This document shows positions 1 through 64,000 of a stretch of DNA of 64,000 bases, piece after piece. A program made the position numbers and the translations under genes. Below the pieces are notes generated by a model. The model searched no databases and was not told where the DNA came from. It worked only from the letters and a program-made list of their open reading frames with translations. Within the stretch, counting starts at the first letter, position 1, and each line of letters starts with the position of its first letter. Origin of the DNA: Longimicrobiales bacterium (lineage in GTDB: Bacteria > Gemmatimonadota > Gemmatimonadetes > Longimicrobiales > Gaopeijiaceae); the NCBI GenBank assembly GCA_965226375.1, contig CBDDCX010000006.1, forward strand, positions 608,001 to 672,000, read 5' to 3'.

Positions 1-1356
1 CAGGCTACCGATGAGAGCTACGACCAAGCTCTCAGTGAGCAACTGACGAACGATCCGGCCCCTACCGCCACCCAGAGCCGCGCGAACCGCGAACTCCTGC
101 TCGCGAGCCGAAGCCCTCACTAAGAGCAGGCTCGCCACATTCGCACAGGCGATGACCAACACGAGTCCGACCGCACCGAAGAGGATCCACAGAAAGGGAC
201 GGACCGAGCCGACGACTTCGTCGTGGAGGGACGCAACCTGGACCTCGGTCTGCAGTCGGGCATGAGATGGGTACGTATCACGGAAATGCTGAGCGAACCG
301 GTCCATCTCTTCTTGGGCCTGCTCGATTCCAGCGCCGGGTGCCAGTCTTCCGAGCACCGTCAGATTGCTTCCGCCCCGGTCGAAGTCCGTCAACGCCACA
401 GGCATGAGCGTCCACGCGTCGATGTCGGTCGGCATCGGGGCGTCGGGGCCCAGAAGGAGTCTGAACGACGGCGGCATGACGCCGATGACGTTCATTCTTT
501 GACCATTGATCTCCAGGGTCCGGCCGACGACCGAAGGGTCCTCACCGAAACGACGCTGCCAGAGGCCATGGCTCAGCACCGTCGCCACCGGCGGAGGTAC
601 GTATCCCGGGCGTGTGATGACGTCCCGGTCGGTGATGATCTGGTCCTCGACGGTAAGAACCCGACCGACTGATGCCTCCGCGCCAAGGAGCTCGAAGAAT
701 CCCGGTGTCACCCAAGACAGAACGATCTTCTCGGCGGGTCCGTCGCCGGTGAGATTCGTTCCCAGTGCGTTGGCGCTGGCGAAGATCGAAAAACTCTCGG
801 CCCCGTCCATGTAGTCCTGCAGGTCCGGGCCCGACACCCCTCTGCGGCCCGACTCTCCCGTATGCCAGACCATCACCAGCTCGCTCGGACTATCGTATGG
901 CAGAGGTCGGAACAGCACCCCGTTCAGGACACTGAAGATGGCAGTGTTCGCCCCGATCCCGAGCGCCAAGGTGAGCACGAGCACACCGGTGAGCCCCGGA
1001 GCCCGCCGCAGCGTTCTGAGCGAAAAACGTATGTCCGACTGCAGATCCTTGAACATCGATCCCTCCCCTCCCGTCATCCTCAGCCGCACACCGTCGGCAC
1101 GTTCATCGTCATTCGACTCTCGTCCAAGGGCCCGTACGAGACGCTCTGCGACTCCGGCAACCACAACGTCGGTCATAGCCCGAAGCACGAACCGCACGCC
1201 CGCGAGATATCCTCTCTGCACACGGATAGAGCGGTACATCTCCTCGAAGGTGTCAGCCATGGAAAGACCGAAACCCTCGCGCACGTCTCCGGGAAAAGCC
1301 CGGAGCAGACCTTCATAAAGCCGCCCCGCAAGAGTCCGACTTCGCTGGGGACTCAC
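1..1356 (-). CDS. ADOP/MacB-FtsX family ABC transporter permease (3' part runs off the window)
   Basis: Not in the ORF track (no stop in window). Manual translation from GTG at 1356 gives [22 protein letters not shown]...[47 protein letters not shown], and near position 1, in the same frame, [44 protein letters not shown]; both are family hallmarks. Confidence 0.92.
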
Positions 1357-1411
1357 CCTACTGTCTCCATCCGTGCTGTCCCCACAAAAGGCGGGGTCCT
1401 TGGGTCGAGCC

Positions 1412-1436
1412 AACTATCATTATATGAATTATAATT
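1412..1436. promoter_or_regulatory. AT-rich imperfect palindrome, candidate operator (AACTATCATTATATGAATTATAATT)
   Basis: Lies between divergent genes; 19 of 25 positions match a second site at 60759-60783. Confidence 0.5.
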
Positions 1437-1552
1437 CCCGTGAAGAGATAGGTCCAGCCCACCGGGCACGTATTGTCAGATTGCGCGTACGCCCGCTACT
1501 TCAAAATGTACTCGCTCGGACTGACGGCCACGACACCGCAAGGATCGGATAT

Positions 1553-1810
1553 TTGGGCATCTTCGAGTTCGTTCTCGCTCTCGTCATCATCACCACTGCC
1601 GGCAAGATCGTGGAGCGCCGGTTCTCCAGCCCACGACGCGATGAGTCCCTCCAGCTCGGTACCGAGGAACTCCATCGGATTCGAGAGACGATGACCGACC
1701 TGAGCGGACGCCTCGAGCGCCTGGAAGAGGAGCGGGACTTCTACAAAGACCTGCTCGAACCCGGCAAGGGCCGTCCACAGCTTCCGCCGCCGGACTCAAA
1801 GGACTCCTAG
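1553..1810 (+). CDS. small membrane protein with coiled coil (PspB-like architecture)
   Basis: TTG start; hydrophobic N-terminus GIFEFVLALVIITT, then LSGRLERLEEERDFYKDLL. Confidence 0.6.
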   Translation: MGIFEFVLALVIITTAGKIVERRFSSPRRDESLQLGTEELHRIRETMTDLSGRLERLEEERDFYKDLLEPGKGRPQLPPPDSKDS

Positions 1811-1978
1811 CCAACCCCTCCACGATCCCGCAGGACACCACCCGCCGACCTTCCGGCGCAGGACCGCTTAACGACTGCGGACCCCCCGACATCAAGACAG
1901 ACAATGGCCGGACGAGGTTCTCACCAGAGGCCAGACGCCGACCCAACCATGACCAAATTAGAGTCGGAGGGTATAGAG

Positions 1979-2527
1979 ATGAGGGCACTTACTGGAGTAG
2001 CAACGGTTCTGATGCTGTCCCTAGCCGCGTCCCTACAGGGTCAGACGGGCCGGAACAACCAGCACGGCATGCGGGGACAGGGGCACATGATGGGTGGATC
2101 CCAACAGATGCAGATGGGCATGGGCTCGTGTGATCGAGTCCTGTGGCTCCGGGAGGAGCTAGGCCTCACGGAGGAACAGGTGGAGGGCCTGAAGAACACG
2201 AACGACGCGGCCCGGGAGATTCACGACGGTGCCCAGCTCCAGATGCGAGGTTTGCAGGATCAGCTTCGAGACGGAGACATCACCCGAGGACAGTTCATAG
2301 ACCTGATGGACACGCATCGAGACGCCATGATGCAGCAGCAGGCCGGCTTCCAGGAACAGATCGACGCGATTCTGAGCGACGACCAGAAAGATCAGCTTGA
2401 ATCACGTCGGGAAAGGGGCACTCGGGGGCGAGGCATGAGAGGTGGTCGAGGAGCCTCCGGCCGTAGCTCCGATCAGAGGCCCGGGGGTCACAAGGGGTCC
2501 GGGTCTCGCCTAAACAAGGGAGGCTGA
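1979..2527 (+). CDS. Spy/CpxP-family periplasmic protein
   Basis: Signal peptide, Met/Gly-rich segment, LGLTEEQ and ILSDDQK (LTxxQ-like) motifs; GGAGG RBS before ATG 1979. Confidence 0.75.
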   Translation: MRALTGVATVLMLSLAASLQGQTGRNNQHGMRGQGHMMGGSQQMQMGMGSCDRVLWLREELGLTEEQVEGLKNTNDAAREIHDGAQLQMRGLQDQLRDGDITRGQFIDLMDTHRDAMMQQQAGFQEQIDAILSDDQKDQLESRRERGTRGRGMRGGRGASGRSSDQRPGGHKGSGSRLNKGG

Positions 2528-2557
2528 ACCGGGAATCGGTCCACCACCAACCAGAAG

Positions 2558-2592
2558 ACGAGGGGGACCGCCGGTTCGGCGATCCCCCTCGT
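2558..2592. terminator. hairpin between convergent genes, probable terminator
   Basis: ACGAGGGGGA-CCGCCG-gtt-CGGCGA-TCCCCCTCGT followed by TT. Confidence 0.6.
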
Positions 2593-2618
2593 TTCGATTA
2601 CCCGACGCGGTCGGCTCC

Positions 2619-3200
2619 TTAAGAAGGATCGGTCGTCGCCGTGTCGAGCCGCTCGATGATCTCGTCGGTAATGTCCATGGATGGATCCACGAACACCAAT
2701 CCACTCTGAATCGAGTTGAAGATGAAGGTGTAACCCTGGTCCGACCCGATGGTCTCGATAATCTGTCCTACCATCTGCGTGATCTCTGCCGTCAGCTCGT
2801 TCTGCCGCGTACCCAACTCCTGTTGCACATCCTGCTGCAGGCGATCCATCTGAACCATTCGGTCCTCGAGCTGCCGCTGGAGCTGAGCAGCCTCCAGACT
2901 GTTAGGATCCGCAGCGAGGCCCTGCTGACGCAGGCCGTTGATCTCCTCCTGCTGGGTCGACAACTCACCGACGCGCTGGTCGCGCAACTGATTGAACAGG
3001 GCGAGGGCCTGCATACCTGCCTGCGACTCGGCCATGATACGGTCGGCATTGAAGACGGCCATCTTATTAACAGCCGGCTCCTGAGCGGCTAGCGACCCAC
3101 TGCCGGTCACCAAAGCCACGGTGGTGGCACCGACCACCAGAAGTCCTCTTCCAAAAGCCACACGGCACAACATGGACAACTCCTTATATACGGAAAACAT
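2619..3200 (-). CDS. skp: OmpH/Skp outer-membrane protein chaperone
   Basis: Signal peptide, KMAVFNADRIM, long coiled coil, C-terminal GYTFIF...DITDEII; start may be the downstream Met at 3173. Confidence 0.88.
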   Translation of the reverse strand: MFSVYKELSMLCRVAFGRGLLVVGATTVALVTGSGSLAAQEPAVNKMAVFNADRIMAESQAGMQALALFNQLRDQRVGELSTQQEEINGLRQQGLAADPNSLEAAQLQRQLEDRMVQMDRLQQDVQQELGTRQNELTAEITQMVGQIIETIGSDQGYTFIFNSIQSGLVFVDPSMDITDEIIERLDTATTDPS

Positions 3201-3404
3201 TCAACAAGCAGACCTCTAGAGCAGAAAACAATAGCGGCGCTGGCAGGTCGGATCTACCCGTAAACGCAACGCCAACGGCAACTCCAGGCGCCTCCAGGGT
3301 ATCCCCCGCCTCGCTCGACGGACTGTCATACACCAAATATTCGGCGAGTTGCCCTACAACGCCCTGGTAATACGAGGGGCCGATACAGGTCAGGAGATGA
3401 ACGC

Positions 3405-3800
3405 TTGACGAGTGTCCTCTTCGTCTGCACGGAGAACTCGAACCGAAGCCAGATGGCCGAGGCGTTCGCTCGGATCCACGGGAACGGTGTGCTCCAGCCC
3501 TACTCGGCGGGCTCCCGGCCGTCGGGTACGGTCAACCCTCGCGCCGTGCAGGCGATGAGTGAGGTGGGTTACGACCTCTCCACCCATCGGTCCAAGTCAG
3601 TCTCAGAGGTTCCACCGGGCCCCTACGATTTCGTGATCACGATGGGGTGCGGCGACGACTGCCCCTTCGTGCCCGCGACCGAGCGTGACGACTGGGACCT
3701 CGCAGACCCCAGGGACATGCCGCCGAACGAGTTCAACGGGGTGCGGGACGAGATCGAAGTGCGTGTAAAGAAGCTACTGGAGAGCTTCGGAGCGGCCTGA
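3405..3800 (+). CDS. arsC: LMW-PTPase-fold arsenate reductase (ArsC-like)
   Basis: VLFVCTENSNRSQMAEA P-loop, SAGSRP, ITMGCGDDCP, DWDLADP. Confidence 0.85.
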   Translation: MTSVLFVCTENSNRSQMAEAFARIHGNGVLQPYSAGSRPSGTVNPRAVQAMSEVGYDLSTHRSKSVSEVPPGPYDFVITMGCGDDCPFVPATERDDWDLADPRDMPPNEFNGVRDEIEVRVKKLLESFGAA

Positions 3801-3818
3801 GGCCGTCCAAGCACAAGT

Positions 3819-4937
3819 TTAAGAGGCGGCCCAGCCCGGTGCCAACTCCCGCACCGTCCCCTTCGGGCCGTCGGCGGCGCCCACCTCGACCACCCCACCT
3901 GAGGGCACCTCTCGCCTTATGTACCCGAGAGCGATCACTCCGCCGTATCGGGGTGAGTCGACGGCACTGGTCACATGCCCCACCACGCGGCCTTCGTGAA
4001 ACAGCTCGGCATCCGCTCCGGGCGCAGGTACATCACCCAGCTGAAGTCCTCGAAGCATCTTGTTCACGTGACCACGATCGCGAATCCGGACGACGATTTC
4101 CTGGCCCGTGTAGCAACCCTTGGCGTGGTCCACTGCCCGGTCGACGATTCCCGCTTCCGAAAGAAGCGTGGATTCGTCGAGGTCCTGGCCGAAGGCCGGT
4201 CGACCGGCCTCCACTCGGAGCGTATCCCATACCCCAGCTCCGACAGGGGTGACCGCTCGCTCCAGAAGTCGTCCCCACAGCTCTCGAGACCGCTCCCCCG
4301 ACGTGAAGACGTCCCATGCCGGAGTGTCCACGGCCCCGGTCCTGACGACGCGCTCCCCTGCCTCCTGGCTCACCAGATACTCACCTTCCTCCAGGCCCTC
4401 CAGGCCGTTCTCTTCGCCATTCGAGGCGAACAGCGTCTCCCTGAGCACTGATGCCGCGTCGGTCCCCATCACCGTGAGAAGCCCGCAGCCATCGGTCAGG
4501 TCCTCGACGGCAGCGAGCCGGGGCGGCACGTACCGCCGCAGGTGGGCCAGCAGCGGATCTCGAGCCGGAGCAGGTACGTCCAGCCACAGGCTCTCTTCCT
4601 CAGCACTCGGTCCCCACATGACACGTAGATCGGCAACGACTCGCCCCTTGGGAGTGAGCACGGCCGAGTACTCCGCGCGCCCCTTTGTGCCGTCCTCCGC
4701 AGAGCACACCGGCGGGTCGGGCATCCGGCCCGTGAGTACCCCGTTCAGCGTGGTTACAGGCGCTTTTCCCGTCACGACCAGGCGAGTCCTGTGGCTACGA
4801 TCGCGTACGGCCACACCGCTCACGGCCGCGCGGTACTCCGCGGCGGGATCGCCATAATTACGGGGCACGTCAACACCTCGCACCCGGGCGAAGAGAGCGC
4901 CCGCCCCCTCGTGATCCTTTCGGGAAGGGCCAGTCAT
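3819..4937 (-). CDS. YgfZ/GcvT-like folate-binding protein
   Basis: KGCYTGQE signature, LTPKGRV, LRVEAGRP. Confidence 0.88.
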   Translation of the reverse strand: MTGPSRKDHEGAGALFARVRGVDVPRNYGDPAAEYRAAVSGVAVRDRSHRTRLVVTGKAPVTTLNGVLTGRMPDPPVCSAEDGTKGRAEYSAVLTPKGRVVADLRVMWGPSAEEESLWLDVPAPARDPLLAHLRRYVPPRLAAVEDLTDGCGLLTVMGTDAASVLRETLFASNGEENGLEGLEEGEYLVSQEAGERVVRTGAVDTPAWDVFTSGERSRELWGRLLERAVTPVGAGVWDTLRVEAGRPAFGQDLDESTLLSEAGIVDRAVDHAKGCYTGQEIVVRIRDRGHVNKMLRGLQLGDVPAPGADAELFHEGRVVGHVTSAVDSPRYGGVIALGYIRREVPSGGVVEVGAADGPKGTVRELAPGWAAS

Positions 4938-4944
4938 CGATCGC

Positions 4945-5802
4945 TCACTCCTCGAGGTCCGCCGGGTCGGCCTCGCCCTCTCTCTCCAACCGCCTCACCA
5001 GGGACCGGACGCGCGTGGCGTCAGCGGCCTGAGGAGAGAACTCCAGATACTCCTCGAGCTGTGCCATCGCCTCGTTCGCCCGGCCCAGCTTGACCAGGAG
5101 CATTCCCCGGTCACGCCGCTCACCGGGAGAGTCCGGCCGCAAGAGCAAGAGCCGCTCTATCACGGCCAGGGCCCGCTCGTCGTCGTGGACGTTCACATAC
5201 AGTCCCTTGAGGTTGACCAGAAGGCGGTGGATCATATCCCGCTTCGTAGCGGACCTGAGGAACTTGTCCTGCATGCGGACCATACCTCCGTACACTTGAT
5301 CCAACAGCTCCTGCGCCTCGTCCTCGAAGCGGATCCGTCCCTCGTCGAACGGATCGACCAAGAGGTGCTCCGCCGTGCCGCGGTATCGCACCAGGAAGCG
5401 ACCCGGAAAGTTCACCCCCTCCAGCGGTAGTTGCAGCCGCCATCCCACCTCCAACAGCACGATCCCGAGAGTCATCGGAATGCCGAGTCGGCGATCCAGG
5501 ACATCGTTGAGAAACGAGTTCCGTGGATCGTGATAGGCGTCCTTATTACCCCGAAAGCCCTCTCGCTCGTATAGCGTGTGGATCAGCTCACGCAGGACTA
5601 CCGGACCCGCCGTTTCGTCGGAGAGTCTATCCTTCGTGGCCTCGGCAAGGGCATCGAGCCGCATCATGTACCGCTCGACGGGGAGCTGTGGGTACTCCTC
5701 CTGGGCGATGAGGAGGACGGCCCGGCCGAGCTCGAGATCGCGCTCCGACTTCTGAACGGCCTCACCGAGAAGGCCTCTGGCAGATCGGGTTGGGACACTC
5801 AT
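4945..5802 (-). CDS. SirB1-family transglutaminase-like protein with C-terminal TPR
   Basis: GFRGNKDAYHDPRNSFLNDVLDRRLGIP, GVNFPGRF, ERRDRGMLL. The real start is MSVPTRS at 5802; the longer track ORF is antisense to selD. Confidence 0.88.
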   Translation of the reverse strand: MSVPTRSARGLLGEAVQKSERDLELGRAVLLIAQEEYPQLPVERYMMRLDALAEATKDRLSDETAGPVVLRELIHTLYEREGFRGNKDAYHDPRNSFLNDVLDRRLGIPMTLGIVLLEVGWRLQLPLEGVNFPGRFLVRYRGTAEHLLVDPFDEGRIRFEDEAQELLDQVYGGMVRMQDKFLRSATKRDMIHRLLVNLKGLYVNVHDDERALAVIERLLLLRPDSPGERRDRGMLLVKLGRANEAMAQLEEYLEFSPQAADATRVRSLVRRLEREGEADPADLEE

Positions 5803-5919
5803 ACAGGAATCTACCGAGTTTCCCGCCCAGGCGCCCCCGTCTACATTGGCCGCATCTTCGAGCCGCGGATCGCTATGAAACCTCCAATCCGCCGCGGCGG
5901 ATGCCACCAGAAGAGGCAG

Positions 5920-6978
5920 ATGTCCGACGACCCCAGGGACGAGAGGCCCAGGATCCGGCTTACTAAGCTCGCTCACGGAGCGGGCTGAGCCAGTAAGCTC
6001 GGCATGTCCGAGTTGGCGCAGGTCCTGCGTCACCTGGTCCCTATCGAGAGCGCCGAAGCGCTGGTGGACTCCTCCACCGGCGACGACGCCGCCGTGTATT
6101 CGCTCGGCGACGGTCGTGCCCTCGTGGTCACGTTGGACTTCTTCGCACCCTTGGTCGACGATCCGTACGACTTCGGCAGGATCGCCGCAGCCAATGCGCT
6201 CTCTGACATCTACGCCATGGGCGCGCGCCCCCTGTTCGCGCTGAACCTCCTCGCGTTCCCGCGAGACCTGCTCGGAGAGGGCATCGTGGACGAGATTATC
6301 CGCGGAGGATCGGATATCGCCCGAGAGGCCGGGATTCCCATCATGGGAGGCCACTCGGTCGACGACCCGGAACCCAAGTACGGCATGGTGGCAGTCGGCG
6401 AAGTCCGGGAAGAAGCCGTGGTGACCAACGCCAGGGCACGGGCAGGCGACGTTCTGGTACTCACCAAGGCCCTCGGCACCGGGATCGTCGCGACCGCCAT
6501 CAAGGCCGAAGCCGCCACACCGGAAGAGGTGGGCACAGCCGTCAAGAGCATGACCACGCTGAACCGGTACGCGGCCGAGGCGATGGCCAGGGCGGGGGTC
6601 ATGGCTGCGACCGACGTCTCCGGCTATGGGCTCCTGGGGCACCTGGCCAACATGTTGTTGCAGTCCGGCGTCGCCGCCGATGTCGAGGGGAACGCCGTGC
6701 CCGTGCTTCCGGGCATCGGCAGGCTCATCGCGGAAGGTCACGTCCCCGGCGGAACACGACGGAACCTCGAGGACCTGGGAGACCGCATCGATTTCGGCGG
6801 CTGTGACCAGTCCCGACGCCTCACCCTTGCAGACGCCCAAACGTCGGGCGGCTTGTTGATCTCGGTACCGCAGGACCGTGTTCAGGATATTCTGGACGAC
6901 CTACGCCAAGAAGCCCCCGCCGCCACGGTCATCGGCCGTGTCACAGCGGGGGCCCCCGGGACCATCAAGATCCTCTGA
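5920..6978 (+). CDS. selD: selenophosphate synthetase, selenocysteine-containing (in-frame TGA 5986-5988)
   Basis: MSDDPRDERPRIRLTKLAHGAG-TGA-ASKLGMSELAQVL is in frame with the 6004..6978 ORF; the TGA occupies the catalytic Cys/Sec position of G-[C/U]-x-x-K; DDAAVY, ANALSDIYAMG, GGHSV, TDVSGYGLLGH, DAQTSGGLL motifs. Confidence 0.95.
6014..6032 (+). promoter_or_regulatory. candidate bacterial SECIS hairpin
   Basis: TGGCGCAG-gtc-CTGCGTCA, 8-bp stem with a G-initiated loop 33 nt after the UGA; a second hairpin AGCTCGG-catgt-CCGAGTT lies just upstream. Confidence 0.65.
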
Positions 6979-9570
6979 CTAGTTGGCGGCCCCCGCCCCG
7001 GGCTGCCGCTTGGTCTTGGCAACCTTCTTGGCAGTCTTCCTGATCGGAGAAGGATCAGCATCGGTGAGGGCGACGGCGATCACCTGGTCGAGATCCTCCA
7101 CCAAATGGATGGTCAGCTTGTCCCTCACCTCGGGCCGGAGATCCTCCAGATCCGCGTCGTTGTCGAACGGCATAATGATTTCGGTGATCCCGGCTCGGAT
7201 GGCGCCCAACAGTTTTTCCTTGACCCCACCGATGGGAAGCACACGCCCGGTCAACGTGAGTTCGCCGGTCATAGCCACGTCTCTGCGGATCTTCTTTCCC
7301 GAGAGCGCCGACACCAAGGCGCACGCCATCGTGATCCCGGCGGACGGCCCGTCCTTGGGAACCGCTCCTGCCGGAACGTGGATGTGCACTTCGCGACCCT
7401 TAAGCATGTCTTCGGGGATGCCAAGATGCTCGAAATTACTCCTGGCAAAACTCCAGGCAGCCCGGCCCGACTCCTTCATCACGTCTCCCAACTGGCCGGT
7501 GAGCACCAACCCTCCTTCGCCGGCCATCACGCTGGCCTCGACGAACATGATGTCGCCACCCATGGGCGTATAGAACATGCCGGTGGCCACACCGACCGTG
7601 TCCTCGGCAGCCATTTGCTCGGGATGTACTCGCGGCCGACCGATGAGCTCACGGATCACGTCCCGGGTCACGTCCAGGCTGTTCACCTCACCGGCGGCGA
7701 TCTTCCGGGCGACCTTGCGTCCCAACTTGCCCAACACCCTCTCGAGCTGCCGCACACCCGCCTCTCGCGTGTACTCCTGGATGACCGCCAGAATCGCCTG
7801 ATCGTCCAGGAGAAACTCGCCTTCTCTGAGGCCGTTCTCCTTCTCCTGACGTGGAAGCAGATAACGCTTGGCAATTTCGAGCTTCTCGGCCTCGGTGTAC
7901 CCGGAGAAGTCCACCTTCTCCATACGATCATAGAGCGGAGCCGGAATCCGGTCGGAGTAGTTCGCCGTAGCGATAAAAAGCACTTCGGACAGGTCGAACG
8001 GAATTCCGAGGTAGTGATCGGTAAAGCTCGAATTCTGGGCCGGATCCAAAACCTCGAGAAGAGCGGAACTCGGATCCCCCTGGAAAGAAACACCAAGCTT
8101 GTCGACCTCGTCGAGCAGGAAGACAGGGTTCTTCGACTTGGCCTGTCGCATGCCTTGAATAATGCGCCCGGGCATGGCCCCCACGTAGGTCCGTCGGTGG
8201 CCTCGAATGTCCGCCTCGTCCCTGGCGCCACCCAGCGATATGCGCACGTACTCACGTCCCAGCGAGCGAGCGATCGACTGGGCAATACTCGTCTTGCCGA
8301 CACCGGGAGGGCCCACGAACAGGAGAATGGGTCCACGGCCGCCCTCCGGTCCACTGGCGGCGACGGGGTCCGCTTCTTCCTCCACGACCTCCGCTGCACC
8401 GTTCGACCCTTCGGCACCCTCGACTTCGGCATCCACCTCAGCTTCGGCCTCCTCGGCCTCTTCCGCCTCCTCGGCCTCTTCCGCCTCCTCGGCCTCTTCT
8501 GCCTCCTTGGCCTCTTCTGCCTCCTTGGCCTCTTCGAAACGCTCGAGCACTAGCTTGCGAACAGCCAGGAACTCCAGGACACGATCCTTGACGTCTTCAA
8601 GGCCGTAGTGGTCTTCTTCAAGAATCTCCTGAGACAGAGTCAGATCGATCTTGTCTTCCGATCGGATATTCCACGGCAGCTCGGTCACCCATTCCAGGAA
8701 CGTCCGGATGACCTGATACTCGGCCGATTGGGGGCTCGTGCGCTCTAGCCTCCTGAGCTCACGCTCTACCTCCGCCAGCTGCTCCTCGTTCAGATCGAGA
8801 GCTTCGACCCGCTCTCGGAGCTCCTCTATTTCGTCCCGTTCGTCCTCGTCACCGAGCTCCCTCTGGATTTGCTTGAGTTGCTCCCTCAACAGCATCTCGC
8901 GCTGCCGCTCGCCCAGCTCTTCCTGGACTCTCTCCTGGATCTCTTCCTGGGCGTCCAGGCGAGCCAGCTCTCGTTCTACAGCGACCAGAGCGGAACGCAT
9001 GCGCTCTTCGTCGTCCAGCGTCTCGAGGAGGGCCTGCTTGTCTGCGGTGGGCAGCTCGAGGTAGAAGGCCACCAGATCCGCGAAGGCACCCGGTTCGTCG
9101 ACCCCTTGGATCAATTGGTTGAGCGCCTCCGCCGGTACTCCTCGCCGGGTCCCGAGCTCGGCGGCACGCTCCCGCAATTCTTGGTTGAGTGCCAGAAACG
9201 CCGGATCCTCAGGGTCGGTGGCCTCCTGTCGATCCATCTCCAGGAGAACCGCCCGTAGCATCTCCTCGCCATCGGGCTGATAGGAGATGGCCTGCGCCCG
9301 CCCCTCACCCTGAACAAGGAGCTGCACGCCTCCACGCACTCTGTGGGTCTGGATGATCCGCACCACCGTGCCGATGGTGTAGAGCACCTCGGGCACGGGG
9401 TCGTCCACATTCTCGCGTTGAGCCACCGCGAACAATCGTCGGTCACCGTCGAGAGCCTCTCGCACCGCCTCGACAGTGCCCGCGCGTCCGGCGGAGATCG
9501 GGACCGCTACTCCGGGATAGACCACCGTGTCGCGTAGCGGCAGGACCGGAAGTGTATATCGCTCACCCAT
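6979..9570 (-). CDS. lon: ATP-dependent protease La (Lon)
   Basis: LPVLPLRD N-domain, GPPGVGKTS Walker A, LLDEVDK Walker B, PKDGPSAG catalytic Ser, GGVKEK. Confidence 0.97.
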   Translation of the reverse strand: MGERYTLPVLPLRDTVVYPGVAVPISAGRAGTVEAVREALDGDRRLFAVAQRENVDDPVPEVLYTIGTVVRIIQTHRVRGGVQLLVQGEGRAQAISYQPDGEEMLRAVLLEMDRQEATDPEDPAFLALNQELRERAAELGTRRGVPAEALNQLIQGVDEPGAFADLVAFYLELPTADKQALLETLDDEERMRSALVAVERELARLDAQEEIQERVQEELGERQREMLLREQLKQIQRELGDEDERDEIEELRERVEALDLNEEQLAEVERELRRLERTSPQSAEYQVIRTFLEWVTELPWNIRSEDKIDLTLSQEILEEDHYGLEDVKDRVLEFLAVRKLVLERFEEAKEAEEAKEAEEAEEAEEAEEAEEAEEAEAEVDAEVEGAEGSNGAAEVVEEEADPVAASGPEGGRGPILLFVGPPGVGKTSIAQSIARSLGREYVRISLGGARDEADIRGHRRTYVGAMPGRIIQGMRQAKSKNPVFLLDEVDKLGVSFQGDPSSALLEVLDPAQNSSFTDHYLGIPFDLSEVLFIATANYSDRIPAPLYDRMEKVDFSGYTEAEKLEIAKRYLLPRQEKENGLREGEFLLDDQAILAVIQEYTREAGVRQLERVLGKLGRKVARKIAAGEVNSLDVTRDVIRELIGRPRVHPEQMAAEDTVGVATGMFYTPMGGDIMFVEASVMAGEGGLVLTGQLGDVMKESGRAAWSFARSNFEHLGIPEDMLKGREVHIHVPAGAVPKDGPSAGITMACALVSALSGKKIRRDVAMTGELTLTGRVLPIGGVKEKLLGAIRAGITEIIMPFDNDADLEDLRPEVRDKLTIHLVEDLDQVIAVALTDADPSPIRKTAKKVAKTKRQPGAGAAN
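8447..8536. repeat. 5 x 18-bp tandem repeat inside lon (EEAKEA/EEAEEA)
   Basis: Units GCCTCC(T)(C/T)GGCCTCTTC(C/T/G) start at 8447, 8465, 8483, 8501 and 8519. Confidence 0.9.
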
Positions 9571-9709
9571 GGTTCCTCACTTGAAACGCCCTCGGACTCG
9601 ATGGCCGACCCGAGGTCGTGAGATGGCACATTAGTGAATTCGGCCCCGAGCCTCGCCCAGGGACCTCGGGAGGACTCCAAACCGAACTGACTCCAGAATT
9701 GACCGCCCT

Positions 9710-9725
9710 TGCATGAATCCTGCCA
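9710..9725 (-). promoter_or_regulatory. possible sigma54 promoter for lon
   Basis: Minus strand TGGCAGGATTCATGCA (GG-N10-GC). Confidence 0.35.
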
Positions 9726-9850
9726 GACCCTGAGTGCAAAAACATGCCGGAGTTGCAGTCTCCCTGTCATATTGTCGGCCTTTTTTGGCACAACAACAGC
9801 GCTTAGCTTCTCCGGCCCGTCTACTCATCCTCTTCTTCCGGGTCCCGGCA

Positions 9851-10472
9851 ATGCTCGAAGGCATCACTTGGTTCAGGCAATCATCGGTTCGGATGCGCCG
9901 AGGCGGGATCGAGATGCACATAGACCCCTGGGGGGATATCCGAGGATAGCAGTGCGGACTACATCCTCCTTACACATCCCCACTTCGACAACTTCTCCGA
10001 AGACGACATCGCTCGGGTAAGAGGATCCGAAACCATTGTCATTGCGCCCGCGTCGATGCGGAAGCAGCTCGCCGACGTGGACCACCTCATGCGGCCGGGC
10101 GATATGGTCCACCTGGACGGCATCGAGATCCTGGCGGTTCCAGCCTACAACCGTGGCAAGAAGTTTCACCCCGCCGAGAACGCCTGGCTCGGATACGTGT
10201 TCACGCTGGACGGAATCACGTATTACCACTCCGGAGACACGGACTATCTCGACGCTATGAAGCAGATCCGCTGTGACGTGGCGTTCCTGCCCTGTGAAGG
10301 CCACTACACCATGGGCCCGGAGGACGCGGCCCGGGCCGCCCAGGCGTGCAAGGCGGAACTCGTGATTCCGATTCACTGGGGGGGGCCAGTCGGCACCCGA
10401 GAAGATGCGGAGCGCCTCAAGGAGCTCTTCACTGGAGAAGTTGAAATCCTCGAGCCGGGTATGCCGAGCTGA
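9851..10472 (+). pseudogene. MBL-fold metallo-hydrolase, +1 frameshift in a G6 run (9930-9935)
   Basis: MLEGITWFRQSSVRM...IDPWG continues, after removing one G, as ISEDSSADYILLTHPHFDNFS into the 10056..10472 ORF (YHSGDTD, IPIHWG). May be an assembly error. Confidence 0.85.
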
Positions 10473-10518
10473 GCGATCAGACCCTTCTGACCTATGTCAT
10501 GATCAAGGAGAGAATCAT

Positions 10519-12186
10519 ATGTCCCATGCCAGATACGTTTTCGGCTGGGAGCTCATCGCGGCCCTGGTCCTGGCAAGTGCGGCGAGCGCACAAGTGAGCC
10601 CGAGTAGCTTGGCGGGTAGATCCACTGTCTATGCCCCGACTGCGGCCGTCGCCACGAGTCAGCCACTGGCCAGCGGCGCCGGGCTCGAGATTCTCCAGAA
10701 AGGTGGGAACGCCGTCGACGCGGCCGTAGCGGCGGCGGCCGTCCTCAACCTGACCGAGCCCCACATGACCGGAATCGGCGGAGACATGTTCGCCATCCTT
10801 TGGTCCGCGCGGGATCAGGAGCTCGTAGGCCTGGACGCCAGCGGAAGATCCGGCTCGCTGCTCACACCCGAGACCCTCCGCTCCAAGGGGCACGAGGACA
10901 TGCCCGGGAGCGGGGCAGAGGCCGTCACGGTGCCGGGAGCCATCTCAGGATGGGCCGCGCTCCTGGACCGATACGGTACCATGTCCCTGGCCGAGGTGCT
11001 GGCCCCGGCGATTCGGATGGCCGAAGAGGGCTTTCCGGTAACTCCGATCATCGCGGCTCAATGGCGTACACAGTACGAGAAACTCGCACGCGACGAAGGG
11101 GCGAAAGCCACATTCCTCTACGACGGGGAGCGAGGACCGGAGGCCGGTGAGTGGTTCCGTAATCCCGACCTTGCGAACAGCCTTCGCATGCTCGCCGACC
11201 AGGGCCCGGGCGCCTTCTACGGCGGTGAGCTGGGACGCACCGTCGTCGATGGTCTGGCGAACCTCGGTGGCTACCTGACCATCGACGACCTTCGGGACCA
11301 CGAGCCGGTCTGGGTCGATCCCATCTCGGTCGATTTCCGCGGGTACAGGATTTGGGAGCTTCCCCCGGCAGGGCAGGGCGTCGCCGCCCTTCAGATGATG
11401 AAAATGCTGGAGCCCCTCGACCTCGAGGGCATGGGTCACAACTCCGCCGCCTATCTCCACCACCTCATCGAGGCCAAGAAGCTCGCCTTTGCCGATCTGA
11501 GTCGGTATGTAGCGGACCGGGACTTCATGCAGGTCTCGGTCGACCGGCTGCTCGACGAAGACTATCTCGCCGCCCGCGGCGCACTCATTGATCCCGACCG
11601 GGCCGTGGAGCGGGTGCAGCCCGGTGCTGCGGTCACCGACACCGAGACCATCTACCTGTCGGTCGCCGACTCCGACGGAAACATGATCTCGTTCATCAAC
11701 AGCATCTTCGACTACTTCGGCTCGGGGGTCGTCATCCCCGGCACCGGCTTCATTCTTCAAAACCGGGGCGCCGGCTTCACGCTGGAAGATGGGCACCCCA
11801 ACCAGGCCGGTCCCGGCAAGCGCCCCTTCCACACGCTGATTCCTGGTTTCGTTACCAAGGATGGCGCTCCCTGGATGACCTTCGGCCTCATGGGCGGATC
11901 CATGCAGCCACAGGGTCACACCCAGATGTTGCTCAACATCCTGGTGTTCGGGATGGACCTTCAAGACGCGATCGATGCTCCACGCTTCCGCCATCTGTCC
12001 GGGTACTCCGTCGCGATCGAGGACCCGATTCGTGACGATGTCAGGGCCGGACTGGAGGCGCTGGGCCACGAGCTCACGGTGCAGGGCCCCGGGAGCTTCG
12101 GCGGCGCCCAGGCGATCATCAAGCTCGACCGGGGGTGGGCTGCCGCCTCCGATCCGAGAAAGGACGGAATGGCCGTCGGCCGCTGA
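10519..12186 (+). CDS. ggt: gamma-glutamyltransferase
   Basis: Signal peptide, GGNAVDAAVA, TETIYLSVAD (Thr nucleophile), PGKRPFHTLIP, GGSMQPQG, SDPRKDG; AGGAG RBS. Confidence 0.93.
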   Translation: MSHARYVFGWELIAALVLASAASAQVSPSSLAGRSTVYAPTAAVATSQPLASGAGLEILQKGGNAVDAAVAAAAVLNLTEPHMTGIGGDMFAILWSARDQELVGLDASGRSGSLLTPETLRSKGHEDMPGSGAEAVTVPGAISGWAALLDRYGTMSLAEVLAPAIRMAEEGFPVTPIIAAQWRTQYEKLARDEGAKATFLYDGERGPEAGEWFRNPDLANSLRMLADQGPGAFYGGELGRTVVDGLANLGGYLTIDDLRDHEPVWVDPISVDFRGYRIWELPPAGQGVAALQMMKMLEPLDLEGMGHNSAAYLHHLIEAKKLAFADLSRYVADRDFMQVSVDRLLDEDYLAARGALIDPDRAVERVQPGAAVTDTETIYLSVADSDGNMISFINSIFDYFGSGVVIPGTGFILQNRGAGFTLEDGHPNQAGPGKRPFHTLIPGFVTKDGAPWMTFGLMGGSMQPQGHTQMLLNILVFGMDLQDAIDAPRFRHLSGYSVAIEDPIRDDVRAGLEALGHELTVQGPGSFGGAQAIIKLDRGWAAASDPRKDGMAVGR

Positions 12187-12201
12187 TCGCGAGCCCTCAA
12201 C

Positions 12202-13062
12202 ATGGACGAGTCTGAGTTCATAGTCTCGGAGGATCATCTGCCGAAGGGAATCGCCGAGCGAATCGACGATCCCCCTTCAAGCCCGGCTCTTCCTCGCCCC
12301 GCAGCCACCGTCGTTCTCATGCGAGACGCGGCGGAGGGTGTCCAGGTCTTGCTCTTGAAGCGCGTTCACAGCGCAGGTTTCGTCCCCGGGGCGTATGTCT
12401 TTCCCGGTGGACGGGTCGACAGGGACGATGCGGATCCGGACGTCTTGAGCCGCTCGGTGAGCCTAGACGCGGACGTGGCGGCAGAACGAATGAAGCTCCT
12501 CGACGCGGACCCCCCGGCGGTCGCCTACTACCTGGCAGCGCTGCGAGAGGCGTTCGAGGAGACCGGCATCCTCGTCGGCCGGGGCGCCGACGGCGAGCCC
12601 TTACCCACCGCCGCCGCCGCTTCGAACGTGCTCGAGGTCCGAGACCGGCTCTTGGGTGAGTCCTGCTCGTTCGCTCAGGCGCTCGAAGATCTCGGCGCCC
12701 TTATCGACGACACGGCCATGGAGTACGTCGGCCACTGGATTACACCGATAGCCGAGCCCCGACGTTACGATGCGCGCTTCTTTGCCGCGGTGGTCCCACC
12801 GGAGTCGGAGCCCGCCATCCACACCGCCGAGATGTTGGATGCGATTTGGATTACCCCTGCGGCGGCGCTGGAGAGGACCCGAGAAGGATCACTTCCGATG
12901 GTGTTCCCCACCATCAAGACGCTGGAGTCCATGGTGGACTTCGACACTGCCTCGGAGATCCTGAGGCACCACCGTGAACGCCCGATCCCCAGCGTGCTCC
13001 CACGGCTGATTCGGACGGCGGACGGGATCATCATCAGGCTCCCGGAGATCATTTCGGACTGA
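12202..13062 (+). CDS. NUDIX hydrolase (NUDT19-like)
   Basis: PAATVVLMRD, YVFPGGRVD, ALREAFEETGI, HWITP, RRYDARFF. Confidence 0.88.
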   Translation: MDESEFIVSEDHLPKGIAERIDDPPSSPALPRPAATVVLMRDAAEGVQVLLLKRVHSAGFVPGAYVFPGGRVDRDDADPDVLSRSVSLDADVAAERMKLLDADPPAVAYYLAALREAFEETGILVGRGADGEPLPTAAAASNVLEVRDRLLGESCSFAQALEDLGALIDDTAMEYVGHWITPIAEPRRYDARFFAAVVPPESEPAIHTAEMLDAIWITPAAALERTREGSLPMVFPTIKTLESMVDFDTASEILRHHRERPIPSVLPRLIRTADGIIIRLPEIISD

Positions 13063-13119
13063 ACCGGCTTGGAGGTCCTTCGGCCGACAAGATTCCCACG
13101 GGTCGCGCGCTGGCCACTA

Positions 13120-13827
13120 CTATCCGGGTAGATCATCGCTTCTCAAGCCAGACCCTAGATGTTCGAGCGCTTCGGACCAATGTAGCAATTCTCGCCCCCC
13201 TTTTGGTGAAAGCGCATAGTGGCCCCTCTTCACGCGATCAAACCACCCGTAGTGGTTGTCTCGCAGAATCGGTCCGGCCCGGGCCACCCCGGTACGCTCT
13301 CTTAGGATGCTGACCTTGAGAACCCCCTCATCCGCGAGCTGGCCTGCGCATCGCAGCGCGTCTTGGCGGTATGCTGTGAGTCGTCGCCGAGAGGATGAGC
13401 CCCCCTGCTCAGGATCGCCGACCCGTTCCGAGAACTCCCTGAGCAGACGCTCCCGGCGGCCAACCTGTGTTCTGGGCCGATAGGGCGCAGGGTCCAGCAC
13501 AGCAGAGACATGTCCGCGCGCAGAGACCGTAAGGAGGCCCAGACCTAGGCGGCGAAGAAGGCCCGTCACCTGCCTCCTGCGGGTGCGCCAGGAGGCGCTG
13601 TGGCCCTTTCCGACACGAAATGCCACGTAGACCGTGTCAGAAAATGCGAGCCGGTCGACTGCCTGAAGTATGAGCGCCAGACTCAGTCGTTCTTTCAGCT
13701 CGACTACGACCGGCCCTTCATCATCTCGTACCGCCATTACGTCGCACGCCCCGATCTCTCCCTTCACCACATAGCCCTGTGCTTCCAAGAACAACTTGAT
13801 CGGACCGTAGAGCTCGGCTTCAGGCAT
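13120..13827 (-). CDS. DUF2161-family putative PD-(D/E)XK protein
   Basis: EAELYGPIKLFLEAQGYVVKGE, VVVELK, LTAYRQDAL, ILRDNHYGWF. Confidence 0.8.
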   Translation of the reverse strand: MPEAELYGPIKLFLEAQGYVVKGEIGACDVMAVRDDEGPVVVELKERLSLALILQAVDRLAFSDTVYVAFRVGKGHSASWRTRRRQVTGLLRRLGLGLLTVSARGHVSAVLDPAPYRPRTQVGRRERLLREFSERVGDPEQGGSSSRRRLTAYRQDALRCAGQLADEGVLKVSILRERTGVARAGPILRDNHYGWFDRVKRGHYALSPKGGRELLHWSEALEHLGSGLRSDDLPG

Positions 13828-14168
13828 TCGCGACCATCGGGGGAATTCGCTCCTCTAGCTTCTCCGGCACATCGATCCGCCCGTGCGATCTACAGATAAT
13901 TCTACCTAGACGCTTGTCGTCACCCGACGTAGCAGACCCGAAGCACTCGCCTTGCGGCTCGCCCTTCTGGTCACCATGCTGGCCGCGCAGAAGAATCGCA
14001 ATGCGTAAGTACGCAGCTCGCGATGAGTCGGGGGGCGAACCCACTCGACGCGTTTCGCCATTCCCATGTTCCCGGTCTCTGCGTGTCGATCAACTTGTGC
14101 CCACTCCGCGGGATGGGCGGGCGCGAGGGAATCTCGGACGGAAGGCACTGGATGCTGACCCCAAGCGA

Positions 14169-15857
14169 TTACATCCGTCTGTAGGCCGGGCCACTCCCCC
14201 CCTCGCGCGGCATCCACCGGGGACCGAGTACGTCGGTAGCCTTGCAGTCGACGCAGTTCGGAGCGTCCACACGTAGCTCTTTGCCATCCCGCTCGTAGAC
14301 GCCCGCCGGGCACATGTGCACATACATCTCGGCTACCTCCGGATCGATCGCCGGTCCGACGATCAAGTGGCTGGGCAGGTCGTCGCGGGTCTGGTTTCCC
14401 GCCTTATAGACCGCATCCACCTTGCTGAACGTGAGCTTTCCGTCGGGTGCGACCGACGGACCTCCGTCGCCGAGAACACGGGCTTCCCCGACGTCTTCGG
14501 CAACCTGAATCCGACCACCCAGAAGCGCTCCTCTCGAGACAGTCATGAGGCCGGCCCGGATCGAGCCACCCACAAAACCCTTCTTGAAGGCGAGGCGGAT
14601 ATTCCTCGTCTTGCGCAGGTCCTTCATGATATAGCTGGCGTCGATCGAGTCGGTGTAAGAGCGGAGTCCCCTTTCCGACACGTCCCCCTCTTTGAGCGCC
14701 TTGAAGATGGTCCGGGCGGCCAGAATGCCCGAGTGCATGGCGTAGTGGATTCCCTTCAGGGACGGGACATCGACGAAACCCGCGGAGTCGCCAACGATAC
14801 AAACGCCTGCGCCATGTCGCTGCGACGGCACTGAGAAGTACCCACCTTCGGGAATGGTCTTCGCGCCCCACTCCACCATCTCGCCACCCTCCAGATAGGG
14901 TTTGAAGAGCGGATGAAGCTTCATGCGCTGAAGGACCTGGTGCACGTCGAAGCGGGCGTCTCGATAGTCGAGACCGACGACCAGCCCCAGCGCGATCAGG
15001 TTGTCCTCCAGGGGATACATGAAGCTGCCCCCGAAAGCGTCGCTGGGGAGCGGCCAGCCCATGGTGTGGATCACCCGCTCGAGGGGCTTCTTCGTCTCCC
15101 ACAGCTCCTTTACCCCAAGAGCGTAGATCTGGGGATTCTCGGACCCGATCCCCTGCCACTGAAGAAAGGCCTGGGTCAGGGGCCCCCGAGTGCCCTCCGC
15201 GAGCACCGTGACCTGAGCGGTCAGGTCCATCGGCGGCATGTAATCGCTGCCCCCCGGCTGGCCGTCACGGTCCAAACCAGAGGCGGTGGTGCGCACACCG
15301 ATGACCTGATTACCGTCGCCCTCCACGAGTAACCCGCCCACGGCGAAGCCGGGAAAGACGTTGATCCCCAACCCCTCGGCCTTTTCCCCCAGCCAGCGTA
15401 CGATTTCACAGATCGACGCCATGTAGTTGCCGTGGTTCTTCATCGTCGGGGGGGTCGGTACCCGCACGGACCTGTGCTCCGTGAGAAAGTAGACGGCCTC
15501 GCCGGTGACCGGTCCCCGGAGGGGAAGGTCGGCCACGTCCAACTCGGGGAAGAGCTCCCGGAAGGCGCTCGGGTTGACCACGGCACCCGAGAGCGAGTGC
15601 TCTCCGAGCTGACCCGCCTTCTCCAGAACTCCGATCTCGACATCGCCGAGTGCGCCGCCGTCTTCGTTGTCCTTCGCCACGAGACGGGCCAACTCTATGG
15701 CCCCCGCGAGCCCCGCCGGCCCTCCACCGACGAAGATGACGTCCATGGGCACTGCCTCTTCATCGGGCTGTTCCCGCAGGATCATGTCCTCCATGGGCAG
15801 CGGCGGCTGGTACTTCGCCGGCCTTACCGGCCCCTTGAGCTGGTCTTGATGGGACAT
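14169..15857 (-). CDS. electron transfer flavoprotein-quinone oxidoreductase
   Basis: VGGGPAGL FAD motif, SLSGAV, AKTIPEGG, KGIHYAM, C-terminal CPAGVYE and CVDCKATD Fe-S motifs. Confidence 0.92.
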   Translation of the reverse strand: MSHQDQLKGPVRPAKYQPPLPMEDMILREQPDEEAVPMDVIFVGGGPAGLAGAIELARLVAKDNEDGGALGDVEIGVLEKAGQLGEHSLSGAVVNPSAFRELFPELDVADLPLRGPVTGEAVYFLTEHRSVRVPTPPTMKNHGNYMASICEIVRWLGEKAEGLGINVFPGFAVGGLLVEGDGNQVIGVRTTASGLDRDGQPGGSDYMPPMDLTAQVTVLAEGTRGPLTQAFLQWQGIGSENPQIYALGVKELWETKKPLERVIHTMGWPLPSDAFGGSFMYPLEDNLIALGLVVGLDYRDARFDVHQVLQRMKLHPLFKPYLEGGEMVEWGAKTIPEGGYFSVPSQRHGAGVCIVGDSAGFVDVPSLKGIHYAMHSGILAARTIFKALKEGDVSERGLRSYTDSIDASYIMKDLRKTRNIRLAFKKGFVGGSIRAGLMTVSRGALLGGRIQVAEDVGEARVLGDGGPSVAPDGKLTFSKVDAVYKAGNQTRDDLPSHLIVGPAIDPEVAEMYVHMCPAGVYERDGKELRVDAPNCVDCKATDVLGPRWMPREGGSGPAYRRM

Positions 15858-16009
15858 GGTGGCTCCTTCTATCGGTCTGGCCGCCCAGGCTCGAACAACC
15901 GTCGTTGGCTCGGGATCCGTTGAATCGACCCAGTGTATGCTAACCGCTCACGTCGGCGCCTCAACCCGCGTCCTCCGTCGCACAACCTTATCCAGGACGG
16001 GAATCTGGT

Positions 16010-17479
16010 ATGACACCAAGTAGACCCCGCACCGTCGGAGAGCTGAAGGCGACGGGCTACGAGCCCCGGAGCGTGAAGGATGAACTGAGACGTAACCTGA
16101 TCGCGAAGCTCCAGTCGGGAGAGACGCTCTTCCCCGGCATCGTCGGATTCGACGACAGTGTGATCCCCCAGATCGTCAACGCTGTTCTGGCTCGGCACGA
16201 CTTCATTCTCCTGGGACTCAGAGGTCAGGCCAAGAGCCGAATCCTCAGACAGTTGGTGGAGCTCCTCGACGACGAGATGCCCATTCTGGAGGGGAGTGAG
16301 ATCAACGACGATCCCCTGCAACCGATCTCCAAGTACGCTCGCATGCTACTCGAGTCCGAGGGCGACAGCGCGCCGGTCTCGTGGGTCACCCGTGACCACC
16401 GCTTCGTGGAGAAGCTCGCCACTCCCGACGTGACCATCGGTGACATCATCGGAGACGTGGATCCCATCAAGGCCGCCCGGGGCGGTCACATCCTGGCCGA
16501 CGAACTGACCATTCACTACGGGCTGCTACCCAGGGCCAACCGCGGGATCTTCGCGGTGAACGAACTGCCTGATCTGGCCGGAAAAATCCAGGTGGGGCTC
16601 TTCAACATCCTCCAGGAGGGGGACGTGCAGGTGAAGGGCTACCCGATTCGCCTGCCTCTGGACGTATTCCTGGTCTTCACCGCCAACCCGGAAGACTACA
16701 CGGCCCGGGGAAAGATCATCACACCCCTGAAGGACCGCATCGGAGCGGAGATCAGCACGCACTATCCCACCGATGTGTCGGTCGGCATGGACATCACCCG
16801 TCAGGAGGCCTGGGTCGACCGTGATTGCGTCGATATCGAGGTCCCGGACTTTCTCGCCGAGGTCGTGGAGCGTATCGCCTTCCTCGGACGGGGAGACAAG
16901 CGTATCGACCAGCGCTCCGGCGTCAGCCAGCGTATGCCGATTACGGCCCTGGAGAGTGTGGTCTCTTCCGCGGAGCGGCGTGCCCTCACGCTGAAGGAGG
17001 AGAAGGCAGTTCCACGTCTCAGCGACATCTACGGATCCCTTCCGGCCATCACGGGGAAAATCGAACTCGAGTACGAGGGTGAGCTGCACGGCTCGGACCG
17101 TATAGCTCGAGAGCTGATCAGCGCTGCGGCCAACGAAGTTTTCCAGACGCGTGCCGGAGGCGCGGACGTCGACGAGATCGTCGAGTACTTCGAGATGGGC
17201 GGCGCACTCCAGGTGGGTGCCGACAGCTCGGCCGAGGCGTGCGTCAAGGGCTTCGAGGTGGTGCCCGGACTCCTCCACCTGGTGGAGCACGTAGGGCTGG
17301 CGCCCAAGTCGTCGTCTGACGGATGCCGGGTCGGAGCCTGTGAACTCGTCCTCGAAGCGCTGGTCGCGGAGAAGCGGATCAGCCGCTCGACCAGTGGGGG
17401 GTACGCTCGGGCTCGCCAGGATCCCTCTCCCGGAAAGGGCTACAAGGGCTTCGATCCGTTTGGGGGCATCAACGCCTAG
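16010..17479 (+). CDS. magnesium-chelatase-like AAA+ ATPase
   Basis: GLRGQAKSR Walker A variant, EKLATPD, RANRGIFAVNELPDL, TANPEDYTARG. Confidence 0.88.
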   Translation: MTPSRPRTVGELKATGYEPRSVKDELRRNLIAKLQSGETLFPGIVGFDDSVIPQIVNAVLARHDFILLGLRGQAKSRILRQLVELLDDEMPILEGSEINDDPLQPISKYARMLLESEGDSAPVSWVTRDHRFVEKLATPDVTIGDIIGDVDPIKAARGGHILADELTIHYGLLPRANRGIFAVNELPDLAGKIQVGLFNILQEGDVQVKGYPIRLPLDVFLVFTANPEDYTARGKIITPLKDRIGAEISTHYPTDVSVGMDITRQEAWVDRDCVDIEVPDFLAEVVERIAFLGRGDKRIDQRSGVSQRMPITALESVVSSAERRALTLKEEKAVPRLSDIYGSLPAITGKIELEYEGELHGSDRIARELISAAANEVFQTRAGGADVDEIVEYFEMGGALQVGADSSAEACVKGFEVVPGLLHLVEHVGLAPKSSSDGCRVGACELVLEALVAEKRISRSTSGGYARARQDPSPGKGYKGFDPFGGINA

Positions 17480-17495
17480 CGCGCTTCCTGTGCAG

Positions 17496-18635
17496 CTACC
17501 CCGACAAGGCAAGCTCGGCCGGGGCGGGCTCGCCCAGTTCGGAGAGCGCCTGCGCGAGAATCTTCTGTTGCGCCACTGGTAGCGGTAGGGCCGACAACCG
17601 GTCGGGCGCCCCCCAACGCCAGGGGCAAGCCGTGGCCCCGACGGCTGAGGCTCTCATCTTCCGACCAGCCGGGCCCTTTCCACCGGCCGTCACGAGCAAG
17701 GGTCGGTACTCGGCCCTCAAATGGCTGAAGACATGCATCACAGGCTGCAGCGGTCTCCAGGCCAGTACTCCCTCCGGCAACTCCACGCGCAGAGCCTCGG
17801 CCACCCCGCGACAAGCCTCCTCCAAGTCCTCGCCTGCGGTGACCTCCACTGACGGGAATTCCCAGAGCCCGCCGAGAAGGCCCTTCGACGGCCGCCGCGT
17901 CAGAAGGAGCTCTCCAGAACTTCGTGCCGCTACCAGCACAGCGAAGGAGGCCTCTCTCATTCGAGGTCGTCGTTTCGGCACGGGCCTCAGCTCTTGCGTC
18001 CCGGACGCCCGCGCTCGGCAATGCGCCGCCACCGGGCACTCGCCGCATTGTGGCGAGCGGGGCAGGCAGATCGTCGCGCCCAGCTCCATGATCGCCTGGT
18101 TCCAGTCGCCTGGCCGACGCGTCTCGAGAATCGCGTTGGCCCGTTTTCGAAGCTCGGCCGGCGAGGGCTCGGCGAGATCGAAGAGGCGGGAGATGACACG
18201 CCGGGCGTGACCGTCTACGGCAGGAATCGCCTCACCGTAACAAATGCTGGCGATAGCGCCCGCGCTGTACTCGCCGATGCCCGGCAACTCCCGTAGGCGC
18301 TCGGCATCGCCTGGGATCACTCCATTCAACCGCTCCCTGACGATGCGAGCGGAGCGGTGGAGGTGCCGAGCCCGCGAGTAGTATCCCAGCCCTTCCCACG
18401 TCTTGAGCACGTCCTCCTCGTCCGCTTCGGCCAACTCGGTCACGGACGGGAAACGGTCCATCCAGCGCAGGTAGTAAGGGGCGGCGGTCTCCACGCGCGT
18501 CTGCTGGAGCATGATCTCCGAGACCCACACTCCGTACGGCTCTGTACTGGCCCTCCACGGCAAGGCGCGTCGGTGAGCGTCGAAGTGCTCGAGCAGCTCA
18601 CAGCGCATGGATTCCAGGTCGGGCATCGTGCTCAT
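17496..18635 (-). CDS. mutY: A/G-specific adenine glycosylase
   Basis: WVSEIMLQQT, WEGLGYYSRA, LPGIGEYSAGA HhH, VDGH, CLPRSPQCGECPVAAHC, LGGLWEFP. Confidence 0.96.
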   Translation of the reverse strand: MSTMPDLESMRCELLEHFDAHRRALPWRASTEPYGVWVSEIMLQQTRVETAAPYYLRWMDRFPSVTELAEADEEDVLKTWEGLGYYSRARHLHRSARIVRERLNGVIPGDAERLRELPGIGEYSAGAIASICYGEAIPAVDGHARRVISRLFDLAEPSPAELRKRANAILETRRPGDWNQAIMELGATICLPRSPQCGECPVAAHCRARASGTQELRPVPKRRPRMREASFAVLVAARSSGELLLTRRPSKGLLGGLWEFPSVEVTAGEDLEEACRGVAEALRVELPEGVLAWRPLQPVMHVFSHLRAEYRPLLVTAGGKGPAGRKMRASAVGATACPWRWGAPDRLSALPLPVAQQKILAQALSELGEPAPAELALSG

Positions 18636-18842
18636 GACGGGTAACGTAGGCGGGCCTTGGCGGGCCAGCTACGGTGATGGCCCATCCAGACGACGACTTC
18701 AGCCGAAAGGAGCCCTCCAGGAACCGACGCTCCCACCCTCCGGTATTGGATGGGTCAAACCGTCAGTCCGGTCCATTGGCCGCCTGAACCCGCCTTCACT
18801 ACTCTTGGTGTGGGTGGACAGTCTCTCTCGCCGTTGGTGATC

Positions 18843-20135
18843 ATGCGTTTCACGACCTACGCCAAGTATCGGGGCCGCTGGTTCGACGCCCTGAACCTCG
18901 AGAACCTGATGGAGTTCCTCTCGGACTTCTTGATGGACGGAGGATTCGCGGGTGGCCCCAATTACCACCCGTATTGGGGATGGTCGGGCCTCGAGGAAAC
19001 CGACTCGACGGACTCGCTCAAGAACGCGCTGCTCAAGGCGCTCATCGAGAGTGGCCAGCTCACTCCCGAGATGATCGACGAGCTCCGGGGAGAGGGCCAG
19101 GGAGACGAGGCTATCCAACAGCAGATCGCCGATCTTCTGGACGACCTCATCCAACGCATGGTGGACGAGGGATACATCACGCTGGAAAACGGAACCCCGT
19201 CCATGCCGGGGGCGGTGCAGGACGTCACCGGCTTAGGGGAGATCGACGAAGCGAAGGAGGCCGCCCAGCAGGTACAGTTCAACGTCACTCAAAAGGGGAT
19301 GGACTTCCTCGGGTACCGGGCGCTCCGCAACCTCCTTTCCGCAGTGGGTCAATCGAGCCTCGGGTCTCACGAGACTCCCCACCTAGCCACCGGCGTCGAG
19401 GCGGACGCCACGAGCAAGCCCTACGAGTTCGGCGATACGCTCAATCTCGATGTACCGGCCACGTTGAAGAACGCAATCGAGAGGGAGGGAATCGGGGTTC
19501 CGCTGAACCTCGACTATAAGGACCTCATGGTGCACCAGACCGAGTATCGCTCGTCATGCGCCACGGTGCTCATGCTGGACATCTCCCACTCGATGATTCT
19601 GTACGGCGAGGATCGCTTCACCCCTGCAAAGCGGGTGGCCTTGGCACTCTCCCACCTCATCCGAACCCAGTTCCCGGGTGACTCCTTGAACGTGGTCACC
19701 TTCGGGGACGTGGCCGAGGAGATTCCGCTCAGTCAGTTGGGCAAGGCCCAGGTGGGGCCTTTCCACACCAACACCGCCGGTGGGCTACTCTTGGCTCGCA
19801 ACATCTTGAAGGCGCAGAAGAAAGACATGCGCCAGATCATCATGATCACCGACGGAAAGCCTAGCGCCATCACCATGCCCGACGGGCAGATCTACATGAA
19901 CTCGGGTGGAATGGACCAGCACATCCTGAGGGAGACGTTCAGAGAGGTCTCCGCGTGCCGCCGATCAGGGATCCTGATCAACACGTTCATGCTAGCTCAG
20001 GATCCCTACCTGGTGCAGTTCATCCAGAAGGTGTCGGAGATCGCCCGGGGCAAGGCGTACTTCACGTCAACCCAGACGCTCGGGCAGTACATCATGATGG
20101 ACTTCCTACGGAAGAAGCGGCGCAATATCGGGTAG
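18843..20135 (+). CDS. VWA-domain protein (partner of chelatase-like ATPase)
   Basis: MIDAS motif LDISHSM, HTNT, MITDGKPS; KPYEFGDTLNLD. Confidence 0.88.
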   Translation: MRFTTYAKYRGRWFDALNLENLMEFLSDFLMDGGFAGGPNYHPYWGWSGLEETDSTDSLKNALLKALIESGQLTPEMIDELRGEGQGDEAIQQQIADLLDDLIQRMVDEGYITLENGTPSMPGAVQDVTGLGEIDEAKEAAQQVQFNVTQKGMDFLGYRALRNLLSAVGQSSLGSHETPHLATGVEADATSKPYEFGDTLNLDVPATLKNAIEREGIGVPLNLDYKDLMVHQTEYRSSCATVLMLDISHSMILYGEDRFTPAKRVALALSHLIRTQFPGDSLNVVTFGDVAEEIPLSQLGKAQVGPFHTNTAGGLLLARNILKAQKKDMRQIIMITDGKPSAITMPDGQIYMNSGGMDQHILRETFREVSACRRSGILINTFMLAQDPYLVQFIQKVSEIARGKAYFTSTQTLGQYIMMDFLRKKRRNIG

Positions 20136-20262
20136 CTGGTTGTGCCGAACTCTCGTTTTCGGCACCAAGCACCCCTACGCGCTCGGCCACTTGCCTTGCG
20201 ATCGGACCTGTGCGGCCTGTTAGCTCAGGACAATTTGTGCGGTTCGACTAGAAAGCACCCAA

Positions 20263-21131
20263 ATGACCGAAGAGCAAAGACTCACATACCACCAGGTCGA
20301 CGCATTCACCGAGACGCCTTATCAGGGTAACCCCGCCGCGGTCTGCGTGGTCGAGCAACCGTTGAGCGCTCAGGCGATGCAAGCGGTAGCCTCCGAGATG
20401 AACCTGTCCGAGACGGCCTTCGTGGAGGCGCCCGACCCGTCGGGCGCACGCAGACTACGGTGGTTCACACCCACGACCGAAGTGCCTCTGTGTGGTCATG
20501 CCACTCTGGCCAACTCGCACGTGCTCAGGTCACTGGGTCACGTCCCTCCGTACCACTTCAACTCGGCAAGCGGCTCCCTCTTCGTCCATGCCGAACCAGA
20601 TGGGGCACTCCGGCTCGACTTCCCCGCGGACGAGTGCACGGTGGTCGAGCCGCACGACAAAGTGCTGGCGGCCTTGGGTCTCACGGAGACGGCGACCTGC
20701 CTGTCGGGCACCTTCAATTACATCGTCCGGGTCGAGAGCCCGGACATCGTAGACGCACTCACGCCGAACTTCACCGCATTGGGCGCGATCGACCTTGGTG
20801 ACGACGTAATGGTCCTGTCCGTCACGGCACCGGGTGGGACCGGATCGGACGTGCCTAGCGAGGACTCTGACCACCCGGATGTCGTTTCACGCGTGTTCGC
20901 AGTGTGGGCCGGCATCGACGAAGACCCCGTGACCGGCGTGGCCCATACGGCGCTGGGACCTTACTGGACCGGCGTGCTCGAACGATCCGAGTTCACGGCC
21001 CGACAGGGCCGCGCTCGCCGGGGCCACCTACGCGTCCGCGTCGCGGGTGATCGGGTCCACCTCATCGGACACGCCGTGACTGTGGCCGAGGCACTCTCTT
21101 GCTGCCACCCGGCGAGGCCCTAAGGCCCTGA
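20263..21131 (+). CDS. PhzF-family epimerase/isomerase (probable -1 frameshift near the C-terminus)
   Basis: QVDAFT, GNPAAV, NLSETAF, LCGHATLA, EDPVTG. As written it stops at 21123; adding one G at 21090-91 restores AVTVAEGTLLLP and a stop at 21131. Confidence 0.88.
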
Positions 21132-21145
21132 CGCTTCCGAGCCCG

Positions 21146-21892
21146 TCAGAACGTACCGACAAGGCTGAAGAACAGTTGCCCGTCGTTGTTGGAGCGAGCC
21201 CCGCGAGCCACCGCCTCACTGTCGTATGCGTCAACGAAAGAGAGCTGCAACGCGATCGTCTGGTTGAGCCGGAAAGCGAGGCTGTTACGCGACGTGAGGG
21301 TGTAGGTGGAGAGATCCGTCACTTCAGGTTCGTACGTGGTGTCACTCTCCCAGCGTATGGGACCCCCATCCGCCCCCCAGGTGATCTTGAGCCGGGCAGA
21401 GCCCTTCCCGACGACGCCCTCTTCTTCGCCGGCGCCCTCTCGGGGAATGGTCTTCTCAGCAACCACTGCAAGGCTCATCTCGGCCTGAGCACCATCCTCG
21501 GACCCGAACTGATACCGCCCGCCGGCCCCGGCGTTGTAGCGAAGATCGATCTTCTTTTCGAAAACCGACTCCATCTTTCCTCGCACGAAGCCGTTCAGCG
21601 CGCTGCCCGAGGCCAGATTCGCCTCCAGCTCCCCATCCCAGGCCCGCTTGTTCACACGGTTGTCCCCGTCCTCGTTGCTGGACTCTCCGTACGCGAAGCC
21701 CAACCTGCCGGCCCAGTCGAGCACACCTTGGTCGAACGTTCCGGAGAGGGCGGTGGTCACGGCCGACTGGCTGGTGTTGCCAAAGAAGATGCTCGCCCCG
21801 ACCTCGGTCTTCGCGGACCACCTCTTCTCCTGTCCGTAAGCCGGACCCGCAACAAGGATCAGGCCTGCGAGGACCACGATCATACCTCTCAT
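21146..21892 (-). CDS. DUF481-like outer-membrane beta-barrel protein
   Basis: Signal peptide, GNTS motif, amphipathic beta strands, GGRYQF, C-terminal Phe. Confidence 0.75.
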   Translation of the reverse strand: MRGMIVVLAGLILVAGPAYGQEKRWSAKTEVGASIFFGNTSQSAVTTALSGTFDQGVLDWAGRLGFAYGESSNEDGDNRVNKRAWDGELEANLASGSALNGFVRGKMESVFEKKIDLRYNAGAGGRYQFGSEDGAQAEMSLAVVAEKTIPREGAGEEEGVVGKGSARLKITWGADGGPIRWESDTTYEPEVTDLSTYTLTSRNSLAFRLNQTIALQLSFVDAYDSEAVARGARSNNDGQLFFSLVGTF

Positions 21893-22134
21893 ATTGACGA
21901 CTTTCCGTTACGGACCGGAGTCCACCCACTCGCGGACCTGTACCACCGGCCATTGCGCGCTCACTGGCGATCGGCCGAGCGCAGTGAAGTATTCTGCGAC
22001 GGGCGGAAGCTACCCCGTGAGGTCACGCGGGTTCACGCATGGGGCCCCTTGCCCGTTCCGTCCGCCCTGAACACGTTTACGTCCCGCCGGCACCCACTCG
22101 GGCGGACCTCACCTCATCTCTGGCTGAAGCTGCA

Positions 22135-22380
22135 TTGAGCAATATTTCCGAGCGCCCCCTGGCCGGTCTCACGATCCGGATCGATCGAGACCTGTGCGTA
22201 GGATTCGGTGACTGTATCGATGCCGGCCCTGACGTGTTCGAGTTCGACGAAGAGAGCATTGCCGTCTTCAAGGAGGGCAACCCCGACATCGACCGAGAGG
22301 CGCTCCTAGATGCCTGTTCGTCGTGTCCGGTCGACGCTCTCACGGCCCTGGATGAGGAGGGGACCCAGCTCGTCCCGTAG
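22135..22380 (+). CDS. single-cluster ferredoxin (probably 3Fe-4S)
   Basis: IDRDLCVGFGDC...ACSSCPVDAL; the second Cys position is replaced by Phe. TTG start is approximate. Confidence 0.85.
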   Translation: MSNISERPLAGLTIRIDRDLCVGFGDCIDAGPDVFEFDEESIAVFKEGNPDIDREALLDACSSCPVDALTALDEEGTQLVP

Positions 22381-22402
22381 CGGAGGACTACTGCCGAATC
22401 CG

Positions 22403-23302
22403 ATGCGCAAGATCAGAAGCTACCGAGAGGTCACCCACGAGACCGGGTCCCAGCTCCTCGAGCAGGTAGTCGAGCAACAGGAGCGACTCGCGGCGCGGCT
22501 CGCTCCCGTGGGATCGGTGGTGGCCGTGGCCAGCGGAAAAGGCGGTGTGGGCAAGAGCGCCATTACAGCGAATCTGGCCGTCGCTCTCGCCGAGCGCGGA
22601 TTGTCGGTCGGAGCCGCCGACGCGGATCTCAACGGGCCTTCTCTGGGCCGTATGCTGGGGGTGTCTGGCGCGCGCCTGGTCGATCGAGCGGAGGGAGTGG
22701 AGCCGGCCGTGAGCCCCACGGGAGTACGAGTCATGTCCATGGAGTTGCTCCAACAGGACGAGGACACGCCACTTCGGTGGCGAGAGCCGTCTACCGGAGG
22801 ATTCATTTGGCAGAGCACATTGGAGACCGGCGTGCTAAGAGAGTTTCTGGGTGACGTTGCGTGGGGCAACCTCGACGTTCTACTGGTCGACGTTCCCCCC
22901 GGAACGGACAAGATCGCCCGCCTCATGGAGTTGGTGCCGGATCTCGATCAGATGCTCCTCGTGACCACTCCGTCGGAGACCTCCCGCTTCGTCGTCTCGA
23001 AATCGGTGAGGATGGCGCGCGAGGCGGGCGTCCCGATCGTGGCCCTGGTGGCGAACATGACGGAGCACGTCTGCCCTTCCTGCGGGCACACGTCCCAGCT
23101 GTTCCACGGCGACGGGGCCCGGCGTCTGGCCGAGGAGTCGGGCGTACCGCTCTGGGGCGACATCCCCTTCGACGCGCGGCTCGGCGCTTCCACCGACCTG
23201 GGATCGCCGCTGGTGCAGGAAGACCCGGAAGCGGCCTCCAGCCGCGCGCTCTCGGCTCTAGCCGACCGAGTCGCCGCCGCCATCGAGGGGAATACGGAAT
23301 GA
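22403..23302 (+). CDS. Mrp/NBP35 (ApbC) P-loop ATPase, Fe-S carrier family
   Basis: SGKGGVGKS, DADLNGPS, WGNLDVLLVDVPPGT, VTTP, ANM...CPSCG. Confidence 0.92.
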   Translation: MRKIRSYREVTHETGSQLLEQVVEQQERLAARLAPVGSVVAVASGKGGVGKSAITANLAVALAERGLSVGAADADLNGPSLGRMLGVSGARLVDRAEGVEPAVSPTGVRVMSMELLQQDEDTPLRWREPSTGGFIWQSTLETGVLREFLGDVAWGNLDVLLVDVPPGTDKIARLMELVPDLDQMLLVTTPSETSRFVVSKSVRMAREAGVPIVALVANMTEHVCPSCGHTSQLFHGDGARRLAEESGVPLWGDIPFDARLGASTDLGSPLVQEDPEAASSRALSALADRVAAAIEGNTE

Positions 23303-23772
23303 AGTTTCTCTGCCTCGAGTGCGACGACGTGATGGACTTCGCCGAGCGGCAGCTTCCCGGCGACGGAACGCTGACCGCCGTGTTCAGATGCGGCTCCTGC
23401 GGACGAGAGGTCGCAATGCTCACGAACCCCATGGAGACGCAGCTCGTGTCGAGCTTGGGAGTGAAGATCGGGGGTCGCGAGGTACCCTCGCAGCCCCTCG
23501 AGATGGTCCGCACCTCTCTCGAGGGGGGCAGAGAAGAGGCCTTCGACATCTCGGGGGACATTCCGAGACAGCCGCCCGAGCAGCCCACACCCACTGGGCA
23601 GCCGGTCGGATGGAGCCCTGAGGCCACGGAGCGCTTAGCCAAGGTCCCCAGCTTTGTGCGAGGCATGGTGAAGCGTATCTACGTCGACTGGGCCAAGGAA
23701 AACGGGGTGGCCGAGATGACGCCAGATGTCATGGACCGGGCCCGGACCGATCTGGGCTTGGAGGATATGTAG
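23299..23772 (+). CDS. Zn-ribbon plus PCP_red-like domain protein
   Basis: ATGA overlap with mrp; MKFLCLECD...CGSCG; C-terminal WSPEATERLAKVPSFVRGMVKR...AKENG...MTPDVMDRAR. Confidence 0.85.
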   Translation: MKFLCLECDDVMDFAERQLPGDGTLTAVFRCGSCGREVAMLTNPMETQLVSSLGVKIGGREVPSQPLEMVRTSLEGGREEAFDISGDIPRQPPEQPTPTGQPVGWSPEATERLAKVPSFVRGMVKRIYVDWAKENGVAEMTPDVMDRARTDLGLEDM

Positions 23773-23869
23773 GCTTGTTCCCGGCCAGGGTGGACGGTAC
23801 ATACTCGGACCTGATTGCCGTCTTTAATATGGGCGATTCCGGTAGGGAGTAGGTGTCCGTTCGGGTTTG

Positions 23870-23899
23870 TTGACAGGTCTCAGAAGGGCCGGGTATACT
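23870..23899 (+). promoter_or_regulatory. sigma70-type promoter
   Basis: TTGACA-N18-TATACT. Confidence 0.6.
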
Positions 23900-24226
23900 G
23901 GCCCCCGGGTACGACCCCCTCGCAGCCTCGGAGGGGCAGGACAAGGGCTCGCGAGACACTCGGTACAAGGGCATAATACGAGGTTCACGAGGACTGAAAT
24001 CCTCGTCTTCGGGGCTCGGCGTAGCCGGCCCCCTATATGTATTAATTGTTGCAGCGATAATCGTTGCCGGGCGCCTGACGTCTAGCTGGAGAAGTGCAAG
24101 CTCGATCGATGATCCGTCTTCCCTTCTTGGGGGAAGAGCGGACCGCTCCGAAGGACTCGGAGAGAGGAGGCTCTGTGCTGCCGGAAGACGAAGGTGCTAG
24201 GCTAATCGACTATGCCCGAGGTGTTT

Positions 24227-26353
24227 ATGTACCGTGAAGTCTTCGTACCGGTCGACAATTCCCCACATTCGCACTGGGCCGTCGATCGGGCCATTGAAGT
24301 CTGTGCCCGTTCGGACGGACAGATCACCGGCAACCACGTCTATGCGGCACGTCTACACGACGTTCGCTTTAGGCAACTCGAAACCGGTCTTCCCGCTCAA
24401 TTCCAGAGTGCCGCAGAGATCAAACGGCAACGGAAGATTCACGACAAGCTGATCGAGAAGGGTCTTCAGCTCATCTCCGATTCGTTCCTCGACCAGACGT
24501 CCAAGGCATGTGACGCGGCTGGGGTCACCTTGACCAGGCAACTGCTCGAGGGCATCCACTACGAGGAGGTCATCCGCGAGGCCAACGCCGGCCATGGACG
24601 GCTGCCCAGCCTCATCGGCTTCGACCCGAACATCGCCGATAAGTACGACGGGGGTGACACGGTCCGGAGCGACGTGGCCATCGACGACGATGGACGCATC
24701 ATCGCCGAGGACGAGGAGCAAGACGAAAAACTCGCCGGCTCGAGCGGTCGCAAATACGACCTGATGGTCATCGGAGCCCACGGCATCGGCAAGCAGCCGT
24801 ACTCCCAACTCGGCGGCATGGTCTCCCGCGTAATCCGGGGGGTCGAAAAGGATACGCTGATCGTCCGGGACGACAAGGCGTTGGCGAACGGCGATTGGGT
24901 TATTTGTGTCGACGGCTCCTCGTACTCCTACAAGGCGATGCGGCTGGCTCTCGAGATGGCGAGGGACTTCGGGGCAAAGCTCCATGTATGCTCGGCCTTC
25001 GACGTGGAATACCACCACGCCGTGTTCGGCAACATCAAGGACATCCTCTCGGTCCAGGCCTCGAAAGTGTTCAAGTTCGAGGAGCAGGAAGAGCTCCACA
25101 ACAACATCATCGACAAGGGTCTGCTGAAGCTCGCCCAGGCGAACCTCAAGCGAGCTCAGGTGATGGCTGACCAGTTCCCTGACGTAGAGGTCGAGACACA
25201 GATCCTGATCGGCAAGCCATTTCAGTGCATTCTTCAGTGGATTGAAGAACTCGAACCGAGCCTCGTGGTCATCGCACGTCACGGCGGACACCGGGTCGAG
25301 GGCACTGACATGGGCTCACAAGCGGACAACCTTTGTCGACTCGCCCACAGCAACATCCTTCTGGTCGGGACCTTGGACGTCCGTCCCGACGACATCCCTT
25401 GGATCGAGGAGGACGGTGAGACGGGCCTCGAATGGTCGCCCGACGCCGAGGTCCGCATCCTGCGCGTGCCTTCCTTTGCTCTCGGGATTGCCCGTAAGGC
25501 GGTAGAGGAATACGTGCTGGACAACTACGGAAGTGGGGCCAACGGCACGTACCGAGAGGATCCGCTCCCGTCGACAAACGGTTCCGCCACCAGCGGGATC
25601 GCCGCATCGAATGGTGCCGCCTCGCCCGACGCAGTGGAGCAGGAGTGCACGGCAGTACCTCCCCTAGGGGCCGGCGGCCTACCCATGGTTACCAGCCCAC
25701 GGCTGGACGAGGCCATTCAAAAGCTCCTTCCCACCCACATGCAGTTGATTATGGGAATCGGCACGGCGGAGGAACTCGCCCTGGCCGAAGTGAAGGCCGA
25801 CGAGGCCATGAAACGCACCGTTGTGGAGGGCCTGGACGCCGACCCGATTCCGGATGTGCCCATGGTCTCGGGCACGTGCCCCCACTCGGGACACATACTG
25901 AACCGCGAACGAACGGCCCAGGATCCAGTCCAATGGACCCAAGAGGCCTTCGAGCGACTCAAGGCCGTTCCGCTCATCGCCAGACCTTTGGCTCGGAACA
26001 CAGTGGAGCGCTTTGCCCGTGAGCAGGACATCTGGCGCGTGACGACACCGGTCATGGACGAGAACAAGCAGGCCATGATCGAGGCGGACGAGTTCGATAT
26101 GGACACCATGCTGGTCATGTTCCGTGAGCTCCAGACCAAACAGATCAGGGCGGAGGCCGAGGGAGTCGACGGGCTCACACCCGAAATGCGGAAGTTTATC
26201 GAAGAGGCCAAGGCCAGCGGCGTCACTCGCTGCCCCATCCGCGACGTGGCGGAAGCGGCCGACCAGTGCCCGGTCGACATAAAGACCGTTTCGCCCGAAG
26301 ACGCCAAGGCGGCCGTCGAGCAGTTCATGAACAAAGAGGCCAACAAGGCGTGA
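24227..26353 (+). CDS. tandem universal stress protein (2 x USP) with two PCP_red-like domains and Cys-Pro motifs
   Basis: VPVDNSPHSHWAV, DLMVIGAHGIG, CVDGSSYS, VVIARHG..MGSQADNL; WSPDAEVRILRVPSFALGIARKAVEEY and WTQEAFERLKAVPLIARPLARNTVERFARE; GAGGTG RBS before ATG 24227. Confidence 0.85.
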   Translation: MYREVFVPVDNSPHSHWAVDRAIEVCARSDGQITGNHVYAARLHDVRFRQLETGLPAQFQSAAEIKRQRKIHDKLIEKGLQLISDSFLDQTSKACDAAGVTLTRQLLEGIHYEEVIREANAGHGRLPSLIGFDPNIADKYDGGDTVRSDVAIDDDGRIIAEDEEQDEKLAGSSGRKYDLMVIGAHGIGKQPYSQLGGMVSRVIRGVEKDTLIVRDDKALANGDWVICVDGSSYSYKAMRLALEMARDFGAKLHVCSAFDVEYHHAVFGNIKDILSVQASKVFKFEEQEELHNNIIDKGLLKLAQANLKRAQVMADQFPDVEVETQILIGKPFQCILQWIEELEPSLVVIARHGGHRVEGTDMGSQADNLCRLAHSNILLVGTLDVRPDDIPWIEEDGETGLEWSPDAEVRILRVPSFALGIARKAVEEYVLDNYGSGANGTYREDPLPSTNGSATSGIAASNGAASPDAVEQECTAVPPLGAGGLPMVTSPRLDEAIQKLLPTHMQLIMGIGTAEELALAEVKADEAMKRTVVEGLDADPIPDVPMVSGTCPHSGHILNRERTAQDPVQWTQEAFERLKAVPLIARPLARNTVERFAREQDIWRVTTPVMDENKQAMIEADEFDMDTMLVMFRELQTKQIRAEAEGVDGLTPEMRKFIEEAKASGVTRCPIRDVAEAADQCPVDIKTVSPEDAKAAVEQFMNKEANKA

Positions 26354-27729
26354 TCCGCAGCGTCGACCGCACCTCCTCCTCTGCTGCGACGCTGTCGCCG
26401 CCGGCTCCGGCCGAACGGCGAGACGCCCCAGGTCAGCGCTCCGGCAACGGCTACGTGCCGCACGTCGTCGCGTGGAACCTGACCAAACGGTGCAACCTCG
26501 AGTGCGCACACTGCTACATATCCGCCGGATCGTGGCATCTGGCCTCAGAGGAGCTCTCCACCGAGGAGTGCTTCCGTGTCCTCGACGAGATCCTCGAGGT
26601 CAACCCCCACCCGATGCTCATCCTGACGGGCGGAGAGCCGCTGGTACGGGATGATCTGGAGGCCATCGCCGAGAGGGCGTCCTCTCGAGGAGCCACGGTA
26701 GTCGTCGGAACCAACGGCACCAGGCTGACCGGAGAGCGCATCGACTCGTTGATGGCGGCGGGGATCAAGGGTGTTGCCGTAAGCATCGACTCGCTTCGAT
26801 CCGAATACCATGATCGCTTCCGGCATGGCGGCGGTGCCCTCACCGACACGATGGCCGCCGTCGAACGATGTGCCGAACGCAAGCTGGACTTCGTCATCCA
26901 GACAACCGTAACTACGGGAAATCGGCATGAGATTGCCGATTTGGCGAATTGGTCGGCCACGGCCGGAGCTGTTTCCTTTAATGTGTATTTCGTGGTCCCG
27001 ACGGGTCGGGCCGAGCTGATGGGCGGTATGACGCCTGCCGAGAACGATGAGGTCCTCCAGGAATTGGTCGCGCTCGAGCAGACGTACCGGGGGCGAATGA
27101 TGATTCGCTCCAAGTGCCAACCGCAGCTCATGCGCCACGTCATCGACGGCGATCCGGACTCGCCTTTGCTCAACTACGAGACGCGCTGCCCCTGCGGCGT
27201 GCACTACGTGCGAATCACTCCCGAGGGCAAGGTCACGCCCTGCCCCTATATGCCCGTTGTCGCCGGCGACCTGATGAAGGACAGCTTCCGAACCATCTGG
27301 CAGACCTCGGAGGTCTTCAGTGATCTTCGGTCGGGCCAGCTCTCGGGACGCTGTGGGCGCTGCGAATACCGCGAGGTATGCGGTGGCTGTAGAGCCCGGG
27401 CTTACGCGGAGACGGGCGATTTTCTGGGCCCGGACGACTCGTGCGTCTACGAGCCCACGGGTGAGGTACCCCTGATTGCTCGGGTACAGGCCGTAGCCTA
27501 CGGTCAGGCGGCCGCGTCCGAGATGGCTTGGTCCCCAGAGGCCCGGGCTCGTCTGGACAAGGTTCCGAGTTTCGTGAGGGGGGTCGTGACGGCCCGCGTC
27601 GAGAAATTCGCCCTTGAAAGGGGCTATTCCAGCGTAGATATCGAGGTCACGGAAGAAGTGCGTAAGAGCCTTCCCGTAGATTTCTCGAAAAAGCTTCCGT
27701 TCTTTCTCGGTAGAGGAGGTACGGCATGA
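26350..27729 (+). CDS. radical SAM/SPASM enzyme (AhbD/NirJ-like) with C-terminal PCP_red-like domain
   Basis: GTGA overlap; WNLTKRCNLECAHCY, LTGGEPL, GTNG; SPASM CPCG..ITPEGKVTPCPY..CGRCEYREVCGGCRARA..C; WSPEARARLDKVPSFVRGVV. Confidence 0.9.
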   Translation: MIRSVDRTSSSAATLSPPAPAERRDAPGQRSGNGYVPHVVAWNLTKRCNLECAHCYISAGSWHLASEELSTEECFRVLDEILEVNPHPMLILTGGEPLVRDDLEAIAERASSRGATVVVGTNGTRLTGERIDSLMAAGIKGVAVSIDSLRSEYHDRFRHGGGALTDTMAAVERCAERKLDFVIQTTVTTGNRHEIADLANWSATAGAVSFNVYFVVPTGRAELMGGMTPAENDEVLQELVALEQTYRGRMMIRSKCQPQLMRHVIDGDPDSPLLNYETRCPCGVHYVRITPEGKVTPCPYMPVVAGDLMKDSFRTIWQTSEVFSDLRSGQLSGRCGRCEYREVCGGCRARAYAETGDFLGPDDSCVYEPTGEVPLIARVQAVAYGQAAASEMAWSPEARARLDKVPSFVRGVVTARVEKFALERGYSSVDIEVTEEVRKSLPVDFSKKLPFFLGRGGTA

Positions 27730-27810
27730 ACCGGCGCGCTAGAAGGCTGTTGACAAGAAAGGAAACGTGATGAGTCGAGGGAGCCGACGACTCGGCGTGG
27801 CAGTGCGGCA

Positions 27811-29571
27811 TTGAAGTTCCTGGGGGCCTTGGGCCTGGTGGGCCTGGTCTTCCAGGTCTTCCCAGACGCCGCGTGGGCGCAGGACGTTGCGGTACGGCAG
27901 TACGGCGACTTTCCCATGGTGGGGAGTCGGGTCGCGGTGTGGGTGGCCGCGCAGGTGCACCTCCTCTTCGCAGCGTTCGTTCTCGGGGTACCGATGTTTG
28001 CGGTCGTAGCAGAGGCCATCGGCATCTTCGCGGGTCACGAGAAGTACGATAAGCTCGCCAAGGAATTCACCCGACTCCTCCTGGTGGCCTACTCAGCCAC
28101 GGCGATCTGGGGAGCGATCCTATCCTTCCTGCTCGTCACCCTGTATCCGAGACTTTGGATCTATCTGGCGGAGATCTTCGAATTCTCCATGTGGATCTAT
28201 GTAGGCCTCTTCTTTCTCGAGTCGTTCACGCTGTACCTCTACTACTACGGCTGGGATCGCTGGAAGAAGGGGCGTGCCAAGCTGGCTCACTGGGGTCTGG
28301 GCATCATGCTCAACGTGTGGGGCACCACCGTCATGTTCATCGCCAACTCCTGGTTGACGTACATGATGAGCCCGCCCGCCGATGTCGGCCCCGACACGTC
28401 ACCGGCCATGGTCCAATTCTGGAGCGCCTTCGCCAACGCGACCTGGATGCCGATCAACATCCACCGGATTATCGCGAACGTGGTCTTCGGTGGTGCTATC
28501 GTGGGCGCCTACGCCGCCTACCGCTTCCTAATGGCAAAGACGGATGAGGAACGCGCCCACTACGACTGGATGGGCTACGTCGGCAACCTGATCGCCATCG
28601 GTGCGCTCATCGTCCTTCCGTTCGCCGGTTACTACCTGGGCCGCGAGGTCTACGAGTTCAACCAGCAAATGGGCATCACCATGATGGGCGGGTTCATGAG
28701 CTGGCTTTGGATTATCCAGGCCTTCCTCATCGGTGTGTTGTTCCTGACCGGCAACTACTACCTCTGGGTGGGAATGGGCCGGATTCCCGGGGCCGAACGT
28801 TTCACTCCCTACACGAAATACATGCTGGTGGTACTCGTGATCGGGGTGATGGTATGGGCCACGCCGCACACCATGATCGCCAACAGAGAAGAAATCGCCG
28901 CGATGGGAGGCACCAACCACCCCTTCCTGGGTGTCCTCGGGGTCATGAGCGCCAAGAACACGGCTGTGAACATCATGATCCTGACCACGTTCCTGTCCTT
29001 CCTGCTCTATCGTCGCGCAAACATTCGGCCGACGGTCAGTTGGGCGAGGACCGGAACCCTGATTCAGGCGGCTCTGTTCATCATCGCCGCGGGCATCGTG
29101 ATCTTCTACGGGATCTACGGATACTTCGTCAGCGCAATCGTCCGGATTGGATTCTCGGTCTATCAGGTGCTGGCGGTGCTCTTCACGATCTTCGCGGTCG
29201 TCGGGATCGATATTGTTCTCGCGCGGGGCGCGGAGTCCAGGGGCGAGATCCGCTGGGGACAGATGCCTCCGAGGTCTCAGTACGCCCTCTTCATTCTCGC
29301 CGTCACGTTCACCTGGCTCATGGGCCTCATGGGCTTCGCTCGCAGTGGAATCCGACAGCACTGGCACGTCTGGGAGGTCATGCGTGACACCAGCGAGTGG
29401 GCGGCGACGCCGGCCCTGGGCTACGCGTCCGTGGTGATCTCGGTGTGTGTGCTGATCTTCCTCACGTTGGTTGCCTTCATCTTCTGGCTCGGCGGACTCG
29501 CGGAGAAGCCTGTGATATCGGGCGCCGGTGCCTCGTCCTCGCCTGAGCTCGCTCCTGCGGCAGGCGATTGA
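27811..29571 (+). CDS. cytochrome bd-like oxidase subunit I (OR-N / Nitrospira-type), no CydB partner
   Basis: AQVHLLFAAFVLGVP, FFLESFTLY, ANSWLTYMMSP, NIHRIIAN, MGLMGFARSGIRQHWHV; many TM helices. Start uncertain (possible ATG 27770 with a missing G). Confidence 0.85.
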   Translation: MKFLGALGLVGLVFQVFPDAAWAQDVAVRQYGDFPMVGSRVAVWVAAQVHLLFAAFVLGVPMFAVVAEAIGIFAGHEKYDKLAKEFTRLLLVAYSATAIWGAILSFLLVTLYPRLWIYLAEIFEFSMWIYVGLFFLESFTLYLYYYGWDRWKKGRAKLAHWGLGIMLNVWGTTVMFIANSWLTYMMSPPADVGPDTSPAMVQFWSAFANATWMPINIHRIIANVVFGGAIVGAYAAYRFLMAKTDEERAHYDWMGYVGNLIAIGALIVLPFAGYYLGREVYEFNQQMGITMMGGFMSWLWIIQAFLIGVLFLTGNYYLWVGMGRIPGAERFTPYTKYMLVVLVIGVMVWATPHTMIANREEIAAMGGTNHPFLGVLGVMSAKNTAVNIMILTTFLSFLLYRRANIRPTVSWARTGTLIQAALFIIAAGIVIFYGIYGYFVSAIVRIGFSVYQVLAVLFTIFAVVGIDIVLARGAESRGEIRWGQMPPRSQYALFILAVTFTWLMGLMGFARSGIRQHWHVWEVMRDTSEWAATPALGYASVVISVCVLIFLTLVAFIFWLGGLAEKPVISGAGASSSPELAPAAGD

Positions 29572-29632
29572 ATGAAAGGCCCGGCTGTCTAGACATGAAT
29601 ACGACTTCTGACTCGAGAGACTGAGACGCGCG

Positions 29633-30430
29633 ATGCTTGCAGAGAATCTGAGGATCTTGGCGGTCGTTCTCGGGACCCTTGGGATCTTCACCCTGGTGGC
29701 GAACTCCATTCCCCAAGTCCAGTCCGAGGTGCCACAGGAGCTGACCTTTGGAGCCAACGTCACGGCGGCCGAATTGGTCTCGTCGGGAGGGACCCTTTAC
29801 AACGGGGCGGGCGGTTGTGTGGCCTGCCACGGGCTGGGGACTCGCGCCCCCAACCTCTTGACGGACGCAGGCGGCACGGGCTCCATCGGGCAACGTTGTG
29901 GCGACCGCGTGAGTGGGCAGGACTGCAAGACCTACTTGTACAACTCCATGACGGACCCGGCCGGCTTCCTGGTCGAAGGCTATAATCCGATCATGCCCGA
30001 CATGCGCCGCTCCCTTTCGGACGCACAAATCTGGTCGGTCGTCGCCTTCCTGCAGGATCAGGGTGGCGAAGTAACGGTCACCGGAGCTGACCTCACCGCA
30101 GAGGACGGAGGGGCGGAGCCGGCCGCTGCTGCTGCGCCCACGGCCGCTGCTCCGGCGACTGCATCCCTCGATCCCGTCGAAATCATGCGGGCCAATACCT
30201 GCCTGGTATGTCATCAGTTCAACGGTGAAGGCGCGCCCATGGGACCGCCCTTCGACGGGATGGGGGGACGGGTAGACGCGGACTACATCCGCCAATCGAT
30301 CCTGGACCCGTCGGCGGGCGCATCGGCGGGCTTCGAAGCGTTCATCGGCGTCATGCCGGCGATCTTCGGTAGCCAGCTTACGGCCGCGCAGCTCGAGGCC
30401 GTGGTTCAGTTCCTGGCCAGCCAACAGTAA
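29633..30430 (+). CDS. membrane-anchored diheme cytochrome c
   Basis: N-terminal TM; CVACH...IMP and CLVCH...VMP. Confidence 0.9.
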   Translation: MLAENLRILAVVLGTLGIFTLVANSIPQVQSEVPQELTFGANVTAAELVSSGGTLYNGAGGCVACHGLGTRAPNLLTDAGGTGSIGQRCGDRVSGQDCKTYLYNSMTDPAGFLVEGYNPIMPDMRRSLSDAQIWSVVAFLQDQGGEVTVTGADLTAEDGGAEPAAAAAPTAAAPATASLDPVEIMRANTCLVCHQFNGEGAPMGPPFDGMGGRVDADYIRQSILDPSAGASAGFEAFIGVMPAIFGSQLTAAQLEAVVQFLASQQ

Positions 30431-30447
30431 GGGGAGGCGGAACGCGA

Positions 30448-31245
30448 ATGGGCAAACACTTCAAGCATCCCTTCGGCCAAGCGGTTCTGGTCTTGGCGCT
30501 GTCGTACATCGTGCTGGACTATGGCATCGTATATCTCCCACCCCTGGTCGGGATCGCCAGCGCCCCCATCCCGAACTCCGTCCTCTTCCAGTTCATGCTG
30601 ACGGCCGCCGTCGGCGTATTGCTCTGGGTGAGTGACAACGAGGAGCGTTGGACGGAGTTCAAGGCCCCGATACACCGGACAATGGTGGATCCGCAGAAGA
30701 AAACGGTACGGGGACTCTTCATGGTGGCCATCCCCCTTCTGGTGGCTTTCGGCACGTTCAACCGGGTCCGGCCGTCCGTGGCCGCGCCCATCAGCCTCAG
30801 GTCGGTCCATCCGGCTCCTCCCGGCCGGATCGACTTTCAGGGCACGGACATGGAGCTTGCCGGACTCGAGAACCCTTTGAGGTCGACGGGCTCTATGGAG
30901 GACCACTATGAAGAGGGCAAGAGGATCTACTATGAGAACTGCCTCGCTTGCCACGGCGACGGGCTGAACGGGCAGGGCCACTACGCGGCCGCGTTCACCC
31001 CGGCCCCCGCCAACTTCGAAGACATCGGCACCATCGCCCAGCTGACGGAAAGTTTCGTCTTCTGGAGGATCGCCAAGGGCGGCCCCGGCCTCCCGAATGA
31101 AGGCGCCCCCTGGAATTCGGCGATGCCGGCCTGGGAAGATTTTCTGACCGAGGACGAGATCTGGTCGGTGATCATCTTTTTGTATGAGCAGACGGGGCAT
31201 GAGCCTAGGACTTGGGAGGAAGCTGAAGAGGGGGAGGAGCACTGA
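30448..31245 (+). CDS. multi-TM monoheme cytochrome c
   Basis: About three hydrophobic segments, then CLACHG, FWRIAKGGPGLP, SAMPAW. Confidence 0.88.
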   Translation: MGKHFKHPFGQAVLVLALSYIVLDYGIVYLPPLVGIASAPIPNSVLFQFMLTAAVGVLLWVSDNEERWTEFKAPIHRTMVDPQKKTVRGLFMVAIPLLVAFGTFNRVRPSVAAPISLRSVHPAPPGRIDFQGTDMELAGLENPLRSTGSMEDHYEEGKRIYYENCLACHGDGLNGQGHYAAAFTPAPANFEDIGTIAQLTESFVFWRIAKGGPGLPNEGAPWNSAMPAWEDFLTEDEIWSVIIFLYEQTGHEPRTWEEAEEGEEH

Positions 31246-31307
31246 TGCGGGGCTTCGCGAAGGACATGGCAAGGAGCGTTTGTGTCGGATCCTCTTGCTT
31301 TGTGGGT

Positions 31308-31388
31308 AGGGGCCTTCGCGGGTTTCCCTCTCCACTCAAGCAATCTTCGATTGAACTTCGTTCCGAGGGAAACCTCGCGGCGGCCCCT
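31308..31388. repeat. intergenic long imperfect inverted repeat (REP/MITE-like)
   Basis: AGGGGCC..CGCG-GGTTTCCCTC ... GAGGGAAACC-t-CGCG..GGCCCCT. Confidence 0.6.
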
Positions 31389-31400
31389 GGAGCACGGCGG

Positions 31401-32999
31401 ATGACGGATCCGCTGAACATGCGGATCACCAAGGTGGTCGCGGGGGCATTCGCTCTCATCCTGGTTTTCTGGCTTGGGGCGGGAGGGTTGGAGGGACAGG
31501 AGGGCGGCGACCTCGGACAGGTCACTTATGAACAGTGGTGTGCGGGTTGCCACGGGTTGGACGGGACGGGGACGGGGGATGGGGCTTCGATCATGTTGCC
31601 TCGGCCTCGGGATTTCAGTCAGGCGCTGTACCAGATCCGGACTACGGCCAGTGGGGAGCTTCCGACGGACGATGACATTCTGAACGTTATCGATGTGGGA
31701 ATGCCGGGGACGACGATGCCGGGGTGGGAAGACCTGTTGTCGCGGGATGAGCGCGAGGCGCTGGTTCAATACCTCAAGACGTTTTCGCGGTTTTTCTCGC
31801 CCGACGAGGTGCCCGAGGCTCTCGACTTCGGCAGGCCGACCAGGGTGTCGGAGGAAGTGCTCGTGGAGGGAAGGGCCCAATACGACGCGATCGAGTGCTG
31901 GAAGTGTCATGGCGACCAGGGGCGCGGTGAGGGACAGTCCTCGCCCACGCTGGGTGACGACAACGGCTTCCCGGTCCGGGCGGCGGACCTGACCGAGAAC
32001 TGGTTGTTCAACGGCGGAGGCACGGTCGAAGACATCTATGCCCGTCTGCGTACGGGTCTCGATGGAACGCCCATGCCTAACTTCTCGGACCTGATCGACG
32101 CCGAGGTCATGACCGACGACCAGCTCTGGGCGCTCGCGCACTACGTGCGGAGCCTTTCCCCCGAGGAATCCCCCGGGATCGAAGAGGTGGTGAAGGCCGA
32201 GCTCCTTGAGGACGCCGCACTCCCTACGACCGTCGACGACCCGCTGTGGGACTCCGCCGAGGCGGCGTACATCCCGCTGGCGGGACAGATCATCGTGAAG
32301 CCCCGTTGGTTCGACCCGCGGGTCGACGGCGTGTGGGTCCAGGCCATCCACGACGGCCAGGACGTCGCCGTGCGAGTGCGCTGGAGCGACCCCAATCTGA
32401 GCCCGGATCCGGAGTGGGCCGACTGGAAGTCAGAGGTCGTCTCGTATATGGGCCCCGCAGAAGGTGACCCACCCGAAGCCGGGCCGACACCGGATCAACT
32501 CCTCATCCAGTTCCCCATGCAGATGCCTCAGGGGATGGAGCGACCGTACTTCATGAGGGGCGACAACCGTCGCCCGGTCTATCTCTGGCAGTGGCAGGGT
32601 GATCGCAGCACGGCCCTGGAGGGCGAGGCCAGAGGGATAGGCACCGAGACTTATCCGACGGACGGACAGGACCTCAGCTTGAACGCCTCTCACGTGGACG
32701 GCCAATGGCAGGTTATGTTCACCCGCTCTCTGGTCACCGCGGACGAGGCCGATCTGGACTTCGTCACGGGACAAGCCATACCGGTGGCGTTCTTCGCCTG
32801 GGATGGGGACAACGGAGAGTCGGGCACGCGAGGTGCCGTGAGTTCGTGGTATTTTCTGTTCCTCCAGGACGCCACGTCCAACACCGTGTACATTGCCCCG
32901 GTCCTGGCTATGATGCTCACGGCGGGTCTCGGTATTCTCGTGGTGGGGAGGGCTCAGAAGCGGGAGGAAGAGGGCGGGATTGTCGAAGAAACGGAATAA
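31401..32999 (+). CDS. diheme cytochrome c fused to an ethylbenzene dehydrogenase gamma/NxrC-like (DOMON-type heme) domain, C-terminal TM
   Basis: CAGCH, PRPRDF, GTTMP, CWKCH, GLDGTPMP; VQAIHDGQDVAVRVRWSD, IQFP, RPYFMRGD, WQVMFTRSL, AFFAWDG. Start 31401 has a GGAG RBS; track start is 31245. Confidence 0.85.
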   Translation: MTDPLNMRITKVVAGAFALILVFWLGAGGLEGQEGGDLGQVTYEQWCAGCHGLDGTGTGDGASIMLPRPRDFSQALYQIRTTASGELPTDDDILNVIDVGMPGTTMPGWEDLLSRDEREALVQYLKTFSRFFSPDEVPEALDFGRPTRVSEEVLVEGRAQYDAIECWKCHGDQGRGEGQSSPTLGDDNGFPVRAADLTENWLFNGGGTVEDIYARLRTGLDGTPMPNFSDLIDAEVMTDDQLWALAHYVRSLSPEESPGIEEVVKAELLEDAALPTTVDDPLWDSAEAAYIPLAGQIIVKPRWFDPRVDGVWVQAIHDGQDVAVRVRWSDPNLSPDPEWADWKSEVVSYMGPAEGDPPEAGPTPDQLLIQFPMQMPQGMERPYFMRGDNRRPVYLWQWQGDRSTALEGEARGIGTETYPTDGQDLSLNASHVDGQWQVMFTRSLVTADEADLDFVTGQAIPVAFFAWDGDNGESGTRGAVSSWYFLFLQDATSNTVYIAPVLAMMLTAGLGILVVGRAQKREEEGGIVEETE

Positions 33000-33037
33000 C
33001 GCTGAACTGAATCATTCACAGGTATTAGGAGGGCAGT

Positions 33038-33889
33038 ATGACGGATCGAACTGAACTGCGTAGGGTGTTCACGCCCGCGCTGGTGGCACTTTTTGCTATG
33101 GGCTGCGGTGGTGGTGACGGTGGCGGAAGCAGCTCCGGTGGCGACTCCGGCGGAGCCGCAGTCGAGAACCCGGTCGACGCGGCGACGGCGGGTAACATCG
33201 CCGGTTCCATCGTCTTCGAGGGCGACGCACCCGCGATGGCCACCATCGACATGAGCGACGAACAGGTGTGCGCGGACAAGCACTCGTCGACTCCCATGAT
33301 CGAAGAGGTCTCGGTGAGCGACGGCATGCTCGCCAACGTGTTCGTCTACGTTAAGGAGGGGCTGGAGAGCCTGCAGTTTCCGACCCCTGGCCCAGCGCTT
33401 CTCGACCAGGACGGTTGCACATACCTCCCGCACGTCCTCGGCGTCATGACGGACCAGGACATCACCATCCGTAACAGCGACGGCGTGCTGCACAACATCA
33501 ACGCCTCGCCGAGCGAGCAGCGTGGCTTCAACACCAGTCAGCCGATCAACATGGAGAGCACCCGGAGCTTCGGCACGGTCGAGATCATGGTTCCGGTGCG
33601 CTGTGACGTGCATGGCTGGATGACCGCCTACATCGGTGTGCTGCCTCACCCGTACCATTCGGTGTCCAGCTCCGACGGAAGCTTCGACCTGTCCACGCTC
33701 CCCCCGGGTGACTATGTGATCGAGGCATGGCACGAGCGCTACGGTGCTCAGACTCAGAACGTAACCGTGGCCACCGGCGAGACCGCCGAGGTCACGTTCA
33801 CTTTCAGCGCGTCCATGGCCGGTGCCGTAGTTCCGTTGGGTGAGCCCGTCGATCTTCACGACCACACGGCGGCTACCGACAGAGACTAG
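33038..33889 (+). CDS. lipoprotein with cupredoxin-like and carboxypeptidase-regulatory-like domains
   Basis: Lipobox LFAMGC; DQDGCTYLPHV, LHNI, CDVHGWM (type 1 Cu-like ligands), PPGDYVIEAWHE. Confidence 0.8.
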   Translation: MTDRTELRRVFTPALVALFAMGCGGGDGGGSSSGGDSGGAAVENPVDAATAGNIAGSIVFEGDAPAMATIDMSDEQVCADKHSSTPMIEEVSVSDGMLANVFVYVKEGLESLQFPTPGPALLDQDGCTYLPHVLGVMTDQDITIRNSDGVLHNINASPSEQRGFNTSQPINMESTRSFGTVEIMVPVRCDVHGWMTAYIGVLPHPYHSVSSSDGSFDLSTLPPGDYVIEAWHERYGAQTQNVTVATGETAEVTFTFSASMAGAVVPLGEPVDLHDHTAATDRD

Positions 33890-33980
33890 AACGCAGGGAG
33901 GGCCCGTCGGTTGAGTGCGGCCGGCGGGGCCGACCCGAAGTGTTGTTCCAATCGAGCTTCCGGCTCGGGAGAGGAATCAG

Positions 33981-34664
33981 ATGAACTTTTCCTGGCTCAT
34001 GCCAGAGACCGTGTCCACCTTTGGACCGGCCCTGGACGACCTCTACTACGTGATCCTGTGGATTACGGGCATCGTGTTCTTCATCACGGAGATCGTGTTG
34101 GTGGTCCTCCTGGTGAAGTACCGCTACAAGGAAGGTCGCAAGGCTGCATACATTCACGGCAGCAACAAGGCCGAGGTCGTTTGGACCATCACCCCGTTCG
34201 TCATCGTGATGGGGCTAGTCATCTATTCCAAAGGACTCTGGGACGAAATCCGGGATCCGGCGAACATTCCGCCCAACGCGTATGCGATCGACGTCACGGC
34301 AAAGCAGTACGAGTGGAACGCGACGTACCCGGGTGCGGATGGTCAGCTTGGCACCGCGGACGACTTCGTATCTCGAAACGCACTGCATATTCCGGTGGAT
34401 CGACCGGTGCGAGTCAACCTCCGCGCCGAAGACGTGCTCCACTCCTTCTTCCTTCCCGCGTTCCGGGTAAAGCAGGACGCGGTGCCCGGCATGATGACCC
34501 CGGTGTGGTTCGAGGCGACCCGGACGGGTGAGTTCACGCTCGCATGTGCGGAGCTGTGTGGACTGGGGCACTACCGAATGAAGGGCTCTGTCACGGTCCA
34601 TTCGCAGGCCGATTTCCAGTCCTGGCTCGACGGCCGGCAAGCCGACGAGGAGGACGACCGATGA
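33981..34664 (+). CDS. coxB: cytochrome c oxidase subunit II
   Basis: Two TMs, EVVWT, DVLHSF, KQDAVPG, CuA motif CAELCGLGHYRM; GAGG RBS. Confidence 0.96.
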   Translation: MNFSWLMPETVSTFGPALDDLYYVILWITGIVFFITEIVLVVLLVKYRYKEGRKAAYIHGSNKAEVVWTITPFVIVMGLVIYSKGLWDEIRDPANIPPNAYAIDVTAKQYEWNATYPGADGQLGTADDFVSRNALHIPVDRPVRVNLRAEDVLHSFFLPAFRVKQDAVPGMMTPVWFEATRTGEFTLACAELCGLGHYRMKGSVTVHSQADFQSWLDGRQADEEDDR

Positions 34665-36454
34665 GCACGACTACTGTAGCCGAGACGCACGCCGGCCAGG
34701 TAGAGGAGCACCACGACCTCGGCTTCATCCGGACTTATGTGTTCTCGACCGATCACAAAATGATCGCCCGGCAGTTCCTCTTCACCGCGTTGTTCTTCCT
34801 GCTGCTGGGAGGTATCCTGGCCGGAATGGTCCGCTGGCAACTCGGGTTCCCCGGCCAACCGATACCGCTAGGCAACCTCTTGCCGGACACCATGGCCCCG
34901 GGCGGGATCATCCTACCGGAGTTCTACAACTCGTTGGTGACGATGCACGCCACCTTCATGGTGTTCTTCGCACTCATGCCCATGCTGGCGGGCGTCTTCG
35001 GCAATCTGCTGATTCCCCTCCAGATCGGCGCGGACGACATGGCGTTCCCGCGCCTCAACATGGTTTCCTTCTGGGTCGTGCCGGTCGCTGGTACAGTCAT
35101 GCTGGCCAGCTTCTTCGTTGAGGGGGGAGCGGCTGGAGCCGGATGGACGTCCTACGCGCCCCTGAGCACGTCGGGTGAGTGGACCGGCGTCTATATGGGG
35201 CAGATACTCTGGCTCGTCAGCCTCATCATCGTGGGCTTCTCGTCCATCCTGGGTGCGGTCAACTACGTCTCGACGGTCATCAACATGCGGGCACCGGGCA
35301 TGACCTGGTTCCGGATTCCGCTTGCCACCTGGTCCCTCTTCGTCACTGCGTGGCTGCTCCTGCTGGCCGTGCCGATCCTTACGGGTGGGCTCATCCTGCT
35401 GCTCTTCGACCAGACTATCGGGACCGCCTTCTTCCGCCCCGAGGGGAGCGGCGAGCCGCTATTGTGGCAGCACATATTCTGGTTCTTCGGCCACCCGGAG
35501 GTTTACGTCCTGATCCTTCCGGCCATGGGGTTCGTCTCGGACATCATCGCCTGCAGGTCACGGAAGCCGATCTTCGGGTACCACGCGATGGTCATAGCCA
35601 TCGCCTCGATCGCGTTCCTGGGATGGATCGTGTGGGGTCACCACATGTTCCAGAGCGGCATGAACCCACTCCTGGGTATGACCTTCATGGTTACGACGGT
35701 GGTCATCGCTGTGCCGTCGGCCATCAAGACGTTCAACTGGCTGGGGACGTTATGGCGCGGCAACATCCATCTCGACACGCCGCTTCTGCACGCCGTCTCC
35801 TTCGTGGCGCTTTTCATCATCGGCGGCCTCTCGGGAATCTTCATGGCCGTGGCGCCCGTAGACATCTACATCCACGACACCTACTTCATCGTGGCGCACC
35901 TCCACTACGTACTGGTGGGCGGAACTCTGTTCGGGATCTTCGCCGGCATCACGTTCTGGTTCCCGAAGATGTTCGGGCGCTTGATGCACGAAGGCTGGGG
36001 CAAGGTGCACTGGGTCCTGTCGTTCATCTTCTACAACCTGACGTTCTGGCCCATGCACACCCTGGGTGTCCAGGGCATGATGCGGCGGATCTACGACCCC
36101 AACCAGTACGAGTTCCTTCAGTCGCTCCAACCGACGAACACGTTCATATCCATCAACATGTTCATCTTTGCGAGCGTGCAGGCGATCTTCGCATTCAACT
36201 TCATCTGGAGCCTGTTCAAGGGCAGGAAATCCGGCAACAACCCCTGGAAGTGCAGTACGCTCGAGTGGACCGTTCCCTCACCTCCGCCTCACGGAAACTT
36301 CCCGGAGATGCCCATCGTTTACCGGGGGCCTTACGAGTACAGCCACCCGGACCGCGAGGAGGACTTTTATCCACAAGACGTACCGCCACCCACGAGTGAG
36401 GCTGGTGGACAGCGTGTCGAAGCACCCACCGCCGAACCCGTGCCAGGAGACTGA
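34661..36454 (+). CDS. coxA: cytochrome c oxidase subunit I, A1 type
   Basis: STDHKMI, TMHAT, DMAFPRLN, WFFGHPEVY, VWGHHMF, HDTYFIVAHLHY, MRR. Confidence 0.97.
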   Translation: MSTTTVAETHAGQVEEHHDLGFIRTYVFSTDHKMIARQFLFTALFFLLLGGILAGMVRWQLGFPGQPIPLGNLLPDTMAPGGIILPEFYNSLVTMHATFMVFFALMPMLAGVFGNLLIPLQIGADDMAFPRLNMVSFWVVPVAGTVMLASFFVEGGAAGAGWTSYAPLSTSGEWTGVYMGQILWLVSLIIVGFSSILGAVNYVSTVINMRAPGMTWFRIPLATWSLFVTAWLLLLAVPILTGGLILLLFDQTIGTAFFRPEGSGEPLLWQHIFWFFGHPEVYVLILPAMGFVSDIIACRSRKPIFGYHAMVIAIASIAFLGWIVWGHHMFQSGMNPLLGMTFMVTTVVIAVPSAIKTFNWLGTLWRGNIHLDTPLLHAVSFVALFIIGGLSGIFMAVAPVDIYIHDTYFIVAHLHYVLVGGTLFGIFAGITFWFPKMFGRLMHEGWGKVHWVLSFIFYNLTFWPMHTLGVQGMMRRIYDPNQYEFLQSLQPTNTFISINMFIFASVQAIFAFNFIWSLFKGRKSGNNPWKCSTLEWTVPSPPPHGNFPEMPIVYRGPYEYSHPDREEDFYPQDVPPPTSEAGGQRVEAPTAEPVPGD

Positions 36455-36457
36455 TCT

Positions 36458-37114
36458 ATGAGCCACGCTGCAACCGCGACGATGGACCGTAGGCCCATGC
36501 CCGGCATGAAGGTCTACAACAACAAGCTGGGCATGTGGGTGTTCCTCCTCAGCGAGGTGATGTTCTTCACCTCGCTGATCGGCTCGTACGTGATACTCCG
36601 CTTCGCACACCCGGACCATTGGACGAACCCGGGCGTAGTCTTGAACGTCCCGCTCACGGCCATGAACACGTTCTTTCTGATCTGCTCTTCAGTGACGATG
36701 GTGAAAGCGTTCGCGGCCGTCGAACACGGAGATCAAAAGGGCCTCAAGCTCTGGCTCCTGGCCACGATCCTTATCGGAGCGTCCTTCGTGGGTATTCAGG
36801 TCGTCGAGTACATCGCCCTGTCCGGCGAGGGATTCCTTCCCGCACTCGATGCGTACCACGCCGTGGGGCGTGGCAATCCCCACGATGGCCCGGCACTCGG
36901 TGGCCCGCTGTACGGGGCGACCTTCTACGCCATGACAGGCTTTCACGGTGCACACGTCTCCATTGGTGTGCTCGCCCTGATTTTCGTATATGTCAAAGCA
37001 CTCCGTGGAGGATACACCACGGAGGACCACCAGGGCGTCGAGGTCATAGGCCTGTATTGGCACTTCGTAGACCTGGTGTGGATCATTCTCTTCACCATCG
37101 TCTACCTGATTTGA
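36458..37114 (+). CDS. coxC: cytochrome c oxidase subunit III
   Basis: GMWVFLLSEVMFF, TGFHGAHV, LYWHFVDLVW. Confidence 0.95.
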   Translation: MSHAATATMDRRPMPGMKVYNNKLGMWVFLLSEVMFFTSLIGSYVILRFAHPDHWTNPGVVLNVPLTAMNTFFLICSSVTMVKAFAAVEHGDQKGLKLWLLATILIGASFVGIQVVEYIALSGEGFLPALDAYHAVGRGNPHDGPALGGPLYGATFYAMTGFHGAHVSIGVLALIFVYVKALRGGYTTEDHQGVEVIGLYWHFVDLVWIILFTIVYLI

Positions 37115-37127
37115 GCGAGGAGGAGTA

Positions 37128-37394
37128 ATGGAAGAGCATGCTGAGCAGCCCCGTTATGTCCTGATCTGGTTCGTCCTTCTCGTGCTGACGTTGGGCGAGG
37201 TGGGGTACGCCTTCTTGGATCTCCCGAAGGTTTGGCTAGCCACGGGATTGATCATCATGGCCCTTTACAAGGCCCTGTTGGTGGCGATGTACTACATGCA
37301 TCTCCGCTATGAGCCCCGACGACTTTGGGTGTTGGCCGCATCACCGCTTCCACTTGTGCTGATCCTGATCCTCGCGGTCATTACGGAGTTCTAA
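37128..37394 (+). CDS. cytochrome c oxidase subunit IV family protein
   Basis: Three TMs, KALLVAMYYMHLRYE. Confidence 0.88.
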   Translation: MEEHAEQPRYVLIWFVLLVLTLGEVGYAFLDLPKVWLATGLIIMALYKALLVAMYYMHLRYEPRRLWVLAASPLPLVLILILAVITEF

Positions 37395-37454
37395 GAAGAG
37401 TGTCCGCCTCTACCATGGTCATGCCCCAACCCGTGCCCGAGGGAGGGCGGTAGT

Positions 37455-37613
37455 TTGGATAACGAGGGTCTGCGACTGGGACTATTCCTGGCTGGCCTCT
37501 TGATGGCGTCGGTCCCAGTTTCGTTGGGTGTTGCGTTCGGCGTCTTCCTCTTCAAGGAGTTCAAGAGGGATCGCATGCGGGATGAGGGAGGCCATCAGCA
37601 AAGGGAGGCATGA
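37455..37613 (+). CDS. small single-TM protein (52 aa), below the ORF-track cutoff
   Basis: GGAGGG RBS, TTG start, MDNEGLRLGLFLAGLLMASVPVSLGVAFGVFLFKEFKRDRMRDEGGHQQREA; stop overlaps the next ATG (ATGA). Confidence 0.65.
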   Translation: MDNEGLRLGLFLAGLLMASVPVSLGVAFGVFLFKEFKRDRMRDEGGHQQREA

Positions 37614-38575
37614 TGAGGCAACGTTTCCGCAGCGTGGTTCCTCGGGGTGTCATCGCCGGAGTTCTCGGCGCCACGGCACTGGCGTTTTGGTTTCTCATCA
37701 TCGACGGCTCACAGGGACAACCGTTCAGAACGCCGGGATTCCTGGCCGGCGCGCTGCTCGGCACCGGAGATATCAGCGGGGGCCTGGGCCCCGTCCTCCT
37801 GTACACGGTCATCCACTACACGGCTTTCATAAGCGTGGGGCTCCTGGTGTCGTGGGCACTATCGAAGATCTACACGGCGCCGAACGTGTTCCTTGGGCTG
37901 GTGCTCGGATTCGCCCTCTTCGACATCGTTTTCTACACGAGTGTCTCGGTCACAGGTGTAGATGTCATTGCGGAACTCGGCTGGCCGGCAGTGCTGGCCG
38001 GTAATCTCATCGCCGGCGTAGTTTTGATGGGGTTTCTCCACCTCACCGGCGCCACGCCCCCGGTGTCCTGGTGGTCGTTGCTGGGACAACATCGGATGAT
38101 CAAGGAGGGACTTGTCTCCGGACTGATCGGAGCCTGCGTCGTGGCTCTTTGGTTCCTGATCATCGATATGGGCCGCGGACAACCGTTCTTCACACCAGGG
38201 GCCCTGGGCTCGGCACTATTTCTCGGCTCTACCGATCTGGCCGCCGTCAACGTGTCGAGTGCCACCGTGCTGGGATATACGATCATTCACTTCGGCGCCT
38301 TCATCGCCACCGGATTCGTCGCGGCGGCAATTGCGTGTTACGCAGAGGACACACCTCCGCTGATCCTCGCCGGAGTAATGCTCTTCGTGGCCTTCGAGGC
38401 ATTCTTCATGGGACTTATGGCCCTGGCTGCCGAGTTCCTTCTCGGACCCCTGGCTTGGTGGGCGATCGCCGTGGGAAATCTGTTGGCCTCGGTTGCTATG
38501 GGCTGGTACCTGTGGGTCAAGCACCCGAAGCTGCAGCTCGTCCTTGCGGAGAACCCGCTCGATAAGACCGACTAA
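37610..38575 (+). CDS. internally duplicated integral membrane protein of unknown function
   Basis: Two homologous halves: WFLIIDGSQGQPFRTPGFL/WFLIIDMGRGQPFFTPGAL, YTVIHY/YTIIHF, AGNLIA/VGNLLA. Confidence 0.8.
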   Translation: MMRQRFRSVVPRGVIAGVLGATALAFWFLIIDGSQGQPFRTPGFLAGALLGTGDISGGLGPVLLYTVIHYTAFISVGLLVSWALSKIYTAPNVFLGLVLGFALFDIVFYTSVSVTGVDVIAELGWPAVLAGNLIAGVVLMGFLHLTGATPPVSWWSLLGQHRMIKEGLVSGLIGACVVALWFLIIDMGRGQPFFTPGALGSALFLGSTDLAAVNVSSATVLGYTIIHFGAFIATGFVAAAIACYAEDTPPLILAGVMLFVAFEAFFMGLMALAAEFLLGPLAWWAIAVGNLLASVAMGWYLWVKHPKLQLVLAENPLDKTD

Positions 38576-38607
38576 ACACTGCGGAACTGACCAAAGTCCG
38601 CTTGGAC

Positions 38608-38640
38608 AGACGCCCCGGGCCCTCGCCTGGGGCGTTTTCC
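38608..38640 (+). terminator. intrinsic terminator closing the respiratory cluster
   Basis: GACGCCCCGGGC-cctc-GCCTGGGGCGTT followed by TT. Confidence 0.75.
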
Positions 38641-38716
38641 GTCGGTTCCGGTCGGGTTACAATTCCGCCAAACGAACGCCAACGACAGCGCTCACTGAGA
38701 GCTTGCCGAGGATATC

Positions 38717-41700
38717 ATGACCCAGTCGATGTCGATGTTGATCGCCGTTGCCCTCGTGGCATTCCCAACGTCGAGGCCGATCTCGGCCCAGGACCCTACG
38801 GCTCCTGTACCCTCGAGCTCCGCGCAGCAAGCCACTTGGGATGTCGACCAGGCACTCGGGCCGGCTATTCCGCTCTCCTTCGAGACGGACGAGGGGACCT
38901 GGATGAACGTGGACGTCAGCGCGGACGGCCAGTCCCTGGTGTTCGACCTGCTGGGCGACCTCTACACCATGCCCATCGGCGGCGGACTGGCCACGCGCAT
39001 CTCGTCGGGACAGGCCTTCGACATGCAGCCCCGATACAGCCCGGACGGCTCGAGCATCGCGTTCATCAGCGATCGGGACGGAAACTTCAACGTGTGGCTC
39101 ATGGAGCCGGACGGATCGAACCCCCGCCAGGTGTCCGAGGAGGCGGACCGGGAGGTGAACAGCCCGGCGTGGAGCTCGGACGGCCAGTACATCTACGTTC
39201 GCAAGCACTTCGTCGATACGCGTTCCCTCGGTGCCGGCGAAGTGTGGATGTACCACGTGAGCGGAGGAGCGGGCCTGCAGGTGACCGAGAGGGACGGCTG
39301 GCAGAAGGACCAGGGAGAACCGGCTGCCTCGGGAGACGGCCGATACTTGTTCTATAGCCGCAACGTGTACCCGGGCCAAACATTCCAGTACGACAAGAAC
39401 GTCTATCAGAACATCTACTCCATCTTCCGTCGCGACCTGACCACGGGTGAGGAACGCGCCGTAGCACGCCGGCCCGGAGGGTCCGTCACGCCAAGGCCCT
39501 CTCCCGACGGCACCAAGCTGGCATTCATAAAGAGAGTGCGGCTCCAGTCGGTGCTGTTCCTGCACGACCTCGCAACGGGCGAAGAGTGGCCGCTCTTCGA
39601 CGGACTCGACCGCGACCTGCAAGAGGCCTGGGCCATCCACGGCGTCTACACTCAGTACGACTGGACACCCGACGGTGCCTCGATCGTGATCTGGGGCCAG
39701 GGCAAGATCTGGCGTGTGGACACGGCAACGGGCGAGGCCAACATCATACCGTTCACGGCACAGGTCGATCAGACGATCCATCGGGGCCTGCGCTTTCAAC
39801 AGGAGGTGGCTCCCGAAAACTTCGACGTGCGCATGCTACGCGACGTCACAACATCTCCGGCGGGGCGATTCGTCGCCTACTCGGCGCTGGGCAAACTGTA
39901 CCTTAAAGAACTGCCTCTCGAGGCCCCCCGGCGTCTGACCCGGGATAACGCCATCGAATTCGCGCCGGCGTTCTCGCCCGACGATCAATGGGTCGCCTAC
40001 GCCATCTGGACCGACGCGGGGAAAGGCCGTATCAGGGTCGTTCGATCCGACGGGAGCGGGGGCCGCAGCGTCGTGACGACTCCCGGGCACTATACCGAGC
40101 CCGCGTTCTCGCCTGACGGCCGCTGGCTTGTCTACCGGTCCACGGGAGGAGATCAGGTTCGCGGCCCGACCCATGGCGAGGACCCCGGGATCTTCGTGGT
40201 TCCGGTCGACGGATCAGAGGAACCCCGTAGGGTTCGCCGGAGCGGAACGCAGCCGAGATTCGATCACACGGGCGAGCGGATCTTCGTGAGCGACACCGCC
40301 GACGGGAAGCACGTGCTCCTCAGCGTCGATCTGCACGACGCGAACGAGGTGGTCCACTTCCAGTCGGATAACGCCACCCAGATCGTCCCCTCGCCGGACG
40401 GTGAGTGGGTCGCGTTCACCGAGCGCTTCCGCACGTACATCGCGACCTTCCCCCGCTCTGGCCGAACGGTCACGCTCAGTCCCAGCCAGGAGGGCTTCCC
40501 CGTAGCCCGGGTGTCCGAGAACACAGGTGATCACCTGCACTGGTCGGGTGACGGAAGATCCCTCCATTGGAGCCTGGGCCCCGAGTACTTCACGCGGGAT
40601 GTCACCGAAACCTTCTCGTTCGTGCGTGGCGGCACGCGCGACGCCGTGGAGCCCGAGGGCGACGGCCTGGACATCGGATTCTCCCGAGCCAGCGACGTGC
40701 CGGCCGGTGTGGTCGCGCTCGTGGACGCGCGCATCATCCCGCTCGGCGCCGACTCGGGCGAGGACGGTGGCGTCATCGAACGCGGCACCATCGTGGTGAC
40801 CGGCAATCGCATCACCGCCTTGGGTCCGACGAACAGGGTGGCCGTACCCACCGATGCCCTCAGGGTAGACGTTACCGGCAAGACGATCATTCCGGGCATC
40901 GTCGACGTGCACGCCCACGTGAGGGGCGCTTCGGGCGGCATACTGGCTGAAACGACCTGGTCATTCATGGCGAACCTCGCGTACGGGGTCACCACGTCGC
41001 ACGATCCGTCCAGCAACACCGCCACGGTGTTCACCAACTCCGAGATGATCCGGGCCGGCGAAAAGGTCGGGCCACGCCTCTTCTCCACGGGCGCCATCCT
41101 GTACGGGGCGGAAGGTGACGGAAAGGCCGTGGTCACCAGTGCCGAAGACGCCGAACGCCATGTCGCTCGAATGAAGGCCGTCGGTGCGTTCAGCGTGAAG
41201 AGCTACAATCAGCGCCGTCGCGACGCCCGGCAGCGGATCATCAAGGCCGCCCGCGATCTCGAGATGATGGTCGTGCCCGAGGGCGGCTCCCTGGTCTACA
41301 ACAACATGACCATGGTGTACGACGGTCACACCGGCGTGGAGCACTCACTTCCGGTGCCGGTCGTGTACAACGACCTGGCCCAGCTCTTCGGACAGAGCTC
41401 GACCGGCTACACGCCCACCTTGGTCGTCGGCTACGGCGGGCTTACGGGGGAGAACTACTGGTACGAGCGGACCAATGTCTGGGAGAACGAGCGCCTACTG
41501 AGATTCGTCCCCCACGACGTCGTGGACCCACGCTCGCGACGGCGCGTCATGGCGGCCGGAGACGACGACTTCAACCACTTCGCCATTGCGCGCGGCGCCA
41601 AGGCCGTGCAGGACGCAGGAGGCCTGGTCGCGCTGGGCGCCCACGGGCAGATGCAGGGCCTCGGAGCGCACTGGGAGCTGTGGATGTTCGTGCAGGGGGG

Positions 41701-41995
41701 CATGACCGAAGTCGAGGCACTCCGGGTCGCCACCCTCAACGGTGCGCGTTACCTGGGCCTGGACGGAGACCTGGGCTCACTGGAAGTGGGGAAGCTGGCG
41801 GACCTGGTCGTGCTGGACGAGAATCCCGCGGATTCCATCCAGAACTCGGAATCTGTGAGCATGGTCATGGTGAACGGCAGGCTCTACGACGAGGAGATGA
41901 ACGAGGTCGGGAACCGCCCTCGGGAGCGGAGGCCCCTCTACTGGGAGCGGAGACCTGAGGCGGCGCCTACTCCTCGTAGCCCAGAAAGCGGTTGA
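38717..41995 (+). CDS. exported PD40/TolB-repeat amidohydrolase
   Basis: Signal peptide, repeated PxxSPDG motifs, IIPGIVDVHAH, GAHGQ, GSLEVGKLADLVVL. Confidence 0.9.
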   Translation: MTQSMSMLIAVALVAFPTSRPISAQDPTAPVPSSSAQQATWDVDQALGPAIPLSFETDEGTWMNVDVSADGQSLVFDLLGDLYTMPIGGGLATRISSGQAFDMQPRYSPDGSSIAFISDRDGNFNVWLMEPDGSNPRQVSEEADREVNSPAWSSDGQYIYVRKHFVDTRSLGAGEVWMYHVSGGAGLQVTERDGWQKDQGEPAASGDGRYLFYSRNVYPGQTFQYDKNVYQNIYSIFRRDLTTGEERAVARRPGGSVTPRPSPDGTKLAFIKRVRLQSVLFLHDLATGEEWPLFDGLDRDLQEAWAIHGVYTQYDWTPDGASIVIWGQGKIWRVDTATGEANIIPFTAQVDQTIHRGLRFQQEVAPENFDVRMLRDVTTSPAGRFVAYSALGKLYLKELPLEAPRRLTRDNAIEFAPAFSPDDQWVAYAIWTDAGKGRIRVVRSDGSGGRSVVTTPGHYTEPAFSPDGRWLVYRSTGGDQVRGPTHGEDPGIFVVPVDGSEEPRRVRRSGTQPRFDHTGERIFVSDTADGKHVLLSVDLHDANEVVHFQSDNATQIVPSPDGEWVAFTERFRTYIATFPRSGRTVTLSPSQEGFPVARVSENTGDHLHWSGDGRSLHWSLGPEYFTRDVTETFSFVRGGTRDAVEPEGDGLDIGFSRASDVPAGVVALVDARIIPLGADSGEDGGVIERGTIVVTGNRITALGPTNRVAVPTDALRVDVTGKTIIPGIVDVHAHVRGASGGILAETTWSFMANLAYGVTTSHDPSSNTATVFTNSEMIRAGEKVGPRLFSTGAILYGAEGDGKAVVTSAEDAERHVARMKAVGAFSVKSYNQRRRDARQRIIKAARDLEMMVVPEGGSLVYNNMTMVYDGHTGVEHSLPVPVVYNDLAQLFGQSSTGYTPTLVVGYGGLTGENYWYERTNVWENERLLRFVPHDVVDPRSRRRVMAAGDDDFNHFAIARGAKAVQDAGGLVALGAHGQMQGLGAHWELWMFVQGGMTEVEALRVATLNGARYLGLDGDLGSLEVGKLADLVVLDENPADSIQNSESVSMVMVNGRLYDEEMNEVGNRPRERRPLYWERRPEAAPTPRSPESG

Positions 41996-42167
41996 GTCGC
42001 CATAGGTAATAGGAGAGGCCGGCCGCCAGAATCAGGAAGACGCCCCCAAGAACGAGGGCTCCCGTGCCACCTTCCCTGGAGAAGCCCACGAGTTCGTATG
42101 CGCCGTAGCCGGCGCAGAAGAGGATAGCGAACGCAATGAGGATTCGATGGAAGGCTATGATGGACAC
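41967..42167 (-). CDS. small two-TM membrane protein
   Basis: GGAG RBS, GTG start, two hydrophobic helices; co-oriented downstream of ctaG. Confidence 0.6.
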   Translation of the reverse strand: MSIIAFHRILIAFAILFCAGYGAYELVGFSREGGTGALVLGGVFLILAAGLSYYLWRLNRFLGYEE

Positions 42168-42341
42168 GTGCTTCTCCGAGCGGTGAACAATGGGGCACTA
42201 ATCTAGTGTCCCGTCCCAGAGTTCGCTGGCATTGATCTCGCTACGCGGCGACCGATGCACCGGGCCTCGATGCGTCGAGGGCCTCGGCGGCGCACGCCCT
42301 CGAGTATCCCACTCGACCGCAAAATCACCGACACCCCTTGT

Positions 42342-43262
42342 TCAAGGCCTCCACTCGGATGCGCGGGATCCGGCGGCGTTCTCCGCCTCGGTCTTCCAGC
42401 CCCGGTATTCGTCCTGGGTCCAGCGAAAGAAAACGACCGAGATGGCCACCCAGAAGATGAGCATCCCCGGAATCCACATAATCAATCCGCCCAGGCGCTG
42501 GTCCTCGAGGGGCGTGAGCGCCGTGACCCGGGGAGCCAACTCGTACAGCGGATAGAGCAGCTCGTCCGACATGGTGATGAACGCCGAGACCGCCGTGGAC
42601 GGAATGCCGAACGCGAAGACGTACATCATCAGCAACGGCCCGGTCGGGATCCTCTCCAACTCGGGGACCGGGTTCACCACCGGCCACCACATCATCGTAG
42701 CAACCGAGATGAACATCAGGTGCTGCACGATGTGAACGTCGTGATTGGCCAGGGCCGCGTTGTACATCGGAGGCAGGTGCCACCCGATGAAGACCACGTT
42801 GTACGCCGCGAACGCCAACACTGGATGGGTCAGCAAGCGAGCCACCCTCATCACGGCCGATCGCTCCAGCGCCTTGCTGATCAGCCAGCGTGGAATGCCC
42901 AAGATCAACAGCGGCGGCATGATGAGCATGAGCAGCATGTGCTGCACCATGTGGGCCGCGAACAGATACTCGTCCGCAAGGTGGTGAAGCGGGCCGTTCA
43001 GCGAAAAAAAGACAATTCCGACCGCGCCCAGGTACGCCACCACTCGCCACGGGCCCGCGCCCGTGTCAGACCATCCGAAGCGCCTCCGGGCGGGTCCCAC
43101 GGCCGTCAGGTAGAGGGCCGCCAGGAAAACGCAGCCCACCAGCACACTTGCGTGGACCTCGAATCCGAGTATGGCGAACTCATCCACCGGTGGACTCGTT
43201 GGCGGGAGGCCGTCCAACCCGGTGCTCGCCCAGGCAAGGCTCGGTAGCGTAGAGAGTGTCAC
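42342..43262 (-). CDS. ctaG: caa3-type cytochrome c oxidase assembly factor (CtaG family)
   Basis: YLFAAHMVQHMLL, PPLLILG, WHLP, HIVQH, DQRLGGLIMWIPG. Confidence 0.9.
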   Translation of the reverse strand: MTLSTLPSLAWASTGLDGLPPTSPPVDEFAILGFEVHASVLVGCVFLAALYLTAVGPARRRFGWSDTGAGPWRVVAYLGAVGIVFFSLNGPLHHLADEYLFAAHMVQHMLLMLIMPPLLILGIPRWLISKALERSAVMRVARLLTHPVLAFAAYNVVFIGWHLPPMYNAALANHDVHIVQHLMFISVATMMWWPVVNPVPELERIPTGPLLMMYVFAFGIPSTAVSAFITMSDELLYPLYELAPRVTALTPLEDQRLGGLIMWIPGMLIFWVAISVVFFRWTQDEYRGWKTEAENAAGSRASEWRP

Positions 43263-43398
43263 GCAGGATCTGCTCGGGTGGCCATCAGGAGAGGACGCGG
43301 CTCGATACCCGATGATGGAGTCGGGGATCCTTTGATAGAGGTCTACGAGCGGACGGCAGCGGGGATCGACGTGGCCATTGCCGCGTTCGAGGCGGACC

Positions 43399-44700
43399 TC
43401 ACGAGGGAGATGGCGCGGTTCGAAGAGCTCGGTGGCGGGTGACGTTGCCGTGAGCCTCAGCGGTGACCGCTAACGCAGCTACGGGCATCGGCGTGGAGGC
43501 TGTCACCCGATCGAGGCCGAAGATCAGATCGGCCACCAGATCCTCCCCGGCCTCGATGCCTACCGAGAGACGCAGTAGGCTGTCTCCGACACCGGCAACC
43601 GCCCTCGCCTCCTCGTCCATCGCGGCGTGGGTCATGGTCGCCGGATGGCAGACCAGGCTCTCCACACCACCCAGAGACTCCGCCAGCGTGAACAGTCCGA
43701 GGCCCTCCAGGAACGCCCGCACCTGCTCTGTTCCTCCCTCCAGTTCGAAGCTGACCATGCCTCCGAAGCCAGACTGCTGCGAGGCTGCGATCCCGTGCCC
43801 GGGATGGTCCTCGAGACTCGGGTGATGCACCCGCTTCACCGCCTCGTGCCGCCGCAACGCGTCCACGATCCCTAGGGCATTGGTCTCATGCAACCGCATG
43901 CGTGCATGCAGGGTCCTGATCCCTCTCATGGTCAGGAACGAGTCGAAGGGCGAGCCGGTCACTCCCAGCGCGTTGGCCCACCACGCCACCTCCTCGGCCA
44001 GACCGGCGGTGCGTGCGACCACGGCACCACCTACGACGTCGGAGTGCCCGTTGAGGTATTTGGTCGTCGAGTGGACCACCAGATCAGCGCCCAGTTCGAT
44101 GGGTCGCTGAAGGGCCGGTGAAAGGAATGTGTTGTCGACGACCACGCAGGCGTCCACGGCGCGCGCCCGCTCGACGATGGCGGCGATGTCGACCACCCGG
44201 AGCAGCGGATTGCTCGGAGTCTCCACCCAGACCATGCTGGGCTTGTCCGCGAAGACTTGGTCCAGGCGGCTCGCGTCCGTCTGATCGACGAGCGCGAGTC
44301 GGAAATGGCCTTTGCGAGCGAAGCTGGTGAGGAGCCGATGAGTCCCCCCGTAGCAGTCGTGGGGTGCCACGATCAGATCGTCCGGTCCGAGCAACTGAAG
44401 CACCGTCGTGACCGCCGCCATGCCCGAGGCGGTGATCACGGCGTCGTGGCCACCCTCCAGCTCGGCAAGCGCCTTCCCAAGAATATCCCTCGTGGGATTT
44501 CCCGATCGGGTATAGTCGTACTGGCGCTGCTCGCCGAGTCCCTTGAATGAGAACGTCGAAGAGAGATGGATGGGCGGGATGACGGATCCATGCTCACGGT
44601 TTACCGCCACTCCCGCTCGGACAGCACGCGTCTCGGCCCGGTTCTCGGGCCGCGTATCGGGCCGGATCCCGGCTCGGGCCTCGAAGCGGCGCTCAGTCAT
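43399..44700 (-). CDS. metB: cystathionine gamma-synthase
   Basis: YDYTRSGNPTR, SGMAA, ETPSNP, VDNTF, HSTTKYLNGHSD, AESLGGVESL. Confidence 0.93.
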   Translation of the reverse strand: MTERRFEARAGIRPDTRPENRAETRAVRAGVAVNREHGSVIPPIHLSSTFSFKGLGEQRQYDYTRSGNPTRDILGKALAELEGGHDAVITASGMAAVTTVLQLLGPDDLIVAPHDCYGGTHRLLTSFARKGHFRLALVDQTDASRLDQVFADKPSMVWVETPSNPLLRVVDIAAIVERARAVDACVVVDNTFLSPALQRPIELGADLVVHSTTKYLNGHSDVVGGAVVARTAGLAEEVAWWANALGVTGSPFDSFLTMRGIRTLHARMRLHETNALGIVDALRRHEAVKRVHHPSLEDHPGHGIAASQQSGFGGMVSFELEGGTEQVRAFLEGLGLFTLAESLGGVESLVCHPATMTHAAMDEEARAVAGVGDSLLRLSVGIEAGEDLVADLIFGLDRVTASTPMPVAALAVTAEAHGNVTRHRALRTAPSPS

Positions 44701-45673
44701 GATGGGCCTCCGCTTCCAGAACGTTACGGATCAGACGGCTCACCGCCTGATCCTCCTTCAGGAACGCGTCGTGCCCGAAAATCGATGCGATCCGCACCGC
44801 CCTGCCCGAGCTCGGCAGCCTCCGCACCAGCTCGGCCACCAACCACGGCGGCACGAGTGTGTCGGAATCCACCGACATCGCGGTGGTGGGGACCAGGACG
44901 TCCTCGGGTTCCACACGGTGGATGTCGAGGGACTGAGTAAGTGTCCGGAAGGCTGTCGCGTCGAACTGACGACTGAAGCGGCCCCCGTGGTACTCGAGAT
45001 AATCCTCCACCGCAAAACGAGGGGGGCCCTGGTCCCAGTTCGGCGAAGATGCAAAACGCTGCTCGAATTCTTCAGGAGTCCGATACGTCGTCATGGCCAA
45101 GGCTCTGGCGAGCGCCAGCCCGTCCTCCTCTCGGCCCGATTCTGCCGCAAGCTCCACGATGCGCCGCTGAATCACCCTCAGGCCGACCGCCATGGGGTGA
45201 GCACGGTGGGCCGCACATAGCACCAGAAGTCGGCGAACCCGCTCCGGATAGAGCGCGCCGAGGGCGAGGCCCACCATTCCGCCGTACGACGCGCCCACAA
45301 ACCCGTGTAGCTGCTCGATCTCGAGGTGGTCGAGCACGCGGGCTACCGCATGGGCCTGGTCCTCGGTGGTCACCACGGGAGGGCCCGACCCGCTGGCAAC
45401 CGGACCCGTCGAATCGCCGGCACCGCCGAGCCAGTCGATGCTCACGATGCGGTAGCGCTCCGGGTCCAGACCCCCACCCGAGCCCACCACACCCGGCCAC
45501 CATCCGGCGGCGCCGTCCGGCTTCCCGCAAACAAAGCGGTGTGCCGAGATGCCCCCGAGCACGAACACCGCCGGGGCGTCCTCGGCCCCGTACGAGGCGT
45601 AGGCCACCGTGTCTCCCGCGGCGGAGTCCCGCAGGGACACCGTGCCGCACGGCTGCGCGGCCACGGCCGTCAT
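44693..45673 (-). CDS. metX: homoserine O-acyltransferase, MetX alpha/beta-hydrolase family
   Basis: LGGISA, GWW, GASYGGM, LARALAMTTYRT, FGHDAFL. Confidence 0.9.
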   Translation of the reverse strand: MTAVAAQPCGTVSLRDSAAGDTVAYASYGAEDAPAVFVLGGISAHRFVCGKPDGAAGWWPGVVGSGGGLDPERYRIVSIDWLGGAGDSTGPVASGSGPPVVTTEDQAHAVARVLDHLEIEQLHGFVGASYGGMVGLALGALYPERVRRLLVLCAAHRAHPMAVGLRVIQRRIVELAAESGREEDGLALARALAMTTYRTPEEFEQRFASSPNWDQGPPRFAVEDYLEYHGGRFSRQFDATAFRTLTQSLDIHRVEPEDVLVPTTAMSVDSDTLVPPWLVAELVRRLPSSGRAVRIASIFGHDAFLKEDQAVSRLIRNVLEAEAHHD

Positions 45674-46767
45674 GACGCCCTCCCGGAGTTCACTGGAAAG
45701 CGGGCTTGGAGATCGACGAGAAGGGCTTCAGCCGTCGGTCTCGGTCCGAGCCCCTTGCCGAGATGCGCACAGACCTCGCCACTGCTCAGGCGATACGTAT
45801 AAGCGACTTCTTCACAACCGACGTCGAGCGTGCTCCCCTTGGGCACGGCCTTGTAGCTCAAGCTGCTGGCCCCACCTCTCCGCGCCTCTCCCACCAGCCG
45901 GGTGGTCAAGCCCTCGCGCACCCGTCCCCTGACAACCATCGGATCCACGTCGCGGAGATCCTGGGCCGTAACGAGTCCGGCGGGGCGACCGGTCAACGCG
46001 GCCTCGACCACCGACAACTTCACGGCGGCATCCACGCCCTTCAGATCCAGCTCTGGATCCGACTCCAGAAACCCCCGCTCCTCGGCCACGGCCAACCCAT
46101 CCTCGAATGAACCTCCGCCCTCCAGGACCTCGATGATGGCCGTGGTAGACGCACTACCGACGAAAGCCGCTTCGACCCAATCTGCTCGGAGCTCACCCAC
46201 GGAATCGAGCAGCTGCCGACCCGCACCGCCAAGCACAGCGTTGATTCCCACGCGTCCACCCAGGGCAGGATCGCTCCAGCGGTCCACGTGGGACGCGGCG
46301 GCGTCCTTGGCCGCCAGGATCAGACCCCTGCCGCGGCGAACCACGGTCTCGTCGAGGGTCTCGCCCCACTCACGACGGCCGAAGTCGGTGGCTGTCGTGT
46401 CCACGACCACATCGGCGTCTATCTCCAGGAGTGCCTCGGCGAGGGGCAGAGATCGTCCACCCAGAGCCGAAGCGAGGGTCTCACCGGCTTCCTTGGCGGC
46501 GATGACCTTGGCCGCGATGGCCTCGGCGGCGACGTCCTCGGCGGCGATAACCCGCTCGCGGTCCAATCCATCCGACACCGTCACCGTCCTGCTGCTGTCG
46601 GTCACGCCGGCCAGCGTATGCCCAGTCTCGCGAAGAAGGCCCAAGAAGGCGCGCCCCACACGTCCGGGCCCGAGGAGGTGTACCGTGGGAGAAGGGCCCG
46701 TGGTCTGGTAGGCGTCCAGGGTGGGCGTCGACACGACATAGCCCGAGACGCCGATCTGCTCGGTCAT
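45670..46767 (-). CDS. hom: homoserine dehydrogenase (short form, no ACT domain)
   Basis: GPGRVG Rossmann motif, VVVDTT, GFLESDPELDLKGVDAAVKL, GLGPRPTA; AGGAG RBS before ATG 46767. Confidence 0.82.
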   Translation of the reverse strand: MTEQIGVSGYVVSTPTLDAYQTTGPSPTVHLLGPGRVGRAFLGLLRETGHTLAGVTDSSRTVTVSDGLDRERVIAAEDVAAEAIAAKVIAAKEAGETLASALGGRSLPLAEALLEIDADVVVDTTATDFGRREWGETLDETVVRRGRGLILAAKDAAASHVDRWSDPALGGRVGINAVLGGAGRQLLDSVGELRADWVEAAFVGSASTTAIIEVLEGGGSFEDGLAVAEERGFLESDPELDLKGVDAAVKLSVVEAALTGRPAGLVTAQDLRDVDPMVVRGRVREGLTTRLVGEARRGGASSLSYKAVPKGSTLDVGCEEVAYTYRLSSGEVCAHLGKGLGPRPTAEALLVDLQARFPVNSGRAS

Positions 46768-46872
46768 TCCATTCGCTCCTGTTCCAGTTCTCATCGTGGG
46801 AAGCGAGGAACGCCGTCGGATGATTCTTACGGACCCGAGAGCACGACCGGGAAGGTCGGAAACGGACGCGAG

Positions 46873-46988
46873 TTCATCTGTCGGAGAACCTGGGTTCCCG
46901 CAGGACTTGGCACCGTTTCGAGGATTGCGTAGTTCCCCGAAGGTTGCCCCGGCGTCATAGGGCCTGCCCCTCAGCCGGTCTTGATGAT
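46873..46988 (-). ncRNA. SAM-I (S-box) riboswitch
   Basis: Minus strand TCATCAAGAccggctGAGGGgcaGGCCCtATGAcgCCggGGCAACC...GGTGCCAAGTCCtGC...AGATGA upstream of the met genes. Confidence 0.93.
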
Positions 46989-46994
46989 GGCGGG

Positions 46995-47023
46995 AGCATA
47001 TACGCCGGGGGGCGATCCGTCAA
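46995..47023 (-). promoter_or_regulatory. sigma70-type promoter of the met operon
   Basis: TTGACG-N17-TATGCT immediately before the riboswitch. Confidence 0.75.
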
Positions 47024-47074
47024 TGGGAATCAAACAAGAGCATGCCCGGGGACGGGCCGAGCGCGGGAGGGGCC

Positions 47075-47410
47075 CTACGCCCCGACCAGATCGAACTGGG
47101 GCAGGAACTGGTAAAGGATGATCATCATCACCACCACGAACACCGCGACGGAGAGTCCCGCCAGAAAGAGCACCGAGAAGACCTTGCTGTCCGACTTAAG
47201 GTGCATGAAGAACATGATGACCATGATGAACTTGGCCGTGGATAGTACGAGCAGAACGGGGACCAAGACCGGAGCCAGGGCCTCGATATAGAAGATGGCC
47301 ACCTCGACTCCCGTGATGACCGTCAGAATCCCTGCGATCATCCAGTAAAAGCCGACGGAGGTGTGGCCGCCGTCGTGCTCTGTTTGTGCTGTGGCCTCAG
47401 CGCTGCTCAT
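47075..47410 (-). CDS. second cytochrome c oxidase subunit IV family protein
   Basis: LTVITGVEV, LSTAKFIMVIMFFMHLKSD; three TMs. Confidence 0.85.
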   Translation of the reverse strand: MSSAEATAQTEHDGGHTSVGFYWMIAGILTVITGVEVAIFYIEALAPVLVPVLLVLSTAKFIMVIMFFMHLKSDSKVFSVLFLAGLSVAVFVVVMMIILYQFLPQFDLVGA

Positions 47411-47468
47411 GGTTCTCTCTCTGCTCCAAGTACACTACCGATTCCACTGAATCAGGTAACAACTCAAG

Positions 47469-48531
47469 GGGGTATTCCCTTAAGTCCACCGACCCCAAGA
47501 TATAGTGGTTACCGGGGCTCTGCGGGCCGTTTCCCACGTCCGGTGCCGAGGTAAAGGGCCGAAGCTGGCGTGGGAGCACACTGAACAGCCTGCTCAAGCA
47601 AGCGGTAGAACAACAGGCCGCGAGCCCGGGATGTGCGTCGGTTGAAGCGAAAGGTGAACTCGTCCAGATAGTAGGGGAGGTGTTCGCGGGCGATCCCTCC
47701 TTGGAGGGTTCCGAGGACCCAGCGCTTGAGGAGAGACGCCACCCGATGTACGGCCGACATGAGCACGTGAGCGGGATCGCCGGAGGTCGAGAGGTTCGTG
47801 ACCGTGTGGCGAAAGCCCAGTTTGGCGAGTCCCTGATAGCTTGGCCATCCGTCGGTATGCACCGTGCTTGCCGGTGCGATGCTATCCTTGACGAAGCCTC
47901 GCAGAACCGGAGCGGAGAGGTCGGGCACCCAACGCAGCCGTATTCTCCCGATCTTGCGTCCGTCGACCTCGGCGGCGATCGCGACGATGGCCTTCTTGAT
48001 CGTCTCGCGGCCCCGCACTCCAGCCTCCACGCCCCCGACATAGCTCTCGTCCACTTGCACAACGCCGCTCAGCTGGTCGCGATCCGGTCGGACCATGGCC
48101 CGGCGGAGCTTGTGGAGCCAGACCCACGCTGTCTTGTAGCTTCCCAGTCCGAGCACGCGCTGGAGCCCGAGAGCATTGGCTCCGTATTTCTGGCTCGTGA
48201 GCTCCCAGGCAGCGAGAAACCACAGACGCAGGGGCGAGCGCGTGCGGTGGAACACGGTTCCCGCCAGCACCGAGGTCTGCCTTCGACAGTGTGGGCAGAC
48301 GAGACGCCCCCGCGATGCTCGCCAGACCTCTCCCAACCCGCCACAGCCCACGCACACAAACCCTTCCGGCCAGCGCAGACCCTCCACGTACTCCAGGCAT
48401 GCCGCATCGTCGGGGAAGAACTCGTCCAGCTCCAGCCGCGTACGGGGATAGTCCACGCCGCCACGGAGCTGAGAAGCCGGAACCGCCATGACCACAACAT
48501 GTAGTGGGCGGTGGACTTAAGGCAATACCCC
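47469..48531 (-). mobile_element. IS1595-family insertion sequence (ISSod11-like group)
   Basis: Terminal inverted repeats GGGGTATT(C/G)CCTTAAGTCCACCG (22/23 identical) flank a single transposase; no target-site duplication seen. Confidence 0.92.
47509..48495 (-). CDS. IS1595-family transposase
   Basis: Zn finger CVGC...CPHC, HTH (LGLGSYKTAW), VDESY, HTDG, VHR (DDH type), YLDEFTFRFNRR. Confidence 0.95.
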   Translation of the reverse strand: MVMAVPASQLRGGVDYPRTRLELDEFFPDDAACLEYVEGLRWPEGFVCVGCGGLGEVWRASRGRLVCPHCRRQTSVLAGTVFHRTRSPLRLWFLAAWELTSQKYGANALGLQRVLGLGSYKTAWVWLHKLRRAMVRPDRDQLSGVVQVDESYVGGVEAGVRGRETIKKAIVAIAAEVDGRKIGRIRLRWVPDLSAPVLRGFVKDSIAPASTVHTDGWPSYQGLAKLGFRHTVTNLSTSGDPAHVLMSAVHRVASLLKRWVLGTLQGGIAREHLPYYLDEFTFRFNRRTSRARGLLFYRLLEQAVQCAPTPASALYLGTGRGKRPAEPR

Positions 48532-48814
48532 ATATGGGGAATAGCAACACTGGTCGCGGTCCGGTTTGTCTCTTTGGGGCCCAGGCGGGTGGTGGTCGAG
48601 CCGGAAGTGCCTCAGATCCTAAAGCTAAGACCTTAGTACGATGACAACCAAGGCTCTGCGCTTCGGAGCGAGACGATGAAGCCGTCCTGGAGTCGCCGAC
48701 CCTCCGTTGCAGCCCAACGGAGAGCTGAACCAAGGCGGTGCATGACCTGTATCATCCCCGAGAGCCAAGCCGCAAAGCGATCAGTTCTGGGACAGGACAC
48801 AAGAGGATCCCTCC

Positions 48815-49225
48815 ATGAAGAAAACCTCTGGCAAGGTCGGTGGACGGGGGACCCTAGTGTTCGTTCTTGCGCTGATCAGCGCGTGTTCCGCGCCGGCGCG
48901 GGACATCGAACAACTCGTGCTGCAGGACAGCACGTACTTCGTTGAAGAGACGATGGAGCCGTTCAGCGGGAGGGTGTTCAAGTCCTTCGCCGAGGACCCT
49001 GGCACCGTCCAGCTGACCGGTTTTTTGCGGGACGGCTTATGGAACGGGGAGCTGACGGTGTACTTCTCGAGCGGCCGCATACGGTATCAGGGCGAACTGG
49101 TGGACGGAGAGCGCTGTGGCGCGTGGTACGAGGACCGGAACGAGGAGACCCCGGAAGACATCTACGGGCAGCTGCTGGAAGAGATCGAGAGTTTGGCTAT
49201 GTTCCCGCCCTGCCCGGAGTCCTGA
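48815..49225 (+). CDS. lipoprotein with MORN-variant/YwqK-like repeat
   Basis: Lipobox LISAC; PFSG, GFLRDGLWNGELTVYFSSG, GELVDGERCGAW. Confidence 0.7.
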   Translation: MKKTSGKVGGRGTLVFVLALISACSAPARDIEQLVLQDSTYFVEETMEPFSGRVFKSFAEDPGTVQLTGFLRDGLWNGELTVYFSSGRIRYQGELVDGERCGAWYEDRNEETPEDIYGQLLEEIESLAMFPPCPES

Positions 49226-49249
49226 ACGAACCGTTCCGTGGAGAACGCA

Positions 49250-50591
49250 ATGAGCAGAGCTCCCCGACTTCGGACCCACCGTCACCATCGATCATCTGGT
49301 GCACCACACGAGTGGTATCCGTGATTGGCCCGGGACCCTGGCGGTGGCTGGGTGGCGCATGGACGACATCATCTCGTTCGATCAGATCCTGACCATGGCC
49401 AGGAACCAGCAGGACCTGAATTTCCCGCCCGGAGCCGAGTATTCCTACTCGAATACCGGTTACAACATTTTGGCCGCTCTCGTGGCTGAGGTGTCCGACC
49501 AGTCGTTCCGGGAGTGGACGGCCACCAACATCTTCCGTCCTCTCGGCATGACGGATACCCACTTCCATGACGACCACGCCGAGATCGTAGAAGATCGGGC
49601 CCGCGGGTACGCACCCTCCGGGGAGGCATTCCGGAACATCCCCAACGGCCTCACGGCACTGGGTTCGAGCTCCCTCTATACCACCATCGACGACCTGGCC
49701 AATTGGGTCATGAACTTCGAGGACGGACGCGTCGGTGGCCGATCGGTCATCGAGCGGATGCAGCAGCAGGGTGTGCTGAACAGCGGTGAGGAAATCAACT
49801 ATGCGTTCGGCCAGTCCAAGGGGGTGTACCGGGGCTTGGAACTGTGGAGCCACAGTGGCTCGTGGGCTGGCTTTCGAACGGTAGTCATGCGCTTTCCGGA
49901 ACAGCGGTTCGCGGTGGTGATTCTAGCCAATCTGGGTGGCTACAACCCGACGGCTTCGGCTTTCGCCATTGCCGATCTTTACCTAGAGGACTTCCTGGAG
50001 CCCACGCCGGACGGCGAAGCCCTTGAGGCCGATGAGACACCAACGGTCCCTGTGAGCGTCGGATTACTCGCATCGTACACCGGTACCTACAAGCTCGGCC
50101 CGGGTTGGCTCGTGACCATTACCCGCGAGGGACAGGCTCTCATGGCCCAGGCCACCAACGAGTCCCGGTTCCCCATGCGAGCGATTTCCGAGCAGGAGTT
50201 CTTCGTGGAGGCCTATGGGGCGTCCATGAGTTTCGGTCGGAGTGCCGAGGGCACTGTCGATCACCTGACCTACCGAGGCATCCACGCCTTGCGAGTGGAG
50301 ATCGATTCACAGGACTCAGATGATCTGAGCGACTACGTCGGTGAGTTCTACAGCGAGGAGCTGGACACGAGCTATTGGCTCTCCGTACTGGACGGCACTC
50401 TGGTGGCACACCATCGGAGGCACGGTGACATCGAACTACTCCCGGTGATGCGCGACGAGTTCCGGGGCGACCAGTGGTTCGTCCCGTCTGTGGAGTTCGA
50501 TCGCGACGATCTGGGTCGCGTGACCGGCCTGCGGATTTCGCAGGGTCGTTCGCGAAACATGAAATTCCGGAGGCGGGGCGCCGGCCGCTGA
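49250..50591 (+). pseudogene. serine hydrolase (beta-lactamase-related) with N-terminal deletion
   Basis: RBS and ATG at 49250 are fused out of frame to ELPDFGPTVTIDHLVHHTSGI; YSYSNTGY and HSGSW are present but the SxxK motif and signal peptide are missing. Confidence 0.8.
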
Positions 50592-50801
50592 TCCACCCGC
50601 CCTGATCTTGCGGCGACGTAGGGGACACACGCGATAGCAACCTTCCTCCACGAGGTCCGTGAAAGGATCGCGCGGCGAGGGGAAGAATTCCGGCCTCAGA
50701 CACGTCCAACGTATGGGAATTGCGCGTGAAGCTTGGGGTTTGCGGTCGGCCGGCGGCCTGGCGAACAACACTCGAATGTGGCGGATCGAGGCGAGTACCT
50801 A

Positions 50802-52605
50802 ATGGTTGAGATTGAGAGCGGGTGTGGGGTCGGAGTCCGCGTGTTCGTGACGCTCCTTGCGGGGTTCTCGCTGGGGTGCGGCGAGACTCCCGTGGTGCAG
50901 GACGCCGAGGCAATGTTCCGGGGAGGCCCCGAGCACACCGGCGTGTACGCTGAGGAAGGAGTGGTGGACGGTCTCGCCGGTCTGCGCTGGCGCTTCGAAA
51001 CCGGAGGTGCGGTCCGCTCGAGCCCCGCGGTGGTGGGCGACGCGCTCTACGTGGGCAGTGCCGACGGGCGGCTCTACGCTCTCGGTGTCGCCGACGGGAA
51101 CGAGCTGTGGAGCTTCGACGCGGGCAGCGCGGTAATCTCCAGCCCCGCGGTGGCCGCCGACTTGGTCTATTTCGGTGATCGCGGCAACGTCCTCCATGCC
51201 CTGGACCGGATGGATGGGTCCCTCGCGTGGCAGTTCCCGACGGGCCCGGACATGGCGCTGCCCTGGGGGCATCGTGCTATTCGGGAGCGGCGACGGGAGC
51301 CTCTACGCCGTGGACGCCACCTCGGGCGCCCAGCTGTGGCGGTACGCCACCGAGGGTCGCATCCGCTCCAGCCCCGCGGTCTCCGACGGCGTGGTTTATG
51401 TAGGCAGCATGGACGGTAGCCTCCACGCGGTGGATGTCATGTCGGGCGAGGGCCTTTGGCGGTACGACACCGAGGGCCGGTCCCTGAACTCCGCCGAATT
51501 CGGCTTCGACCGCCGGTCCATCCAGTCCTCCCCCTCGGTGGGAGACGGCGCTGTGTTCTTCGGGTCCAGGGACGGATACGTCTATGCCGTCGAGACGGCC
51601 ACGGGGGAGCTGAGGTGGCGGTTCGACCAGGAGGTATCCTGGTGCATCTCCTCCCCAGGCTTCATGGACGGGATGGTCTTCGCGGGATCGTCGGACGGCC
51701 TCTTCGTGCAGGCTCTGGACGCCACAACCGGGGAGGAGTTGTGGAGGACGACCATCGGGACACGCGTATTCGGGTCGCCCTCAGTGGCGGGCGAGACGGT
51801 CGTCACCGGCAATCACGACGGCAACATTCGGGCTATGGATCGGCTGACCGGTGAGGAGCGCTGGAGCTACCGGACCGGCCGGGCCATCCAATCCTCGGCC
51901 GTCGTGTCCGGGGGGGCCGTGTTCGTCGGTAGCGACGATGGCTCGGTCTACGCGCTGGACGGAACCGAGGGACCGTCCCCGCACCGCACGGTCTTCTGGG
52001 ACGAGGATCTGCGCTCCTTCTATCCGGGGCACGAGGCCCTCAGGGATCATCTGTCCAAGGCCGGATACGCAGTCCTGGATGCTACGGATCTGGGTGGCTT
52101 CATGGTGGATCGTATCGAGGATCAGGAGCCCAGTGTGGTAGTGTTCGCGAAGGACCACGTGCCCGTGAATGTCGGAGCGACCGCGGCGGACACGGTGCTC
52201 TTCCGGAGGTACCTGGACGCCGGAGGGAGGATCGTCTGGTTGGGGTATCCCCCCTTCTTCGTGGAGTGCGATGCGGAGACCGGACAGGCCGTGGGCGCGG
52301 ACATGGCGAGGACCACCGCCGTGCTCGGTGTGGACCACTCCAGCGTCACGGTGGACGAGTACTCCACTCGGGCAACGGAGTCGGGCCGTGACTGGGGCCT
52401 CCGGGACTGGTGGATCGATCAAGGCGGTGTGGACCCCTCCCAGGTCAGCGAGGTGCTCGCGACCAGTGAACGTGGAGGGGCTACGGCCTGGTTTCGGAGC
52501 TACTCGGCCTCACCCTCCGGTGGCTTCGTGAAGCTCTGGGGCATGCAGTCGGCGATCCCGGATCCGGCGATCGTGCGTTCCGTGGCGGAGTACCGTCTGC
52601 GCTGA
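50802..52605 (+). pseudogene. PQQ-like beta-propeller (BamB-like) lipoprotein disrupted at about 51270
   Basis: Repeated SSPAV..VYVGSxDG..W blades split over two frames at PWGH/GIVLFGSGDG. Confidence 0.8.
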
Positions 52606-52652
52606 GGCGAAGTGGTCAGAGCGGAAGTAGAGGCGGTTACCTGACCCCCTCC

Positions 52653-53615
52653 TCAGCTACGGCCCCCACCGCGCGGCACCACCCGCCCGATCGGTTCGCT
52701 CGCCCTGGTAGGCCGAGACGCCTCTCTGGTCTTGAGGTCGTACCGATCTCCCGGCCGCAGGAAGTAGAACGGCCCCCCCACGGTGCGCATGGTCTCCGGC
52801 CCGTCGGGCGCGAGCTCCTTCTCGTTGTCATGGATGATGACGTAGCTCGTACCGATGACCTCGAAGTGGTCGCCCTCGACGACGATCGCCGTGTTCTCAT
52901 CGATGGCGATGCCGAGCATGTCCGGGCAGAGCTTCATCACGCCTAGCATGTCGAACTGCCGGTTCCGGGCGAGCACGTGAACGTCGATGATCACCTTCTT
53001 GAGCAGCGCGAACCCGCGGCGCCACTCCTCACGTGGGCGAGTTCGCTCCGAGAACTCGCGTTCCGGTGTCCGGCTGACGTTCATGATTTCGCCCTGTATG
53101 TGGGCACCCGCCGAACCCCCACCGATCACACCACCGCGGTCCAGCAGGGCCAACATCTCCTCATGCACCTTGGTGTCCAGGTAAGCGTCGGTGTGAAGCC
53201 AGTGGCTCCCGCCCATGAACCAGATTCCTCGCGCCTGGCGCAGGGGCTCGACGAACTCGTCCGTGTTGGAGACGTTGCGGTCCCGCGTGTGGAGCACCGT
53301 CAGGTTCCGCGCCCCGGCTTCTCGGAAGCGCCTCAGGCACGGACAGTATTCATCGTACTTGTCGTCGTCCCGCCCGGACGTGGGGACAACCACGATCGGG
53401 GCGTCGGGACCGCCGGCCAGCTCGATGAACCGATCTCGGATGTGGCTCGTGCTCTCGCCACCACCGCTGACCACTAGGGCGCCGCGGGCCGGTCCGATCT
53501 CCTGGGCGGCCGCGTCGGCAGGAAACCCTGCGCCGCCCCAAAGCACCGGGCCGACGAGAATAACGGAGAGGAGGGCCAACCGCCGAATCGGCCGCCTGCT
53601 CTCGCAAACGCTCAT
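52653..53615 (-). CDS. exported cyanophycinase-like peptidase (S51)
   Basis: Signal peptide, LVVSGGG, VVPTS, IWFMGG, GGGSAGA, IDVH, AIDENTA. Confidence 0.85.
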   Translation of the reverse strand: MSVCESRRPIRRLALLSVILVGPVLWGGAGFPADAAAQEIGPARGALVVSGGGESTSHIRDRFIELAGGPDAPIVVVPTSGRDDDKYDEYCPCLRRFREAGARNLTVLHTRDRNVSNTDEFVEPLRQARGIWFMGGSHWLHTDAYLDTKVHEEMLALLDRGGVIGGGSAGAHIQGEIMNVSRTPEREFSERTRPREEWRRGFALLKKVIIDVHVLARNRQFDMLGVMKLCPDMLGIAIDENTAIVVEGDHFEVIGTSYVIIHDNEKELAPDGPETMRTVGGPFYFLRPGDRYDLKTREASRPTRASEPIGRVVPRGGGRS

Positions 53616-53658
53616 TGGAATACTCCCGGTGGATCGGTTGGCGCTCGCCGGCACTGGA

Positions 53659-55260
53659 TCACTCGGTGATCGGTTTCGGCTTCACGGTCGGGTAATCGAT
53701 GCCCAACTGCTCGAGGTACGTGTCGAATCGGGAGGCGTCGTAGTAGTACTCCCGCATGAGAGGCCGCCACCTGGCCATGATCTCTTCGTTGAGGAAGATG
53801 GCCGGCTGGTCTGTTTCCGAGATAAACGGAATGTACTCCTCGTCTGCGGTCTGCACGTCGTTGAAGTACGTCCATGCGTCGGCCACGATCGCCGGGTTCA
53901 GCACCAGGTCCAGCAGGGTCAGAGCCTGAACCTTGGCCCCCGCCAGAGTTCCCTTGTGGGCGATAGGCGTGGCCATCGCGATACCGTTGGCCCAGTTGTG
54001 CCCCGGCCCGCCCGGGATGTTGGCGGGATAGCGGAGCGTGACTGTCGGCATGTTCCAAGACACGTCGCCGATGTCGTCCGAGCCGCCGCCGAGCGACCGG
54101 GAGAGGTCGACCGGACCCCTCAGCTCGGGGATCGAGTCGGGTAGTCCGTCAACGTCCACGCCCAACTCCGTCTGTAGGGCGTTCGCCAATTCGATGTCGG
54201 CTTCGTCCCACTCGGGCAGACCGACGCGTTGGATATTGGCGTACGTGGCTTCTGCCACAGGCTTGCTGAAGTGGCGGCTCCAGGCCGAGCCGACGATCTG
54301 TATCGTGTCGATCTCGGTGCCGGTCATGAGGGCGGCGCCCTCGGCCATCAAGATGGCCGCGTCGTACTGCTCTTTGGTCAGCTCGTAGTCCTTCTCCCGG
54401 AAGTAGAACCAAATCTTCGCCTCCTGAGGCACCACGTTCGGTTGATCTCCACCCTTGACGATGATGTAGTGGGACCGCGCGGCAGGCCGGAGATGTTCGC
54501 GCTTGAACTCCCATGCCTGTGCCATGAGCATGACGGCGTCGAGCGCCGAGCGACCCCGCCAGGGCGATCCGGCCGAGTGTGCCGTCGCACCGGTGAAGCT
54601 GAATTGTGCGGAGATCAGGGCGTTGCCCCCGCTCTGGCCCCAGCTCATGCCGAAGCCTGAGCCCACGTGCGTGAAGAGGTTCACGTCGACCCCGTCGAAC
54701 ACGCCGTCACGCACGAAAAAGGCCTTGGACCCCAACTGTTCCTCTGCGATGCCTGGCCAGATCAGGAGCGTGCCCGAGATGTTTTCCCGCTCCATGATCT
54801 CCTTCACGGCCAACGCCGCGACGATATTCACGGCCTGGCCCGAGTTGTGGCCCTCTCCGTGTCCAGGTGCCATCGATAGGATGGCCTCTCGGTAACCTAC
54901 ACCGGGCTTCTGGTTGGACTGGGGAATCCCGTCCACGTCCGACCCGAGCGCGATTACCGGACTGCCCGAGCCCCACCGGGCCGTCCACGCGCTGGGCATG
55001 CCGGCCACGTCCAGCTTGATCTCGAAGCCGTTCGCTTCCAGCATGCCCGTCAGGTACTTCTGCGTCTCGAACTCCTGCATTCCCAATTCGCCGAACGAGA
55101 ACAGCTGGTCCACGATCTCCTGGACGAGCTTGGCCTGGCCCTCGACCTTCTCGAGGACCTCTTCCTTCAGAGACTCCAGACGTGGGTCGACATCTTGCGC
55201 GGAGAGCTGCGGCGCCAGTGTCAGTCCGAAAGCGATGAAGCACGTGAGTGAACGGCGCAT
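53659..55260 (-). CDS. exported M20 amidohydrolase (AbgB-like)
   Basis: Signal peptide MRRSLTCF, ELGMQEFET, GHGEGHN, AEEQ, GRSALDA, GSDDIGDVSW. Confidence 0.88.
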   Translation of the reverse strand: MRRSLTCFIAFGLTLAPQLSAQDVDPRLESLKEEVLEKVEGQAKLVQEIVDQLFSFGELGMQEFETQKYLTGMLEANGFEIKLDVAGMPSAWTARWGSGSPVIALGSDVDGIPQSNQKPGVGYREAILSMAPGHGEGHNSGQAVNIVAALAVKEIMERENISGTLLIWPGIAEEQLGSKAFFVRDGVFDGVDVNLFTHVGSGFGMSWGQSGGNALISAQFSFTGATAHSAGSPWRGRSALDAVMLMAQAWEFKREHLRPAARSHYIIVKGGDQPNVVPQEAKIWFYFREKDYELTKEQYDAAILMAEGAALMTGTEIDTIQIVGSAWSRHFSKPVAEATYANIQRVGLPEWDEADIELANALQTELGVDVDGLPDSIPELRGPVDLSRSLGGGSDDIGDVSWNMPTVTLRYPANIPGGPGHNWANGIAMATPIAHKGTLAGAKVQALTLLDLVLNPAIVADAWTYFNDVQTADEEYIPFISETDQPAIFLNEEIMARWRPLMREYYYDASRFDTYLEQLGIDYPTVKPKPITE

Positions 55261-55509
55261 GAAGAATCTCCGAGAGGTGGTTTGTCGAACCGAGCCCTGG
55301 GCCGATCGTTCGAACGGAAAGGCGACCGACAGAGCAGAAGTCAGCATGCGACGACCCGGCATCGAGAGCAAGGTGCGGGCGCGCCAGTCTTGCGGCAGTA
55401 GCGCGGAGGGGCCGAACGCTGCGATGTTGTGTCGCCGGTCACCCATCGAGTCGGGCACGAGTGACGATACCACTTGCCTCGAACACGATCCCTGGATGAC
55501 GACTACGTA

Positions 55510-56712
55510 ATGACGCACCCTACGGCGCCGGAGCCCCGGCCGAGCATCAACCCACTCGTCACCGTCCTTCGCGTCATCTACTTCTTCGGCCTGCTGTACC
55601 TGTTCTTCTCCAGCATCGAGCTGATGAGTGCCGCCTTCAAATTGGGCGGTCAGGGGCTTGCCGAGCAGCTCCTTAACACGGCGTCGGACCCGGTGGCCGG
55701 ACTAATCATCGGCTTCCTCGCGACGAGCTTGATCCAGAGCTCGTCGACCGCGACCACGATCGTCGTCGGCCTCGTGGCATCGGGCGCGCTCCCCATCGCA
55801 CTCGCGGTGCCCATCATCATGGGGGCGAACATCGGGACCACGACCACCAACACGATCGTGTCCATGGGCCACGTGACTCGTCCGGCTGAGTTCGAACGGG
55901 CTTTCGCCGCCTCCATCGTGCATGACTACTTCAATGTGCTCGCGGCGGTGACGATCTTGCCGCTGGAGATTCTGTTCCACCCGGTCGAGCGGGTCGCCGT
56001 CTTTCTCCAGGGCTTGTTCGCGGGAGTGGGTGGCATGAGTGTCGCCAGCCCCCTCAAGCTGATCGTGAGTCCCTTCGCCGATGTGGTCACGGGGCTGCTA
56101 CCGCAGACGATCCCGTTGATCATTCTCGCCCTCACGCTCCTGTTCGTGGCGGTCCGCGGAATGATGAAGTTCATGCAGGGCGTCGTGCTCCATCGCCTCG
56201 AAGGACTCTTCGACAGAGTGCTCTTCCGCAACGACTTTGCGAGCTTCGGCCTGGGCGTAGTGACCACGGCCTCCGTTCAGAGCAGTTCGGCGACCACTTC
56301 GTTGGTCGTGCCCCTAGCGGGCACGGGCGTCCTGAGCCTCCGTCAGATCTTTCCGTACACATTAGGAGCCAACGTGGGAACGACCGTCACCGCAATTCTG
56401 GCCTCGTTCGCGACGGGAAGTCCCGCGGCGGTGACCGTCGCCCTGGCTCATCTAGTCTTCAACCTGTTGGCTATCGCAATCTTTTTCCCTCTGAAGGCCC
56501 TACCGATCGGGCTGGCGAGGAGATCGGGTGCCTTTGCGGCCCGGTCAAGGACGAGCACAGTGGGTGTCCTATCGGTGTATGTGGCGCTGCACATAGTCCC
56601 GCTCTTTTATGTCATCTGTCGGGGAAGAGGTAATCAGCCATGTGGAAGAAAATCATCACGCTCTTCCGCTCGCCGGGTCCGCTTCAGGAGGCCTATGACG
56701 AGGCTCTCCTGA
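55510..56712 (+). CDS. Na+/phosphate cotransporter (NptA-like)
   Basis: Two QSSS motifs, GANIGTT and GANVGTT. The 73-bp overlap with phoU suggests a frameshift near 56616 and a true stop at 56631-56633. Confidence 0.9.
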   Translation: MTHPTAPEPRPSINPLVTVLRVIYFFGLLYLFFSSIELMSAAFKLGGQGLAEQLLNTASDPVAGLIIGFLATSLIQSSSTATTIVVGLVASGALPIALAVPIIMGANIGTTTTNTIVSMGHVTRPAEFERAFAASIVHDYFNVLAAVTILPLEILFHPVERVAVFLQGLFAGVGGMSVASPLKLIVSPFADVVTGLLPQTIPLIILALTLLFVAVRGMMKFMQGVVLHRLEGLFDRVLFRNDFASFGLGVVTTASVQSSSATTSLVVPLAGTGVLSLRQIFPYTLGANVGTTVTAILASFATGSPAAVTVALAHLVFNLLAIAIFFPLKALPIGLARRSGAFAARSRTSTVGVLSVYVALHIVPLFYVICRGRGNQPCGRKSSRSSARRVRFRRPMTRLS

Positions 56713-57299
56713 TGCTTCGCACGTCCCACGGCATGTTCGATGACGCCGTCGCCGCATTGCACAGCGAGGGCGTTATGGAGACGGACATCTACAAGCGCGA
56801 TCGGAAGCTCAACAAGTACGAGCGGAGACTCCGCCGAAAGATCATCACCCACATGTCCGTTTCGACCAAGCCTGACATCAATCTGGGGCTCGTTCTTACG
56901 GCCATCGTCATCGATATCGAGCGGATCGGGGACTACACCAAGAACATCGTGGAGCTGGCGACTGCCGTAGAAGGCCCGCTGGACGGGCTCGAGCTTCACG
57001 ATGAGGTCGTGGGGGTCGAAGGAGTGGTGGTGCAGATGTTCGATGATATCGGACCCGCCCTGCAAGGGTCCGACGAGGCCCGGGCTCGATCCATCATCAA
57101 GGCGCACACCGGCTTGGCCGAATCTGTCGACGCGGCCATACATGTCCTGAGCGCCGGTGAAGCGCTTTCGGGACGCTCGGGGCACGCCGTGACCGTCGCT
57201 CTGTATATGCGTTTCTTGAAGCGGGTCAGCGCACACCTCAAAAATGTGGCGACGAGCGTGGTGAACCCATACCACAGGCTCGGCTTCCGGGAGAAATAA
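56640..57299 (+). CDS. PhoU-domain protein
   Basis: DRKLNKYER, DIERIGDYTKNI, LKRVSAHLKNV. Confidence 0.85.
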   Translation: MWKKIITLFRSPGPLQEAYDEALLMLRTSHGMFDDAVAALHSEGVMETDIYKRDRKLNKYERRLRRKIITHMSVSTKPDINLGLVLTAIVIDIERIGDYTKNIVELATAVEGPLDGLELHDEVVGVEGVVVQMFDDIGPALQGSDEARARSIIKAHTGLAESVDAAIHVLSAGEALSGRSGHAVTVALYMRFLKRVSAHLKNVATSVVNPYHRLGFREK

Positions 57300-57374
57300 G
57301 AGATACGCCCGCCATCGAGGGGATGATTCCATGACTCAGGCCGACCTCGAACGGCTCTGAACGGGCGACTGGTC

Positions 57375-58484
57375 TTGACCGCTGAATCCTCCTCCGAGGG
57401 TCGCCGACGGCCCGTCTGGGTCCTCGTCTCCGCGGCGTGGCTTGGCCCCGCCATCCTCGCCGCGTTTCAGGCCTATGTGCAGGGGCTGCTGGGGAACCGG
57501 CCTCCCGCGACTTGGCGCGCTTTGGTCTGGGCGGGAGGCGACTGGCTCCTCTACGCGCTTCTGACCCCTGTTGTGTTCTGGGCAGCGCGTCGATATCCGC
57601 TCACGCGCGGGTCGTTTGCGCGGCATGCGTGGGTGCATCTTCTGGGCGCTGTCCTCCTCTGTGCCTTGTGGGCCGGCGGCGGGCAACTCCTCTGGTGGGG
57701 GTTGTTCGGCGATCCCACGGCACCCCAGGGGATGGGGACCATCGGCTGGTTTCTGACCTCGCTGCCCTTCGGCGTGGCCGTGTACTTCGCGGTCCTGGGG
57801 GTGGAGCACGCAGTTTTCTACTTCCTGGAGGCGCGAGACCGGGAGACCCAGACGGCCCTTCTGTCCGCCCAGTTGGCGGAGGCGCGCCTCGGAGCACTCC
57901 AGATGCAGTTCCAACCGCATTTCCTCTTGAACAGCCTGAACGCCCTTGCCGTGGTGGTCCGTGACCAGGACACCGCCACCGCCACCCGCATGCTCGATCA
58001 TCTAGGCGAAATTCTGCGTCGGGTCATGCGCTCGGACCGCCCGCGCGAGGTCACGCTGGATGAAGAGCTGGACTTCGTGCGTCAGTATCTGGCCATCGAA
58101 GAGATCCGCTTCTCCGATCGGCTACGACCGACGTTCGAGGTGGATCCGGGAGTGCGCTCCGCCGCCGTTCCCGAGTTTCTGCTTCAGCCCCTGGTGGAGA
58201 ACGCGATCCGACACGGGCTGGCGCAGCGAATTGGGGCGACCCTGCTCCGGGTCAAGGCCTGGCGCGAGGGAGAGGATCTCATCCTTTCGGTGACAGACGA
58301 CGGCCCCGGTCCCGACGAGACCGCGACAAGAGCCGGAGACGGTGTCGGACTCTCCAACACGCGCGAGCGCCTCACGACTCTCTACGGAGACCGCGCGGCA
58401 CTCGAGCTTGGGCGCACGGCCGATGGAGGGGCGGCGGCGACCGTTAGGCTGCCCTACCGAGCGCTCGGGAGCCCTCATGCCTGA
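57375..58484 (+). CDS. LytS-family sensor histidine kinase
   Basis: TM region, QFQPHFLLNSLN, LQPLVENAIRHG, DDGPG, GVGLSN. Confidence 0.92.
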   Translation: MTAESSSEGRRRPVWVLVSAAWLGPAILAAFQAYVQGLLGNRPPATWRALVWAGGDWLLYALLTPVVFWAARRYPLTRGSFARHAWVHLLGAVLLCALWAGGGQLLWWGLFGDPTAPQGMGTIGWFLTSLPFGVAVYFAVLGVEHAVFYFLEARDRETQTALLSAQLAEARLGALQMQFQPHFLLNSLNALAVVVRDQDTATATRMLDHLGEILRRVMRSDRPREVTLDEELDFVRQYLAIEEIRFSDRLRPTFEVDPGVRSAAVPEFLLQPLVENAIRHGLAQRIGATLLRVKAWREGEDLILSVTDDGPGPDETATRAGDGVGLSNTRERLTTLYGDRAALELGRTADGGAAATVRLPYRALGSPHA

Positions 58485-59316
58485 GATCCGCACACTGATC
58501 GTGGACGACGAGCCGCTGGCCCGACGGGGGATTCGGCAGTTGCTGTCGCCGTATCCCGACCTGGTCGTGGTAGGCGAGTGCAGAGACGGGCGAGAGGCCG
58601 TGAGGGCGCTGACCACTCTCGAACCCGATCTCGTTTTCCTCGATGTGCAGATGCCGGGGCTCGACGGACTGGGTGTGGTCCGGGTGCACGGGGCCGAGCG
58701 GATGCCCGTGACCGTGTTCGTCACCGCGCATGACGAGTTCGCCGTGCAGGCGTTCGAAGCTCAGGCGCTCGATTATCTGGTGAAGCCTATCTCCGAGAGC
58801 CGCTTTCGCGCTACGGTGTCACGGGTAAGGGAGCGCCTGCGGGTGAACGACGCCCTTACACTCGCCTCACGGCTCTCGGCATTGCTCGAGGGCCCGGTGG
58901 GCGGAGCTGCGGGGACTGACTCGGTAGGGGATGCCGCGTTGGACTCCGGCCCGTCGATCCGTCGAACGTCGGGTGGTCGGCTCGCGGTCCCGACCGAAAC
59001 CGGTGAACTGCTGCTCGATGCCGATGAGATCGACTGGCTGGAGGCACGGGACGATCAGGTCGTCGTCCATTCGGGGGGAAAGCGATACCGCGTTCGTGAG
59101 TCGTTGAGCGCGCTCGAGCGGCGCCTCGATCCCGCGTGGTTCTGTCGGGTCCATCGCTCTGCCATCGTGCGTTTGGACCGTGTGCGTGAGGTGACGACCG
59201 TCGCCTCCGGGAGAGCCGCCTTGCTCGTCATGGAGGATGGTGCGAGCGTGGCTGTGAGCCGTCGCCGTCTCGCTCGGGTCAGGTCGCTGCTGCGGTCCCC
59301 GAGCCGCCCTGCCTAA
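58477..59316 (+). CDS. LytTR-family response regulator
   Basis: IVDDEPLAR, FLDVQMPG, ALDYLVKP, FCRVHRSAIV, VSRRR. Confidence 0.93.
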   Translation: MPEIRTLIVDDEPLARRGIRQLLSPYPDLVVVGECRDGREAVRALTTLEPDLVFLDVQMPGLDGLGVVRVHGAERMPVTVFVTAHDEFAVQAFEAQALDYLVKPISESRFRATVSRVRERLRVNDALTLASRLSALLEGPVGGAAGTDSVGDAALDSGPSIRRTSGGRLAVPTETGELLLDADEIDWLEARDDQVVVHSGGKRYRVRESLSALERRLDPAWFCRVHRSAIVRLDRVREVTTVASGRAALLVMEDGASVAVSRRRLARVRSLLRSPSRPA

Positions 59317-59339
59317 CCCACATCAGTGGCGACCACCCA

Positions 59340-59389
59340 CCGTCGGCTGCGCGATTCGCGCCGCCGGCCGCGCTACATCTGCCGTTCGC
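59340..59389 (+). promoter_or_regulatory. candidate LytTR binding site (3 direct repeats, 21-bp period)
   Basis: CCGTCGGC at 59340, CCGCCGGC at 59361, CCGTTCGC at 59382, then TTGACT at 59400. Confidence 0.55.
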
Positions 59390-59425
59390 CAAACGTGGCT
59401 TGACTGCTGGTTTGATGGTGCGAGA

Positions 59426-60676
59426 ATGGCGGGCATGAACATCGCGAGCTCCGTCGCAGAAGCGACCACGGAGGCCCGCTCAGGGCCGACGACGTCTCCA
59501 CGCATCGGGTCCGTCGATCTGATCCGGGGGGCCGTCATGATCTTCATGGCGATCGACCATGTTCGCGTATTCGCCGGGGTGCCGGCGGGCGGGCCGACGC
59601 CGGGCGTCTTTTTCACTCGCTGGATCACACACTTCTGTGCACCCGCGTTTCTTTTTCTCGCGGGAACCAGCGCGTTCCTGTATGCCCGTAAGTACGACGA
59701 TGTCTCACGGTTCCTGTGGACAAGGGGACTCTGGCTCGTGTTCCTCGAGCTCACGTTTCTCCGGGTGGGCTGGACGTTCAACTTCGACTTCGCGGGGTAC
59801 GAGATGGCCGGTGTCATATGGGCCATCGGATGGTGCATGGTGCTCATGGCTGCCCTCGTTCGGCTGCCCGTCGCGTGGATCGGAGCTATCGGCGTAGTCA
59901 TCATTGCGGGACACAACATGATGGACGCGCACCTCGGGACTCTGATCCCCATGCTGGGCAGTGGTCCTTTGTCCGGGCTGGCGAAGATCTTCTACATGGG
60001 GTTCTTCGGTGGACCCATTCGTTTTGGAGCCGACGGGCCGAGCTTGATCGTGCTCTACTCGATCGTGCCTTGGATCGGGGTCATGATGGCCGGATATGCC
60101 TTCGCAGGGATCCTCAGGCTCGAGCCGGCCCGACGTGATCGACTCTGCTACCTGATCGGATTCGGAGCCCTCTTGCTATTCTTGCTACTGCGGGGCTTCA
60201 ACCTTTACGGCGACCCTCGCCCGTGGATCGGACCGGGGTCCGAGTTCGGTCGTGCGTCGGGCATGCCGGCGTGGCTCGCGTTTCTCGACACCAGCAAATA
60301 CCCGGCCTCGCTTCTCTTCCTGCTCATGACGCTCGGACCGACCATCGCTCTGATTCCGGTCCTCGAGCACGCCCGCGGCTTGCTGGCCGAGTGGGTGACG
60401 ATCTTTGGCCGCGTGCCGTTCTTCTTCTACATGCTCCACATCCCCCTGATTCACGTCCTGGCGCTGGTCGTTTCCCAGCTCCGGCTGGGCGCGGTCAGTC
60501 CCTGGCTATTCGCGAACCACCCGATGGGCAGTCCACCGGTGCCCGACGGGTACGCCTGGAGCCTGCCCCTCCTGTACGGTGTGTGGACCCTGGCGATCGC
60601 GATCCTCTTTATCGCATGCAGATGGTTCGCCGATCTGAAATCGAGGCGGAAGGACTGGTGGCTGAGCTATCTGTAG
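59426..60676 (+). CDS. DUF1624/HGSNAT-like membrane protein
   Basis: RIGSVDLIRGAVMIFMAIDHVR, TRWITHFCAP, KYPASL, GRVPFFFY. Confidence 0.88.
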   Translation: MAGMNIASSVAEATTEARSGPTTSPRIGSVDLIRGAVMIFMAIDHVRVFAGVPAGGPTPGVFFTRWITHFCAPAFLFLAGTSAFLYARKYDDVSRFLWTRGLWLVFLELTFLRVGWTFNFDFAGYEMAGVIWAIGWCMVLMAALVRLPVAWIGAIGVVIIAGHNMMDAHLGTLIPMLGSGPLSGLAKIFYMGFFGGPIRFGADGPSLIVLYSIVPWIGVMMAGYAFAGILRLEPARRDRLCYLIGFGALLLFLLLRGFNLYGDPRPWIGPGSEFGRASGMPAWLAFLDTSKYPASLLFLLMTLGPTIALIPVLEHARGLLAEWVTIFGRVPFFFYMLHIPLIHVLALVVSQLRLGAVSPWLFANHPMGSPPVPDGYAWSLPLLYGVWTLAIAILFIACRWFADLKSRRKDWWLSYL

Positions 60677-60758
60677 CCTCCTGCGCCGCAGGCTTCGGCT
60701 GCCTGGTGGGCGAAGCCTGCGCCATACACTGTTGCCTTGCACTGTTGACGGTGGCGGA

Positions 60759-60783
60759 TACTATAGTTATTAGAATTATAGTT
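60759..60783. promoter_or_regulatory. AT-rich imperfect palindrome, candidate operator (TACTATAGTTATTAGAATTATAGTT)
   Basis: Overlaps a plausible promoter (TTGCAC-N16-TACTAT); similar to 1412-1436. Confidence 0.5.
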
Positions 60784-60844
60784 AATCGAGCCTGACCACA
60801 CTTCCGTGGCCGGTCGATCGACTGGCCAACAGGGACGGGCTTCC

Positions 60845-61610
60845 ATGAATGGTGACGTGAGGCGGGTGTTGATCGCGCTGGTCATGGTGGGCGTGGGCTT
60901 CCAGGGTCAGGAGGCCAGGGGACAGGAGCCCGTGACTTTTCCTGCAACTGACGGCGCTACGGTTCACGGGTATTTGTACCAGACCGACCCGGACTCGACC
61001 CGGGCGCTCATCCTGGCCTTCCACCAGGGCCGCGCGAATGGCCGTGGGGAGTATGGTCCGATCGCGTCTCGGCTGAACGATGCCGGATACGACCTCCTCG
61101 CCATCGATCAGCGCTCGGGTGGGGATTTGTTCGGTGGTGAGAATCGGACCGCGGCGGAGCACGGGGAATCGTCGTACTGCGAGGTGGCGCCGGATCTTGC
61201 CGGCACGCTTCGGTATGCGCGGCAGGCTCGCCCCGACGTTCCGATCGTTCTCTGGGGAAGCAGTTACACTGGTGCTCTCGCGCTGAGGTTGGCGGCTACC
61301 AATCCGGAAGGGGTCGTGGGTGTGCTCGGGTTCTCCCCTGCCTCGGGCGGGCCCATGGCCGAGTGTCGGGCTGGAGAAGTCTCTGGACAGATCGAGGTAC
61401 CCGTGCTGGTCTTGCGTCCGAAGAGCGAGATGGAGATCGAGTCTTCGCGGTTGCAGTTCGAACGTTTCGGAGAGCAGGGCCACAGCACTTTTGTGTCCGA
61501 TCCCGGTACGCACGGCTCTTCGATGTTGGTCGAGGCTCGAGTCGAGGGTTCGGTAGGAGGGAATGTGGAGCGTGGTGATGGCTTTCCTTCGCGGTCTCGA
61601 AGGCCCGTAG
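60845..61610 (+). CDS. exported alpha/beta hydrolase (probable +1 frameshift at 61556-57)
   Basis: Signal peptide, FHQG, IDQRSGG, WGSSYTG, HGSSML. Removing one G gives EGMWSVVMAFLRGLEGP* and removes a 187-bp overlap with the convergent gene. Confidence 0.8.
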
Positions 61611-61644
61611 ATGGCGGTCTAGTCCCGCCAAAGGGAGGAGCCCG

Positions 61645-62787
61645 CTACCCCATCCTTTCCCGCCAGGCCGACAGCACCTCCGCCTCGCGTTCCAGCGATA
61701 CACCGAAGCGCCTCTCGGTCGTTGCCCAGTCCACGTCTCGCTCTAGAAACTCGTCGATGATACTCTTCGCGGTCTCGGCCAGGGGACGGAACGTGAGTCC
61801 GGCCGCGATCGCCCGGGCGCCGCTCATCTGATGGAAGCCCTTGGCACCCGGCTCGAAAGGAGCCGGTGTCGGGTAGTTGTCGTCCGGCGGGAACCAGATG
61901 GGCATGTCGGTCATGGCGCCCACGTTCATCTCTGTCAGGAAATCCCCCGGAACCCAAGTGAACCGCACGTTGCTGCTGGTGACCGCGCGGATGCCGTACA
62001 GGAACTCGCCCCAGGTGAGTGGAGACGCGGGTCCGACCGTGTTGTAGATCCCGTTGATGTCTTCTTCCAGGATCTTGATGACGAACCTTGCAAGGTCGTG
62101 GGGATCGATGATCTGTACGGGGTCGGCGGGGTCGCCCGGGGCCAGCACCTCACCACCGTGATGGATGCGCATAGGCCAGTACGGCGAGATGGAGTTGTAG
62201 TCCCCTGAGCCGATGATCCACCCAGGGCGGATGATGGTGTTGCGGCCCGGATAGGTTTCTTGCACGGCCTTCTCACAGAGGACCTTCAGCGGGCCGTAGA
62301 ACCGACCCGGGTCTTCGCTGGTGGGGTCCTCGATGGTGTCGAGCGTGTAGTCCTCGTCGATGCCGACCTCGATGAAATCCGCGTAGACGTCGCAAGTGGA
62401 GACGAACAGGTAGCGATGTACGTTGTCCCGAAGGAGTTCTGCGGACTCGCGAACCACACGGGGGACGTAGCCCGAAGTGTCGATGACCGCGTCCCATTCC
62501 CCGCCCCGTAGAACATCCAAACCACCGTCCCGATCACCGACGAGCTTCTCTACCTCGGGGAAGAGGTGTGGGTTGGTCCGCCCCCGGTTGAACAGGGAGA
62601 CCGTGTGCCCGCGTTCAAGGGCGCGACGCACCATGTGGGGACCGATAAAGCCGGTTCCACCGATGAACAGAATACGGAGCGAGGCTCGCGCCTGAGGGAT
62701 CGCACCCAACAGCTCGGCTGGTCCGATCGCCGCCGCAGCACCGGCCAGCCCCATCGTTCTGATCACATCACGCCGCGTCATCGTCAT
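61645..62787 (-). CDS. Tat-signal NAD-dependent epimerase/dehydratase family protein
   Basis: MTRRDVI Tat motif, GGTGFIG, FNRGRT, YGPLK, IRPG. Confidence 0.88.
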   Translation of the reverse strand: MTMTRRDVIRTMGLAGAAAAIGPAELLGAIPQARASLRILFIGGTGFIGPHMVRRALERGHTVSLFNRGRTNPHLFPEVEKLVGDRDGGLDVLRGGEWDAVIDTSGYVPRVVRESAELLRDNVHRYLFVSTCDVYADFIEVGIDEDYTLDTIEDPTSEDPGRFYGPLKVLCEKAVQETYPGRNTIIRPGWIIGSGDYNSISPYWPMRIHHGGEVLAPGDPADPVQIIDPHDLARFVIKILEEDINGIYNTVGPASPLTWGEFLYGIRAVTSSNVRFTWVPGDFLTEMNVGAMTDMPIWFPPDDNYPTPAPFEPGAKGFHQMSGARAIAAGLTFRPLAETAKSIIDEFLERDVDWATTERRFGVSLEREAEVLSAWRERMG

Positions 62788-62978
62788 CGTTCACGTCCTT
62801 CCGGGAGAGATCAAGCCGCACTCAAACGACCGCACCTGCGGAATCGTAATCTCGACGGTTCGGTGCCGGTAGGCCATACGCTCATGCTGCGGACACTCTT
62901 TGCCCGATGTCGGGAAAAATCTTCCCTGAGAATGGGGGCGATTTCAGGGAAAATACACACGAAGTCGAGTTATCCACA

Positions 62979-62993
62979 TGGCACGAATCTCGC
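62979..62993 (+). promoter_or_regulatory. candidate sigma54 promoter for the pilus gene
   Basis: TGGCACGAATCTCGC (GG-N10-GC), 67 bp before ATG 63061; a TTATCCACA 9-mer abuts it at 62970-62978. Confidence 0.55.
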
Positions 62994-63060
62994 GAATTAC
63001 GCTGCTGTGCCCCCGATAAGTGATTCAGATGCCGGTGGATCGGTCGAAAAGGGTAAGACA

Positions 63061-64000
63061 ATGAAACAACACGCTCAGTACGGGTTCGCGCTTCCTGTGG
63101 CGGTCTTCGCCCTCGTGGTCGTCGGCGTCATGATTACGAGCGGATTCTATACGGTGCGCCAAGAGGGGCGCATCGGGGTGGCCGACGAGAATGCCAGCCT
63201 CGCCTTCTACTTGACCGAGCAGGGTTTGGTCGACCTGATCGGCAACTGGAACGTCGAACTCTTCAGTGCGCTCTCCAACTGGGGAGACACCACTGTCACC
63301 CGCGGTTACCCTGGGGTCGGCCGGGTCACTGCACGCGTCACGAAGATGACGGATCTCCTGTATTTCGTGGACGCAGATGGCTTAGTAACCAGGGGTGGCG
63401 CCATGCGCTCCGGTGCCTCGCACCGAGTGGGCGTCACCGTGCGCCTGACCACCGCCGACATCGCACCGCCTGCCGCGCTCACCACCCGAGGACCGACCAC
63501 GCTCCAGGGCACGGCCGAGGTGCACGGTGAGGATGAGGTCCCCTTGGGTTGAGGAGGTGTCTGTACGGGCACGCTGGAGAACAAGCCGGGGATCATGACG
63601 GACGATGCCACTCAGGTCGGCACCCAGGGCTCTGCCGTCCTCACCGGAGATCCGGCCGTACTAGAGGACACGTCCATAGCCGACTCGACGTTCACTCAGT
63701 TTGGCGATCTCACGTGGGACGACCTGACGTCGATGGCCGACATCCGTATTACTGGGGGGACACTCTCCACCTTGGCCCCCGACAGCACGGCGGCCGGTAG
63801 GTGCAACACGGGTCAAGCGTTTGCGGACAACTGGGGTGATCCTGAGAACCTCGGAGCGGCGTGCTCCAACTGGTTCCCGATCATCCACATCAGCGGCAAC
63901 GCCAAGATCCAGTCCGGAGGCGTAGGCCAGGGGCTCCTGCTCGTGGACGGAGACCTCGACCTGCGTGGCAACTTCGTATTCCACGGTATCGTCATTGTCC
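63061..64000 (+). pseudogene. PilX-like minor pilin / pilus assembly protein with in-frame TGA at 63550-63552 (runs off the window)
   Basis: Prepilin-like G|FALPVAVFALVVVGV; the frame stays open after the TGA (GGVCTG...NWGDP...GQGLLLVDGDLDLRGNFVFHGIVIV). Confidence 0.75.

Follow-up and report, generated by a model that had tools for sequence, protein, structure and literature searches.

PCP_red (PF08369) is a domain whose structure has been solved twice by structural genomics and which, to our knowledge, is present in every BchB/ChlB, a subunit of the dark-operative protochlorophyllide reductase (DPOR); no stated function for the domain was found in the literature searched. ATPases of the Mrp/NBP35 type are carriers whose CxxC motif bridges a [4Fe-4S] cluster across the dimer; one of them, MrpORP, belongs to the orange-protein complex of Desulfovibrio. 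Cytochrome bd-like (OR-N) oxidases have a wide distribution among environmental bacteria, Nitrospirota and Gemmatimonadota included. Among radical SAM enzymes, NirJ2 and NirJ (TIGR04055 and TIGR04051) belong to the haem d1 branch. AhbD, AhbC and NirJ are described as enzymes which all remodel the side chains of iron tetrapyrroles (PMC7242693).

In the stretch of DNA analysed here (64,000 nucleotides, henceforth the window), genes for a ferredoxin, an Mrp, a zinc-ribbon-like protein (ZnPCP), a protein with universal stress (USP) domains (UspPCP2) and a radical SAM enzyme (rSAMPCP) are followed, in this order, by a bd-like oxidase operon (Table 1). The last three of these proteins carry PCP_red. 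We found no published description of the gene set, or of any of its members, in the literature searched. The set has recognisable domains throughout, is conserved as a module with overlapping genes and is co-inherited with the oxidase operon, and this co-inheritance is the main clue to its function.

Table 1 Features of the PCP_red gene set and of the oxidase operon that follows it.
Feature	Position	Strand	Evidence
Small ferredoxin of [4Fe-4S] type; translation probably starts further inside the ORF	22039..22380	+	Pfam Fer4_13 41.3, Fer4_15 39.5 bits
Dedicated P-loop ATPase of Mrp/NBP35 type, 299 aa counted from MRKIRSY	22403..23302	+	PF10609 238.4 bits
ZnPCP, 157 aa: four-Cys zinc-ribbon-like N-domain, LTNPxETQ, variable linker, PCP_red	23299..23772	+	Pfam, alignment, model
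PCP_red copy 1 (ZnPCP residues 105–149)	23611..23745	+	PF08369 45.8 bits (hmmscan); 48.3 (genome search)
Sigma-70-like promoter, TTGACA-18-TATACT	23870..23899	+	11/12 hexamer matches
UspPCP2, 713 aa: two USP domains, partial and full PCP_red, tail with Cys-Pro motifs	24212..26353	+	Pfam
PCP_red copy 2, partial, helices 1–2 only (UspPCP2)	25433..25519	+	24.5 bits, profile positions 1–29 of 45
PCP_red copy 3 (UspPCP2 residues 575–619)	25934..26068	+	44.6 bits (genome search)
rSAMPCP: AhbD/NirJ2-like radical SAM/SPASM enzyme, C-terminal PCP_red	26350..27729	+	Pfam, NCBIfam
PCP_red copy 4 (rSAMPCP C-terminus)	27529..27663	+	57.4 bits (genome search)
CydA-like membrane subunit, cytochrome bd-like (OR-N-type) oxidase	27811..29571	+	PF01654 74.9 bits
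c-type cytochrome gene 1	29633-30430	+	Pfam; CxxCH count 2
c-type cytochrome gene 2	30448-31245	+	Pfam; CxxCH count 1
c-type cytochrome gene 3, with EB_dh haem-b domain	31245-32999	+	Pfam; CxxCH count 2

The PCP_red copies and their carriers

The original prediction placed four PCP_red-like motifs on three otherwise unrelated proteins, and both points hold: in the ORF translations the signature Trp codons lie exactly where it had put them (23611, 25433, 25934 and 27529), and Pfam finds a zinc ribbon in the first carrier, two Usp domains in the second and Radical_SAM with SPASM in the third. Hmmscan against Pfam, with a gathering cut-off of 32.5 bits, gave whole-protein PF08369 scores above the cut-off for ZnPCP (45.8 bits, residues 105–149), UspPCP2 (58.0 bits in two stretches, the best at residues 575–619) and rSAMPCP (52.8 bits, residues 422–466 of the long ORF). 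Copy 2 taken alone (24.5 bits) lies below the cut-off, and a custom HMM recovers it, in an unchanged position, from all complete related loci. A six-frame search of the whole genome (4,227,178 bases) returned exactly four PCP_red matches, all of them in this gene set, and chance is therefore excluded.

In the predicted model of ZnPCP the C-terminal domain (residues 100–157, pLDDT ~86) consists of three helices, and it matches the solved PCP_red domain 2KRU (Z 9.5, rmsd 1.9, 57 residues), ChlB (2YNM_D residues 479–528; Z 6.2, rmsd 1.5, 50 residues) and 2L09, the Nostoc protein Asr4154 (Z 6.2). The C-terminal model of UspPCP2, containing copy 3, also matches 2KRU (Z 7.3, rmsd 3.0, 58 residues).

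The carriers share with the BchB/ChlB C-terminus the Pfam family, the three-helix fold and the W..A..R..VP..R signature. Unlike in BchB/ChlB, the domain here comes without a nitrogenase-like body; a single operon holds four copies, whose fusion partners are a zinc ribbon, a pair of USP domains and a radical SAM enzyme. The NCBIfam models for BchB align with no more than the final 50–70 residues of these proteins, at 33–39 bits against cut-offs of 490–509. The window had been said to hold no bch/chl genes, and this extends to the whole genome (completeness 90%), in which the six-frame PCP_red search found no BchB-type protein and the only hit for a NifH/BchL-type protein was a 28-bit P-loop match. 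A BchB/ChlB subunit of DPOR was rejected as an identity for the carriers, given that they have no nitrogenase-component-1-like body and that no BchL-type partner was found in the genome.

Among 46 diverse relatives of ZnPCP, residues M1, C5, C8, C34, N43, E46, W105 and P117 are invariant, and the LTNPxETQ stretch is conserved. Of these 46, 22 have a CP[FI] motif in the linker that leads into PCP_red, and one subfamily of nine members has it without exception; the window's own ZnPCP has no CP motif. UspPCP2 matches Usp (PF00582) above the cut-off, at 99 bits in two stretches. In an alignment of 68 UspPCP2 orthologues, at least 95% retain C555-P556, C673-P674 and C685-P686, the first directly preceding PCP_red copy 3 and the other two lying in the tail. 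Cys-Pro motifs can bind haem.

ZnPCP and UspPCP2 are separated by a 440-bp gap, which contains the promoter-like site about 310 nt ahead of UspPCP2. The promoter scan, which found one site against a shuffle mean of 1.0, does not reach significance by itself; in the two related loci that were aligned the block is unchanged, while its flanks vary. UspPCP2 appears to be transcribed as a separate unit, preceded by a conserved promoter-like block and a ~310-nt leader.

The ATPase, the radical SAM enzyme and the oxidase

The adjoining ATPase was rightly called an Mrp, with a PF10609 score of 238.4 bits (cut-off 27.1). Like the Fe-S carriers Mrp, ApbC and NBP35 (NUBPL), MrpORP among them, it combines this domain with a Walker A motif (GKGGVGKS) and a CxxC motif (CPSC at residue 224). 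Unlike MrpORP and ApbC, it scores below the NCBIfam equivalog cut-offs (219.6 bits against 450 for MrpORP, NF041136; 162.4 bits against 348 for ApbC, NF008669), has a paralogue in the same genome and is always paired with ZnPCP. The window Mrp, a second and dedicated paralogue, is outscored by another Mrp encoded elsewhere in the genome (323 bits). All 32 Gemmatimonadota orthologues compared share GKGGVGKS; CxxC is kept in 27 of the 32, and in 35 of 35 orthologues from a distant lineage (see below). The P-loop and the module are kept in the five loci where CxxC is lost.

A complex of two Mrp chains with ZnPCP was predicted with a median score of 0.57 (runs 0.57, 0.62 and 0.54; best control 0.00), graded 'weak support'. 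In the calibration, 116 of the solved complexes (157 in all) reached the mark, as did 2 of the mismatched pairs (215 in all); of those that reached it, 18 solved complexes and both mismatches had scores of at most 0.60. At least 88% of contacts agreed between runs and partner pLDDT was at least 70. The prediction returned no interface and does not distinguish contact through PCP_red from contact through the zinc ribbon.

rSAMPCP, whose likely start as read from the sequence is the GTG at 26350, overlapping the UspPCP2 stop as GTGA, scores 92.5 bits for Radical_SAM and 34.9 bits for SPASM in Pfam. Like AhbD and NirJ2, it matches the corresponding models over their full length (positions 1–339 and 1–325) and has a SPASM domain and a CX3CX2C motif (CNLECAHC at residue 48, of 14 Cys in total); unlike AhbD, it adds a C-terminal PCP_red, beyond the 339-position AhbD model. 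Its scores against NCBIfam NirJ2 (TIGR04055, 282.6 bits) and AhbD haem b synthase (TIGR04545, 273.6 bits) are well below the cut-offs of 500, and its substrate is therefore a guess. In some sources orthologues are already annotated as 'heme b synthase' or as 'AdoMet-dependent heme synthase'. In its own genome it is the only AhbD/AhbC/NirJ-like gene. In contrast to the usual context of AhbD, this genome (completeness 90%) has no match to the AhbA/B siroheme decarboxylase (PF17805) and encodes ChdC instead (184 bits), and the setting of the siroheme-dependent pathway (AhbA/B, AhbC) was not found there; HemF and HemN_C likewise gave no match in the genome. Because ChdC is present, coproheme is plausibly available, and for the same reason the genome need not encode another coproheme decarboxylase.

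The CydA-like protein shows 15 hydropathy peaks in a crude scan, some of them overlapping, and contains no CxxCH motif. As in OR-N oxidases, according to the preprint that describes them, a CydA-like subunit without haem c motifs is encoded in an operon with separate electron donors (c-type cytochromes, EB_dh). The OR-N-type label is a putative one, drawn from gene content, namely a CydA-like protein without CxxCH together with donor genes. The three c-type cytochrome genes are syntenic in related loci, and further downstream the window holds haem-copper oxidase genes as well. The terms 'radical SAM', 'Mrp' and 'universal stress' do not occur in the main text of the OR-N preprint.

Conservation of the gene set

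Synteny was scored in 80 Gemmatimonadota loci, with counts taken over the loci evaluable for each gene. Mrp lies directly upstream of ZnPCP in 70/70, and downstream of ZnPCP follow UspPCP2 (62/63), rSAMPCP (54/55) and the CydA-like gene (52/53). A ferredoxin homologue was found upstream of Mrp in 53 of the 80 loci and downstream of ZnPCP in 18; the other 9 yielded none. Four PCP_red copies in the 1+2+1 arrangement recur in 60 loci; those with three copies (5 loci) or one copy (15 loci) have shorter downstream sequence, with the exception of one locus (L021, 10 kb), in which ferredoxin, Mrp and ZnPCP stand alone and are followed by transporter and regulator genes. The Mrp stop codon overlaps the ZnPCP start (ATGA) in the window, and this 4-nt overlap is present in 41 of 43 Gemmatimonadota loci and in 29 of 35 loci of the distant lineage. 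The earlier idea that the domain ties these genes together is supported by such constancy.

Across 401 genomes of the phylum, 114 have both PCP_red and the oxidase, 22 PCP_red only (20 of them with just one or two matches), one the oxidase only and 264 neither, so that 114 of the 115 genomes with CydA-like orthologues also have PCP_red; these tallies are not independent of the synteny, because linked genes are expected to be co-inherited.

In a distant metagenomic lineage, whose ZnPCP is 35–40% identical, Mrp is upstream of ZnPCP in 37/37 loci and an AhbD-like radical SAM enzyme with PCP_red is downstream in 27/27. The Mrp-ZnPCP-rSAM core persists there after a change in gene order: two loci (L087 and L156) read CydA-like, three cytochrome c genes, UspPCP2, a short gap, Mrp, ZnPCP and rSAMPCP, with a GNAT-like gene in the gap of L156. 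A CydA-like gene is near the core triad in two of the five loci with at least 9 kb of upstream sequence, and UspPCP2 is upstream in three of the eight with at least 4.5 kb. Several loci of this lineage are near haem-copper oxidase genes, three of them without a CydA-like gene in the DNA fetched.

Proposed function

The reading we prefer, to which we assign a probability of about one half, is that the genes co-inherited with the bd-like oxidase operon form a haem and Fe-S cofactor maturation unit in which PCP_red serves as the shared docking handle. The module likely makes or delivers haem and Fe-S cofactors for the adjoining oxidase. At its centre rSAMPCP would act on an iron tetrapyrrole, most likely in the O2-independent decarboxylation of coproheme to haem b or in a further side-chain change, and its product would serve the low-oxygen respiratory chain encoded alongside. 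The ferredoxin would supply the electron for SAM cleavage, and the dedicated Mrp would either load the [4Fe-4S] clusters of rSAMPCP or serve as a switch for assembly, driven by ATP. PCP_red could let ZnPCP and the USP protein dock on one common partner surface, by which they would hold the unit together or gate it. If this is true, a helper set centred on a radical SAM enzyme of haem type and an Fe-S ATPase of its own makes it testable which haem the oxidase uses, how that haem is synthesised under low oxygen and which protein loads the clusters, and PCP_red is assigned a role.

The original prediction, which took account neither of the kinship of the radical SAM enzyme with haem-type AhbD/NirJ2 nor of the co-inheritance with the oxidase operon, gave PCP_red a narrower task, that of a tag which docks a SIMIBI-class ATPase dimer (BchL in DPOR, Mrp here), with Mrp recruited in turn to three clients for Fe-S or electron delivery. 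Such docking is consistent with the constant pairing of Mrp and ZnPCP (70/70 and 37/37) and its conserved start/stop overlap, with the dedicated nature of this Mrp and with the complex prediction (0.57 against a best control of 0.00, graded 'weak support'). It is also consistent with the fact that L-protein-bound 2YNM is the sole DPOR entry among the structural matches listed for the PCP_red part; the BchB chains of other DPOR entries match PCP_red by sequence. Nevertheless, no predicted interface points to PCP_red, the zinc ribbon with its invariant LTNPxETQ stretch could make the contact instead, UspPCP2 is not always near Mrp (three of eight distant loci), and the absence of CxxC from five of the 32 Mrp orthologues means that Fe-S cluster delivery is not universal or the whole story, even if the motif is kept in the other 27. 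We therefore consider it less likely than not that PCP_red specifically docks Mrp, and the original interpretation as a whole partly supported. Its extension, in which PCP_red would be a general adaptor for SIMIBI-ATPase dimers (BchL, Mrp) allowing ATP-gated delivery of electrons or clusters, by a nitrogenase-like logic, to the radical SAM enzyme that would make the haem of a family of bd-like oxidases, seems doubtful to us. A different possibility is that PCP_red, together with the Cys-Pro preceding it, handles tetrapyrroles itself, coproheme or haem being passed among the radical SAM enzyme, ZnPCP as a carrier, UspPCP2 as a buffer or regulator, and the oxidase. Two carriers of the domain do belong to tetrapyrrole enzyme families (BchB and the AhbD/NirJ2-like radical SAM enzyme), and the CP[FI] motif of 22/46 ZnPCP relatives and the three conserved Cys-Pro motifs of UspPCP2 fit this view. 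However, the ZnPCP of the window lacks the motif, and the entry titles of the stand-alone domains 2KRU and 2L09 give no ligand. Moreover, in a DPOR study the helix covering Pchlide ends near residues 410–415 (PMC12022308), ~60 residues ahead of the PCP_red part when set against 3AEK_B, in which, in the numbering of a Rhodobacter relative, this part is residues 456–520. A tetrapyrrole-handling role for the domain is accordingly judged unlikely.

The module could alternatively be a general O2-independent haem b branch of respiratory islands, an AhbD-type back-up for ChdC with no specific tie to the bd-like oxidase. ChdC is present and coproheme would be available, the distant triad often adjoins haem-copper oxidase genes (as in the three loci mentioned above), and such genes follow in the window too. 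Nevertheless, this patchily distributed module corresponds nearly one for one with the bd-like oxidase (114 genomes with both and one with the oxidase alone among 401, for genes that are linked), and because it follows one oxidase so closely, which is not expected of a general haem back-up, we regard this explanation as rather improbable. Still less probable, in our view, is a mainly regulatory set, in which a USP/ATP-binding scaffold with redox- or haem-sensitive Cys would respond to hypoxia or haem status by switching on the oxidase or the radical SAM enzyme, PCP_red being the signalling contact. The two USP domains and conserved Cys-Pro motifs of UspPCP2, and its apparent transcription unit with a conserved promoter-like block and ~310-nt leader, would suit a regulator, but the Mrp-ZnPCP-rSAM core persists without UspPCP2 nearby in five of the eight evaluable distant loci, and Pfam found no DNA-binding or signalling output domain in any protein of the set.

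Beyond these loci, the ZnPCP family comprises 597 representative clusters (E ≤ 0.001) among 1.84 billion representatives, and is therefore a common unknown rather than a curiosity.

PCP_red carriers and their gene neighbourhood

The original prediction, that a PCP_red-like motif recurs four times on three proteins next to an Mrp ATPase, was borne out in detail. Each motif starts exactly at the predicted window position (23611, 25433, 25934 and 27529), and Pfam PF08369 scores 45.8, 58.0 (over two stretches) and 52.8 bits on a zinc-ribbon-like protein (ZnPCP), a double-USP protein (UspPCP2) and a radical SAM/SPASM protein (rSAMPCP), respectively, against a cut-off of 32.5. The first of the two copies in UspPCP2 is partial: alone it reaches 24.5 bits and aligns to profile positions 1-29 of 45. 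In a six-frame search of the genome (4,227,178 bases, 90% complete), the only PCP_red matches were these four. The predicted absence of bch/chl genes from the window extends to the rest of this 90% complete genome, where no BchB was found and a search for NifH/BchL-type proteins gave only a 28-bit P-loop match.

Table. Genes of the module and of the adjoining oxidase sets (window positions)
Feature	Position	Strand	Pfam match
Small [4Fe-4S] ferredoxin (Fdx)	22039-22380	+	
Mrp/NBP35-type ATPase	22403-23302 (likely)	+	PF10609, 238 bits
ZnPCP, 157 aa	23299-23772	+	
UspPCP2, 713 aa	24212-26353	+	
rSAMPCP, radical SAM/SPASM	26350-27729 (likely)	+	
CydA-like membrane protein	27811-29571	+	PF01654, 74.9 bits
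Three c-type cytochrome genes, the last with an EB_dh haem-b domain	29633-32999	+	
Haem-copper oxidase subunit I (COX1)	34544-36454		
Haem-copper oxidase subunit III (COX3)	36458-37114		

Every gene between 22.0 and 33.0 kb of the window lies on the + strand. The Mrp stop codon and the ZnPCP start codon overlap as ATGA, and the UspPCP2 stop codon overlaps a GTG, the likely start of rSAMPCP, as GTGA. Directly 3' of the bd-like operon, positions 33038-37114 encode a CarboxypepD_reg-like protein, a 206-aa ORF and subunits I and III of a haem-copper oxidase, which places the module between two terminal-oxidase gene sets. A predicted promoter close to consensus (TTGACA-18-TATACT, 23870-23899) lies in the 440-bp gap that separates ZnPCP from UspPCP2 (23773-24211). 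About 45 nt surrounding it are identical in L007 and L008, the two related loci that were aligned, with variable sequence on either side; transcripts starting here would have a leader of about 310 nt, in which further stretches are conserved. An Rfam scan of window positions 21500-28000 (E ≤ 1), which includes this gap, matched no RNA family.

In the AlphaFold model of ZnPCP (mean pLDDT 64), a three-stranded, zinc-ribbon-like N-terminal domain (pLDDT 60-69) is followed by a disordered linker (residues 65-100) and a confident C-terminal domain of three helices (pLDDT about 86). The C-terminal domain superimposes on PCP_red of Chlorobium BchB as solved in 2KRU (Z 9.5, rmsd 1.9, 57 residues), on residues 479-528 of ChlB in 2YNM_D (Z 6.2, rmsd 1.5, 50 residues) and on the Nostoc protein Asr4154 (2L09; Z 6.2), and its sequence hits BchB/ChlB chains with E-values of 5e-6 to 2.5e-4. 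For PCP_red in models ma411e20e57e7 and m98ac6ef3af8e, the next-best structural neighbours after 2KRU are the AAA+ helical lids of RuvB and RuvBL1/2, at Z 6-7, which is in the chance range for small helical bundles. N-terminal to the linker, ZnPCP carries four invariant cysteines (C5, C8, C31 and C34) and an invariant LTNPxETQ stretch; searched against named families, the ribbon gave sub-threshold zinc-ribbon matches only. The label RUBY_RBDX, attached by ESM Atlas to a Nitrospirota cluster, did not come up in a scan of four relatives, one of them a 256-aa form with two PCP_red domains.

Along with its two USP domains (99 bits), UspPCP2 has both PCP_red copies, one partial and one full, and a conserved tail. 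The model of the tail has a mean pLDDT of 65, and its structural matches are confined to residues 130-238 of the modelled piece; these are 2KRU and helical bundles resembling AAA+ lids, at Z 6-7, within chance for helical domains, and we drew nothing from the resemblance to AAA+ proteins. Three Cys-Pro pairs, C555-P556 (just before the full PCP_red copy), C673-P674 and C685-P686, are conserved in 95% or more of 68 orthologues. A CP[FI] motif is likewise found in the linker of 22 of 46 diverse ZnPCP relatives (P0133, P0146, P0218 and others); it is invariant in a nine-member subfamily and absent from the ZnPCP of the window. The Cys-Pro motifs are a possible metal or haem site.

Conservation within and beyond Gemmatimonadota

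A word-indexed search with ZnPCP returned 4,600 protein clusters at E ≤ 0.001, the best 120 of which are all 68-100% identical to it and all carry PF08369; the few named clusters among these 120 are called 'PCP reductase family protein'. Scanning contigs with ZnPCP gave 80 loci, by title mostly Gemmatimonadota/Longimicrobiales MAGs, with a few labelled Gammaproteobacteria or uncultured bacterium. Mrp lies directly upstream of ZnPCP in all 70 loci with at least 1 kb of upstream sequence, and the two genes overlap by 4 nt in 41 of the 43 loci in which both are complete. Downstream of ZnPCP are UspPCP2 (62/63 loci with at least 4 kb), rSAMPCP (54/55 with at least 7 kb) and the CydA-like gene (52/53 with at least 8.5 kb), a single locus, L021, being the exception to all three counts. 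An HMM built from the four copies of the window found four PCP_red domains in a 1+2+1 pattern in 60 of these 80 loci. Three copies are seen in five others and one copy in 15, with shorter downstream sequence in all of these save L021 (10 kb). In L021 (8500-20483), the genes after Fdx, Mrp and ZnPCP encode an ABC transporter, a PAS histidine kinase and a sigma-54 response regulator, together with a multi-cupredoxin protein and a dihaem cytochrome c.

Another contig encodes a higher-scoring Mrp (323 bits), which makes the copy in the window a second paralogue. The P-loop of the window's Mrp is invariant among 32 orthologues, five of which (L041, L045, L056, L064 and L067) lack the CxxC cysteines, and the rest of the module is retained in at least L045, L056 and L067. 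With the CxxC lost and the P-loop kept, the ATPase of these lineages must have some task other than carrying a bridged cluster.

Among 1.84 billion representatives, ZnPCP has 597 relatives at E ≤ 0.001, 308 at E ≤ 1e-10 and 19 at E ≤ 1e-30, and many of these relatives are full-length at 35-50% identity. Named relatives outside the phylum belong to Bacteroidota/Rhodothermaceae and Candidatus Tectomicrobia, and the commonest phyla among ESM Atlas ZnPCP clusters, by automatic labels, are Acidobacteriota and Nitrospirota. A broad 42-sequence alignment was too diverse as a query, and metagenomes were scanned with the nine-member CP[FI] subfamily; the counts for this distant lineage (80 loci, with ZnPCP 35-40% identical to that of the window) therefore describe that subfamily only. 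Mrp is directly upstream of ZnPCP in 37/37 loci with at least 900 bp upstream (4-nt overlap in 29/35, Mrp CxxC in 35/35), and an AhbD-like radical SAM gene ending in PCP_red lies within 5 kb downstream in 27/27 loci with at least 1.4 kb downstream, on the opposite strand in six of them. UspPCP2 is found upstream in three of the eight loci with at least 4.5 kb of upstream sequence, as well as in four shorter loci, and the CydA-like gene in two of the five with at least 9 kb. Since UspPCP2 and the CydA-like gene are variably near while Mrp and rSAMPCP are constant, the invariant core is the triad Mrp-ZnPCP-rSAMPCP. Two of these loci, L087 and L156, hold the whole set in a different order (CydA-like, three cytochrome c genes, UspPCP2, a short gap, which contains a GNAT-like gene in L156, then Mrp, ZnPCP and rSAMPCP), so that the association survives rearrangement. 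In two others, L112 and L149, the order is GNAT-Mrp-ZnPCP-rSAMPCP and then a VWA gene.

Further genes recur around the module. Haem-copper oxidase genes are also near the triad in L096, L136, L149 and L156. The GNAT-type acetyltransferase gene that precedes Mrp in the distant lineage is located at L156:8078-8917, L112:8190-9056 and L149:1919-4053. Both lineages have a VWA-domain gene close to the module, upstream in the window (18750-20135) and in many Gemmatimonadota loci, and downstream on the other strand in the distant ones (L112:11744-14056 and L149:8009-10339).

A proposed haem-related function and the bd-like oxidase

The module sits in respiratory oxidase islands and tracks the bd-like oxidase in Gemmatimonadota. 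Across 401 genomes of the phylum, that of the window included, PCP_red is present in 136 and a CydA-like orthologue (E ≤ 1e-60) in 115: both occur in 114 genomes, PCP_red only in 22, the oxidase only in one (G346) and neither in 264, a genome-level co-occurrence which is not independent of synteny, because the genes are physically linked. The 114 genomes with both features have four PCP_red matches (98 genomes), three (11), five (4) or two (1). In 20 of the 22 genomes that have PCP_red alone, the number of matches is one or two, most of them with higher scores, and we take these to be putative BchB of phototrophic members; the remaining two genomes are G051, with four matches, and G308, with a single weak one. 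The distribution is patchy even in the window's own family (11/11 genomes of genus g2, 0/24 of genus g3), which, together with the joint occurrence in 114 of 401 genomes and the oxidase alone in one, argues that module and oxidase are gained and lost together. A second CydA-like paralogue is encoded outside the window (G000:C4:17057-18349, in the same genome), 50% identical over residues 9-442 and with no PCP_red nearby; similar paralogues exist in five other genomes of the phylum (G059, G085, G126, G289 and G380), all of which also have the main oxidase and the module.

The radical SAM protein of the set, rSAMPCP, has a CX3CX2C motif and a SPASM domain, and it aligns over its full length with NirJ2 (282.6 bits) and AhbD (273.6 bits), both scores being far under the 500-bit cut-offs. 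Judged by sequence, it falls within the radical SAM clade described in PMC7242693 as remodelling iron-tetrapyrrole side chains, but is none of the named members. It is the sole AhbD/NirJ-like gene in the genome. ChdC is present (184 bits), while a search of the 90% complete genome found no AhbA/B-type siroheme decarboxylase and no match to HemF or HemN_C, and the organism therefore appears to synthesise haem by the coproporphyrin-dependent route. Coproheme, the substrate of AhbD, is a normal intermediate of that route. A siroheme Ahb or haem d1 pathway was rejected, given the single AhbD/NirJ-like gene and the failure to find AhbA/B-type genes.

We propose that rSAMPCP would act on coproheme or haem, with the ferredoxin supplying the electron for SAM cleavage, Mrp installing the clusters of rSAMPCP, and PCP_red serving as the common contact that would bring ZnPCP, UspPCP2 and rSAMPCP to one partner. 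The reaction could provide an oxygen-independent route to haem b beside the ChdC route, or a modified haem for the adjoining oxidase. To this whole four-step scheme we give a probability of about 0.5.

PCP_red contacts and comparison with DPOR

A sharper version, put forward in the original prediction, is that PCP_red docks the Mrp dimer, as BchB would dock BchL. The strict pairing of Mrp with ZnPCP is consistent with it, and the complex modelling suggested in the original prediction, performed for two Mrp chains with ZnPCP using alignments from the same 32 loci, gave runs of 0.57, 0.62 and 0.54 against 0.00 for all three controls, with at least 88% of contacts in agreement and a partner pLDDT of at least 70. 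In calibration the mark was reached by 116 of 157 solved complexes and two of 215 mismatches, values of 0.60 or less comprising only 18 of those 157 complexes plus both mismatches, and the verdict was one of weak support for the pair. The prediction returned no interface, so that the zinc ribbon is an equally possible contact; docking by PCP_red is a tentative and, in our judgement, rather unlikely reading. The broader scheme, in which PCP_red would be a common contact for the three carriers, is the one we prefer. A DPOR or other nitrogenase-like interpretation was rejected: unlike DPOR, the gene set has neither a nitrogenase-like body nor the partners of one.

Every domain of the system is of a known family, yet the system is in no described one. 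Against their curated nearest named families, both the Mrp of the window and the radical SAM enzyme score under the cut-offs, and the set can be classed as a radical SAM enzyme of the haem type that comes with its own Fe-S ATPase and with helper proteins, joined by a shared small domain. Our literature search turned up no description of this gene set and no account of PCP_red outside DPOR, and radical SAM, Mrp and USP genes go unmentioned in the main text of the preprint defining OR-N oxidases.

In DPOR, a cryo-EM study (PMC12022308) has the bending helix over the pigment ending at residues 410-415. From there it is a further 60 residues or so to the PCP_red part (456-520 in 3AEK_B, in the numbering of the Rhodobacter relative). 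The BchB/ChlB chains of 2YNM, 3AEK, 2XDQ, 8VQI and 9BUO all match the PCP_red domain by sequence; in the DPOR entries besides 2YNM this part may be unmodelled. Among the structural matches listed, 2YNM, in which the L-protein is bound, is the only DPOR entry to match the domain.
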